This document shows positions 1-64,000 of a stretch of 64,000 nucleotides of DNA, piece after piece. The position numbers were made by a program, and so were the translations under genes. Source of the stretch: Raillietiella orientalis (taxonomy: Eukaryota); NCBI GenBank assembly GCA_036172245.1, contig JAYWIR010000011.1:3100001-3164000 (forward strand), given 5' to 3'. The number at the start of each line of letters is the position of its first letter. The stretch's first letter is position 1. The notes beneath the pieces are model-generated. The model made no database searches. It saw only the letters and a program-made list of their open reading frames with translations, and was not told the DNA's origin.

Positions 1-2111
1 TTTCCAAGTTCACTTCCACTTTGGCATTTTCTGTATCAGATCCAATGCTTTCTTTTTCAATGAGCAACTGATCTTCCATATGGATTTCCTCTTCAGCATT
101 TGGTAATCCGGTATCACTCACCTCCTCCTCATCTAATGTTCTATCATGGCTGTTTTCAATCTCTGTAGCATCTGGCAAAGAAACTAATTCTTCAACATTC
201 GACGCATTAATTTGCTCTGAGGCATTCCGTTCATCTGATTGATCACCATCAATTTCGGAAGACTCATTTGGTAAAGTAATCTTTTCTTCAGCCTCTAGAG
301 TGCCAATCTCTTCTTTGATGCTTTCTTCAGCATTTGGTTCGTTCTCCTCCTCAAGTTGAAAAATATCTGTTCTGGGATTTGATACAGACGATTTTCCCAT
401 TCTTCCACTGACTTCCTCATCAACCACATCTGAATCAACCTCCACCTGTGGACTGGGTATTCTTTCCTTTTCAAAAAACAACTGATCTTGAGTGCTGCCT
501 TCAGGGGTTTCAATGATCATTTGAGGTTCATTAATCTCCTTGGAGGTATCACCAGAAGTGTTTTTATCATCCTCCATCTCCTGTTGCAAGCCTTCAGTTG
601 AGGAGACACCTACAGTCTCTTTCCTGTCAACACTGCTAAGTTCATTTGCTGAAACATTTTCTTTTTTCAGTGATGCATCATCATCATGTACTTGTTCATG
701 GTTCTCTTCCAAATGTATTTCAGATGAAAGTTCCGAAATTCCTAGTTTTGACTGACTTTCCTCTTGATGAGAAGGATCATCTTGATCCACATCATGAACT
801 GACTGATTCTCAGCTCTAGAGGCAGAATCTTCACCATCACACACTAAATGTGGAGTATTTCCCTCTTCTGAATTGCTATTTTCTTCTGCATCACTATCTA
901 AGACAACATTTTTGTCCTTTTCACTTTGTGCAGCTTCTGCAGAAATTGCATCATTTTCTAGGTGTTTGTGTTGCACTTCCTGTTTTTCTGATTCTTTATC
1001 AGAGAAATCATGATCCTGTTTTTCTGATTCTTTATTGGAGAAATCATGATCCTGTTTTTCTGATTCTTTATCGGAGAAATCATGATCTTCAGAATCTAAA
1101 GGTTGTTTCTCAGTTTCAGATGTCTTACTGACATCATCAGCATTACTAATTGCATTACTGTGTACATCATCCCCACTACAGGGTACATGTTCATTTGTGA
1201 TTTCTTTCGTTTCTTTGATTTCCTGATTATCTGATTTTTCCAAAATTAAACCATTAATTACATTTTCCTGAAATATGTTCATTAAGTATGTACTCAAACA
1301 TGATACCACACATGCTGTATTTAACATTCTTACACATTTATGCATATTTATTTAATAAATTAGTACTACCTTTACACCATTCTGAATGTCTTCTTTTAAT
1401 GATGTGCGTCTATAGTCTTGCAATTTCAGAAAGGTCTCCAATGTATCATTTTCATTGGCTAGATCAAATGCTTCAAAATCCTTAAAATACAAAGATACGA
1501 TACTGTCGCATTTAAAGATTCACATGGGATAAAGCAAAGCATTCATTTCACTGCAAGCAAATGATAGTCCAAGAGTCGGTCTAAAAACTTACACCACAAT
1601 ATAAAGATTCATTAAAAATCTGTGGGGTCATTGGGAAAGTCTCATTGTTTTTCAGGCAGTTTTCCAGCAATAGCTTTTTTTCTTCTTCTCTTCCGGGATC
1701 GGTGATATCGATACACATATGTTCAATTTTCTTACTATCTAATATCATTTTAACACGTTGCTGTCTTTTTTTTACCTAAAAAGGGAAATGAAGGCATTTT
1801 CGTGGTTTGCTACGTATACTAATGGGAGGGGCAAACAATTACTGGAATAGACATATTTATACATGAAACATCGTTACTTTATGAACTTTGCCTCTATTGA
1901 TACCAAACTTCAACCACTGTACAAAGTGAGCAAATTCGGGGCACAAAACTAAAGCTTTATGATTTTCGTAAAGCATATACACAACAGGCTTTCGTAACAG
2001 GTATGCGTATGTTTGATTCCCTACAACAACAACAACAAAAAAAAAAAACACACATACACCACACACCTGTTTTAATCCTGACAATCCCGAAATGTAGACT
2101 TTGATAACCAT
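1..2111 (-). CDS. SH3BGR: SH3 domain-binding glutamic acid-rich protein (SH3BGR/Sh3beta family) with long acidic C-terminal extension; 3' end lies outside the window
   Basis: Exons 2111-2067 (MVIKVYISGLSGLKQ), 1775-1593 (VKKRQQRVKMILDSKKIEHMCIDITDPG...PQIFNESLYCG), 1480-1370 (DFEAFDLANENDTLETFLKL...) and 1267-<1 (Glu/Asp/Ser-rich, open in the segments translated). All introns are GT-AG, phase 0. The N-terminal ~100 aa matches the thioredoxin-like SH3BGR domain. Confidence 0.93.
978..1087 (-). repeat. Coding 36-bp tandem repeat x3 (DHDFS[D/N]KESEKQ) in SH3BGR exon 4
   Basis: Unit tcctgtttttctgattctttatcagagaaatcatga at 978, 1014 and 1050, nearly identical and in frame with the SH3BGR exon. 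Confidence 0.9.
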
Positions 2112-5100
2112 ATTTCAATTTGCCACGAAGGAACTGAAACAACTAACTGCTCTCCCGAGTTGTTGACTGAACAACTGAAACAAGGCTCACTTCTCAACAC
2201 AGCACACTCATTTTTCAAAACACAACACACTGCGCAGCGAAGAAGCCACGAAAAGTGAAAAACGGAACAGCTCCAAGGAAGAGCACAATGCACTTCACGC
2301 GGAGACTCCTACTGTACAATGTTGTACATTGCAACTAGCGAAGCTTCGTTTTTTTTTTTTTTTTGTTTGGATTCTTCGTGCCCCCAGGTGTGCTTCGAAA
2401 TTCATAATCTTGTGTTTCCTTTTTCGTTCTTTCCGTTTTTGCCCATACCGAAAGACGTGTCTTCGATGAGCCAACTTCAAGCATGAGTTTTATTCGATGC
2501 TCATTCATCTGAGAAGCACCTAATCGACCTTTTCTAAAAACAATTCTTAATCCCTTTGCTCATCCCTTTCCGACCAGGGTCTTGCTCAGATTCCGCCAGA
2601 CTGAGAATTGAATTAATTCGGATTTAATTTTCGTGAACATTTCGGGATTCCAAATTCGTTTTTTTACTTCTCGTTTCCGACTGCAACTAGGGTCTTTTGA
2701 AATCACACTGAATATGAGAACACCTACAGAATCGATACCAAAATTCCTGAGACCAAAATTTGTGCTCAGATCTTAAAAGGAGAACGAAATCTGAGATAAT
2801 TTTCAAAATAATTTTCACAGAGTGGTAACTGCATACAGGTGCAAGGAGTTCGCACCGCTAATGCAAGCAATCCTTGTTGGCAAAGGAACATCTCAGAAGC
2901 AGAGTTTTCCTTAAGATAAATTTTCGACTATCGTAGACCAAAAGAAGCCAAAGATGCAAAAGATGATCATAAAGCATAAATATATGAATACAAAATACAA
3001 ACTTTATAGGTAGTGGAGCTTGAGAGATTACATAGACATTTAAAGCTCTCTGAAGCTCTATTTAAAGCTCTCCGGAGATTTAAAGTTTTCTGTTCTGCGA
3101 GAATGAGATGATAACTAGAATCAAAAATCGAAAGTCTGATTTCAAAGTTAGATATTCGTGCGGACGAAAAGCGAAAGAAGGACTTATTAGGTTTGACATT
3201 TTATGACAAATGAGGTCAGTGAAAATGTGATAGGATACGAATCTTCAAAAGCTTGAATAATGGATGGCTTCTACTCGAAAATCAAAGAAAAAAAAAAGGA
3301 ATACAGGAGTAGAATAACTAAGAATTCAAAACTATTCAATGAAAAATTATTGTAGAGATTTTAATAAAAATTCGAAAACACATATAAAAGAAAAGTTAAT
3401 CTTAAAGTAAAACGAGGAATTATTGGTAGCAAAACATTAAAACAATTAAAATAACTCGAAATGAGCAATAGGGAACAAGAAAAAAATAAAACAATTGAAA
3501 AATGAAAGAATTAGAACAATAGTTAAACCTACAAGATCAGGCTACAAAATAACAATCAAGAAATCGAGGAATCGGGAGAATTATATGCTTGACCAAGGCA
3601 AATACAGAAAAATATAGTGTAAGCAAAAGGAATGGATATACGATTTGGGATACATTATTCAAAGAATACAGAGGGGACAAAAAACACCAGGTTAGCTCAA
3701 GAATAAAGCCTAAAAATCAAAACAATAAGAATACTTGCTGTAGTATTCAACATTAACAAAATGTAAGTTTCTAGTGCATTTAGACCATTCATAAAATCAG
3801 TAGAAAATCAATGACTGTCTTTTAGTAATTTTTACAAAGATTCTCAATGAACTAAACTCAAATTGTCAGCATAGACAGGTCTGAGTTTATTATTTAAGCA
3901 ATCAAACAAACTTTCTTACTTTGCTGATCGTGAATTAAAAAAGATTATTTTAATGCTTCTGGTATTCTTCCATAGATCTACTAAATTTTCCTCTAAAAAA
4001 GTATTTGTCAGTAATGTTGTTATAATCACATCTTAGTGGAGGTATACCGATTGAATTTACCAGAGTGAAACCGTTTGAGGTTTTAGCCTTGAATGTAGTT
4101 CGAAAATTACTTCATTCATTTAGCTACAATTGACTTTACAGCTCCCACAGCACTCGTTAAGATAATCAGTTTCCAAGACTTTGGAACAAAGAAGTATTAC
4201 TAGTAGTATAGTTTTTTCTGCAGAACAGCTAGGAGTTCTGTTCCCCGATGTCAAATTTAGCACATTGCAAATGAAATTTTCATCATGCTCTTAGACAGTC
4301 AGCTTAAGCACGGAACTGAATAGTGAAAAGAGCAGTTACAACAAGTACTTGTGATTTTTATTGTGAGTGGATGTATCAAAAACCGATTCTAGGATACTGC
4401 CATTATCTATAGAACAAATACTATCATCACAAGCGACTTCATGGATAGATCGATTCCTTATTTGCTATTTACCGATTTTTTACCTTCTTATTTTCTATTT
4501 TTTGAATTTTTTGTGGAATTGTTTCTACACTTCAGTTTCTTCGAATTCACTTTTTTTAAAAGTTCAGCGAACGGAGGTTGATTTTCTATAGTACCAAATC
4601 GTCCATTTTGTAGGATTTACTCACTATCTGGCCCTTCAAATGCATTAATTTGCCATGTGTTCTGACTACATTTTAAAACAAAATTCCAAAGATCATCATG
4701 AAGAAAACAACTGCATCAAAAACAGTTAAAATACACACACACAACAAAAAAGTAATTTTTTTCTGAGAAAAAACAATTTGCATACTATTTTTTTTCATTA
4801 AAGCTTCAATGCTTGTAATTATTAAGCATTTCTATTCAAGCTCAACGTTCATAAATTAAAGTTAAGAAGTAACGTTTAGGTAATTGGGTTTATGATAATG
4901 GCAATAAGAATGCAAATGAATTTAGAGAAAAGGAAAATACAATGGAGCCATCAAAATGATATTCATCCCAGAATGTAAGACGTGTAGATTGCAAACCCAT
5001 TAGTAGATAACTGTATAGCTGAAGAACAGAATGATGAGAAAGATTTTAATGGAAATTGCTTCACCAAATAGTGGTAGCAAGCGATCATTTTTTTTTAAAA

Positions 5101-5533
5101 CACTCATTAAAACTTTAACAGTAATTTAGGAAACATTTTAATAGAAAAAAAAAATAAGAATACTCATAAATGGTAAGTTGTCGAATGATGAATATCAATG
5201 GCTATCGTACGTACGCAAACTTAACATTGCATTCTTTCTTGCTCTCTGCGTTTTACGTAGTAATCGTATTACCAAAGTTCGTTTATGCAGTTTAATGCGG
5301 CGCACGGGGAGTGATGCGGTAGTTTTCCCTGTGCAAAAATTATCGTAGCTACGTTGCAAACTGTTGCAAAAATTTCGTTGTTTACTTTTCGGAGGCTGTG
5401 CTGTGATGCTCTAGAAAAACGGCAAATTGAACACTAGTAAAAGCTGGTTTTGAAATGTAAAATGCTCTAATGCTGGATATCAACCCCGGATTGTTTTGAT
5501 TATCATGAAAATACTCAGAAAGAGGTGTGCACA

Positions 5534-7162
5534 ATGGAAGTGAGTTTATCCTTTGCAGGCTGTGGTTTTCTTGGAATTTATCATATTGGAGTGGCGAGTT
5601 GTTTGAAAACTTATGCACCTCATTTATGCGTTAAAAAAATATGTGGCTCTTCAGCTGGTGCTATTGCTGCCTGCTTTATGCTTTGTGACGCTCCGTTAGG
5701 TAAGGACGAGTTTTCTCACCGTAAAATGTAAGATTGATCGTTAGGTGATGTAACAACCGATGTCCTGAATCTGTTTGCAAAAGCAAGATCGTTGAGGTTT
5801 GGCCTGTTTACGCCATCCTTTAATTTAAATAAAATGCTAAGAGAGATCCTGGAAAGAGTAAGTTTCTACACCCTTTTAGACGAAATTCTAATAGTTCGTT
5901 AAGCTTTTACCCCCAAATGCACATGAAATAGTTAGTGGAAGGCTACATATATCCATGACTACTGTTTGTGGGGACAAAAATATCATTGTGAATCATTTTG
6001 AGAATAGAGAAGAGCTCATTCAGGCACTTCTTTGTAGTAGTTTCATTCCATTATTCAGTGGACTTATTCCCCCAAAGTTTCGTGGAGTGGCATATCTGGA
6101 TGGAGGTCTGAGTGATAATCTCCCTGTTCTTGATGACAAAACAATCACAATTTCACCATTTTTTGGTGAATGTGACATATGCCCCAAAGACTATGAACAG
6201 CCAGGAATTTGGCAAATGCATTTGGCAAATATGAGCTTGGAATTGTCTCGGCAAAATTTGTACAGATTTAGCCTTGTGATACATCCTCCTCCTCCAGAAT
6301 TTTTATCCAAGTGTTGTCATCAAGGTTTTAGTGATACTTTTCGTTTTCTGCAGCGTAATAATCTAATGCCCTGTACCAAATGTGTTGCTATACATTCTGT
6401 GGTAAATCTGCCGGTACCACCTTGCTCACAGTGTTTGCAGCAGCAGGAAGTATGATTGAAGATCTTATTTAGTAAGTCAATTCTCAGGAAGCTTTGATTT
6501 CAGGTTTGCCTGATGTTGTTAGCAAGATACTGCAGGAAAAAATTGATGAAGCCAATCGTGACATTCTGAATTGGTTGCATCGACATCCACGTATATGCTT
6601 GTTTACGTTGCCATGCGTATTTCCCATGGATTTTATTCATGCATTGGCCATTCGGTATAAGAAATTGTGCAAATTGTGTAGCCACATTTCTTTTTGTTGC
6701 AGTGCATTGAGATTTGCTCCTAGTTTTAGTGATAAGTTATCTCGTAACATTAAACAATGTTTACAATTTGTTTTGAAAAAGTGTATTGCACCAGAGTGCA
6801 TAGCAGAGTTGAAACTAAAACTAGACAATGATAGACTGCATAAAGAAGAGCCACTCCACTTAGACTTCACTTTGGATATGTCAAATGCTCAGTATTCAAA
6901 TAATACTGATAATCTACTGTCAATAGCAGCAGAGATGAGAACTCAAGCATCCCATCGTCCACATCCATGTTCTTGGGATGTGAATGCTGACACTTTTGAA
7001 AGAGCCTTGGAGATTACTACACGTCAGAACGCCGTTTTATCTTACTATTATCAGAATCAGTATAATAAGGTTTGTCTAATTGTTAGATTCTAAATAATCT
7101 ATTTACTAACTGGTTTTGCTTAGGTGAAAATAGCAGAAATATTCAACATTGATAATTCCTAA
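5534..7162 (+). CDS. PNPLA2: Patatin-like phospholipase / adipose triglyceride lipase (PNPLA2/ATGL, brummer-like)
   Basis: Exons 5534-5699, 5745-5857, 5904-6449, 6488-6654, 6703-7069 and 7124-7162 (TAA), with GT-AG introns of 45, 46, 38, 48 and 54 nt and consistent phases. Motifs: SFAGCGFLGIYHIG, nucleophile GSSAG, YLDGGLSDNLP, TITISPF, and a brummer-like C-terminus (YYYQNQYNKVKIAEIFNID). Confidence 0.95.
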
Positions 7163-8124
7163 TACTTTTTCTTGTATAAAAGTAAAAGCAGCATTATGTA
7201 GTGCTATCTGAAGACAAAGAGTTTGCACTCTGAAGTAGTGGATTACCAAGAAGATATTCAAATATTGTCCTGACCATATGCACATCCTCATTCTCTCGTT
7301 TTTTTTAATTGTTCTCAGCCTTTTGCTTCATAATTGAAATTAACAAATGAAATTATTAAATTAAGAAATACCATAAGTGTATAGAAAATATGAATCAAGA
7401 ATACATCTGGATAGATATTATGGTTTACCTTAAGAAGTTTTTCACATCGGATTTTCATACTTGAGCTGATGGGCACTGTTTATGAATTTTAGTGTATTGT
7501 GTCTACTGTTATTGGGGTGCTAATGATATTACAATACACTAGTGTAATTTTGTAAAATACGACCTGAAATAGTTGACATGGGAGCTAAGTAAAAACAAAA
7601 ATCTGTTGAAATGATTTTCGAAAACATGCCTTCACATTTGATGTAGGCAGCTTTTCAAAATTATAGTGCTTATGTTTTGAAATATCTGTCAAGTTCTGGT
7701 TCATGCAGATAAATAAGTCTTCATTTTCCCAAACAGTGAATTCATTAAGTTTTAGATATGCTGATATGGTAGTTTTATTTTTCAGTTTCCAAGATTATCA
7801 GTTTTGGACTGTACTTTTCATCTCATGTCAGGTTTTTGTACTCATTTAGTTTCTCCCCTTTTTTCTCAGCTGTACACTTTACATGGAAAACTTACTGTTT
7901 AGAGATGGAGTTGCATGAAAACTTGTCATCTATATTTCAAGTTAAAATAGTTCCATTTGTCCACTCATGTAAAAAACTGGACTGAATGCATTCTGAGTAT
8001 TCAGAAGTGTTTCCGAGTAGATTTCATTTGTGAATAAGTATGGGGTAAGGAGAAGAATAGTATCCATATCTGGCTAGAATAATGTTCCGATGTACTTAGA
8101 TCTTTTGCAAGAAGTAGTAGTCTA

Positions 8125-8184
8125 TCTTAAAATGACCTTAAAAGATCTCAAGTGATCTTAAAAGATCTTAAGTGATCTTAAAAG
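8125..8184. repeat. Short tandem repeat (about 10/20-bp unit gatcttaaaa/gatcttaagt)
   Basis: atcttaaaatgaccttaaaagatctcaagtgatcttaaaagatcttaagtgatcttaaaag, read directly. Confidence 0.7.
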
Positions 8185-9486
8185 TTCCTTTTCAGCAGGT
8201 GGACTTATTGGTAGCATTTTTTGGATGAACGGCCTCACTTTCTGTAATTTTTGATTACTGAGAGAAGAAAAGTAGGTTAAGCCCACTGTTTATATGTAAA
8301 TAAAAATTTGCATTGTTCCCAAATTTCAGAGGTATCAGTCAGAATTGTGGTAATCACAAAATCAGAAAAATGAATAAAAATACCAAATTTTGGAAAGAGT
8401 TGAGTTGAGTTACTGAGTTGCGTGAGCTGAGTTGGGTTATTTTAGTATTCTGTTTCGATGAGATTCAATAAAGTGGATAAGGTGTACATAAGATATACAC
8501 TCCTTTAGTCTATTTTTAATTCCTTTTTCTCCAGGTAGTTTCGCACTGAAATTGCTTGTTGAGAAGCACTCTAAATTCAAGCAGATCAAATCGGAACAAG
8601 CATTCAATCAGTGCAATTGCATTGAAGACCTTTTCTTCATCTTAACATACTTAACTCGTTTACTTTTGTTTACTGTTAACAGTAAGCAAAAGCAGACATC
8701 AAACAATAAAACAACAGCTTAAAAATAATGCAAATTTTCTCGAGTTCACCGTACTATTAGTGTGAATTCATTTATCCCATGGCAATTGATTTGACACATA
8801 CTTGGGTAACAGTTTAAAGGAAAGTTACTCATTAAAACTGCTATCACAAGAGTGTTTTCAACAGACTGTTTCTCCTAAAGTGTAACCAGAAAGTTCCTAT
8901 TCCCACACTTGAATGCATTTTATAAAAATCACTCACTTCAATTTTAAATTGTTCTATAAAATTTCATGCATTCTGTACCTTACAAAGGACAGTTCACCAT
9001 TTACCATAAAGTTCAAATCAAGACTGAATAAATTTATATTATAATAAATAATATAAATTTATAATATAAAGATTCGTTCTACCTCAATTACAACAAATCT
9101 TCATCTGAATTTTTGTTCATGGAATGGACTTATTTACTTGTAAATTGTTTTCAAAACTTGGCTCCTGATATTTTATAATAAACACTCATCGGAACTGTTT
9201 GAAATGGCCAAGTAATATGTTATTCCTTTGGTTATCTGGGAAGGTACATCTGGATTTGCAACATCATCAAACAAGCTTTATGTAGTGCATCATGTTTACA
9301 CAATAAGTACACTTCAATCTTTGTTTATATTTAAATCAAAACTACATACAAAACGAGTAATAAACAAACATATTAATTCCAAATCCTATATTCACCATAT
9401 GATTATGTAATCAATTGGAATTCAATACAAAATATTAAATATAGAATTGCAATTACAGCATGTATCTATTTTTTTTCTGTTGTGTT

Positions 9487-11660
9487 TTAAAAAACAGAAT
9501 AAAAGCGCATCCTTTCATCAGTACTCAAATTTTGCCATTCCCGTTTGATTCTTACATACTGGAAGAATGCTCTGCATGATATCAGAATTCCTGAAAAGAT
9601 CATCAATTTTGATTGTCATCTCTCAGAGTAAAATGCCTGGAAAACTGATAACTTACCAACAGTTATGAAGATCCAACATATCCAAGACATGTCGGAACTG
9701 AGCAATTCTGTATTACGCACTATAAGGGAGCATTTAATAAGTGACACACCAAAACCAGCTAAGGTGCCATAGCGGCCAGCTAGTGTATGACAGAAACATA
9801 AGAGCACAAGCAATCCAATCCAGTTAAATAAAAATGCCACTGAAAAATAATGTAGAAATTTCATTTTCTATAATTTTTCATAATCTGTTACTTACAGAAG
9901 AAGCAAACAAAGAACATGAAATCTGAACCAAGCTGAGTGTCTTGATCATTTAGAGAATCCATTTCAATGCTAAAGAAATGCAGAGGTTGATGAAGACCAT
10001 TAGCAGCTTTAAACTAAATAGAAAATTAAGTTCCCCTAAGAACATTCAGTAATAATAACAATGAATAATTAAGAATTCAAGCAATATAAGATCTGCATGA
10101 ATGTCATTAGTCACACAAAAGAATTAGATATCATTAGCTGTGCTAAACTAGTTACTTATGTACCTTGACACCAGTATTTAAGACCATGTTTATAACTTAG
10201 ATTTTTATTTTTGTAAATGTATACAGAAAACCTTAAAGTCCTACCCTTTGTTGCTCATTTTCCAGACTTTTTTGGTGCTGCACTTCTTCATATGAAGGCA
10301 AAGCTGTGGCTACATCATAAGCTGGGGGAGCCATAAAATCAACTTTTGGAGGAGGGAGTTGATCACCCTGATCTGAACTTCCTGAAGGTGTTGCATTTGT
10401 TTGAGTTACTCCTCTCTGGTTAAAGTACACAAAAGATCATAAATACATTTCATAAAAAAATATGCTCCATTTCAATGCATGATCTAAGACTTCAAGGATT
10501 TCTGAATGCTCAAAATGGCTCAAATTTTGAGTGATCAATATATTCCAGACCAAGGCAGAGAATGTCAATACTCTGTGATACATTTTGTAACTATTTCATT
10601 CATCATAAGGGATGCTAGGAAAATCAGGGTGACAGTTATATGCATATTTATATCCAACGTGGTCAAATCAAATTGGTTTGTTAAATGTAGGTGTAACATG
10701 CAATACAATTTACATCTGGAATCCAAAAACCTGATCAACTCTGTATACTGAATTTAATTCCATCAGAAGATCAGAGAATGATAATCGGAAACCCAGATAT
10801 GTCAGCAGAATATGCAAAAATTATGCCTGAAACAAACCTACCCTAAAATGTATGAAGCATTTTTTATGAAATCAAAAATAAATCGAAGTGTACAGAAAAT
10901 CACAGAATTCACAAACATTAAGTTTGCTCTGAAATAGGGAGGAAACTGGGATGAGTAAGGAGCAATGAGCTGATCTGCCATCAACCTCTCGGACATGGAA
11001 ACGCAATAACACAGAAGTTACTATTAATAAACGCTTTTTGCTGCTTCAATTATGAAATTATCCCAACTTGTTGATGAAAATACACAAAGATTAATCCCTG
11101 AAGGTACGAAACACTTTATGCTGAAAAATCAAATAATGAATCATGTATACTTACAGAACACAAAGCTTCAAGCATATATTCAACTGTGATGAAACAAAAT
11201 ATGCTCAAAGTGTTAGACAGTATCAAAATGAATAAAAAGCTGTTAAACCAATAAATAATACTTCGCCTTATTTATTTACAGGTTGATAAATTCAAAATTT
11301 TGGGCTGCTAATTAAATATCAAGCTTAGATGAATGAAAAACTCGTGATCCGAGAAATCATTTCGCACATATTTGATGTAAAGAATTTAGGGAAGCACCAA
11401 AATTTGTGTTTTGCAAAATTTCGTCTTCTGAGTACCGTACCAACAATAATGACGGTGATACATAATGACATAAACAATACAGAATAATGAACACATCAAT
11501 TTATAATGCATGTATTTCAAGTATTAGATACACATAAGATTTGCCTACTAGGGAATCAGATATCCCTCACCTCCTGTATATTAACGTATGAATGCCTGCT
11601 TTCATGAGATGATGATTCATTTGGAACTGGTGAAGCTTCTTGGGCATTGCTTTTCTCCAT
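9487..11660 (-). CDS. NDFIP: NEDD4 family-interacting protein (NDFIP1/2 homologue)
   Basis: Exons 11660-11571 (least certain), 10415-10245, 10013-9896, 9839-9657 and 9590-9487 (TAA), all GT-AG with consistent phases. PY motifs PPAY and LPSYEE; LGSDFMFFVCFFLAFLFNWIG and AGRYGTLAGFGVSLIK; three TM segments. Confidence 0.92.
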
Positions 11661-14600
11661 TATCCATTAAATATTTGTGACAAATAAATATATGCCAGTA
11701 GACTTGCTATGATCCGGATCAAATAATGTTTACGAGAATAATTTCCAAATCATCCTGCAATTATAATTTGACACACACTTTTGGTTTGTATTCCGACAAC
11801 AACCTTGTCTTGCTGCGCAAACATACATCAAACAACGGGCACACATTCAAAATACTCAATACCATAAAAAAAAAAAAAAAAAAAAAAAGTATTTAGCAGC
11901 AAGCAACCTGATTTTAGCATCTTAAATACACCGTCTCCAAATCATACTGGGGCTTTCAGTTTGGGAATGGCAGGCAAAATTGCAATGTCAAACGTTTATT
12001 CATTTGAACACAAGCAACAACAGCGTACTCGGTAACAACTCGAGAAACCGAACATACTTTCCTAAAAAAATTAGATCAGGGTGCAATTACCACGGGAAGT
12101 TCTCCAGGAATTCCTTGGGAAAACTTCCTGAAGAGAGCTAAGTTAATGTGATTTCGTATTTACTTTGCTAAAAGTTCGATATGAAAGCCAACCCGTATGG
12201 GCGTAAAGACTAACCTCAAAACAGGTGAAGATTACACATCGAGCGTTTCCTATAAAAACACGTTTGCATCAAACGACAGCAGTCAGAAGTTTTTTGTTTT
12301 CGTTTTTTTTTTTTTTTGTTTTTCTTGTCTGGCTTTCAGTGAAGTAAAAAAAAAAAAAAAAAAAAAACAATCAGTTATAAGTTCATAAAACGCAAAACAA
12401 ACATCAGATCCCTCTTTAGCGTCGAGGAAATGAAATGCATTAGCGTCTCTCGAGTTTTTTTTTCTTCCTATAAACGACAACGACAACGACAACGAAAAAA
12501 AAAACAAAAAACTCCAAAGGGCACCAAATAACATTGGTACACAGATGGTCAAAGGCGCCCGGAACGCCGTGAAATGTAGGAAAGGCAAGCCGTAGCGAAC
12601 AAACACACACATACAGAACTTTGGAAACGGCCCACCTACAGTTGCATGACAAATCGTGGACACACGCTAATCGAATTGGAAATTTGTATCTACTGGCTGT
12701 TTTGCCCTAAACATGCGTTGAAATCGTACTGCGAGAGACAGTTTGAAGCTGATTCCATTTCCCTTTCTCGTTCCTTTTTTGTTTCCGTCTTCCCATGGGT
12801 GTTGGAAGTTCGGTTTCTGCTCCGTGCAAACGCCCCGTTCTTCCATCGGATTGCACTTTTTGCAATGTTCGGTTTTTTTTAAGATGGGAAGCGACCGGGA
12901 TAAGCATCCTGGAACATCCTGGCTCCTCGGGACACTGATGAAAAAAAGAAGAAGAAGAAGAAAAAAAAAAGACAGGTTTTCGTCCAAGTGCCCTCAAGGA
13001 GACAGCCTTCTTAATTCAACATTGGAAACCGCCGGTCGGGTTACATCATAACCGAGCTATGTAATTCATCAACAAGTACCATCCATTCAACTACTGACAG
13101 ATCGACAAACAGCATTTAATCACAGAATCCACTTTCGTTCAAGCTCTTGCTGCATGTTTATCTCACGATGACTGAGGATTTTTTCGTACTTAATAAAACT
13201 GAAACCTATGTCTCGTAAATACTTCCTGCAGGGTATTTATTTTCGAATGTACTCCTTATTTTGGCCACTGTTTCTATATGAACCATGCGTTCTACAACTT
13301 TCATGATTTCCATCTTAAATTAGAGTTACCTTGCTCGAGGCTTTTTAAATACGATCGTTCATAATGAGCTTATTTTCTTCAGTTGAAAGAAGATTGGATT
13401 CAAAGGCAGCTGCCAATATTGCAAAACGACAGAAAATAATTGAAACGGCACCTAAAACTCTTCTGTTTTTTTTTTTTTTTTTTGCATATAGTAACTTTAA
13501 GCAATCGCATGCATTTATTTTGAATTTTTACTTTCAACTGCAAATTGCTTTCATGGAAAATGCTGCATTAGCGTTTTTCTCTTCTCTTTCTTGGTTGGTT
13601 ACTGCCACTCTCTATTATTTCAAGCAACGCACTTTTACAGTCCTGGGCTCATATTTGTTACCCTTGCTTATCTGTTTTCCAACACACTTTTAGATCTGTC
13701 TCCTATTGTTGATTAATAGACAACTACTAGAATACCATGCACCGTGTTTGTACTTTACTATAGAGTAGACTGTGCGTTTGATCTTTTAACTGTTGATCTT
13801 CAAGCATTTTCTCGATGGAAGTTGATAGATTCGATAGTTTTCGGTTAAAGTTCACTGCGATGCTTGCTTTGTGTTTCATAAGGTCATTTCACTTTGTTAG
13901 CATACTTTTTCTTTTAAATAGTCAATCAGCAATGCGAGAGATGCTCCAGAGGAAAGAATTATCTTCCTTAATTTTCTACAGCCGAAGAAAACCGACCATT
14001 CTATTTAAAATCTTCAACTTTCCCTACTTTCAATGTCATTATGCGATCTCAAAATTTTCTTCTCGCTGACATACTGTTCCCTCCACATTTGAGGGATGGA
14101 GAACAGAGAATATACACTCTGAAGTGGAAGAATCCTCAAACGACCACTGCGGCTTTTATAAAGTCTTTGCACCATCGTGAAAACATTCTCGTTGGTACAG
14201 GTTTTCCTTACTCCAACATGCGTCATCTACTGACGTAAGATGCGTTTCACTGTCTAGAAAAAGAAGGAATGAGAACTGATTTTGATAAGTAATAACGCAT
14301 CCTAGAAACATACTTTTCACGCGTCTTTTGTCTGATCAAGTATTCTGCTTAAAGCCCTCTAGGGATCTTTGCCTTTTCAGTTCGAAACGCAGATAAAGTT
14401 CACAGTTGTCGAGTTCTCACTCATCTTCAATCACTGTCTGTTATGCTCTTCCCTCCGTGTCATGCTACCTGTGCTTCCCTATGACAACAAAGGGAATTGA
14501 AATCCAGGCTTGCCTTGAGCAAAGTTGTCCGGAGCTCTGGAGTCCTCTCCGCCACTGTCACACGCCCCGGCACTCGCACTAGGAATTGCGTTTGTCGGAG

Positions 14601-16124
14601 AGGTCTCATTGGTTGCTGGATCCAATGAGGGCTGCTCGAGGGTTCTAAAGGGGATGCTGATGGAAACCTATGGGAGTCGGATCTGCGGGTAGCGGGGCTT
14701 GCTTCTAGAAGATTCAGGGTGTCTACTGCATATCAGTCATTAACGTAGTGCGCCGGCCTACGTGCCGAATATCGGAAGTTGTCTCAGGAGCGGCGGTGAA
14801 GCCAGAGACGACAACGGAGGCACTCCAACGCAACCGGATATGCTATGCGAGCCTAGCAGATCGTGACGTGCCTTACAAGAAGTACGGCAAGCTAGTGGGC
14901 GTCCGAGCGGCCTCCAAAGATTGCCAATACAACAACGCTGCCGACGAAAAAAAAAAAACAATTATCCGACGCACTGCATATCGAGGGAAGCGAAACTTCA
15001 GCTTGCAATCTGATGTAGGCAGCCTACGGAAAGAACTGTACGGAATCCGGGCTCAGGAAGCAATACCATTTGCCTCGTAAGAGATGACCAATAATGAAGT
15101 CAATTTTCCAACCTCCGACTTGCGTTGCTGGACGCTCTTCCCACACCAAAGTGTGCTGGCAATACCTCGTTGTGCCTAGGATCCCTACGTGGAAGAACAG
15201 TTCCTTCTTGTGACCAGGGAACGGGAAGTCTCGTTTTTCTTCGCATGGTTTCGCCGTTTCTCGCGTTTCCTTCCCGTGCTTCGCTTTGCGGGTTTGTTCC
15301 TCGAAACATCAGATGCAGCGGCGTCATCGGGGTTCGTCCCTCGCTCCAATTTTAGTATATGTACAGCCGAAGCGTGTCCCTTGCCATCGCCCCACCAACC
15401 CGTTTTCTATGATACAGTCGGGAATCCCCGAAACCCGAGGGTCGGAGCGGGAAGCAGGAAGCTGGAAGGACCGAACGATCCCAGATACCCGAGGTGTTCG
15501 GTGTCTGTGGAAACGAGGTGTGCAAGCAGCGTAAGCAATGGACCTGTCACGTTCTGTGAGTGCCTGGGACGCGGCCTCGTTCTCATGTGCGGCATCTTCA
15601 CCACGCATGCTCGGACGCTTCAATCCTGAAGCTCCCGAGAGCATAGGACCAAACATTCCTCCTTTCCTTCAGATGGACTTCCTTCCTGCTCATTCCGTTC
15701 CTTTCTTCCGACCTTCTGACTTGGCTTTTCTCTGAGGTCACATCGCGAGGATCCGCTCGCCCTGCTCCAAACCGAACGCGCATGCGCGTCGTCCTTTCCC
15801 GCCGTGGCCTCCCCTCCCCCCCTTCCGAGTCTGGACGGAACCAGTTCGCGATGGATTCAATTTCCCGTATATTGGGGGACACTGAGATGAAGGTTCCTCC
15901 ACTTCCCGAAGGATCTTCCTTTGGGACTGTCCTCCCACCCCAGGACCGCCGTCCAGTTGCCCGCAATGCCACCACGATCGTGTTCTGTGAGCTCAGATCC
16001 CGTCGCAGCTCCTCGCAGTGTCCGGGGGGGATGCCACCTTCGCCTGCGTTGGTTCGGCGCGGTGGCGCGCCCGTCGATGGCAGATCGATCCCGGGCTGCG
16101 GCCGCCTGGAGCTAGGATCTCGAC

Positions 16125-16330
16125 TCCTACATCCCACCCGAGGATGCGGTGTAAACTCTTCAATTTACGAAGGGTGACCCCTTAGGAACCGCCCTATGAA
16201 TCCAGGAAGGCTCCGGGAGGTGAGGATCCGTTCCTCTCGCGCATGGAAGGGAACCCTGGAGGGAACCCCTCCCTGGTTGCCACCAAAGGAATCCCGAAAG
16301 GGATCTGCATTCCGAGATCACCACGGGAAG
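16125..16330 (-). mobile_element. SINE-like family A, 3' fragment
   Basis: actcttcaatttacgaagggtgacccc...ctatgaatccaggaaggctccgggagg matches the 3' block of the other family A copies. Confidence 0.55.
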
Positions 16331-17317
16331 AAAGAGCATTCCGTGTTGGCAGCGTTCGCCGGGCAAGAAGGAAGGGGGCGTGGCATCTGTCGAGGACAGA
16401 TTTAATCAAAAAGTTACTTAATGAAGGACGGAGCGGAAGAGCTCGAGCCTGTCATCAAAGGAGCTCCGCTGAAATTAGTTCCGCTCTCGCGAGGCTCGTG
16501 CCATCCTCCGGCTTGGTTGCCACGTTACCGGATCTTCACTCAGTCTCCGCGCGCATCTGCAACTCAATCACGGAAACTTCCCGGGAGAAAAACTTCCTTC
16601 GTTCGGCAGGGCAGTCCGCTCCTGGCGAAACACGAAGGTCGGGTCCACGCCGGGCGACCGGCTCATCTGCGGCCACGTCAGAGGGGAGAAGAGCGGAGGG
16701 AAGTTTCTGGACGCAGAGGGAGGAGCGAGTGGAGACCAGGAAGGAGGGTCGATGCTGGGATTCGAGACTCGGGAGGACTCGAAATTCTCTGGTCCACCAA
16801 GCGCACTCGTTCCGTGTGTTGGGTGTGGGTGAGTGTCAGCGTAATCGACACGACCACCGCAGATACTCAACTCTCCCTATCACCATCCAAAGTGTGTAGC
16901 TGCGATCAGAGTGAGCATCCTTGCGTGAAAGCTAGCTGGAAGGGAGGAAGGGAGTGGAGACGAGGCTTGCACTCCCTACGTGTCTGTTCCCCCTCCATCC
17001 ACTCGAATTCACCTCCTCCTGCTAGTCGAGTCAGCGCAAGGTCGTCTAGGAGGCGGCAAGCAGCAGAGTCCAGAGAAACAGCTCCAGGATTTCACCCTCC
17101 CCCCCTCCATGCCATCTTCCTTCCGAGGTGCGCTCAAGGGAGGATGCGCTGCACATCACGTCTCATTAGTAAGGAGAGGTTGCAGCAACCGCATCGCTAT
17201 CCGCTCTGAAGTTCTTCCCTTCAGATCCTCCAGGGAACTGCGGTTGGTCCGAACCTGACTGATCGCGTGGCAACAAAGTCCTGCCATGCGATCGCAAATG
17301 AAACGAGTTGAGGAACG

Positions 17318-18067
17318 CGACCTGCCGGCGTTGGAGGCCACGTGGCTGCGGCTTCCGCACGCGTGGTGCCGGACGTTGCGTCAGAGAAATGGGTGCGTCG
17401 CGAGTTCGGGTTTCCCCCCTCAAGATGGCGCTGGTCGTCCAGCATTCATCGGCCCATGGCGCGGCACTGGTGGAAGTCGGAAGAAACTCCCGGACGCCCC
17501 CGCTGACCGACAGGGATCGGAAGCTGACCAACCCTTCGGGGTCCTTCCGGGAATCAGGGAGCCAGTTCCATTCGAGGTTCCCCTCCGGTTGCGCGAATGG
17601 AGTCGTCCCTCTCCCAGGAGGAGGGATCCCTTCCGGGGCTGGTAAATGGGTGCCTTTTTTAGAGTGACAAGAAGAGCAGTGCTCCTTTTGGGAAGAGCCC
17701 TTTAGAGAAAAAGGGAGACGTCCCTTCGGGGTTCTCTTCAGAGGAGAAGGGAATGAGGAGCGGATCCTTTCAGGATTCCCTTTGGAGGAAATAATGAAAA
17801 TAATGGGGCGTTCCACTCCAGGAGGTCCCTCCGGAGAGAAAAAGGGAGAGGTGGTTCCCTCCGGGGTTTTCCCGGAGGAACGAACGGACCCCTTCCTCCG
17901 AAGCCCTTCCTGGATTCATGTGGTGGTCCCCTTCCAGAGCACCCTCCCATAACTCGAAGAGTCAACACACCTTCGGGAGGCATGGGCAGCGCTAAAGAAC
18001 TTCGCGAGACTCCAGGCGAGCGGTTCTTTTCGTTCTTAGCAGACCAAAAAGAAAAGAAAAAAAAGAA
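17318..18067 (+). mobile_element. SINE-like family A, near full-length copy
   Basis: Collinear with the copies at 28089-28826 (reverse) and 45241-46060. Degenerate tRNA-like head (gcgtcgcgagttcgggtttccccc), internal GA-rich subrepeats, the cttcctggattcat...aactcgaagag block and an A-rich tail at 18046-18067. Confidence 0.7.
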
Positions 18068-20327
18068 CCAAGGGAGAAGGCCTTAAGAGCTCTCTTATCT
18101 TCCTGTCCGCTGCTGACGAAAACGGGGCTTTGCTTTTGGGGGAGGGGGGAGAAGCAAGCCTTTCCTGAGAGGTTTCCAAGGGTCGCGCGGAGAACGCCGA
18201 GGATCCAGGACTGCAAACTGTTCCCAAGCGACTTGGCAGAGCGGTCTGCCTCCGACGGCTGGAAGCCTCTGTGCGTTTCGGTGAATCCACCTCGTAGCTG
18301 CATCGGCAGCATGCAGATCCATTCATATTTGATCATTCACAGCCTCTCCTGCAGCGTGCGGCTTGCAGTGGAGAGCGCAGAGCGATGCTTTCTTCCACCT
18401 ACTTCTGCTTTTCAACGCGGCCCGTGTGAACTGGCAACTCCGTCGCCGCACATCCGTATGGCTCGTGCCCAATTGTTAATTCACTGAGGTTCAAGATGAG
18501 AGGACGATGACAAGAATCGTCGTGGCAACTGTGTCTGAGCACGAGCTGCCGTGATCTTCTGAGTGGCCTGAATGCTGCGGCGGCTCCGGGTTTCCCGACG
18601 AGACTAGCCGGAAAGCCCTGCGGAGTTCGGACTGAAGTCAAGGCGCAGGTGAGGTCTAGGTGACCCCGAGCACCGCGAGTGACGCTCTCTTTCGGGAGGC
18701 TGGGAAACTGGGAACTCTTTTCCGCAGGTCATCTTTCGGGAAGAGGAGCGGAGAAGGCGGACGGCGCAAGCACCGCAACGAGGAGGCAGAAATTCGGAGG
18801 AATTGTCCTTCCATGAGAGGCCGAGTGGTCCTCATGAAGGGGTGCCCCCCCTTTCCCTCCCCGGAGGCGTGCAATGTCCATCCGTCGGTGCCAGCGGCGA
18901 CGGACTGCGCGCAGCTCGCCATCCACACGCAGAGGGCTTTACACGAAGGCAGTGGCTTCGTGGTGGTGGATCCGCCGAAGGACGCGGGGGAAATGGGGGT
19001 GGGGAACTCTGAGACGGAAGAACAGCATCGTGAACTCCGGGATCCCTGCTGAGTTCCCTAGGCAACCCCTTCCGCCTCCCTCTCCCTCACCTATTCCAGA
19101 GCGCTCCACCAGCTCGCCGTGGTCCCTCAGGGAGGCGTGCCCGGTGGAACCTCGCCAGCGGCAGCGACCGGAAGGGAACAAAGGCGGAAGGATGCCGACG
19201 GAGAAGGAGTTAATCGAGCGACACGGATCTTCCCTGCTCCCCCTGGGCGTCTCCCAGAAGGAGAGCCGGAGACGGCGGAGCGGATACGGAAGCTCCCGGA
19301 AACGGCGGCGGTCGCAGCCCCTTCCTCCGATCCCGGCGCGTCGCCCGGCGGGCGCCCAAGGAGCACGCTGAAGCCGCGCGCACTCACGCTAGCGCTTGCC
19401 GCCAAGCTCCCCAACGTTTCCCAGGAGATTTCCGTCTCCCCTGCAGGCCGGGCCGTCCGCTTCAGCTACCAGACGGAGGAGAGAGGCTGCTCAGGGGACG
19501 TGGGATGTGCCTGCCCGAACGAGGAGCGTCCGTCTAGGGGAGTCTCTGGAAACCACCGATCCCGCCCGGATCCGGGTAGTCAGAGCGTCCCCTCCCTTTC
19601 CTGCAAGTCCCTCCTCCGATCCCGACGGGAGCAGCGCTCCCTCCACGCCTTCGGCTCGGCCGAGCTCTCGCGGCAGGTCCGACCGGGCTTCTCCCCGTGG
19701 GAACCTCTCCCTTCCCTGCCCCACATCGCCTGGGCGCGGTGTTGCCATTGGGAAGCGCGCGGTCGCCGTTCCTCCCTGCCGATCGAGTGCAGCCCCGGGA
19801 AGGCGCTCGCCTGGCTTTCGGAGTTTTCCAGGGTGGGGATGTTCTGCAATGGTCGAGGAGACTCCGATCCCGTGGTCGCTGGAGGTTTGGGGAAAGCGCT
19901 GCAAGAGACTCCTACTCGCGTCTCCAAGCGACGCGAGGGCCACTGAAGAGCGGGAAGCGTCGGTAGGTCAGGGAGGCGGACCTTTCCCTCTCTTTCGCGT
20001 TTCCGGGACTCCCTCGGCAGCGGGAGTTTCTCCCCCTTCCTCCCCAGAGTCCTCTTCCCCTTGGGCTCTCTCCGTACAGGACTCGCCGTTGGCCCCCCGC
20101 TCGTCCCTCCTAGCCAGCTCGGCACGCGCCCACCCTCTCCGCGTCCCTCCCGGGACGGAAAGCGGCGTCCTGGAGGAGGAGGCTGCTGACGCCGAGGGCG
20201 GTCCCGCCTGACGGAGGCGAACGCCTTGCCCCGTCGCAAAAGGGGGGGGGGGAGACGCAGGGACGCCCCGACGGTTGCCGGTCACATCCAGGCTCGGCGG
20301 AGTAAGCGCGCAGGAGATGGGGTCAGA

Positions 20328-20404
20328 CTCCCACGGAGAAAAGTTCCAAGAGCGCGCGTAGAGGTTAGGAGGGAGCGCGCTCTTGGAACTTTTCTCCGTG
20401 GGAG
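20328..20404. repeat. Perfect inverted repeat: 30-bp arms, 17-nt loop
   Basis: Left arm 20328-20357 (ctcccacggagaaaagttccaagagcgcgc); the right arm 20375-20404 is its exact reverse complement. Confidence 0.95.
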
Positions 20405-23400
20405 ACTGGGTGGCGGCTCGTTGGGAAGAGCTCGCCAGCCACCACTTCCGGAGGGCTCCCGCACTCCAGAAGTGTCGCTCCCTTTCCAGCACTCATCGTC
20501 AACCATTGCAACCTCGGGACGCGTTCCATCCCAGCACGAGAGCTCTAAGAATGGCTTCAGTTTGGTCTCCCCCCTTCCTCCCCCTTTCTCAGGACCGTCT
20601 TTCCCTTCCATGGAAGCGCCAATTTTTCGCGCCAGTCCACCCTGCGTGCTGCTCCCGAGGCCACCAGCGGCTCTCATCAACATGCAAGCCACGTTCCATG
20701 AAGCCCTCTCTGCAGGCTGCCCTCCGAGACCGGGAGAGAGAGAGAGGGGGGAGGGGGAACTCCGCCGACCCGAACCGCGCGACGCCGGTCGTCCAGCGAC
20801 GGTTTCCCTCGAGCTGGGAACGTGGCCTCTGGGAGCGCGTCAGGGAGAGCGTCTCATCGGTACCTTTTGCCAGCAGGCCGCAGTCCCACTCTGACTCCGA
20901 GAGTGGGCCCTGAGAATCTGCGACTTCTCCCCCTCTCCTGGTCAACGCAATGGCCCTTCAAGAAAGGGAGGACCCAGCATCGCGCAACGGGGGATGCAAG
21001 TTTGACCGAGCATCTCCAGCCTAAGGGCGCGGTACGACGCAGGGAAGCACTCCCCCCACTCGCTTGAAAGGCATCCGCACCGGGGGACGTCGCGTTCCCC
21101 GCGTCCCGCCCCGGCGGGGCAGCAGAGTCGGCAACCTCCGTTCGCGGTCGCGAGATGGCAGTGCCCGCCAGCCGGAGACGGCGCTGACCGCGCGTGCGGG
21201 AGAGGTGCGCGCGGTGGCGGCGGCGGCACGACGGCAGGAGTCCCTGGACCGCTGCGCACTCTCGGGCACGGCGGGCCGGCTGTCCCGCCCGAGAGGGCTG
21301 CGCGGGAAAGGCGGGCGCCTGCGGAGGCTCCGCGAGGTCACGACTGAGGAACCGGCCTCCGAACGGGAGCTCGGATCTCGGAACGGGACCGGAATGGTGG
21401 TTGGGAAAAGGGGAAGGGCAGAGTTTCCTCCTCCTCCTCTCGCGCTGCTGAGCTCTCCAAAGGTCATCTGAGACACCGTGCAGCAACCGGACCCCTCGGT
21501 CCTCCTTTACGCAAGGGCGCCGGGCGCCTCTTTCCCCGGAGGCGAGGGCGTCTCTCCCACCGCCCTCGGCACGACTGGTCTGCGTGCCTCCGCGCCCCTC
21601 GAGCTGAGGTCGCAAAGCACCGGGCGGTGATATCGCTAGCTGAGCGAGTGGTCATCGACTAGCTCAGCGAGCCGGTCGTTGCTGCCTTGCCCGAGAGGGC
21701 CGTGCAGGGCAGCAGATTCCGGAATGCGGTGGTCCTTGGTCGTAGTTCTTAACGTGGCGCTCCGTGGTGGTGGCAAAAGCAGTGGCGGTGGCGGTGGGAG
21801 TTGTCGCCTGCGTCTCCTACGCTGGAACGTGCGGGGGAGGGATCGGCCCACCGTTTCGTCGCCGGCAAAGATGTCCCGGCGTCCACTCGGAGCGATCGTC
21901 GTCCGGGGAAACGCCGAAGGGCGGGAAAGTCCGCAAGAGTGGTAGGAGGAGCGCGCCGGGAGAAAAACGGCGCGCTCCAGCGTCTGCGACTCCGGGAAGA
22001 GAAAAGTCTTCCGGAGACACGGGGTGGGCCGCCGTCTGAAGGAACTCCAGTGGAACCACGGCCTCTCGCAGGCGGACAGCGAAGATGGCGGCATCCTCCC
22101 ACGCGTGGCTCCCTGGCTCCCCGTTTGCAGTCGACCGCATGGGGAAGGAGGAGAGTTGTCCGCCGAGTCGCGACGCCTCCACTGCTGCTGGCCTTGCCAG
22201 AGCGGCGTGGGCGCGCGAGCGCTCAGTACGTCCTGCTGATCCTCCGACCTCTCTGCCGATTCTCCTTCTCTGCCGGCTGCGAAGATGACGGAACCCCGCA
22301 AGCAGGAATGAAAACTCAAGGCAACACAACATCCGTTTCCGCAAAACACCCACATCAGGGAGAGTTCCAAGTGCATTCCGTCTTGCGTTAGGCGGAATCA
22401 TGCTTTGGGGCGCCCAGAGGAGGTCACTTTCAGCCCCCAGATGGCACAGGTCGAGCAGCTCGAATCCACCCTGAGGCTGGCTGTGTTTCGAAGCAGAGCC
22501 GGAGACTCGAATCGCGTCCGTTCTCATCTTCGTCTAACTGACGCTGTATGTTTAGATTGCATCGTTGGCCGCCATGCTGATGTCGCTCACTGACGTCACG
22601 TCCCGAAGCCGGACTTGGGAACTGAAGCGACCTGCTGCCTCTGTGGGCAATGTCCACCAGGGATGGCATGGATCGCATGGGTGGAATGGCCCACGCGGCC
22701 GCGTGGACCTGCCGATCCCGACTGCGCAGTAGACCCCAGACCCGACAAGAGCTCGTCTTTTCGACGAAGACGCGAGGTCCCTCGATCGAGGCGGCGGAGG
22801 AGACGAGTTTGAGACGACGATCTGATCCTCGCCCTGCAGCAACGCATCCTCAAGAGACCTGCTGGTGGTGTGTGGAACCGCCGTCCGAGGAACCTTGGAA
22901 TTCCTGGGAACCTGCAGTAGCCGGCGGGAGAAACCTCACGTCGCCTCCGTGAACCTAAGTCGTTTTACGTTCCCGCAGGACGTCAGGGGATTTTTGAGAT
23001 GCCCTGACCGTCTAATTAGCGTTCCCGCTGGAGAGGGCGCCGTGGATCGGGTCGCCTGCGGCCACGCTACCCGCCTTCACGTTTCCGTGATGGCAGGTTG
23101 TGTATGCCCGCCTACGTGCTCGTCGGTCAACAACAGGCTGACGATCGACGGAGGGATGCCGTTGACGGTCGCAGCTGTGGACACCAAATCAGGGCATCGG
23201 GACCCGAGCAAAAGCACTCTCGTCCCGCGGACCTCCTGGTCGCCATCCAGGGTCAGGATGCTTGGCCCCAAGTACCCCAAGCGGATGCTGCCAGTGTGTC
23301 AGCCTCCTTCTCCGGACCGCGGGCTGCTTCTCCTCTGCCGTGCACACCATTCCCCCTCCCTTCTTCTTCCGGAATCTCCTGGAGGCAGTTGAAGGAGGCG

Positions 23401-24401
23401 CTCCCGGGACCTTGCGGGTCGCCGCGAGGCAAGGAAGCCGGGGGTCGGGGTGAGGAACGCGCGCGCCGACGGCAGCTAATGGGAAGGTTCCGGAAGAAGG
23501 CTTGAGAAGCATTTCCCTGGGCAGCAAGCAGTCTGGAGAAATGGGGGGAGGGGAAGGTCTCAGCGCGAGGAAGGGAAATTTCTCGAAGCTTCGGTAACCA
23601 GTCGTCAGCTCCGACGCTCCCGTGGCAACGGGGTATTCCGTCCTGCAGAAAGGTCGTTTCCACTTGGCCGCCTATCGAGATCTTCCCCGGGGCGCCTGGA
23701 AGTCGCTCCCCTCCCAAGGGATGAAACCGTGGAGGCTGCGCTGCAGCTGGCATCGTTGGCGCGGTTTCCTCTCGTTGCCTAGGCAGATAAGGAACTCAAT
23801 CACGCTAAGGGGATCACAGTGAAATTTTCCCGACATTTTTCATCTGGGCTCTACGGGAAGACAAGCACGGATCCTTCATTCGCAGCAGCATCCGGGAACT
23901 CCCGTTTGACAGGGAACGGGAAGGGGGAGGGGGAAACAAAGGAAACGCTGCTGCAGCTTCGTTTTAAAGTCTCCTCTTTTTTTTGTGCGTGTATTTTCCA
24001 ATCAAAGAAATGTGCGCTTTTTTCCTCTCCATTCCGCTTTTCCTTCCCCCTTCCTGGATGGCATTTCCCTCGATGCTTTTTTTCTTCTTCCCTCCTCCTC
24101 CTCTCCCCTCTCCTCCCTCCCTCCCGTTTCTCCCTTCTTTTATCGTGCGATTTTCATGCAGGAGATTGGTTCGATGTACACATGCGCGCGAACGCAGGCA
24201 TGCACGCACACACAGAAAGAAAGAAAAAATAAATTAAACAACGCGCTCCAGCGGAGAGATACAGATTGCTACGGCAACGGGATGGATGGAGAGGCACCCG
24301 CGCTCTCCTTTTAGCGAGGGCGATTTCCGCTGCCGAAGGGGAACGGCCGCCGCTCATCCTCCTGTCGGCGGGCGCAGGAAGGATGCGCCTGGCCCTCCCT
24401 C

Positions 24402-27400
24402 TCAGGAGGATGCGGTGCTCGAAGCCTCCGCGATCGCGGACAGGGGGGTGAGGTACCTCCTCGCTCTGTCTGAGGGCAAGGCGCCGAGACTGGTCCGGCG
24501 GGCCTCCTTGTCACTCGCCTGCCTGAGCTTTCTGTTCAGCCGAGGGGAGTACATGGGGCCGGGAACGCTAGCACGGTGCTGCTGCTGCTGCTGCGTAGTA
24601 GTAGGAGGAGGAGGCAGGTGGATCCTTCGTGCGGTGGTCAGCAGGTCCTGCGACTTGCTGAGGTTCTGCTCCAGCTCGCTGAAGAGCACGTAGTTCTCGA
24701 TGTTGCCGCAGGAGGTTATGCTGCTTTCCTCCGGGAGGCAGTGCCCCAGGGAAAACCTTGGCGGCATTAGGGACCTGGCGCACTCTGTTGACGAGTAGCT
24801 GAGCTCCTCGTGGGGCTTCTTCTGGAAGCCGGCCTGCTGCTGCTGGTTCGGCGAGCCGGCCTCCGTGACTTCGTCGTTGGCCGCGGAGGCGATGTCGTTG
24901 ACCTGCGCGCTCGGGCGGCACGCGGAGCACAGGCGGTTGAGGACGGTCCTCTTGGAAGTCGCGCTGACGACGCAGCACACGCTTCCGAGGCCGATGAAGC
25001 AGCAGCTGGCCAGGACACCGTAGTTCGCATAGCCGCAGTCGCTGAGGTACTCTAAAAATGGAAGACCGAAATAGAAAGGGCCTATCGTCCGAGTGGAAGC
25101 TTCCGGGACATCCCTCGGCCCGTTCGCGCGCATATGCGAGTTCGGAGAACCCCTCATTCCGGGGGCCCACCCCGAAAGGGAAGAGACCAGCGGCCCCTTT
25201 GCGTTCTGCCGCGACGGGCGACAGTGCCGGCGAATCTCCACAGATGGCAGCAGCGCCTCGCCGCGCCGCGCCGTCTGGAGTCGCCATACTTGCACTGCGC
25301 AACCTGACGGGCAGGCGGCGGTGATGGAGTGGCGGCGGATACGCGGAAAGGACTCGGAAGGGAGGAAGAGAGAGAGAGAGAGGAGGGAGGGGTGCACCAA
25401 TTGAGACCGGGGAAAACCCCGATCTCGGGCGCCCACAAGTGACGCCGCATCCCGGCTCTTGACCCAGGGAGTTGCATCGCTCGCGCTCATCGACTCGGTG
25501 ACGGCGGATCGAAAGCGCACAGCAGTGCGGCGCCGCCACCGCGTTCGCTTGAAAGGGGTGACTCCGTCCTCACTTGCAGGCTCCAGCTGCCCCGTCCCAT
25601 TGAAAGGGGAGGGGGACGTGAGCGCTGCTACTCTTCTCTCCTTCCCCGGTTCCCGCCAGTTCCCCTCCGCCGACGACAACCACGTTTGCGACGCAGGAAC
25701 CCAGGGACCATCCCGCCGCTCCATTTGCGGAGGGACGGGCGGTGCCAAATAATCTGAAGGATCCCCCAAAGGCCTCCCTCCTTCCCGGTCTCCTGCGCGC
25801 GATCCCGGCCGAGGCCGTCCCCAGACGGCCTCGAACCGCATGCTAGCGTTCTTCCCATCCCGAGCAACGTTCACCTCCAGAGCACGCGCGCAGCGCTCCT
25901 CGGCGGAGCAGAGGAAGACACCTCCAGGAAGGACCTGTCCGGGCAGACGGGGGAAGAGGAAGAAGGGGCTTACCTGCGGTGGGCGGTCCGAACAAGAAGG
26001 GGAGCGCCTGCGCCAGCTGGACGAGGCTCCAGGTCTCCGGGAAGTTCCTGGGGCGCATCTTCTGGTAGGCGAGGGCCTTCAGGGAGTAGACGTACCCGCC
26101 GCAAAAGAGGCCGTAGGCGCAGACGCAAGCAGCCACGTGGCCGCGCTCGCTGGCCGTCGCTGCCAGCGCCACGGCGACCGCGCACAGCAGCCCCGAGCCC
26201 TGGGCGAGCACGAGGCACCGGAGGGAGCTGCTCCCACCCCCACAGGCGCCCAGGGCCGCGCCGCACAGGAGACAGCCGAGGAACCATGCCAGGCCCAGGC
26301 ACACGTGCATCCTCACGACGTCCTCCCTCTCCAGGGCGCGCTGCGGAGGCGACGTCTTCCTGGTCTGGGCGGGGAGAGAGAGAGAGGGAGGGAGAGGGCG
26401 AGAAATGCGGGAGGCGAGGTGGTACGGAGGGTGCCGGCGCCGTCCTTCCACGCTTCCTAGGAGACGCGGTTCCCTGAAGGCACATTCCGTCCTGAAGTCA
26501 CGCGTACTGCGATCTTGGCACTGGGGTGCGGATCCCCTTCCTCCGGGGAGGGAGGGGACCCTCCTGCAGTCAGAAAGGGGAGTTTCCTGCGGTCAGCTGG
26601 AGGAATGTGGAGCTTCTGCATTCCTCCAACTGAACCCGGGAAAACGGGAGACCCCTCCGTGTCTTAGCGCGCCGGGAGGGGAGGCTCCGTGACGTCATCT
26701 TTCGCTTCGTCGTCGGAGGCCCCTTGGAACGGAGGAGGGAAGGCGAAGATTTCTCTGCACCCCTTCCTCCCTTGCCTTAGGGTGCGCCTGCCAGGCTTCG
26801 TTGCCCCGGTGAGCCGGTTGGTGTCCACCTGGGGAGGCGAGGATGGGTCAGCGTCGGAGTCAAGGGAGGAGTCCGCGTGCTTTGAGGACGCCCTGCGGCT
26901 CCGTCGGAACTGGAGCAGGGAGGGGAAGGGGGGGTAAGATGGAGAACGACACCTCCCTGCTGGGGGAACTGGGGTGATCCAGCGCGTGTGGAGAGAGGAA
27001 TGGGGTCTGCTTCCGAAATGCCTCTGAGACGGCCTTCCCTGCTTCCCAGGTTCGCTCCCAGGGGCAAGACTCCTTCCGGGAGGGAGTTTCCAATCTGCCT
27101 GTGGGGATCGTAGAGATCCTTAGGTCATCATTCTCCCGAGTCTCGGGGGAAGGACCAGGAGCAGGTGCCTCGCTCTCCGCGCTGCGGGTGCACAGCCGCA
27201 GGGGTCCTAGCAACGCGGGGAAGGAGGGATGGAGATTGAAGCAAATCCATCCGAAGGGCCCCCGATGAGCAGGCGCCTGGGGGGAGGGAAGGGAGGGGGA
27301 CCCTACGCGCTGGCTTATTTCTCCTCCCCCCTCCCTTCTTCCTCCCTACACCGCCTTCCCCAAGAACTCACCAGCTGGAAAAGAGGTGGGAATATGCCCG

Positions 27401-30400
27401 AGGCGTTGACCGCGGAAGAGATGAGGAGCAGACGGAATGCTCCGGACCGGAGCAGCCTGAGCGTCCCGGCGCTCAGGAGCTTCTTAGGCTTCTTCTTTTC
27501 CTTGAACGCTCTCCTCTGCAGGTTCTTGACGTGGAGTATGGCCCTCCGCTGGGGGTGGTAGAGGGAGGCGGAGCGGAAGCAGGTGGCCAGCAGGAACGTG
27601 CTGCAGGAGATACCGGTCACTGTCTGAAGACCCAGCGTCCATCCCATCTTCCTGGAACACAAGGTGCGCTTTTTTGGTTCGCTCTGCGTGCTCTTGGGGG
27701 CAGGGAAGGGGCAGGGCGCAAGCGGAAGAGGAGGAGGTGGGCGAGGGATGATCTGGAAACCCTTAGGTGTCCGAGGCTGCGCAGAGCTGCCCGCGGAGGT
27801 GGCAACGCATAATCGTCTGCAAAAGAAGCGCCGTGTGTGTCAGGTTCGACAGGGGATTCCGGGAGGCAGCAGGAGCCCCCCACTTGCCTTCCTCTCTTCC
27901 CCCTCGCAGAAACACCCAGCCGACGCTCCTCAGCAGGTTAGTTTAGGTTAGGTTAGGTTAGGTGGGTGAGTGGGTTCGGCAGCCTCTGGGGGACTGGGTC
28001 GCTCGCTTCGAAGGGTCTGCATGCAGGCCGATTCCATCGTCAGCCACTCGGGAGGGGGGAGAGAGGGGAGGACTGCTATGGTCTCGGGTTTTCTTTCTTT
28101 TGGTTAGCTAAGTACTCAAGAACTGTCGTTGGCCCGACAGCTCACGAAACTTGAACGCTGTCCACGCCACCAGGGGGTGCGTATCAACTCTTCAAGTTAG
28201 AAGGTACCCCGGGAGGGGACCATCCTATGGATCCAGGAAGGCTCCGGAGGAAGGACTACGTTCCTCTCACTATTGGGAGGAAATTTCTTCCTTGTTCCCT
28301 CCGGAGGACCCCCGGCCGTGGGGCTGCTCTTCTTTTCTCCCCCGAAGAGAAACCGGAAAGGATCTGCTCCCTAATTTCTCCTAGGGAGGAACCTCCTGAA
28401 AGGATCTGCTTCCTGTTTGCTCCTCCTCTGAAGAGAGGCCCTCAGGGACGCTCCCCAGCTTCTCTGAAGGACGCTCTCCAAAGAAAGCAACGCGCTTTTT
28501 GGCAAAATGGGAGAGGTATCAGTCCACCAGCTCCACGATGCGAGATGGAAGGGGTATTCCTTGATTCCTGGAAGGACCTTGGAGGGGGTTGACTGTCGAT
28601 CCTGGCCACTGGAAGGGGCCATCCGGGGGTTTCCGGCTTCCCTCAGCGCCGCACCCGAAGCCAAATGAGGCCAACCAGAGTCATCTTGCGTGGGGGATTC
28701 GAACCCCACGACGCACTCCCATTTCTCTGGCGTCGATCCTTACCCGGGTGGAATTCAAACCCACATCGCTTATTTTCCACGCGCGGAGAGACCGCAGCGA
28801 CACGGCCTTCAACGCGGGCAACTGGGTTTGCATCTTTAGGTTTCCAACGCACCCAGGGTCTCGGCCCGGAATGCGGCGAAGAAATGACTTTACTGATCGC
28901 AGTGAACTTCATTTCAACATTTCCAGCGTCCTTCCCTTCCAACATTTTGCAAATGCACTGTTAAATGATTCGAACCACAGCTGGGTCCACTAATCCTTTT
29001 TTGCACGGCTGCATCGTATGTCCTCATCGAAGGCAACGCCCCGGACGCGGCTGGCATCACCCCGAAAGTAAAGAGAGAGATGATGATTCCCGCAACTTTG
29101 AAGCATTCCCAGGAAGGAAAACTTGCTAATAGTCTTGGAAAGTCGGGAGGTGGTAACTTCGCAGCCCAGGAGGTGAAGGTGCTGCTCACACAGGAAGCAG
29201 AGGGCTGCACTCAGCTTGCATAGTTACGGTGCAGCCAGAAGATACATTACTATGAAGTTTTGTCTTCTTGCTTCCATCTGAACCACGTTCCTGTTTATAA
29301 TAATTAAGTACTTTTGAGGTATGAGGGCGTCCTCCTCCATGAATAATTAAGAGGCCTGGAAGTAGCTTCAGCCGTCTCGCAGCTTCCATTTGAAAATCAA
29401 TATTCTATTCAAGAAATATGCCCCACATCTCATTCCCCTGAATGGCATTGAATGCGATGGTAGAGGAGGAAAGTCGGCGAACGGCGGCCTGGAGTTTAAC
29501 GACCGCTGTAGTTGTAACGATATGCGGAAAATGTCTTCTTGCACAATCAGGCTCGAATTTGATCAGCGCAATTAGTTCACAGTTGCCTTTCCTCACAGCA
29601 AAGAAACGCGAAAAAAAAAAAAAAAAAAAAATCGTTCCTTATGCTTAGTGCCTTTCCGGTTGGCTCCTGGTTTTCCTCCTTCCTTTCCGAGACCCACGTT
29701 CCTGGACCCGCAAACTTTTTGGCTGAGGCGGGGCCGACCGTCGACTCGCTGAAGAGAAAAGAAGCGTCAAATGTCCACGAGCGCTGTCGCAGTTGGGCAT
29801 CGGAAACCGGAAGCGCCGGTTGATGTTCCGGCGAAAGCGAGACGGAAGAAGGAAGAGAGACTGTGACGTTCGTGAGTTCGGAATCTTCAGATGAGGAGGG
29901 CGACTGGCTGGCATAACTAAAAGAAAATACGAAATGCAACTTTATGCTTGGAGCAGCGCTCGGTGGCAGACCTCACAGGAAGAACCCAAAAGGGGACCTT
30001 TGGGGGGTTCATTCTCTCCGATCAGCATCAAAAGGGAGTTCGAAAATGTGTGACCAAAACGTTTTCCTTATCCTCGGACAGTATCCGTTCTTCCGGTGAC
30101 GCTCAAAATCCCGAAAGATCATAAAAACTAAACGTATGTGCTTGTTCTACGTAGATCAGTGTACAGATTGATTTTAATATACATGTACAGCTTCATATTT
30201 GTTAACACAGATATTATTAGCAGTAATATTGTTGCAGCAGATGTAATGATTAAGATTCGTTGTCATACATTTTACTAATAAAATTAATAAGCTGCTGATT
30301 ATCTTGTTGATATACATATACATTAAAGATTAATGTGTTCGTAAATATGAATAACCATGTATATCATGGATAATAACCATGGATTTCGAATCTGATCCCA

Positions 30401-33400
30401 GTTCTCCTTACCGACCAAACAAGCCACGCCCTCCCTCGCATCTTCCACCGAGAGAGGTACAAAGTTTGGCGGTCAAAGATCGGCATGAATGCAGGGCGTG
30501 TGTGCACAAGGAAGGAATACATTTTTTAATGGACGCGAAAAGACATTCCTCGAAGGCACAGTGCAATCCATGAAACTGTACAACTGAAGTGGAATTTCGA
30601 AAGCGGGACAATCGAATCGGCTGATTGTACCAGAAGGAAGAGAGGCTTAATACTAAACCGCGAGTCCTCAGGTGCCAAGCTTTTGCAGCATCCGTCTCCT
30701 CGCGAGAGTAGAGCGAGACCCGTAAGCGCAAGAGATAAAAACGCAGATGATACTCCTACGGCACCAGGACGCTTCGAAGTCATTGCTGTTCTTTAGAAAT
30801 GCGCTCATTGTTCTGCAGGGCTTGGAGACCAAGATCTTCCTACACGCCTTTCTCTTACTAATCGAATCATTCCTTTGGTTTCGATCCCGAAATGTGATTA
30901 TCGTTGCTTTTCCGAGAGCACGAGTAGCATAAGCCTTTCCAAAATCCTAATGAGATTTTCTCCGAAGCACTTTTTATTTCAACTGCTGATCAACTACTGC
31001 TCTTTAAAGATGCTGATTAAAATTACCACTGACCGAGAAACGCTATCGACGGGATGGCAGGATTTTTCACGGTTGAGTGGTTAGAGGGGGTGCGGGCTCG
31101 TTTCTGAAGGGAAAACCAAGACAACGGATGGTGCGAGTGGAGCAAGCAGCTTCTTCCTCCTAGATTCACATTCGGGAGTTCCAACAAAGGGAAAGCCTTT
31201 GGGTTTTTCCCTTTCCTTGAAATGAGCTGAGGACGATCACGTGTTCCCTGTAAACCGCCCATAGGAACCGAACAGAGGCAAGAGGGAAAACACCGATGTT
31301 CCCTCGCTTCAAGAACGGTTCACTTTGGAATGCCTCCATCCTCGGCTGTCGTTTCTGCAAAGAAGCGGACTGGGGAGTTGGGCAGCCTCATGCAGGAAAG
31401 CTAGATAAACAGTAGCGGGAACAAAACAAATGTCCAGTCAGGAGGTGGGAGATGAGATGGAGTTGAGAAATGGCACTTCTCGTTTGCAGCTTCCGACTTT
31501 CTCAGGTCTGACCGGCTACGTTGCTTGGAGACGACGGGGAAGCATCCGTTCGGAAACCTTCCCGATCTAATCGCTCGGGCTTTCCGAACGACTTTCAGTA
31601 AGACTCCGAACGATCTGTTCGGCCATCTTAAATTTTAAATGCGAAAGAAATCCATGTCGGATTCCAGAGTCGTCATCGAAAACGCTGCCGTCATCCCCAG
31701 AAAGCATCAATTTTCCTTACACGAGATTTGCTCTAACTAAACTCCCTATCCTTCGATTCTGGAAAGTTTGGAGAGATTTTTACATGGTAAGTGAGGAACT
31801 GCGCCAAAAGTAGCGCAGGCTCACGATGTGAAGAAGCGCTCGAACAAATAAAGATAAATGGACCAGCCTGCGACCTTTTGTTTTCATAAGCTGCTGCCTT
31901 CCCCGGAATAATTCTAGGCGTGGTTGCGTTTATTGCCGCAAGTAATTACTACTACACGAGAAAAGAGCAATTTTGTTGGAACATCAAGGATGCCACCCGA
32001 AAAGATGACGACAGACCAAATGCTAACATGGGAGGAAGAGGAAAAATGAAATAGTGTTCCAGAGACTGGATTCCTTCCCCCCCCCCTTCCTCCTCCTCTT
32101 CTTCTTCTTTGCAAACCAAGTTGTGAGACAGTCCCCGACCACGAACATTGCTGGCCACGCAAATTCCTTGGACGTTGTTTTCCCGAACCAATATGGTCCC
32201 AAAATGGAACGACAACATGGAAATGGGAGGCAGATGAAGGAACAGTTTGGTAAGAGAGAGAGAGAGAGAAAAAAAAACCTCTTGTTACGTGGCAGTTCTT
32301 GAAACAAACCGTAAACAAAATTTCCGTCTTCCACAGGAAGCACAGACTCAGTTGGAGACAGCAGTTCCTGAGGTCATTTCGTTTTCATTCTGTGTACCGA
32401 GGAGGATTGCGAGGCTCGGAATAACGGAGGAACGAAAGCTTTTGCGAACAGCGGTCCTTCATCTTCCTGGAAGAAGGCGGGGGAAGGGGGAATCGAAAAG
32501 GAATCCGGCGATTGATGTGTTATTTGAAGGAAATGCTTCAAGCGCTAAAACAAGGACTTTTATCGTCGACTCGGTCCTTGCATGCAATCGATAACGAGGA
32601 TGCAGCATCCTTTTTTTTTTTTTTTGATGGTGATTGATTTCCTTACTTGACAAGAAGGTCGACCATCACCGCCATTGTTGCTATTCCCAAACCGTAACAT
32701 GACGTCACTATTGCTTCCGTCAGGTGCCATTTTTTTTTAAAATACTGAGCTACAATCAATAGGGCAGAATCTCTGCTGAAGCTTGCTCCCGTGCCTGGAA
32801 CAAAAAGAAAAGAAAAAAAGATCAGGGGGCAATTCCTCATTCGAAGATTCCCCCGGTGTTAAGTTTCCATGCAAATGAAACGCGGAAGATCATGCTTCTT
32901 CCCAGGCGAGGAAATCCTCCCCGAGAATGTCGCAGCGTTCGGATGGGGAGCAGCCTCCGTGGTGAAGCTGCTGCTCCCGAGAACCACTTCCGGGTGACAC
33001 GGGAACGGTCGGGAACGACGGGTTCGGAGGAATGCAGTCGGAGTCGTAATGTCAGCCTCCAACTTTTTGATCGATAGGAGCAAGTTATTACGTTCATTGT
33101 AGGGAGGAGAGGGAGGAACTACCAACGGGAAGCAGGCAGCCTCCTCCTCCTGCCTTCCCCGAATTTTTACTAGTCATCTCTTGTCTGTCACGGATTCCCG
33201 GATCGATAGCTTGTATATATAGTTTGTGCTCACGATGAATAATCCACGCACCATATGGGGGATTTGATTTATTGGGAGAGATCTGGGAAATGCACCATGG
33301 CGTGGGAAATACCCTCGTCTTTATGAAGATCGTTTGCGTGGAAGTTTAGACTGGTTAATCCTACGCATCCGTGGTCTCCCACGTGCGCGGACGCGCGCAC

Positions 33401-34396
33401 GTCCTTTTGTCAGCGGGGAAACCTGGTCAGCGGTACCGGAAGAGCGAAACTGCTTACCCATGAATATGCTGTAGCTGAGCGCGAGCTGGTGAAACTGAGT
33501 GGAAAAGGATGCGAACAGGCATCCCATGGAAAACACGATTCCCCCGAGTACGGCGAACAGCCTGACGGACTTTGACTTGGAGAAGAAGGTCGAAACCGGG
33601 GAGAACGCCAGGGAGACGGATATTGACAGGGAAGCCATCCACGCTGGAAAAGAATGACGCAGGTCGTCAGCAATTCGGTTGGGAAATTCGGCGTCCAGGG
33701 AAGGCGATGCGAGGTGCGACTGCATAAGCTCCGGGGCGCAGGGAGGGGCAGAATTCTTTGCCACGTTCTGCCACTCTCTACAGGAAGCTTCTGGACCGGG
33801 TTCGCTTCCCCTCAGGAGAGTAGGGCGCGGTCCGTAGAAGGGTTGTTGCCGCGAACGGCGTGGGGCTGGCTCGCGTCGCTGCGATGCGCCCCGGGAGGCG
33901 GGCACGAGCGGTTCCCGTTGGTCCCACTGGATCCCCGCGGGGTGCTCGCCGAGCCGGGACGTTCTTGCTCGGGGCTGCAGGGATGACTTCACGGGCCCCG
34001 CCGCATAGGGTCGGAACCGCGCCTCCGGCTGGCTGGATACTCACTTGAGTTCTTCCTACCGCTCTCGGTGAGGTTTTCGAACAGAAAGGGCGAGAGGACG
34101 CCCAGGGCGAACTGCAACCCGAAGGTGACCCAGCAGATCATGGCCGAGTTGAACAGCACCACCCATCCCCACCCGTTCTCGGGGTAGTAGTGCTTCCACA
34201 TGGTTAGGGACTTAGCGTTGTCGGGGTCCGCCGCCCTCGTATTGTAGGCCAGGGTCCTCGGGAACAGGTCGGGCTCGCTGACGAAGTTCTTCTTCACGCG
34301 GTGGTCCAGCCTCGGGTTCCAGAGGGTGTCGATCGCCCCCTCCGGGAGAGACTGGGTCCGGAAGTTCTTCAGGGAAGTCTTCTTCCTCACAGCCAT
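24402..34396 (-). CDS. Monocarboxylate transporter-like MFS protein (SLC16 family), 668 aa, 6 coding exons
   Basis: Exons 34396-34045, 33643-33458, 32794-32647, 27651-27372, 26364-25974 and 25051-24402 (TGA). GT-AG junctions join into a 2007-nt frame. SLC16-type motifs HYYPENGWGWVV (TM1), IVAQYFKKKW, GWTLGLQ and RSASLYHPQRRAILH. An in-frame stop at 34466-34468 supports ATG 34396 as the start. Confidence 0.9.
27943..27962 (+). repeat. (TTAGG)4 interstitial telomere-type repeat
   Basis: ttaggttaggttaggttagg with degenerate flanking units; TTAGG is the ancestral arthropod telomeric repeat. Confidence 0.75.
28089..28826 (-). mobile_element. SINE-like family A, near full-length copy in SLC16 intron 3
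   Basis: Two tandem B-box/T-arm-like motifs (reverse complement gtgggtttgaattccac and ggggttcgaatcccc), internal subrepeats (gaaaggatctgct x2), a 3' stem-loop at about 28164-28182 and an A-rich tail (T-rich on the + strand, 28089-28101). Confidence 0.72.
29060..29600 (-). mobile_element. Degenerate pogo/Tigger-like DDE transposase relic in SLC16 intron 3
   Basis: Frameshifted fragments occur in DDE_1 order: AFNAIQGNEMWGIFLE, GLLIIHGGGRPHTSKV (cf. LLxxDxxxxH), VSSGCT..., VQPSASCVSSTF (cf. LQPLDxxxxxxFK) and ECFKVAGI (cf. FKKCGI). The catalytic Asp residues are lost. Confidence 0.45.
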
Positions 34397-36739
34397 CTCC
34401 CAGGGAGATGCTTTGCTCCTCTCGGAGGCTAGGGTGGCTGCGGTGGAGCGGGCGCGATTCCCATCTCACGGTCTTCTCCCCGTCCCGGAGTGGCGGGCTC
34501 CGGGAACGGCTCCCGCTGGCGGTGACGGATGGCGAGGCTGAGGAAAGATCGGGAGGAGATTATCCTGAAAATGAGAAACTGCGAGCGCATCGATCTTCGA
34601 GCGCCCGACCGGAGGCGAAGACGGGGAAGAGGGCAGCGGGCTCGCCGAGCAGCCGATGGTTGAGCGAGGCATCCGGGGAGAGCCGAGGAGGCTGCGGAGG
34701 ATGGCGCGCCGGCGACTCCGGGACAGAAGACGTTTCGCGTCTCTGCCCGAAATCCTTAAGCGGGGTTTAGGAATTCTTTTCCAGATATTTCCAAAATCCG
34801 TTGCGTTATCCGTTTGGAAAAAAAGGATGATGATGATGATGACAGTACAAGAAGGATTCTAAAGTCCTAAATTTACTTGGATTTCCTGAAGGAGGAAAGC
34901 GGAGGTTTCGAGTTGCGCCCCGGGAGGAGGAAGCAGACGGAATCCGAGCGAACGCGCTGGGGAATAGGAGAGGGGGGGGGGGGGGAAGAAGGCTCAGGGC
35001 GGGCGCCTGCTGCTGCTCTTTGGCTGCTCCTCCCGGGCATCTCCGGTAGCCATTGTTGGCTCCTGTCCTTTCGCTTTTTCTTCAGGGGACGCTTTACAGG
35101 CAGCAGCCGGAGAGGAGGGGAAGGTGAAGAAGGGGGGAGGGAAGAGCGAGGAAAACCGAGTCACGTGGTCGGGCGGCGGTTAGCACCCGCCTTGCGAGGA
35201 CGCGAGGGACCATCCCGAAACGCGGGGGCGGCGGCCGATCGTGGCGGTGTTAGGCGGGGTCTCCTCTCCAGACTAGACAGCCTGGCACGCATGGGTGTGG
35301 CCCGCTGCGAGTGCGCGCGCGAAGCCAGCGCTCTCGGTTCCAAAGCAGCAACCCTGGTGGCGATGGGCTGAAGGGGGGAAGGCGCAGCGTGTTCGGAAGG
35401 GCAGCGCCCGGTGCATGCTTTCCAGACGAGAACGAGAGAAAGAGGAGGTAGGGAGGAGAAGGAGGAAGAGGAAGGGAGGAAGAGGTGGAAGGGAAGGTGG
35501 AGGGAGGAAGAAGGAGAAGAAAGGGAGGGATAAGGAAGGAAACAGGAGAAGGAAGGGAGGAGGAGGACTCTCGTTTCCAACTCCGGTTCGTCTCTCTGGA
35601 ACGACGGAGGGACCCCAATCACGGGGAAAAGCTCGAACCCCCACCAGCCTCTGCGCCTGCTCCCAGCCAACGACGTTCTCCCTTTTCGCGGGTTCCCTTC
35701 TTGAGAGGCGGAAGCCGCGCACCTCGGTTTCCGGCTTCCGGTTCCTCCAGGCTGACCCAGGAGGGGAGGAAGGCCGTCCCGGGCAGTGGTGTCTTCTACT
35801 TCGAAGAGCCGGCCTCCCTCGTCCTCCACGAGGGTCCCCGGAAACTTGCGGGAGCCCGAGCGGCTTTCCCGGGAAGCTTCCGGAGGCGCGCGGCGGGGTG
35901 CGGGAAGGAAAGGGAAGGAAGGAACTCTGGCCGGAAGCACGCCATTCCCTAAAGGATTCGCCGGAGATCTCTCTCTCCCCCCTTTAGCGGAACAGGAAAA
36001 GGCTGTCCAGTTATGCGGGAGGGAAGTAGCTGGCTGCGGTTCTCGCAAGAGGCGGTGGAGGGCGGAGGCGATTCTCGAGAGTCTCTTCCTGGGATGTTGC
36101 GCTGGGTCCGTGGTCGTCAGGCAACCGTCCTCTTCGCAGCCGTCCGGCTCCGAGAAGCCATCGACTGTTTCGCGCGTGGGGAGAGCTGACGGGCTCTGCT
36201 GCAGCTGCAGTTCGCGGGTTCTGTGCGATGGATGCTTCCCATCTTCCCTTGAGGGGGGGGGGAGGAGATGGCGAAGGGCTTTCCGGTGCGGGGGGGCGTT
36301 GGATCCTCCCCTCGCGACTCTAAAGGGAAGGAGAGGGTCCTCCGCCCCCGAACTGACCGCCGAGGGAGAACGGGAAGAGGGGCTGCTAAGCCCACATTGC
36401 AGATAGGCCCCTCAACCCTCCCTTCGGAAGGTCGGGTGCGGTGGAACCGTGCTCTACCTCACTCCCTTTGAGGTCCGTGCGGATAGCAATGGGAGCTGCC
36501 GGAGAAATGGACTGACGACTGGACCGGAAAGCCGCTCTAGGGGTGAGCAGGGACCCGTTCGGCTTCGATGCAGGAGGCGCCGCGGGATGCGTAGAGGGGG
36601 TGCCGGGAAGCGGCGATATCGGAAGAGCGGCGGAGGATGAAGCGAGGACCACATGACCGATCTGCATGTGGGGGGGCTGCCCCGCGCACGAGGAGGGAGC
36701 TACGCGACTCCCGGATCCCGTCGAGGCGCCCGTGGAGGT

Positions 36740-37260
36740 TCCTGGATCGTCCCACCCCTTGACGATGTCCTCTTTCGCCCGGATGTCGCTGATCTTTATG
36801 GGCGGGCGGTGGCGCATCTGGGCTCGAACCTCATCGGACTGGCCGCCTTCGGGGGATCAAGAGAGCTCCAGCTGTGGTAGTTCAAGGTGCAGTCTGAGGA
36901 CTCTCGTCTAAAGGCGTGGTCGCGGTTGGCACCGTTGGCACCGGTCGCTCTCCCTCCCTTGGCTTTTCTCTCGGCTTTCCCGCGGGGTCCTCCTCCGGAG
37001 AGGCGGAGGCCGGACTAGCCGCCCACGCGTTGAGTCGAACAGCACCTCCTACCCACCCGTTCTCGGAATGCAGTGCTCCCACATAGTCAGACGCGTCTGG
37101 GATCTGCCGCCACCGGCTTGTGGACCAGGTCCTGGGGAACAGGCTGGGCTATTCTTGATGCGGTTCACGTTCGTGTCCTGCGGGCCAGGCGTGTGGGAAG
37201 AGGACTGTGGTGAAGCCGAATGGTGGGATTACCCAGGACAAGTGGCCGCCCCCGGGAACT
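36740..37260 (+). mobile_element. Degenerate DIRS-like (tyrosine recombinase retrotransposon) RNase H / MT-region relic
   Basis: VLFRPDVADLYGRAVAHLG (cf. TDASxxGWGAHL), AHALSR at 37021 (cf. ADALSR) and GPGVWEEDCGEAEWWDYPG (cf. DAxxxxW...FPP) lie in the expected order across frameshifts. Confidence 0.42.
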
Positions 37261-40200
37261 CTCAGCAGAGTCACGCGACTTCCCTGCCATCTCTGCGCAG
37301 GGAGGCGACCTCCGCGTGGAACCCCCTGCGAGTCGTCTCGGAATCTGCGACTGATCGAGACTACGAGCGAGAGAATCGGTCAGGGTCGGGGTCGTGCTGT
37401 GGAGCATCCGCGCTCCCGAGGTCAGGGTCATTTCCAAGAAGAATCGCGGGACGCTAAGTGAGGTTTAGGGACGCGAATTCCCGGCTCCCTGCCAGGTGCT
37501 CCCAGATTCCTCCCTCCTTCACTCACTCTCGGTCAGCCAAGCGAGAGGACCCCTCGGAGCGAAAACTGGGCTTAGGGAGCGGAGCGGGGCGGGGGGAATT
37601 CCTCGTTGCGGTGGAGGCGCAATTTTCTGACTGGTGCTGCACCGGTCTCGACCGGCGAAAATGTGGTCCGAGGCCATCCGCGCGTTTCCTGGCAGCAGTC
37701 TTCCGCGGAACCTCAGATCGACCAATGAGCATAAGGGATAATCGCGTTCGGACCACAACGTCAGGAAGACAGCGGTCTCATCCGGCCTACCGGCGTATCG
37801 AGGAACATCCGCGGACGCCGAGACCACCCGCGGATCGAGCGGCGGGCGGGGGGTCCTCGAAGGGAATTCGCCTTGGGGAGAGACGATCTCGCGAAGATGC
37901 TGGGAGCTCACGCCCGCGCTGCTCTCAGTTCCGGGGCTGCAGCCAGGAAAGGGAAGCCATGGCTCCATCGGCCAGGAGCCGGGAGAACGCCTTGAGGACG
38001 AGGGGGCAACGTTCGCAGCGATTTTCTCATGAGGCAGGAGGGAAGAGGCATGGCCGCAGACGGGATGCAGAGTCGGCCTTGTAGGGGTGGAGCTGACTAG
38101 AGCTCCCTTCCCGGGAACGAACTGAGGAGGGCGGCACCGAAGGAGGGAGTTGGAAGGCGGAAGAGGAGGAGGCTGACAAGCAGCGACTTGCACAAGCATC
38201 CGTCGCGCCTCCGGGAGGGAACCATGACAACAGCAGACGTTCGCGCGGAGAGTGGTCCTAGGAATCCTCCAAAGCATGGAAGCTGCGGAAAGGCACTAGC
38301 AAACAATAGGCTTCCGAGACGGGGAGGTGTGTGTGTGTGTGTGAGGGGGGAAGATGGGGATCTTTGGTGGAGAGGAATTATTCCAGTCAGGTGAATGGCT
38401 GGATGCGTGGCATCCAGAAAAAGAGAGAACGAAGCGACAGCGAGATCGCAGGACATTCCCAGGAATTTTTTTTTTTTTAATGCTCGGGAGCATCCAGTCT
38501 CCAGCTTTATGTGTGTTTTCTTTTGCCTTTGTTTTCCTTCTTTCATTCCTGGAACGCAGGAGGTGTTGCTGCGCACCTTGTCCCTGCTGGTGTGTGCACT
38601 CCGTGCCAGCGTTGAAACCAATAAACATAAAACTTAGATTGATGGCGGAAATGGAACACCTGCTTTCCTCGCTGCCGGCATGCTGCTGCACAGCCAGAAA
38701 AGCACCCGCACATTAGCGAGGGCGCGCGGCTGGTGGCCCCGCTCTCCTCCTCCCTCAGAGCGGCAGTTCGTTTCCTTCGCGAAGAGCCTTCTTGACGGGA
38801 ACACGTGAGCTGTTCAGCCACCCGTGATCTCGGGAGCTCTGTTCCTCCTTATCCTCAAGAAAGCACTCACGAAGCAGCTCTTTTATGAAGGCTAGGCAGT
38901 TCCTAACGGCGCGTTCCTTCTCGCGTTTCGTTTACTTTTGCCGACGATCGTCCGGAAAATCGGGGGCGGATAAACGTGGGAAGTTTCCTCACTTTTCTTT
39001 TACGAAAGCCCCCCGGCAACGCTGGCATCAAGAGCGGCATAGAGGGGGCGCACCCATGTTGGCGACGCGTGCCTCGGGCGAGGCCCGTGTTTGTGAGGCA
39101 GTGCATGCGTGCTGCGGCGGGACCGGTGAGGATGGTGCCCTGGCGGGAGAGCAGCCTCAGGAAGCTGAGGATTGCCACCGGAAGAGCTCGGTTTTGCAAC
39201 GAAGTCGCCTGAGAACGAGAACGTCGCGCGCGTGAGACCGCAGTGAGCTGCAATGGCGGCGGCAAGCCGGTTCCATTTGCCGGTTTTCTATGCAAACAGG
39301 AAAAGTTTCTCACTTACTGGTGTAATAATTCCAATGGCCAGGATTCACTTGCACGGGGTTCTAGCCTTCCTGGAGGAGCACTCTGATGTGTTCACTGCGA
39401 TCTGGTGAAGGCATGCATTGCTGATATTTTTCCGAACCAATTTCCCGATTTGCTTTAATTGGTAGCCAATTATCACCGTATAACGAAGAATTACCAGAAT
39501 AACTGTGCCAAGCAGACCCCAAGATGAAAAGACTTTAATCAGTTGGCACTAGTGTGCACTGGCACGCTCCATAGCGACGCGTCCAAATGTGAGAGGAAGA
39601 CGAAAAGAAAAAAAACAGGGGACTCTCAAACTTTGATGAAATCCAATTATTTCCTACTCGAACGCATGAAGAATTCTGTTTGCTACTTTTCGTAGTTGGC
39701 ATCATTTTTTCAGGTGCTGATTATGAGCGAAAAGCGCTTCATTTTTTCTTTCTTTCTTTCTTTTTTTTTTTTTTTTTTGTATGCAGGCGGAAAACTTCCA
39801 AACATTCTTCTTTCCTTAACTGCCTTGGACTCATCAAGGAAATGTGCACGCCGACTGGAACGGACTGTAAAAAGCAGAGGGTCCCTCTGCCTGCTAAGAC
39901 CGGGCTTTTACGGAACCCGAGTTTCAGCTGTTACCCAGGAGGCGACAAGGTTTTCTGGCTCTTTGCTAGGAGGGCGCCCAGGGCTTCCGAGGTCCCGCTT
40001 CGACTCTTCCGACGTTCTTCGCATAAAATGCTCTCGTGCTGGAGCTTCGAATCGGGACCGACGAAGCAAGGGGCGGGCCAAGGCAAAAAACAAAAAAACA
40101 AAACAAACAAAAATCACATCCGGTCACTTGCAGTTTTTTTTTTTTTTTCTTCTTTTCTTTTCTCTTCTTGTAAATTCTCTTCGCCAGCAGAGCACGTGAG

Positions 40201-40995
40201 GAAGAACAACGCGCTACTGCCAGCCGGGGTGTCGCTGAAAGGCATCATCCGCGTTGCAACTGCTTCGAATCTTTTGATTCGGACCGTGGACGATTCTCCC
40301 TTGGCCACCGCCTCAAACGGATCGTCAAGTGACACCCCGTCGGGAGCTCAGTTTCCGAAGATGAACGCGCGAGCGAAGATTCGGTGAAACCTTCAGGACG
40401 GATGCAATCTTCGGAACGAAAAGGAGATCTCTCCGCCTGCTACCGAGACGGATGGCAACTCTGTACCATCTCCGGGCGCGATTTCGAAGGCCCTGCTCGA
40501 GAATGCAAAGGAGGGTCTTTACTGCTGGATGAACTCCCCAGGCGGTGGTCCGCAAAGGGCAAACTCAGTCTCATCAAATCAGGCTTTCGAACTTTCGCAA
40601 TGGTTTCACCTGCGCAGCGTCCGGAATGCAACATTTCATTTTGGTCACACAGGCAGAGCATGGCAAAGACAGATTCTCGATACTGACCCGAAAAGGCAGC
40701 TATTTTAGCAAACGCGGCTTCCGGATTATTTGCTCTGCCGTTGGGAGTACAGCCTCACGTCGCCTTGGCGTTGGGCGATTTTTATCCTCGAAGAACCCAC
40801 ACAGCATCTTGCAGCTTCGATTGGAGATCCCGTACAACTGATCGTGTACTAAGAAAACACAACTTCCGTAAGGGAAACAGAAAGTGTGTCTGACGCACAA
40901 GGGGAAACGATCTGAGGAGTTGTGGAGGACGGTTGGGGCAAAAAATCAGTACGATCGGGCAGCACATTTATGAAAAAAAAAAAAAAGAAGAGGAA

Positions 40996-40996
<1 letters not shown>

Positions 40997-41027
<31 letters not shown>

Positions 41028-41041
41028 TAATAATAATAATA
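40997..41041. repeat. (AAT)n microsatellite
   Basis: About 15 aat units with one gat interruption. Confidence 0.9.
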
Positions 41042-43279
41042 AAACGAAGTTTGGAGTTCTAATCTGTGGCGATTGGTAAATGCTGTTTATCGAGCAGAGA
41101 GGAGCTGTTCACCTTTTGCTGCCGATTCTGAGCGACACGAGCGGATCACGTTCGAGGGATTTTCCTTTTCCGCAGCTCGTTGCCGTGGCGACCCATCGTT
41201 TCGCTCTCGAGTGATGGAGCTATTTTTAGTTACTGCCTGTAATCCATTCATTGTTGGCGCTGCTGCCCATCTTATTGCCTTGTTTCCTTGAGTCATAAAT
41301 CTAATCACTCCCCCCCTTCCTTCTCCCCCTCCTTACCCCGATGTACATGACGACCATCTTTGACTTAAAAATGTGCGTTCTGTGTACGATTATTCAATAC
41401 AGATACGTGTGCAGTCCATTCTATCACGTGTGGCTCCGTGTCTTCCCGCAAAACAGACAGGTACATCCTCCCCCCCCCCACCCCCCGAAAGATAACTGGG
41501 GTTCCTCTCTTTCTCCGTTACTTCCGAGGGTGGTTTTCGCCACTTATGAACAGAACAAGCAGTGGGGGGTTTTCGCCCGGATTCGGGTTCGTCTCCTAGT
41601 TGAAACCCGTCCCCAGCCATTGTTGGAGTTTCGCGACGTTGGGAATATAGGCAGGGAGTCGTGCACAAGTGGCCACGCTGGGAACACCAGGGAGTGGGGG
41701 TGGAAGAGAGAGGGGCCACGGAGCGAAGGCGTCGTAATTGTTCTGTCACCCGAGACTCGGGGTCGAAGACGTAAGGAGATGGCCATCCCTGCGCTGGAAC
41801 GCCCGGGACGCGTGGAAACAAGGAAAATCGGACACCACTCGCGGGGTATCGCAAGAGTCGTCCATTAATGGGGTAAGGGGGAGGGTCCGCTTAGAACCGC
41901 TTACACCGGAGAAGCGCGTATCGATTCCGTTTACGTCCCGAGGGGGGCGGGGGGGAGGGGAGGAGGGAAGACTCATCAAACCTTTGGCATGCATTTTTTC
42001 TTTTTTCCTTTTTCCGCCGTTGTGAGCGTGGCGATTTGTTCGAGAGAGGATCGCAGAGGGCTCCAGCCGGGGACGGTGGGAGGGGGGCGTCTGGACGAGA
42101 AGGACTTCGGGAGCAAATGTGCTCGACGTTGGATTCCCGCCCACGACCGTCAAGTGAAGAGGGGGAAAAGAAAAATTTTGGTGCGAGCGCCGAGGTACGG
42201 AAGGAACCTGCCGGATTGCGGGAGCCTCTCTCCAGACCGATGCAGAGTTTAAGGGAGGAAATCTCTTCCGTTTCTTCTTCGTCTCATTTCTGCCTATCCT
42301 GTTCCGTTTTTCCAGGATAATCCGGACGTCCTCCCTCCTCCTCCTCCCCTTCCCCTACCGCCGCCGCCGCCGCCGTCGATCCTTGAGAATCCTTGCCAGC
42401 GGACGATGTGCCTGCATGCTCGTGGTGGGCGTGTCAGGAAGCTTCTATACTGCTCTGCTCCCTTCTTCTTTCTGTCCACGGGAACCACTTCTCCTTTGCC
42501 CTCAGGGAAAAGTCTGGCGAGGCCTTCACCCGGAAGCTGAGGGCGAATCAGCGGTCCCATTCCGGGGCCAGCGGCAGCGGAAAGGCGGCGGTGGTTGGCC
42601 GATCTGCTCGGCACAACCCCCACCCTCCTCCTTCCAAGCAGGCAAGGGAGGGCGCACAAGAAGCGGTTCCTGCCTCCAAGGGCGACGTCGCTGAGGCTTT
42701 CTTCTTTCCTTTCTTTCCCCCTTGCATCCCCTGGATGCAGGAGCAGCGATCCTGAAGTCCCAGCAGAACATTGCGCCCGTTCCCTCCATCCTGCACGAAC
42801 GATCTTTCGATCCTCTTCAGGCAACTCTACGGCATTCTCGGGAATGACTCTCGTCCCGGGAGAGCACGGGCATAGGGTGAGGCCGAAGAGAGCTCCGTGC
42901 CTCGCCTCTTCTGCATCCGTGTTCTTCCCTCGGGGAGAGGTGCCAGATGAACGCTCGGCCCACCCCGCTCTGCCCGCCATCTCCTGAACCGTCTCGAATG
43001 TCTGAGCGCCCCGTCACACCTTGGATGTTTATTTAAAGAAGAGGCTCAGGCGCTCTCGAGGGGTCTGCTCGTCCTCCTCTCCGCTCCCTCCTCATCTCCG
43101 CTTTGGGAGGGGGTCCCCCCGGAAGCCGGGAGGCGTTGGCGCTCAAAGACAGGGAACCTCTGAAGCTCAAGTTTCTCTGGACGCCGGCGGGTGTGGAGAG
43201 CGAAGCGCGCGAGCGGCGCTGCCTCCAGGTTGCGCCGGGACGCTTCTTGGCACGCAGCACGGAGCCTCGCGACGGTTGC

Positions 43280-43500
43280 GGTAGGACACACGTGGTCCCT
43301 ACCGTCCCCAATCCCAAGGGGAAACTGCCAGGCTGCCCCCGGCAGCGGACCAGCCGCAGCGGAGGGGAACAAACAAGAAAACGAAAATGAAACGAAATCA
43401 AATAAAAAAATAAATCCGAAAAGACCATGGGAAGGGATCGCGTCCCGCTGGAGGGCGCCCTCCGCATCCTTCCCGGAATGCCAGCGAGTTCGGGCTGCAC
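43280..43500. repeat. Dispersed repeat family B, copy 1
   Basis: ggcagc..., an A-rich tract (gaaaatgaaa), then gggaagggatcgcgtcccgctggagggcgccctccgcatcctt; matches the 55.2 kb and 63.8 kb copies. Confidence 0.55.
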
Positions 43501-45240
43501 TCTTCCGGGATAAAGCCATTTCGTTGCAATCCTCAAGGAACGCAGTGCAAACCGGAAGCGTCCCTCCCACTGGGGTCCTCTTTCGGAGACTCTACAGGTC
43601 TCCGCAATCCCGCGGAAGAGCTGCTAGGGATGCGGCTGGGCGGGAACGCATGCAGAGGCGGAAAACGTCCCCGGAGTTGCCAACTGGAACCCGCAGGGTC
43701 ATCCCCAGAAGCTTCCCCCTAGGGGCCGGAGGGCGACGTAGCCCACGAGCAGGTACGGAAGGAGTTCCCGTTCCCCGCAGCTGCGACGGTTCGGGAACGC
43801 TCTCCCTGGTGTCCAGTGGTGTCGGCGGACGCTGGAGGCGTTGCGCGGCGCATGAGCGGCGAGGTCGTCCGGGGACCCTCCGCCCTCGGGGAGGAAGGAA
43901 AGCGCGCTTGGTCCGATCTCAGGGCTCCGACGCGCGAATCTGCCGTAAAACCTGCTTCCTAATCCGTCGAAGAGGGACCCTTGAAGCAGGGCCGGCGAGT
44001 AGAAGGGACCTTGGTCCCGCGTCTCTTCTGAGCTTCCTCGGCAGGAGCCACCACTTACCGGAGCGAGGCGAGACCTGCCAGAGTTTCGGGGGGAAGGTCG
44101 GAGGAGAAAATCCGGAAGATTCGGAAGTCGCTTGTAGGCGAGGGGACGAGGTGGACTGAAACCGGCCAGGAGTGCGGACAAGGCGCGCCTTCCTAGTCGT
44201 CCTGCAGGGGACTCAATATGCAAGGTTCTCTGAGGGAACGGTCAGGGCGAATCCTGCGGAGACCGCGGGAAGACTTGCTGCGTTGACGGCGGCGGCGCGG
44301 CCGTGCTATAAGTCGTCCTGGGATAGGAGAAAACCACTGCCGGAGGTGGCAGCGCGGAGGGCGAAGAGCGTCCCCAACGTGCCTCGATCGAGACATGGAC
44401 CAGAGCAGGACGGCCTTATGCCTGCGGGCTGCATTGATTCCCTCATGGGATTCGAACCAGGTGTGACCTCGGCAGTCCTTCTCGCACAGGCGCAGATTTC
44501 TAAGCGCTGGACAGGCTCCTGGACGCTTGACATCCGGAAACCCTCCCTCTCCCCAACCCACCCAAATAAAGAAGATAAGAGAGAGAGGCACCGCGTCGGG
44601 AGGAGACAGAAGGTATCACGTGAGCGCAAGAATCCGATGGCACAGCCAGGCCGGTCATCTAGCAAGGATCCAGTAGGAGGAACAGAATGGGTATGAACAA
44701 GGAATCCAGTTGATCCTGGCCTGCAGACAAAGGCTGTGTGGGTCGATGGACGATGTCGTGCCCTGACTCAGCGGAATCGAGAGCTCCTTCGCGCAGCGGC
44801 AAGGATCGCATTCCCAAACGGTAAGGTATTCCGGATCTGGAAGATTTTCTCGGACCCGTCGGTTGGCGCGCGCCGAGTCGAGTCGAGGTAGACCGGAAGC
44901 CTTCGGTTGGATTTCCCCCCCTTCCTATGACTTCGCCAGAGATGAGAGAAAACGTTCCGTTTCCTCCATATCGTTCCTGGAAGCCAACGTCGGTGGGGGA
45001 GGGGAGTGCTGGGTTCACCGGTGCTGCCGCCCACGGGCTGCCTACAATCGTCCGAAGGTTCCCTTGCTACCTCTTCTTCTCAGATGGGGCTGTTTCCGAG
45101 CCCCTCACGTGCAGGCAATGGCCGTCTTCTTCGAGACGTAGGGAACGTCCAGGCGGGGACTCAGCTGTAGCTGCTGACCCCAATGTCGTCTTTAGTACTC
45201 CTCGAGAGGATAATGGCGGTCGCAGGAGCCAGTGTCCACC

Positions 45241-46060
45241 TGAGGTTAGCCTACGTCGGAGACCACGCGGTTGTGATCTCTGCGCGTGGCACCAGGCGTC
45301 ACGGGTTCGAATACTCGGAGAGAATCGACGTCGAGAGATGGGGAGGTATCGTGGGTTCGAGTTTCTCCCGCGAGATGACGCTAGTTGGCCATTCGTTCGA
45401 GTGCGGCACAGGTAGCAGTTCAAACCGGATGCCCCCGATGAGTGGCCGAGATTGGGAGTCGGCACTCTGGGATCCTTCCAGGAACCGAATCAAGGAATCC
45501 GGTTCCCTTCGAGGTTCCCCTCCAGTTGTGCAAGGGAGAGGTTCCCTACCTTTTTCGGGGGGGGCCCTCCGTATCGTACCATGGAGCTGGTGGATTGCTG
45601 ATGCTTCTCCAGAGTGCAAAGAAGCGCTCTGCTCCCTTAGGGGAGGGCTCTTCTGAGAAATTTCGGAAGCACTTCTCCGGTGTTCTCTTCAGTTAAGTAA
45701 ACGGGAGCGGTTCCGTTGCTGATTCTCTTCGGGGAAGAAGAATGGAGCGCTTTGAGGGACTGAGCGGACCCCTTCGGGGGCCCTTCCGGAGAGAATAAGG
45801 AAGGTGATTCCCTTTGGAGTTCCCTTCGGAGACAACCAAGGTGGAGGTGTTCCCTTCGGGGATTCCTCCCCAGGCGTGAGAGGAACAGGGCTTCTTTCTC
45901 CGGAGCCCTTCCTGGATTCATAAGATGGTCCCCTCCCGGGGTACACCCTATCTTGAAGAATCACACTCTCCCTCGGCTGGCGTGGAACGGCATTAAAGAT
46001 CTGCGTCAGCCTTCACCAGGGGCACGACGGTTCTTGAGATACTGGGCGAACCGAAAAAAT
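45241..46060 (+). mobile_element. SINE-like family A, near full-length copy
   Basis: Two T-arm-like motifs (gggttcgaatac, gtgggttcgagtttc), body collinear with the 28 kb copy, ccttcctggattcataag...ccggggtac...ttgaaga, then ggcgtggaac and an A-rich tail. Confidence 0.72.
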
Positions 46061-46156
46061 GAACACCTGAAAGAAAGAGCTGGAAGGAAAACAGCAAAAG
46101 CCAAAAAAAAAGAGGAAAACCCACAAAGGATCTTTATCATCTCGTGAATGCGGAAA

Positions 46157-46255
46157 CACAGGTGCTCCGGTGTTCCCGCACGCTTGCCCTTGTCTCTGTG
46201 CTCGTGATGAAGAAGGCAGCGGTGAAGAGGGACAACGGGATTTGCGCCGGAGGAA
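46157..46255 (+). repeat. About 100-bp segment duplicated at 47554-47650
   Basis: cacaggtgctccggtgttcccgcacgcttgcccttgtctctgtgctcgtgatgaagaaggcagc versus cacaggtgcttcggtgttcccgcacgtttgaccttgtcgcggtgctcgcgatgaagagggcggc. Confidence 0.75.
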
Positions 46256-47869
46256 GCCAACCGACGCAAGGAGGTTGCCCAAGAAGGCGCCGCTGTGGAT
46301 GCTGGCAATGGATCGACGCAGGGTCGAGTGCACACTAGACACGTGAGTGTGTTTGCACACGCATTTGAGGCTCCTTCCTCTTCAGTCCGGCTCCGCGGAG
46401 GCATCTTTGAGGATCCATCTCTGACGCGGCGTCTCCGTAATGGACGAGTTCCAACAAGAAGAACCGGGCTAATGGACCTGCTGGCTGGGGATCGCTGCTC
46501 TTCCCGAGTGCCACCCCGCCCCGTGTTTACGCTTCGCTCTGGCACGAGCCCAGATTTTAGACTCCGGCTTGGACTGAATGCTGCGCGGAGCCCCGTGATG
46601 TATCAACTCTTTCCCGTGTTATCGTTCCACGGGGATTGCAGAATCGCATCTTCTGGAATCGGAGAATGATTTAGGTGCATTCTACTCGTGTTTTCTTTTC
46701 TCTCCTTTCCCTCTCCCTGCCTCCTTGTCGAGAGAGGGAGATAGAGACGGAGAAAACAAAACAAAGATCATTAATAATAATGAGACGAGAGAGCGCAGAT
46801 TGTCACCTGTCTTGTCGTCGAGGGACCCTTCGCTCGTCGTTTCGAACGAAGCGACGGCGGCGGAAGGCATTTCTTGCCAGTCCCCCCTTTGACCCGCTCT
46901 GGAGAGCACGTAGGAGTTTCTTCCTCTTCCTGCCTTCCCCTACCCCCTATTCACGCTCGGCTCAGGTGCGAGCACGGATCCTTGCGGGAAGGGAGGAGGA
47001 GGGACTTCTGGCTGGATGCTGGCTCTTTGTCCCCTCTCGTCCCTGTTTCCTTCCGGAGATCCTCGGATGCGGACCGACTGGATGCCGAATCCGGCGCTGC
47101 ACTCGCGCGCTCGCGCGCTCAGCGAAGACCACCGGATCCCCCCCCCTCCTCCTCTCATCCTGGATTGCCGAGCCATCTCCTCGACAGAAACAGATGGGAT
47201 TTTCACCGCGAGGGGAGAGATCGACCCGCGCCGGTCTGGAACGAGAGAGACTTTCCGCTCTGCGGCGGACAAAAACCGTGTCCCTAGAACGCGGAATTCC
47301 TCCCCTCCTTTTTTTTCCGCAGCTGACCCCAGTCCGACCGGCGGTGGGGTAGTGGATTTCGGGAGCGACTTCACGCAGGTTCACCATCCACACGTTTCTG
47401 CAGGCACCTTTTTGAGTGTTTCTGCTCGCAAGAGTCCGAGGCACCTAGTGTCGCCGCCTTCCTCCGAGTGACCAGGCGGGGACTCTGCCGCAGTTGCTGA
47501 TCCCAATTTCCGTCTTCGGTGCTCCTCGGGAGGATGGTGGCGGTCACAGGCGCCACAGGTGCTTCGGTGTTCCCGCACGTTTGACCTTGTCGCGGTGCTC
47601 GCGATGAAGAGGGCGGCATTGGAGAAGGACCAAGGGTTTGCATCGGGGAACGTTCCCGCCAAGATCTCCATCTCGGTTTTCGGTCTGGAGACTGGTCACC
47701 GCCATCGGCTCTGCCGAATACTGGCGCGGCGTCGGGCAGGTGAAAACGAGAAGCTGGGTTTCCTTGGTCCTGCTTGCTTTGAAGGCCGTCTTGGTCTACC
47801 CAGTCTGGAGCCATTGAGGATTTCTCCGTGGTAGCACATCAGGGGTCAACTCGAGTGTCCGGTGGTCGG

Positions 47870-48450
47870 TTGTTCAATTCTCCATATTGTTGCGCCAACC
47901 GTTGAAACTTCCGAATCCCGCAGCGGTTGGCGACCTTGTCCAGAGTGCGTCTTCTTTCTGCTTACCCTTCGTTTCCTCGCCACGGTGAACAGGAGCCACG
48001 CACTAGTCGCTTGATGCTTTCAGAACTCGCTGGTCCCGTGGATGAATTTCCCCTCCATCCCCGTGTTGCAGCGATGCGGCCCCACTGTGTGGCAGTTGCC
48101 ACTCGTGACGAGCTGTCCGCAGTCACACATGGTAATCGTGACCTTAGGATCGTCTGCTTTCAGGTCTCCCGAGGGACCCTCATGAAGCAAGGAATAACGA
48201 TGGCTAGTCCCTCCTGCTACAGCTCCTTGCCCCTGGGCACCACCTTCATCCACGGAGAGCCACTACCAGTGCCTGTTTTCGCTTCCACATGGGTTCGATG
48301 TTCCTCCACTCTTCGCGCTTGCCTATTGGGGCTGACGTCAGGTCTCTCGAGCTGTTGACCAGCTTCGAGTAGGCTCTGTGCGCCTCGCGTAGAGCCACTG
48401 GACCCAGCAGCTAGTGAGATCCACAAGCTGTCCACGGATTGCTTCAACGA
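47870..48450 (-). mobile_element. Possible CR1/L2-type LINE ORF1 (SGNH esterase-type) relic
   Basis: WMKVVPRGK, TSHRYSLL (cf. SNRFxxL) and VTADSSSRV (cf. VIGDSxVR) occur in order, with frameshifts and stops. Confidence 0.3.
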
Positions 48451-49399
48451 TTGCATCCCGTGTGGAAGGATGGAATCGTTGCACCAATAAATCAATCATC
48501 AATCCATCCATCAATCGTTCCATCTTCCTCCACATCATTCCCGGCGGTCCGCATCTGCGAGGAAATGGAGAGCCGGGTTCAACGATGTCACCTACAGGCT
48601 GCCTACAATCGTCCTTGAGCCCCACTCCCCAGGTGTGGGTTCGTTTCATTGCCCCTTGCATACAAAAAATGACCGTCGCAAACGGCTCCCCGCGATGGTG
48701 GCCACACCCTACCTCTCCGTTTGGGCCCATCGCCGCTGCACGCAAGTGGCGGACGGAGGGTCGCTAACGAAGAAGCCATCGGTGGGACCATAGGGACGAA
48801 AGTTTGGACTTCTCACCAGGCATTTGTGCTCCAACACTTGCACAACGCATCCAGACGGGAAGAAGACATTCCGTCCTGCTGACGCTCCCAAGACCCAATT
48901 CAGAATGGTCCATCAGGAGCTGGGAATGCTCCGTATCCGTGGAGTACTTCGTCCTGGATGAAAATCGCTTTCGAGTTTATTTGGATGTGCAGAGACGCGG
49001 GTAATTTGGAGCACGTGTACGCTGCAGGTACACGAATACTGTACCATGTAAAGCACAACAGTCACATGTATGTATGTACTGTGCTCATACCGTCATGTAT
49101 TATTACATATGATAATAAATGCATACGACTATTATCAATGTATTACCAACGTACGCATGGAAATTGTTGCACAACATACCATGGTGGGATAGCACGAATG
49201 TACTCACGAAATGCAGGGCAGACTTCGCCATTTGCATTTACGATGTTGCCAACTTTGCGTCCGGAACTGGATGCAGCAGCCGAAGGACTTCGGGACAGCA
49301 GGTATTTGTGAAAGCCGCGCGAGATTAGTGGCCCTGAAGGTAGAGGAGGAAGAGTGAGAGAGCAGGAGAAAAGGGAGAGTAGAAGGAAGAGGTCGCCTA

Positions 49400-50950
49400 T
49401 GGCTCAAGCGAGGGCGGTGGTACATCGCCAGCATCTGGTCTCGTTCGATGGAAGAACTACGGAGAAGGTCGTTTAATTTCCCGAAGGATAGTGCGGCCGC
49501 GTCCCGGACCGTTCGGCGGCATCTAGAAAAAACTCCTCTCTGCATCCAGGAGGTATTCGGGCCTGCTAGGGCTGCTCGTGAGCAGCATTTCTCGCAGTTC
49601 TGCCCTGGGTTCCACGCTGCTGCTACCAGTAGGAGCTCCGTAGGCCCGTTCGCCGGGTTTACCGGAAATATTCGATTGATGGACATAGCGTCCCGGAGAT
49701 GAAGAACGGGAGGAAGGGAGACAACGGCTGCTGCTGCTGCTGAAACCGTGGCGCTCCGGCAAGGGGTGCAATCAGCTGTGCTTGGAGGAACACCACTGTT
49801 GACGAAGAGACATCCCGATGAACATCCAAAGCAATGAGCAGCGCCCGTGCACCCACGCGAGGGTCGCTGGACCATCCCTTGCGAAGGGAGTGCTCTCCGA
49901 TCTCAACCGATCTGTCCCTTTGCTGAACCGTAGCTGGACCGGAAACCTCGGCCTCTCCGGGCGAGCAGGAGAGATCGCCACCGCCACGGCAGGCGGCCTC
50001 ATCTGCCGGAGAGCAGGAGAAGCATTCGGTTCCTGCAAAGAGCTATCTGGAGCGCCCCTCTCCCTCCCCACACCCCTGACTGAGCCCAGCCGGAAATTTT
50101 TCTACGAGACACAGGGTCATCCTCGTGCCACTTTTCAAAGTGACCACCTTTCCACATGAATTCAAGAGTCACAGAAAAGATCGGGAAGTCTTCAAGGTCG
50201 AGGAGAGGCCATGCGCGCTCCTTGTGCTGCTGATCCTCGCTCTCCCTTGCGCGCCAGCGGATCCGTGCGAGAGAGCTCATGCGCAAAAGATAAAACGCAC
50301 AAAGAGCGCGAAAGGTCTGAGATCACTGCTTCCGGCGAGCGTTCCCCTCGCCTAAGACAGCGCATCTCCCTAGCTGCTCCTTTTCTTCCCCTGACACGGC
50401 GTCCAGCAGCAGAGCGTTCTGTCCTCGGTCCTCGGCAAAGTTTCAACTGCTCCTTGGAAGGGAGGCTATTTCTCCCTTCTTCCGAAAGCGAAGATGGAAG
50501 GCAGAGCTCCCTTCTTTCTTCGGGAGCGGTTCCCTGGCTGCCCCATCGCGGTCAGAGGGTCGCGCGTCTGGGCTTCGCCCAGGGACAGGTGGAAAGAGTC
50601 CTCCAGTTCCTTTCGAGGAACGAACACCACCCGGAGACATGACCCAAACAGGCCAGCGTCCGTTGCCGCGGAGGTCTGTGAGGATGTCGCAGAGTCTCTT
50701 TGCAAGCTCTTCGGGCCCTGCGGAGAACATCATACGGTTCAGACTTTGCCGGATCGAGGAAGAGGCGCCGAGTCCAGGGAGATCAAAGCCTGGAGCAGGG
50801 AGGGGAGCAGTGCTGATCTTCCAGGCCGCAGCATCCACGGACTTCTGTCGGACTGGCCGAACGGGATGTGCGCTCCTCCGGAAGATTCTGCTCTTCCTAC
50901 CTTCTTCCTCCCGGTGGACCTCCTCACGAATTCTCACTCTTCCCGGGACT
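49400..50950 (+). mobile_element. Possible degenerate DIRS-like MT/tyrosine recombinase relic
   Basis: RSFNFPK...(MT-like), GCPIAV (cf. CPVxA) and SALPTFFLPVDL (cf. STFxxFYxxDV) lie in the expected order; weak matches. Confidence 0.28.
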
Positions 50951-51724
50951 CCCGGATCGCCGAAATTCCGGGCTGGGAATGCCCTCCTGGGGTTAGGAAG
51001 GAGGAGGGGCAACTCCGAAGAGTCAAGGAAACTCTGGAGAGCCTCAGGGGACGCTGAAAAGTCGAGGGGGTCCGGTCGGGTCTTCCTCAGGTCCCGAACG
51101 CCGTGAGACTGGTTTCCACTCCCTTTCTCCTTCCCTCGGGAGCTCGCGTTCGCATCGCAGGCACAGCTAGAAGGCCGCTTGCGCTTGCCTCTCTTGGGAT
51201 TCTCTTCCTGCCTCCCAACTCTCCCACTGCGCCCATAGGGGCAGTCTGACAGTGTTCTGATGATCACCTCTCCCCACTGCTGCTGCCATCGGTCTCACTC
51301 CTCTTGACTGCCTCGCCACTGCCCGGAAGCTAGGTATTCGTCGGGCTACACTGGGTCAGGAGAGGGCATATTTCTCTACAGGTCGGCGCTGCCTCTCCCT
51401 TTTTATCCTTTTCCTCCTTCCTCCTCCTTTCCCCCCTTCTTCTTTCTCCTCCTTTGCTCCCTCCTCTACTGGCCAACGATGATCTGTAGGGTCCTCCCGA
51501 GTTGGAGCGATACTGACCTACTCTGCAGAAGGCCATGATAAATGCCGCGAGAGCACCGTATTCCTGCGTGTTCTTTTCCTGATTTTACAGAGGACACCCT
51601 TGGTCAGAGACTGCTTCTGTCCAAGAGGGGGGCTCAACACGGGCGATCAGCCAACATCGAACCGGAAGTTGAAGGGTTCCCTGAAGCCTGCCCTTCTACT
51701 CCGAACCCATCCGCGAAGGGTCAT

Positions 51725-51960
51725 CAGGTATCACCAGCAAGGCTCGGGAAGTTCGCGCGTGCCTTAGAGGCCGGCCACCCCTCCCAGCAGTGGCATCCGC
51801 AAGAGGAGACGTCGGCAGGCGTGCCGGTGCTCCGCTGTTGGACGGCAGCCAAGTTTCGCGTGCTAAGCGACTGCATCCTTCCGGTTTCACGCGACCGGCC
51901 GGCCGGATTCGGGGCGTTCTGGAGGCAGTAGGTGAGCTCCTGGGAGAATCGCCTCTTCTC
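51725..51960 (-). mobile_element. Degenerate DIRS-like tyrosine recombinase C-terminal relic
   Basis: Translates as RRFSQELTYCLQNA...MQSLSTRNLAAVQQRSTGTPADVSSCGCHCWEG, resembling xxISxWIxxxIxxA...AHSTRxxAxSxA...GVxxxxICxAAxW. The catalytic His and Tyr are not retained. Confidence 0.35.
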
Positions 51961-52669
51961 CCTCTCCTTTCAGTCTGCAGAAAAAGTCGCCAGTGGAGCG
52001 CGCTCTCTGCCTATCGCTGGAGGTGGATGACCTTCGATTCACGGACTGGTCCCGTTCAAGATCTGGGATGAAATTGAAGTTTGATTCCTCCCATTCCCGC
52101 CTGCACTTTTCCGTCAGCGACAGCTGTCCCTTTTCTTCCCGTGGGAGATTTGCAAATCTGTCCCCTTCCCATCCTCTCTCCTCCAGGTTTATCTCATATC
52201 TGCGCAGTCCTGAGTCTCCTTATGACGTCTCCTGAAACACAGCTGGCATCCTGCTTGCTGCGTTGCTTTTCACACATCAAGGAAATGAATCGTCCTGTTT
52301 TCCATCATCCATCGCATGCGAAAGAGCAGATTAGAGCTTCGGATGCTGAGAGTGCTCAAACTGTTTGCTCGCCGTCGTGCGGCTCCCATCGGGTAGAAAA
52401 AGAGGAGCCAGAAATGCAGGGGCTGAGAGCCACGATCCGCCGCGATCTCAAGACGCGGAGTGTTCTGGAACCGGTAGTTCGCTGAACGCTTCTTCGACGC
52501 TCCAGCCGAACGAAGAAGCGGGCAGCCGGAAACCGAGAAAGAGACGCGCGAGATTTCCTACTTTGCTGGAGGGAGGCTTGGATGGGGTCGTGACGTGAGC
52601 CCCTCTTGGACATCTCTGTAGAGATCTCTGCGTTTGCCTCAGGGCCACCGGAGAAGACAGTTTGTAAGA

Positions 52670-53240
52670 CAGTTTTGAGACGCTTGTAAGACCGTCTCCG
52701 CGTATGGAAACCAAACGTTGCGAGTTCGAATCCCCTGAACAGGATGAAGCTGGCTAGTTTTGTAGGCTTTAGTGCGGCACTGGGGAAAGCCGGGTGTCCT
52801 CTCTGACTGACCGGATTGGAAGTTGACCTGGAAATTCACTTCCAATCCCGGCCAGGGTCCTTCCAGGAATCAATAAGCCCTTCGGGGTTTCCCTCTGGCT
52901 GTTAGCCGTGTGCAGTACGCGCACCACGGAGCTGGTCGATACTCCCCTCAGGAAGCTGAGTAGAGTGTCTTCAGAGTGTAAGAAGTGCGCTGCTCCTTTC
53001 AGGGAAGCTGCGGAGCGACTTTTTGGGGTTCTCTTCTGAAAGGAGAACAAGGAGTGGTTCCCTTGCGGGTCCTCTCCAGAAGAAACGAGGAAAGATCCAT
53101 CCGAAGGGGTCATGCAAAGAGCACAAGGAAGAGGTTCCCTTCGGAGACAAGAAGGGCGAGGGTTCTCTTCGAGTTCCCTACCAAGCGCAAGACAGTTCAA
53201 GATCAGGTTCCCCCAAAAGAATCGTTTTCCGAGATCTTTG
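52670..53240 (+). mobile_element. SINE-like family A, 3'-truncated copy
   Basis: gcgagttcgaatcccc head; gtgcggcac, gggtccttccaggaatcaa, ggagctggt and ggggttctcttc blocks are shared with the other copies. Confidence 0.62.
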
Positions 53241-53249
53241 AGTAACAAT

Positions 53250-54850
53250 GCAATGTCCTCATCACTTACAGTTGACCAGAATGCCTACCACTTCGGAGTC
53301 CAAGACATTGGAGTGTTTTCCTCAGAATGTACCTTCCGGAGTCCACTCTCGGATCGGAAACTTTGCTGTTGGTTTCAGCCTAGTCCATTCCGCAGGGAAG
53401 GCTGCCCGTGCGGTGGCTACAAATCTCAGCGTGTTGCGGAGATCCCACATCCTGACTCTTTGGTCCCTATCCTCTCGGAAAGACTTGATTTTCCGCATCC
53501 CACGGATGAATCCTCCTCTCTCTAAGACAGTGATGCTCCACGTGCTGTTTCCAGACTCGTTCGCTTTCCTCCATTAGTGCTTCCGGAGTAGAGAAGAAGG
53601 AACTGTGAGCGCTCGCCAGAAGAAGCTGAGGAATGACATCATGTGGTTGCTGTTGAGACCCGCAAGATTTCTCAATTGCTAACATTTCGAAGCGAGCTCG
53701 CCGCGGGCGCCCAGAAGAGGCAGAGAAGGAGGGGATAGCTCACCAAGACAGCGTACGGAAGATCATCTCGGACGGCCATCCGGTCATTCTAAAGAGATGA
53801 ATGAACGAGAGTTCGTCGGACCTCAGATCGTGGCAGACCTTTTTCGCCTAGAGCTCTTTAATTGTTTGCGATGCTTTCCCCTATGGGGAACATCTCCGAA
53901 CGCATTTCATTTGGTGGCAGTCTAAAGTCAGCTGGAGGGTCCAGCTGCTACTGGTCTGAGGCAAGGACTTCGTCAGGTCGGTCCGTCTTTCATGCTGCGC
54001 TGAGGGGTCTCCCTCTGTCGGACCAAACCTGTTTACTTGGCTTTTGTCTCTGTGCAAGCTCGGAGGCTTATCTTTTCACTTTTCGACACCTTCATTTGTG
54101 CTCGGTAGGATTCGAGGGTGTCCTGACCACCGAGCTGCACGAGCCGGTGGACGCAGCCACCATCTTGCATGAGCCAGTTTCGCATGCATTCTTGGACTTC
54201 CCAGTTCTCGAGATGCCAGGGTCCCAATGAGCCAACGAGACTCATTCATACTGACGATCGGGTTCCTCCTGCAGGGGAAAAGCCGGAAACCACATCAGGA
54301 GGGAAGAAGACAAGACGAGTTCCTTCCTTCTCCACTGGCCTTTTCGCGCACGCAACAGGTTCCAGTCTCCGAGCCAATCCCTCTTTCCCGAGCAGTGTTG
54401 ACCCGCCCTATCCCGCGCTTCTGAGCGCTCTTAGCTTCGAGTCCCTAAAAGCTGTCCGTGTCTTTTCTTCTGGTGGAGGCCATCGGTCGTCATGACGATC
54501 ATCTCATGGAGGCAGCTCAGAAAGTGCCCGCGTCCGCAAACAGCTTGCTTCGCTTGTCTCTGAATTTCACGCTTAGGTCGTCCCTTTTTCCGAGTAAGGA
54601 CCGAGTCAGTATGCAATGCGACCCTAAGGTCTTACGGACAATGCTGCTGATCAATGATTCGTCAACTGATGACTGCACGGGCGGCCGTGCCGCCATGATT
54701 GCGCAAACAGGAGTTTCCGATCGTTTGGACTGCGAGCAGCTCTTCTGGCGATCCGCCCATAACTTGCGAGCAAACCAGCAATTCTGTTATCGGCGGTGAC
54801 TCCGCCCTTTCGTTACTCGACAGCGACACGAGGTTTGGGTTTCACCGGCA
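53250..54850 (-). mobile_element. Degenerate Tx1/L1-clade LINE ORF2 C-terminal relic
   Basis: ARAVI..ESLISSI (cf. GRALVINQLVAS), EIQRQAKQAVCGRGHFLS (cf. KIQRRLLDFLWIGKHWVS), a decayed zinc-knuckle region (KSCGS...) and RMWDLRNTLRF (cf. IWxxRNxxxF), in order. Confidence 0.45.
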
Positions 54851-55179
54851 AGTCTCTCAGCACTGGAAGGTGGGCCCCCGAGCGAAATCCCGCGCCGCGG
54901 GCAACCCGTCCATCTCGTTCTCCGCTGCCACGATCCGTCAGCCTGCGAAAAACGGAGGCGGTAAAGGATGGAGAAAGAGGCTGCTTCAGGATGACGCAGC
55001 GTCCCACGGGTTCGCTTGCAGGCAGGATCTCAGCTTGCCAGAGACTCCTTCAGCTTGTTCCGAGCGCCGTCTCTCGGAACGAGGCGAAAGCTTCGGCCTC
55101 CCTAAAATTCTTTCCATCCGGTCGCGCCAGGGCGTTCCCGCTTACCCACCCACCCCCCAAGAAAAATTTAAAGGCCATG

Positions 55180-55412
55180 GCAGGAACCACGTTCCACCTC
55201 GTTCATCAACTATGGAGCCTGCCGAGAAGCCTGCACGTAGACCGGCGAGGTTCGCCTCGGCAGCAGAAAGGAGAGGGCAGGAAAAAATGAAAATAAAAGT
55301 ATATAAATTTATTAATTTATATAAAAAACCCTATGGCGGATTCGGGAAGGAATCACATCCTGCTAGAGGGCGTCCTCTGCATCTTTTCCAGGATTCCGGC
55401 AACTTTCTGCTG
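55180..55412. repeat. Dispersed repeat family B, copy 2
   Basis: ccggcgaggttcgcctcggcagcaga...aaaaatgaaa...gggaaggaatcac...agagggcgtcctctgcatctt...ccggcaactttctg. Confidence 0.62.
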
Positions 55413-56309
55413 GATAGTTCCAAGATGAGGACATCTCCATTGAGACCCTGAGAAAATGGTCCGCGGAATGGATGGCGTCCCTGTGGTTCTCGCCTCTCTC
55501 AGCGGCGCTCCAGGCAGCCACAATCTGGCGTCGGCACCAAAGTGTTGCTACGGAGCGTGAGGACTTTAAGCAAGAAGAGGAGCTTCCTAACGTCCCTGGG
55601 ATAGCCGTCGGAGGGGTCCGCGGGGTCGCGGCAGAGCGTTCCCAGAGTGGTCGGAGGGCACGACACAGGCCACGAGCAGGTGAGGGATGGATTCTGGCTC
55701 TCTGTGCCCGCCACAGCTAGGGTTCACCCCTTCCCCTGGGTCCAGTGACGTCGGCGGGCGTTGCAAGAGAGTCCCCAGAGCAACAAGAGGCCAGCGCCAA
55801 CTCCTGCCACTTCAGAGGGAGGGTCCAAGTGTTCCTCGATGGGTCACCGAGAGTCACTCGAGGTATTCAGGTGGGATTCTGAGCAGCGCGCCTCAGCGAA
55901 AAAGTCCTCTCGGTGGGGCGCTTGGAGTCACAATGTCGGTGAGGTGGTTCGTGCTCCAGCCGGCTGTAGCCTTCCTCCTGGGGTCGATCTCACAAAGGAG
56001 ATCTCCCATTTCGTTGGCAGCTTGCCGCCAAGACGCTTCCACTCAGGAAGGGAAGTGCGACAACAAGGGACGTCTCCCTGAAATCAAGTCTGTTGGTTCC
56101 CCCTCTGAATCCGCTCCAGGTCGGCGCACGCAGACCCTGCAAAGTAGGAGGGAGGGGGGAGGTGCATGATGGCTTCCCGGGGGCTGTTCAGCTCGAGCGG
56201 ATGGGATGAGTTCCAAGAGGAAGATTTTCCTCCCGAGCAAAGAGCTGCTTGGGAGGGGAACCCTCCTCCCCCCTATGCTGAACGCTTCCCTCGAGTAGCC
56301 GCATGTAAG

Positions 56310-56950
56310 GTTTTTCCAAGCGACTACCACAGGGACGCTTTCTTTGCTACACAGTACACAGGCGTTGACGCTGCCAGACTGCCTGGGCGACCCATCCGTT
56401 CCATCCCGGGGCGCGCAGCGATCGAGATCAAGCGGCGTCCCTCTTGCAGAGATCCCTTCTCTGGACCTGCCGCACATCCCAGCGGTGCTCAGGAGAAACA
56501 GTATGGACTCGCGTGGTGAGCGTGCGAGCAGCCATCAGCACGCGTCTGCAGTTGGCCGCGTGGGGGATCCAGCTCCATCACCAGACAGGGATGACGACCA
56601 CCCGGCCGACCAGTTCGAGGAGACATGAGCATCAATAGCTTCCGGTCGGGAAACACCGGGGGCCGACCCCGGACTTCCCGGCGCTCCGGAACGGAAGCTG
56701 AACCATCGCGCGCGGAGCTTCCTTCCCCGGCGCGGAAGGTCGCGCTCGACCTGGCTGTAACCCCCCTCCCCCCCGCAAACCAGCGGCGGCGTTTCCGGGA
56801 GGAACCCGGAATCTGCTCCGCGAACCTCCGGGAATGCTGGATGTCCTGACCACTTTTCCGCCCGCCCCGCGCCACTCCAGGGGAGCGTCCGGTGCCAGCG
56901 ACCTCGCCGAACCTGCTTTGCATGCACCGATGAGCATCCGGAGACTCGGG
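56310..56950 (+). mobile_element. Possible degenerate reverse transcriptase relic (DIRS/LTR-type)
   Basis: DYHRDAFF (cf. DLKDAFF), DPFSGPAAHP (cf. LPFGLxxAP), then WGIQLH followed by gat gac (DD) in a shifted frame. Confidence 0.3.
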
Positions 56951-58317
56951 GGTCGACGTCTTTACCCGCGGTCAAGGCTGGAATCCCTCTCGCCTCCACG
57001 GAGAAGGCAAGGGCAGTTAATTCCGCTGGTCTCGGAGATGCCGGCAAGTGGCATCGGGGGAGCTCCTCCCTTCCCCTGAGGCGCGATTGCCCCCTCTTTG
57101 ATCCCCTGAGGCGTCCACACACCCCGTCCCCGTCACCTTCCTGCCTGCACGCGCCTTATTCGGGGCTCGGGAAGGAGTTCCCTTCCGACCGCCCCCGCAG
57201 CATCCTCCAAGATGAAGGGCGTTCGAAGGGGGCGGACAGCTCCCCCGGAAAGGCACCCGCAAGCCGAAGGAGAGAACCCGGGGGGGAAGAGGATTCCGGT
57301 TCCGTTTTGCTTCCCCTTCGCTCGAGCGAGCAGAAGTCCAACGAACCTTCACGAGGGGGGTCGGGATCGCGCGGCTTCCCCACTCATCGGGAAATCCGAC
57401 GCGCGAGGAACGCGTCCGTTGCGTCACCGTCTCACCAGGAGGGCTTTCGCAAGCGGAAGAGGCGGGCGGCGCCTTCCGGGTTCACCGGTGCCAGCAGCGG
57501 CCGTGCAGCGAATGCTCTACGAGGGCACACGGCGGGTGCTTCCCGCCGTCCGCCACCCGTTCCCGTGGGGCGGAGGAGCCGGGACTCGTCCTTCGGACCG
57601 GGCGCGCTCTCGAAGGGGGAGCGGCGCCACCGATGCATTCTCGTCTCTTCGGCGCTCTCGTCTTAAACTATTTTATTTCTTTGCTGGCCGTCACCGGAGC
57701 GGGTGGAGCATGGAGGGAAGACGGGAGGGGGAGAAGAGGAGGTGGGGAAGGAAGGGGAAGAGGCGCTGGTCACGTCTGGAATCTCCTTCGTTGTGGGGGT
57801 GGGAGGAGACGATGCAGGGAGGCGGTCACGAATCCTGGGGTGCGCCGGGTGGCCGGCCAGAAAAGGGACGGAGGGGACTCTGACTAGCAGAGCTGCCGCA
57901 CGACCCACTTGATGTCCAGGCGGGTGGACTCGGCAGCACGAGGTGGAACTTCTTCTCGAGGAACGTGGCGCATAGGTACTCGCGTTCGCGGCCGGAGGCG
58001 GACCACGCCGCGGAGGAAATTGCCGAAGGGGTAGATGCTCTCCCCCGGAGTTGACGCGGGCACCCGAGGCCGGCAGAAGTTCCATGGAAGAGGTTCCAGG
58101 AGGTGCTTCTCCCCCTCTCTCCCTCCTTCTCCTGAAAGGGAGGGGCTAGTGTCTCTTTTCTTCCTTCCCGAGTCTCTGCCGTCCGCCTACAGACCGGCCT
58201 GCGCGCTGTCCGGGCGCCTGAGGAGGAAACGTTTCCCCTGAGACGTCCCTGCCGCGGGAACCTTCTCCCGGGAGACTGACCACGGGAGGGTGAGGGGAGG
58301 GCTTGGCAGGGGAAGGC

Positions 58318-58611
58318 TCAGCGAGTCCTCCTCAGGATGCGCTCCAGGAGCTCCAGGAACACCGTGCCCAGAAACTGGTAAATCCCGTCGAAGTTGAACC
58401 CTCCACTTACGGGCAGCAGGATTTTCAGGGGCAGCACGGCCCTTACGTTCAGGACTATCACGGCCACGACGAACACGAAGAGGATGAAGGACTGGAGGGG
58501 AGTCAGGTGCAGAGCTGACGATACCACGTCTACGGAGATGGGGAACAGTCCGGAGCATCTTCCGATAGCACAAGCTGCGAGCACAACCACCAGATTGCTC
58601 GACCCTTCCAT
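58318..58611 (-). CDS. Small predicted membrane protein (97 aa; signal-like N-terminus plus one TM segment), unrecognised family, paralogue of 60694-61164
   Basis: MEGSSNLVVVLAACAIGRCSGLFPISVDVVSSALHLTPLQSFILFVFVVAVIVLNVRAVLPLKILLPVSGGFNFDGIYQFLGTVFLELLERILRRTR. Shares 29/61 ungapped identity with its neighbour. Normal protein composition, unlike the flanking Arg/Pro/Gly-rich spurious ORFs. Confidence 0.7.
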   Translation of the reverse strand: MEGSSNLVVVLAACAIGRCSGLFPISVDVVSSALHLTPLQSFILFVFVVAVIVLNVRAVLPLKILLPVSGGFNFDGIYQFLGTVFLELLERILRRTR

Positions 58612-59894
58612 CTTCTCTCTTCTCTCGCCCCCGCAGCACTTCGCGGCGTCCTTGGAGCCGCGGGATTCCCTCACGCTGTGGACGGAAGGGGAGCCTCCTC
58701 GGAAGTGTTCCCGTGCCGGGATGAACAGAGTGGATCCTGCTCGATCCTTCCCAGCGCCGCATGCAGATCTTCCTGGACCCTCGTCCGACCAGCAGAGGAG
58801 CCAAGACTGAACGGATCCCTCGCCAGACGCGCGGTCGCGAGATTCGAAGGGATCAGACGGGTGAAGCATCCGGGAGACCTGTTATTCTTTGTCCATCGCT
58901 CGGAGATTGCAGACAGAAGGCCGATAAGGCTTCTGGAGATGGTCGAAAGATAACGAAGAAGAGGAGCAAAACGCGACTACGCCCGCAGTTCTCAGGAGGA
59001 CACCAGCATACGCACACTCGCAAAAGAAAGCACAAAAAAAAAGAAAGAGGAAAGACAAAAAGCAAAGAGAGAGAGAGAGAGACAAAAAAAGATAGAAGAA
59101 GGAACGTTGGGGCTTCCGTGACATGGCTTTTCAAGAACAGATTCCTGCTGATCGACTGGCAGTTGGTCGTTCGGCCGCCAGAGGGACGGGGAGGAAGTGA
59201 CTCAATAGCCCGTCAGGGTGGCGGAGCGACAGCAGACATCGAGGCAGTTGCCACGGAGTTGCCGCTGAAGGCTGACAAGTAGGAAGAGGAAGCACCGGGA
59301 AAGAGATATATTTTTTCTCGCCCCCGGAGGAAGTGGATGGGCAGACCCCCTCACGCTCCGGCCGAGGCGGAAAAGAAGGAAAAGGGAGAATAGCCGCTTC
59401 TTGAGAGCCCCTTCCTCCCTTTTCCGGGAGACTCTTTGTCCGTTTGGGAAGAACTAAGAGGAAAGCAGATGGTAGGCAGGTCCGAAAAGGAAGAGGCGCG
59501 TCTCGTGGACACAGGAGGGAGTCCCGGTTTCCCAGGAGGCATCGCGCGCATCCACCTCCGGCACGGTGCTGAAGATGGATGCGGCAGCCGGTGATGAATC
59601 GCTCGTCGGAAGCTGTGGAGGCGGGGCACCAGCCATCAAAGCACGGAGCCGCCGTGCCAACAGCAGCAGCCCAGCGAGAAGGTTCGTCCCATCTCTCAGG
59701 GAAAATTCTCCGCGACTGGGGATGCGCAGCTGCGCGTCTGCATTGGCGATGATCCGCAGAATCTTGTCGCCAAGGGACTCGGGGCAGGACGGTTTGCAGT
59801 GCAGTCGTCGTTGTCGACTGCTTGCCTGCAGTCTAAAGGAAGCAGCGTCCGCGTCCCCGACAGGAACAACAGCAAAGGCGAGTTTGACTGCGCC

Positions 59895-60245
59895 TTTCCT
59901 TTTTTTTTTTGGCTTCTCAAGGGACGCTGAAGAACCTTTGGGTCTCCTCTGGGGTGGCTCACGAAACTCTTTGACAGTTCCACGCCACCCAAGGGTGCGT
60001 GGCCCTCTTCGAGTTAAGGGACCACCCCGGGCGGGAACCTGCCTATGAATCCGGAAAGGGATCCGTCAGGAGTTCCTTCTTCCTCTCGCTCTTGGTAGGG
60101 GACCACGGAAGAAACGACTCCTCCCTCTTTTTCGTTCCTGGCGGTACTCTAGCAGCAGCAAGCGAGAGGAGGCACAGTGGGTGGTGCTGGAGCGATCCAG
60201 GAGGAAGTAAGAACGAGGGAAGGACCCCACAGTAATTTGGTTTCT
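59895..60245 (-). mobile_element. SINE-like family A variant (shared 3' end, different body)
   Basis: T-tract at 59895-59910, gctcacgaaact, stem-loop ccacgccaccc-aa-gggtgcgtgg (59980-60002) and ctcttcgagtta...ctatgaatcc. Similar to 62385-62660 over about 270 bp. Confidence 0.65.
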
Positions 60246-60693
60246 CTCCCTCTCGTCCGGATCGCCTCATCATCCAAGCCCCCTGGGGTTCCGAATCCCT
60301 CTGGTCTTCCCCTTTTGGGCGGAAGCGCCGACCGCACCTTCGAGCGCTCGGGTCCGCGGAGCAAGAGGGTGCGGAATTTCCCGGAGCTTCCCTTCCTCCA
60401 GTTCCAGCCGGCCCTCCGTTTTTCCTTTCCTTCGTTCATGACCTTTTCTATCATGCCTGCTGATCGAGCGCCGGATGCCGAGTTCCTGCGACTGTGTGAC
60501 TCGAGGGTTCGTGAGGTCACGAGCGACTCCTCCTTGGAGATGTGAGAGAGAACCGAATCCACAGCATGCATGCATGTTCACCGTACATGACGCGGCGAGA
60601 CGCATAGGAACTTCTCGGACCCGTCCATGAGGTGGCGCGCAAGGAACGAGTAGAAAAATCCCTCCCGCCGACGGCGTAGTGGCAGTGGAAGGC

Positions 60694-61164
60694 ATGAAGC
60701 TGTGCTACGTCGTGTTCCTGTTGCTGGCAGCCTTCCAGGTCTGCTTCGCCATATTCGGGTACATAGAGATCGACGTCATCACGACCGCCTTCTCCCTGAG
60801 CCCGATGAAGTCCTTCATCGCCTTCCTGTGCGTCCTCGGAGTGGTGATCCTGAACTTCCGCAGGATACTCCCCGTCAAAGTATCCCCTCCCATGATGGGT
60901 GGCCCCAATTTCGACATCGTGTACAACTTCCTGGATACGAAGTTCCACACTCTGGTCAACCTGTTGCAAGGGAAGTCGTACGACTTCGTGCAGGACCTCA
61001 TCACCGCCATCGGCGAGCAGCTGGCGCCCCCGAGGATCGCCCACCTCGAAGAGAAGAGACAGGGGAATGCGACCGGCCCGGGAAGCGTCACCTATGCCTT
61101 GCGGGACCGATTCCTAGGGAACTTCAGCTCCTCGGAAATGTACGTATCTCGAGAACCAGTGTGA
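60694..61164 (+). CDS. Small predicted membrane protein (156 aa; signal peptide plus one TM segment), unrecognised family, paralogue of 58318-58611
   Basis: MKLCYVVFLLLAAFQVCFA-IFGYIEIDVITTAFSLSPMKSFIAFLCVLGVVILNFRRILPVKVSPPMMGGPNFDIVYNFLDTKF... Strong C/G-ending codon bias (ttc, atc, gac, tac, aac), intronless, and homologous to the opposite-strand neighbour. Confidence 0.78.
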   Translation: MKLCYVVFLLLAAFQVCFAIFGYIEIDVITTAFSLSPMKSFIAFLCVLGVVILNFRRILPVKVSPPMMGGPNFDIVYNFLDTKFHTLVNLLQGKSYDFVQDLITAIGEQLAPPRIAHLEEKRQGNATGPGSVTYALRDRFLGNFSSSEMYVSREPV

Positions 61165-62384
61165 CCCGGAACTCTTCAGCAGCAGTGGAGGCGGCTACAG
61201 CAGCAGGGAACCTCCGTTTGCGATCTCGGAGCAGAACTGAGTCCACGGAAAGATCCCTCATCCTCCTCTTTTCCCCAATGTCGGAGGGGAGAAGAAGGTG
61301 CAGGTACCACACGGAGCGAGCGAATGAAGGTCCTTTCTCTCCAGACCGGGAGAAGGACGCCTCGGATCCCTGCCGCTGTCGCCGCCGCCCGTCGAGCCCC
61401 GCCCGGCACGGCCGTGTGCCTTTTTGTCCCGGAAAGCCCATTAAAAGTCGCTGCTCGGAGGGGCAGTGGGTCTCCGGCGGTGCTCTGATTACATTCTGCT
61501 CGGCTCGCCTCACGTGGCCCCTGCCTCAGGCCACGTGCATGCCCGCATCCAGGGGCAAAAGCATCCGCCGGAGGGTGGGAGGAGAAGGGGGAAGATGAAT
61601 CAAGTGTTTGCAGGTGCGAGGATGACTGCTGAGAGGCACGCGAAGCATCTCGCGCAACCCATGGCAACCTTTGCCTCCGGAAAGGGGAATTCATCTTTTC
61701 AGGAGGTGCATCTGGGAGTGAGGAGCAGTAAGTAAGGAAGCGGGGAGAGGAAGGCGCTCTCTATTCCCTTCTTTCTCCCCCCTCATCCTTCCCGAAGCAT
61801 CCGCTCCGATACGCCCGTGGAGCGCCCGTCGCTTCTTGGGCCGGGTGCGGTTCGCCGTATCCTTCCCTGTCCCGTATCTCGAAGTGTATGAGAAACTGGG
61901 TGACCCGCTCGGCTGATCTGCGTCCAGGTTCGCCTAATCCCCCGCCACCGCACCAGCGATCCGATCCGTGAGGTGCTGTCCGGCACTCACGCCTGCGGGG
62001 TCTCATCGCGCAGTCCGCTCTCGTTCCGTCCCACTACGAGCGATGCACCTCCGGATACGCCTTGGAACGACGCCCGGAGAACGCGGGCCGAGGGAAGCTC
62101 TAGGTTACGGGAAGGGCACCGGTCAAGGGAAGCTTCTACAGCCAGGCGCGGAACAGAGGAGAAACGGCAGTCGACGACATCCCTTGCGGCTGTCAGTCTA
62201 TTCAGGCAGATCTGGTTCCTCCCGGGAATGCTGTTCAGGAAGGGAAAGGGGGGAGGACGAAGGGGAAGGAGGAGGAGGAGGAGACTTGCAAGTGCTACAG
62301 GGGAAACAACGTCAGCTCCACCGTAACCTACCTCCATGAGAGCTTCGTGCTTTCTGCCTTTTGCGAGGGTGGCCTTGGGTCGCG

Positions 62385-62660
62385 GTCTTCCACGCCATCC
62401 GTGGGTGCGTGCCCCTCTTCGAGTTAGGGAACCACCCCAGAAGGGAACCTCTCTATGAATCCAGGGAGGTTACGAAAGATGGAATCCCTTCTTCCTCTCA
62501 CTCTTGGTAGGGGACCACGGGGGAAAGGGCTTCTCCCTCTTTTCCGTTCCTGGCGGCGCACTCGAGCAGCAGCGAGCGAAAGGAGATACAGTGGATGGTT
62601 CCGGCGTGATCCAGGAGAAAGAAGGACGAGAGGGAAAAACTCCACGGCAGTTCAGTTCCT
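62385..62660 (-). mobile_element. SINE-like family A variant, second copy (direct repeat of about 59975-60245)
   Basis: ttccacgccatccgtgggtgcgtgcccctcttcgagttagggaaccacccc...cttggtaggggaccacgg...cgttcctggcgg...agcagcagc...gatccaggag aligns with the 60 kb copy. Confidence 0.65.
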
Positions 62661-63763
62661 TGAGAAATGGTTTTCACGCCCGGATACCGCAGCCATGCGG
62701 CCGCTGCCAACCCGGGGTCCTACCATCCGTGTCCCTACCTCAGCCGGCGTTCCTTTGCTGGAGAAGAAGAACAGTGGCCTTCAGCTGAGCGAAACACCTC
62801 AATTGATTTCAGACCCTTTTCCTTCTTTCGCTGCGTACGCCTCCTCCCATGCCCTTTCAGTGAATTCTCTCACATGGAGGGGGGGGGGGGAACTTGCGGA
62901 TCGTGGAAAGTCACCCCGGGTGCAAGCGGAGGGGATCCTCTTGCACTTTCATTGAATGCACCAGCTTTGCGTGCGCTGCTGGGGATTTCCTTCAGTGAGC
63001 CACCCCCTCAGATCCAATGAGGGGCTCCGCATCAGATCGCTTATCCACAGCAGCATAGGCTGCAGGATCAGCTGGACCGCCGTGCGTGCTCAGCTGGAAA
63101 AGCTATCTCCTGCCTCCCACTCCCCAGGAACTTCAGTGGGTGACCTTCCAGGGATTACTTCTACTGCTGGGTCAGTTCTTCCCTTCACACCAAAGAGAGG
63201 GAGGCCGAGTGATTTTCTCAGCATCCGTGGCATTGGTCACCATGCGTTCTCTTCCCTGAGAGACCGGCATCTCATCTTTCGAGCGGTTTCCTAGAAGGCC
63301 TCTCCTTGGAGAAAAACAGGAGACCTCTCCCGTGCCATTTTTCTGCCCCCCGTCCAGAAGCTCCTACGTGCTGCTTCATTCCTCTCCAAGTGATTCTCGA
63401 GGTCTCCGCGTCGAGTATCCTTGGAACGTCTTGGATGCTTCCTTCAAGAGGGGAGGTTTTTCCCTCTAAGAGGATGCGGAAGCTCCGCCGTTACCCACGG
63501 AGTCGAAACTCTCCTGGGTCTTTAAACGGACTCAAGAGACGAGTCTTCAAAAACGAAGAGGATGGAAAGGGGTAAACTATTCCCAGAAAGCAGGAATTGC
63601 GAGTCGATTCCAGGTCCGCAACAAATTCCGAGAGGAGAAGAAGAAAAACAGACAAAAAAAAAAAAAAAAAATGCTTCATCTTCTGACGACTTGAAGCGTC
63701 CAGGGGTCGACACACAATGTCGCCGGAGCGTTTATTTATAAAAACAAATATACAAGTCAGTGG

Positions 63764-64000
63764 CAGGACGCTTGGTCCTGCCACGTTACTTATAACTACT
63801 AGAATGAACTGACGAGAACTGGAGCGCAGGCCGGTGGGGTTTGCCTTGGCAGCAGAGGGGGAGGGAAACAACAAAAAAAGAAAAATGAAAGAAAAAATAT
63901 ATACAAAAAAATTGGGAGGGTTTGGGAAGGAATCACTGGGTTCTGGAGGATGTCCTTTGCATCCTTGTAAGGATGCCGGCAAGTTTCTGTTTCGCGATCC
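63764..64000. repeat. Dispersed repeat family B, copy 3 (may continue past the window)
   Basis: ccggtggggtttgccttggcagcaga...aaaaatgaaa...gggaaggaatcac...ggaggatgtcctttgcatcctt...ccggcaagtttctg. Confidence 0.62.

Follow-up and report, generated by a model that had tools for sequence, protein, structure and literature searches.

Here we describe two small open reading frames, ORF A and ORF B, found within a 64,000-nucleotide stretch of DNA (hereafter the window) that belongs to a 210-Mb animal assembly. The explanation that best fits the whole of the evidence, at a probability of roughly 0.55, is that they form a constrained pair of host genes for type I membrane microproteins that would act as accessory or adaptor subunits. 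On this explanation the pair would stem from an old inverted duplication and would have been kept by selection on the protein inside a GC-rich repeat island. Pairwise codon analysis, confinement of the likeness to a coding core, codon bias and the placement of candidate poly(A) signals all bear on the coding status of the two frames, and searches of protein, profile and contig collections bear on their novelty. The result is an unassigned small gene family, a lineage-restricted duplicate pair, and not a new kind of system.

Paralogy and constraint on the protein

An earlier sequence-only reading had placed two divergent ORFs on opposite strands of this locus, separated by about 2.1 kb, and the coordinates and spacer length agree with ours (Table 1). 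It had also called both genes intronless, which holds insofar as each conserved frame is uninterrupted and leaves room for introns in the 5′ UTR. An in-frame ATG lies 86 codons further upstream in the frame of A, at 58869; the extension lacks codon bias and has no counterpart in B.

Table 1. Coordinates and parts of ORF A, ORF B and the DNA around them (window positions)
Feature	Position	Strand	Description
ORF A	58611-58318	minus	97 aa + stop; core GC3 0.80
A residues 1-21, predicted signal peptide	58549..58611	minus	hydropathy, alignment; weaker than that of B
A conserved core, residues 25-85	58357..58539	minus	29/61 identities, 0 gaps
A core layout			predicted: outer loop, membrane helix ~38-56, cytosolic motif 67-85
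In-frame stretch past the A stop, like the last 18 residues of B	58189..58245	minus	9/18 identical
AATAAA, candidate poly(A) signal of A	57672..57677	minus	~640 nt past stop
Spacer between start codons	58612..60693	.	2,082 nt
Dispersed repeat copy in spacer	59896..60230	minus	repeat class not assigned
ORF B	60694-61164	plus	156 aa + stop; GC3 0.85-0.95 at residues 1-115
B residues 1-19, predicted signal peptide	60694..60750	plus	Lys, hydrophobic run, Cys -3, Ala -1
B conserved core, residues 24-84	60763..60945	plus	29/61 identities to A core
B core layout			predicted: outer loop, membrane helix ~37-55, cytosolic motif 66-84
B residues 116-156, hydrophilic tail	61039..61161	plus	GC1/2/3 0.59/0.49/0.68, weak codon bias
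ATTAAA, candidate poly(A) signal of B	61440..61445	plus	~275 nt past stop

The ungapped core had been credited with 29 identities in 61 positions, and the same count was obtained here; the two motifs described for it, LN-x-R and P-x-x-GG-x-NFD-x-x-Y-x-FL-x-T-x-F, are present in both proteins, as are two hydrophobic segments apiece. BLASTP aligned A with B at 36 identities in 84 positions (E 6e-20), and their alignment scored 172, the best of 5,000 shuffles reaching 63. At the DNA level, blastn of two 1.9-kb regions returned 17 pieces, a single one of them significant (61% over 175 nt, E 1e-11), and in-register identity falls to background on both flanks of the core. Within the core, 34, 47 and 28 of the 61 codons agree at the first, second and third positions, respectively. 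Some caution is due, in that translated old copies of repeats in this window likewise align at about 40% across 80 positions (2 out of 14 pairs, 600 frames); they, unlike A and B, are multi-copy.

The NG86 method gave a dN of 0.46 and a dS of 1.08 between A and B, hence a dN/dS of 0.43, with a bootstrap range of 0.19-0.80 and values of at least 1 in 7 of 2,000 replicates. Three pairwise codon models returned 0.008, 0.018 and 0.325 and rejected neutrality with p values of 1e-8, 1e-4 and 0.003, respectively; in the composition-aware models the synonymous sites are saturated. In all models tried dN/dS was below 1 (0.01-0.43), a pairwise ratio that reads alike for two constrained genes and for one constrained gene beside a recently relaxed one. 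Furthermore, in 2,000 simulated runs, a neutral A evolving with an assumed indel rate was still open in 5.7% of cases at 0.1 substitutions per site and in 0.15% at 0.2, the corresponding figures for substitutions only being 42% and 18%. Since a neutral copy seldom stays open beyond 0.1-0.2 substitutions per site, constraint would have acted on A through most of its history since the duplication. The proposal of an old inverted duplication under purifying selection is thus borne out by the dN/dS below 1 and by the restriction of the likeness to the coding core, and A and B are very probably paralogous genes of that origin. That the two frames are a real coding pair appears highly likely from the sequence.

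Codon usage points the same way. Core GC3 is 0.80 in A and 0.85 in B, and exon-like blocks elsewhere in the island range from 0.88 to 0.97; the GC3-minus-GC2 value of the two cores was reached by none of 532 open background windows, in a test that is partly composition-dependent because hydrophobic residues lower GC2. The bias of B is exon-like from the first codon, and that of A continues at a GC3 of 0.80-0.92 up to the stop, with the signal region of A showing no codon bias (GC3 11/21, p 0.004). The hydrophilic tail of B is probably under loose constraint. Also, the AATAAA of A is the sole poly(A)-type hexamer on the minus strand between 55308 and 63731, and the ATTAAA of B is the sole such hexamer on the plus strand after 55292; with 16 such sites on each strand over 49 kb, we calculate a chance of about 0.04 that both genes would have one.

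Copy number, relatives and genomic setting

Searched against the genome, each protein found A and B only (two of two candidates), and the DNA of each region matched itself alone (one of one). A third copy was sought by four motif scans and profile scoring of the fetched loci (29 of 29, 4 of 4, 30 of 51 and 30 of 32 fetched and scored for the respective patterns), and only A and B passed; the pattern counts of 29, 4, 51 and 32 compare with 44, 3, 69 and 41 in the controls and are thus at or below control in three of the four patterns. No third paralogue was found in the 60 kb downstream. Two copies fall short of the multiplicity of a mobile element.

Outside the genome, a set of 5.8 billion proteins, searched at near lengths only, gave 0 of 13 and 0 of 43 candidates, and a two-sequence profile run without length limit against 1.84 billion representatives gave no matches. 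Pattern matches in viral, prokaryote and metagenome contigs were confirmed in 0 of 81, 0 of 227 and 0 of 299 cases, and phages yielded one sub-threshold match (E 0.2). The best Pfam match reached E 0.037 and 14 bits, with the cut-off set at 30, that in PHROGs at E 0.54, and those in NCBIfam and the PDB sequences at E 0.12 and E 1.4, below significance; the Atlas search produced no usable match for either protein, and Rfam two chance-level matches well under threshold. A literature search by general terms found no description of an A/B family, from which absence from print does not follow. The sequence-only reading was therefore right to assign the pair to no known family, in the sense that nothing rose above threshold in Pfam, NCBIfam, PHROGs or the PDB sequences, and the check on transposable-element or viral origin revealed neither a confirmed viral or prokaryote relative nor an element-like copy number. 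A resemblance between the end of the helix and TM3 of nicotinic receptors was also considered and dropped, as Pfam lent it no support.

To speak of an undescribed system, as had been done, overstates a two-member family from a lineage without close database relatives. The orphan status is real as a search outcome and weak as evidence of novelty, because the lineage is poorly sampled: a control search with the conserved exon of the window's patatin gene found relatives of only 52-58% identity, across most of its length. The host is an animal, probably an arthropod, of a lineage thinly covered by databases, and for this reason a short hydrophobic protein whose paralogue stands at 43% could easily lie out of search reach. 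The null model put forward for lineage-specific orphan genes is homology detection failure, and to test it one must have orthologues whose distances are known (Weisman, Murray and Eddy 2020, PMC7660931). A and B resemble such orphans in being short and apparently fast-evolving, in having relatives undetected outside their own genome and in the distance of their host from the databases; they differ in that detection failure is here a candidate cause, the test requiring those orthologues. Short, fast-evolving genes in a sparsely sampled lineage are expected to look orphan, so the status of the pair is unsurprising.

The window begins AT-rich, its first 14 kb at 31-38% GC carrying compact genes that include the patatin lipase at 5.5-7.2 kb, and from about 15 kb onwards, to about 18 kb past the window end, it forms part of a GC-rich island (50-67% GC) with several dispersed repeat families. 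If ORFs A and B are expressed, genuine genes would persist in the GC-rich repeat islands of this genome. The surrounding DNA had been described as full of frameshifted relics, a description that agrees with the dispersed repeats found within the spacer and next to it and with reverse-transcriptase fragments 5-10 kb past the window end (reverse-transcriptase and zf-RVT fragments occur downstream in 2 of 148 frames), but none of the 101 other frames among the 102 scanned between 57 and 64 kb had a Pfam match. No host-gene domain with a convincing E value was found from 37 kb of the window to about 20 kb past its end; a kinase gene lies farther out, about 25 kb past the end. The best named matches of the patatin exon include beetle, lizard and krill.

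Predicted layout, proposed role and competing readings

That the products are small single-pass membrane proteins, as had been claimed, is supported by prediction, at the level of hydropathy and general rules, by which a type I layout is a good fit for B and a weak one for A. Signal cleavage generally calls for small residues at -3 and -1. B starts with a Lys and a hydrophobic run and carries Cys-Phe-Ala at 17-19, and A has Cys-Ser-Gly at 19-21, in register with B, which puts a Cys at -3 and a Gly at -1. Conservation is lowest in the signal region, where the alignment has its gaps; none occur in the loop or the second helix, a pattern that a cleaved signal peptide would produce. In A the region is weak, with a Glu at position 2 and an Arg within it. 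Given a real coding pair, we regard type I topology as likely. Cleavage of the signal would leave a predicted outer part of about 17 residues, net acidic. The strongly hydrophobic part of the membrane helix spans only 13-15 residues and is followed by LN-x-R, with two basic residues in A and three in B within ten, and then by a Pro/Gly linker. Y-x-x-hydrophobic is a sorting-signal pattern; Y-x-F-L stands at the same position in both proteins, within an invariant NFD-x-x-Y-x-FL segment, and such four-residue tyrosine motifs arise by chance, B having four. The amphipathic moment reaches 0.93 at A85-95 and 0.55 at B97-107. An AlphaFold model of B placed helices at 3-22, 37-58, 72-91 and 97-109 and was too poor to use (pLDDT 42, pTM 0.23); a viral structure search with it, which returned 0 of 93 matches at E 0.001, is uninformative for the same reason.

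From this layout the likeliest working is one in which A and B, each with a cleaved signal peptide, a single short helix across the membrane, some 17 residues outside it and a tail in the cytosol, would be accessory or adaptor subunits in the secretory or endosomal pathway. The membrane helix would pack against a partner membrane protein, and the GG-x-NFD-x-x-Y-x-FL segment, together with the amphipathic helix that follows, would dock on cytosolic sorting or signalling machinery. The adaptor reading is suggested by the lack of a catalytic fold and the near absence of an outer domain, which leave the helix and the cytosolic motif as the conserved surface; taken as a step by itself, this role is tentative and rather doubtful. 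If expressed, the pair would amount to two membrane microproteins that annotation pipelines probably miss, adding to the small membrane proteins that are restricted to one lineage, and the motif, having outlived the saturation of synonymous sites, is a functional site to test. The present evidence alters no general picture, and the pair would gain weight from relatives across a wider arthropod group or from a partner. Very improbable in our view is the grander version, an unrecognised arthropod family of minimal-ectodomain adaptors with a new docking motif and a joint, co-expressed action (for example in receptor sorting, signalling or cell fusion), possibly with a longer form of A, its stop read past or spliced round, that would match the tail of B.

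The possible decay of A deserves attention. Its frame stays open for 163 codons past the TGA, and the matching positions in the stretch listed in Table 1 extend to the last residue of B, after which A has a Cys codon that differs by one base from the stop codon of B. Three frames were tried and a 16-residue offset was needed for this match; scores as high occurred in 4 of 2,400 windows, 3 of 741 open windows and 114 of 20,000 shuffles. We put at about one in three the chance that the likeness is real, that is, a relic of a longer ancestral tail, in which case A would have lost, or would bypass, a tail retained by B. Such a loss, along with the weak signal region, keeps alive the reading in which B does the work and A, a copy either truncated or lately relaxed, is turning into a pseudogene, the pair having no joint function. 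We hold this to be unlikely, for although the signal region of A looks degraded and without codon bias, and A shows hints of relaxed constraint, the core is gap-free, the whole motif is kept, coding bias runs up to the stop and a poly(A)-type signal of its own follows the gene, whereas the stretch past the stop shows no codon bias (GC1/2/3 0.64/0.76/0.71) and agrees at 5 of 19 third positions, the chance level, so that the tail likeness may itself be accidental. Improbable to a similar degree are two-pass hairpins, in which the first hydrophobic segment would stay uncleaved and, with an amphipathic helix, shape or mark ER-type membranes: the two hydrophobic segments with a fairly hydrophobic loop between them, the amphipathic helices after and the shortness of the second helix suit a hairpin, but conservation is lowest, and gaps occur, in the first segment, both proteins conform to the small-residue rule, and no hairpin membrane family was matched in Pfam.

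Larger spliced genes, of which the A and B frames would be terminal or internal exons and not microproteins, are a very unlikely source. Splice-like signals do occur in and near A, and the 5.8-billion set covered near lengths only; yet both ORFs open with Met and a signal-like segment, B has its exon-like bias from the outset, the profile search free of a length limit found nothing, and the surroundings hold no convincing host-gene domain. We are at least as sceptical of descent from a viral, symbiont or mobile-element membrane protein kept by the host, such as a FAST-like fusogen. The intronless frames in a repeat island would suit it, as would a build reminiscent of the FAST layout (PMC7830690), namely a short outer part and a single helix, some basic residues, then an amphipathic helix and a loose tail. 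Against it are the mere two copies, the lack of a match in viral, prokaryote and metagenome contigs, phages, PHROGs and the representative library, and the lack of a myristoylation Gly context and of an outer Cys loop, with only 2-3 basic residues after the helix. FAST fusogens, as described in PMC7830690, have 100-200 residues, a small outer part, one helix, an amphipathic helix and a disordered cytosolic end, features that A and B share in outline, size included; they differ from A and B in the polybasic run after the helix (two basic residues in A and three in B within ten) and in an outer part that is myristoylated or bears a cystine loop, neither being present here, and A and B for their part have a predicted cleaved signal peptide and no viral relative found. 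The likeness is an analogy, and A/B is not a member of the FAST family.

For the preferred reading, a constrained host pair of type I microproteins, a parallel in layout is given by DAP12 and FcR-gamma, whose outer parts are 21 and 5 residues long and which carry a cytosolic tyrosine motif (PMC2556779). A type I layout, a very short outer part (about 17 residues predicted in A and B if the signal is cleaved) and a cytosolic tyrosine motif would be common to them. The differences are several: DAP12 and FcR-gamma have an Asp in the membrane helix, with none in A41-55 or B40-55, and an outer Cys for disulfide dimers, with none in the predicted mature outer part of A or B. Additionally, they have a paired ITAM, whereas A has one tyrosine motif, and the second of B lies 19 residues on and is absent from A. 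There is no sequence likeness, and the resemblance is one of layout only.

The spacer between the two genes

Co-regulation from a bidirectional promoter, which the sequence-only reading had proposed, received no support, the start codons being 2,082 nt apart with a genome-wide repeat between them; nor was anything found in favour of A and B acting as a heteromer. A complex prediction of B1-115 with A scored 0.00, its chains having been folded without alignments, and is evidence neither way. A shared promoter may exist, and the head-to-head order is what an inverted duplication yields by itself. Divergent gene pairs have been defined by start sites less than 1,000 bp apart (PMC2670823). A and B are like such pairs in being adjacent, on opposite strands and pointing apart, and unlike them in the distance between start codons and the repeat lying there, the definition being framed in terms of start sites.

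The spacer repeat had 40 scored matches genome-wide among 277 candidates, at 70-81% identity excluding the self match, and because the copies begin at a T tract (alignment of 10 copies), it is probably the 3′ end of a retroposon on the minus strand. A Pfam scan of 91 of the 163 frames listed beside 8 repeat copies gave no match. Two other assignments were rejected: the repeat as a LINE 5′ end with a two-way promoter, given that a T tract at the start is what the 3′ tail of an element on the opposite strand would look like, and 59457-59900 as the end of a LINE ORF2, since this stretch does not resemble the nearby zf-RVT frame (E 7). The stretch from 59050 to 59900 is single-copy DNA, and a second local copy of the spacer repeat lies at 62388-62645.

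Spacer-repeat copies around ORF B

ORF B, the plus-strand member of the head-to-head pair, is flanked by two copies of the spacer repeat, a dispersed repeat, which lie 2.4 kb apart, share 80% identity over 260 nt and resemble each other more than most other copies do. A relic of B was sought past the second of these copies and was not found there.

A near-identical repeat among older ones

The 1,313-nt stretch of the window recurs 55 kb away at 99.6% identity, and this pair stands out in surroundings whose repeats are otherwise old. A Pfam search of the frames of the second copy gave no match; the near-identity suggests that the stretch is either a young mobile element or a very recent duplication. 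A dispersed family other than the spacer repeat, characterized by an AT-rich end, was found at many of the genome loci examined.

Features in and downstream of the window (L003, L004 and L005 are downstream pieces; L003 and L005 positions are in piece coordinates)
Feature	Location	Strand	Remarks
1,313-nt stretch	20952-22264
Its second copy	L004, ~12.3-13.6 kb past window end
Spacer repeat, local copies	59978-60230; 62388-62645
Second dispersed family	43403-43494; 55219-55409; 63705-63993
Decayed retroelements	L003:5603-6640; L003:9545-10000		zf-RVT and reverse-transcriptase fragments
Protein kinase gene	L005:5179-6044
Patatin-like lipase gene	5536-7270	+	compact, short introns; Pfam Patatin, E 6e-9
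Exon-like stretches	~24400-34100	-	GC3 up to 0.97
Acidic low-complexity frame	2-1351	-	450 codons; extends beyond window edge

Base composition and host genes

Abrupt shifts between ~33% and ~60% GC occur at 14-15 kb in the window and ~18 kb past its end, the AT-rich blocks carrying compact genes and the GC-rich blocks large-intron genes and repeat debris. The next AT-rich block, downstream of the window, holds a protein kinase gene. The closest relatives of the patatin-like lipase are at 52-58% identity. The exon-like stretches may belong to a monocarboxylate-transporter-type gene, a label left unconfirmed by a Pfam scan of three frames, which gave no match. The acidic frame contains a short internal tandem repeat.
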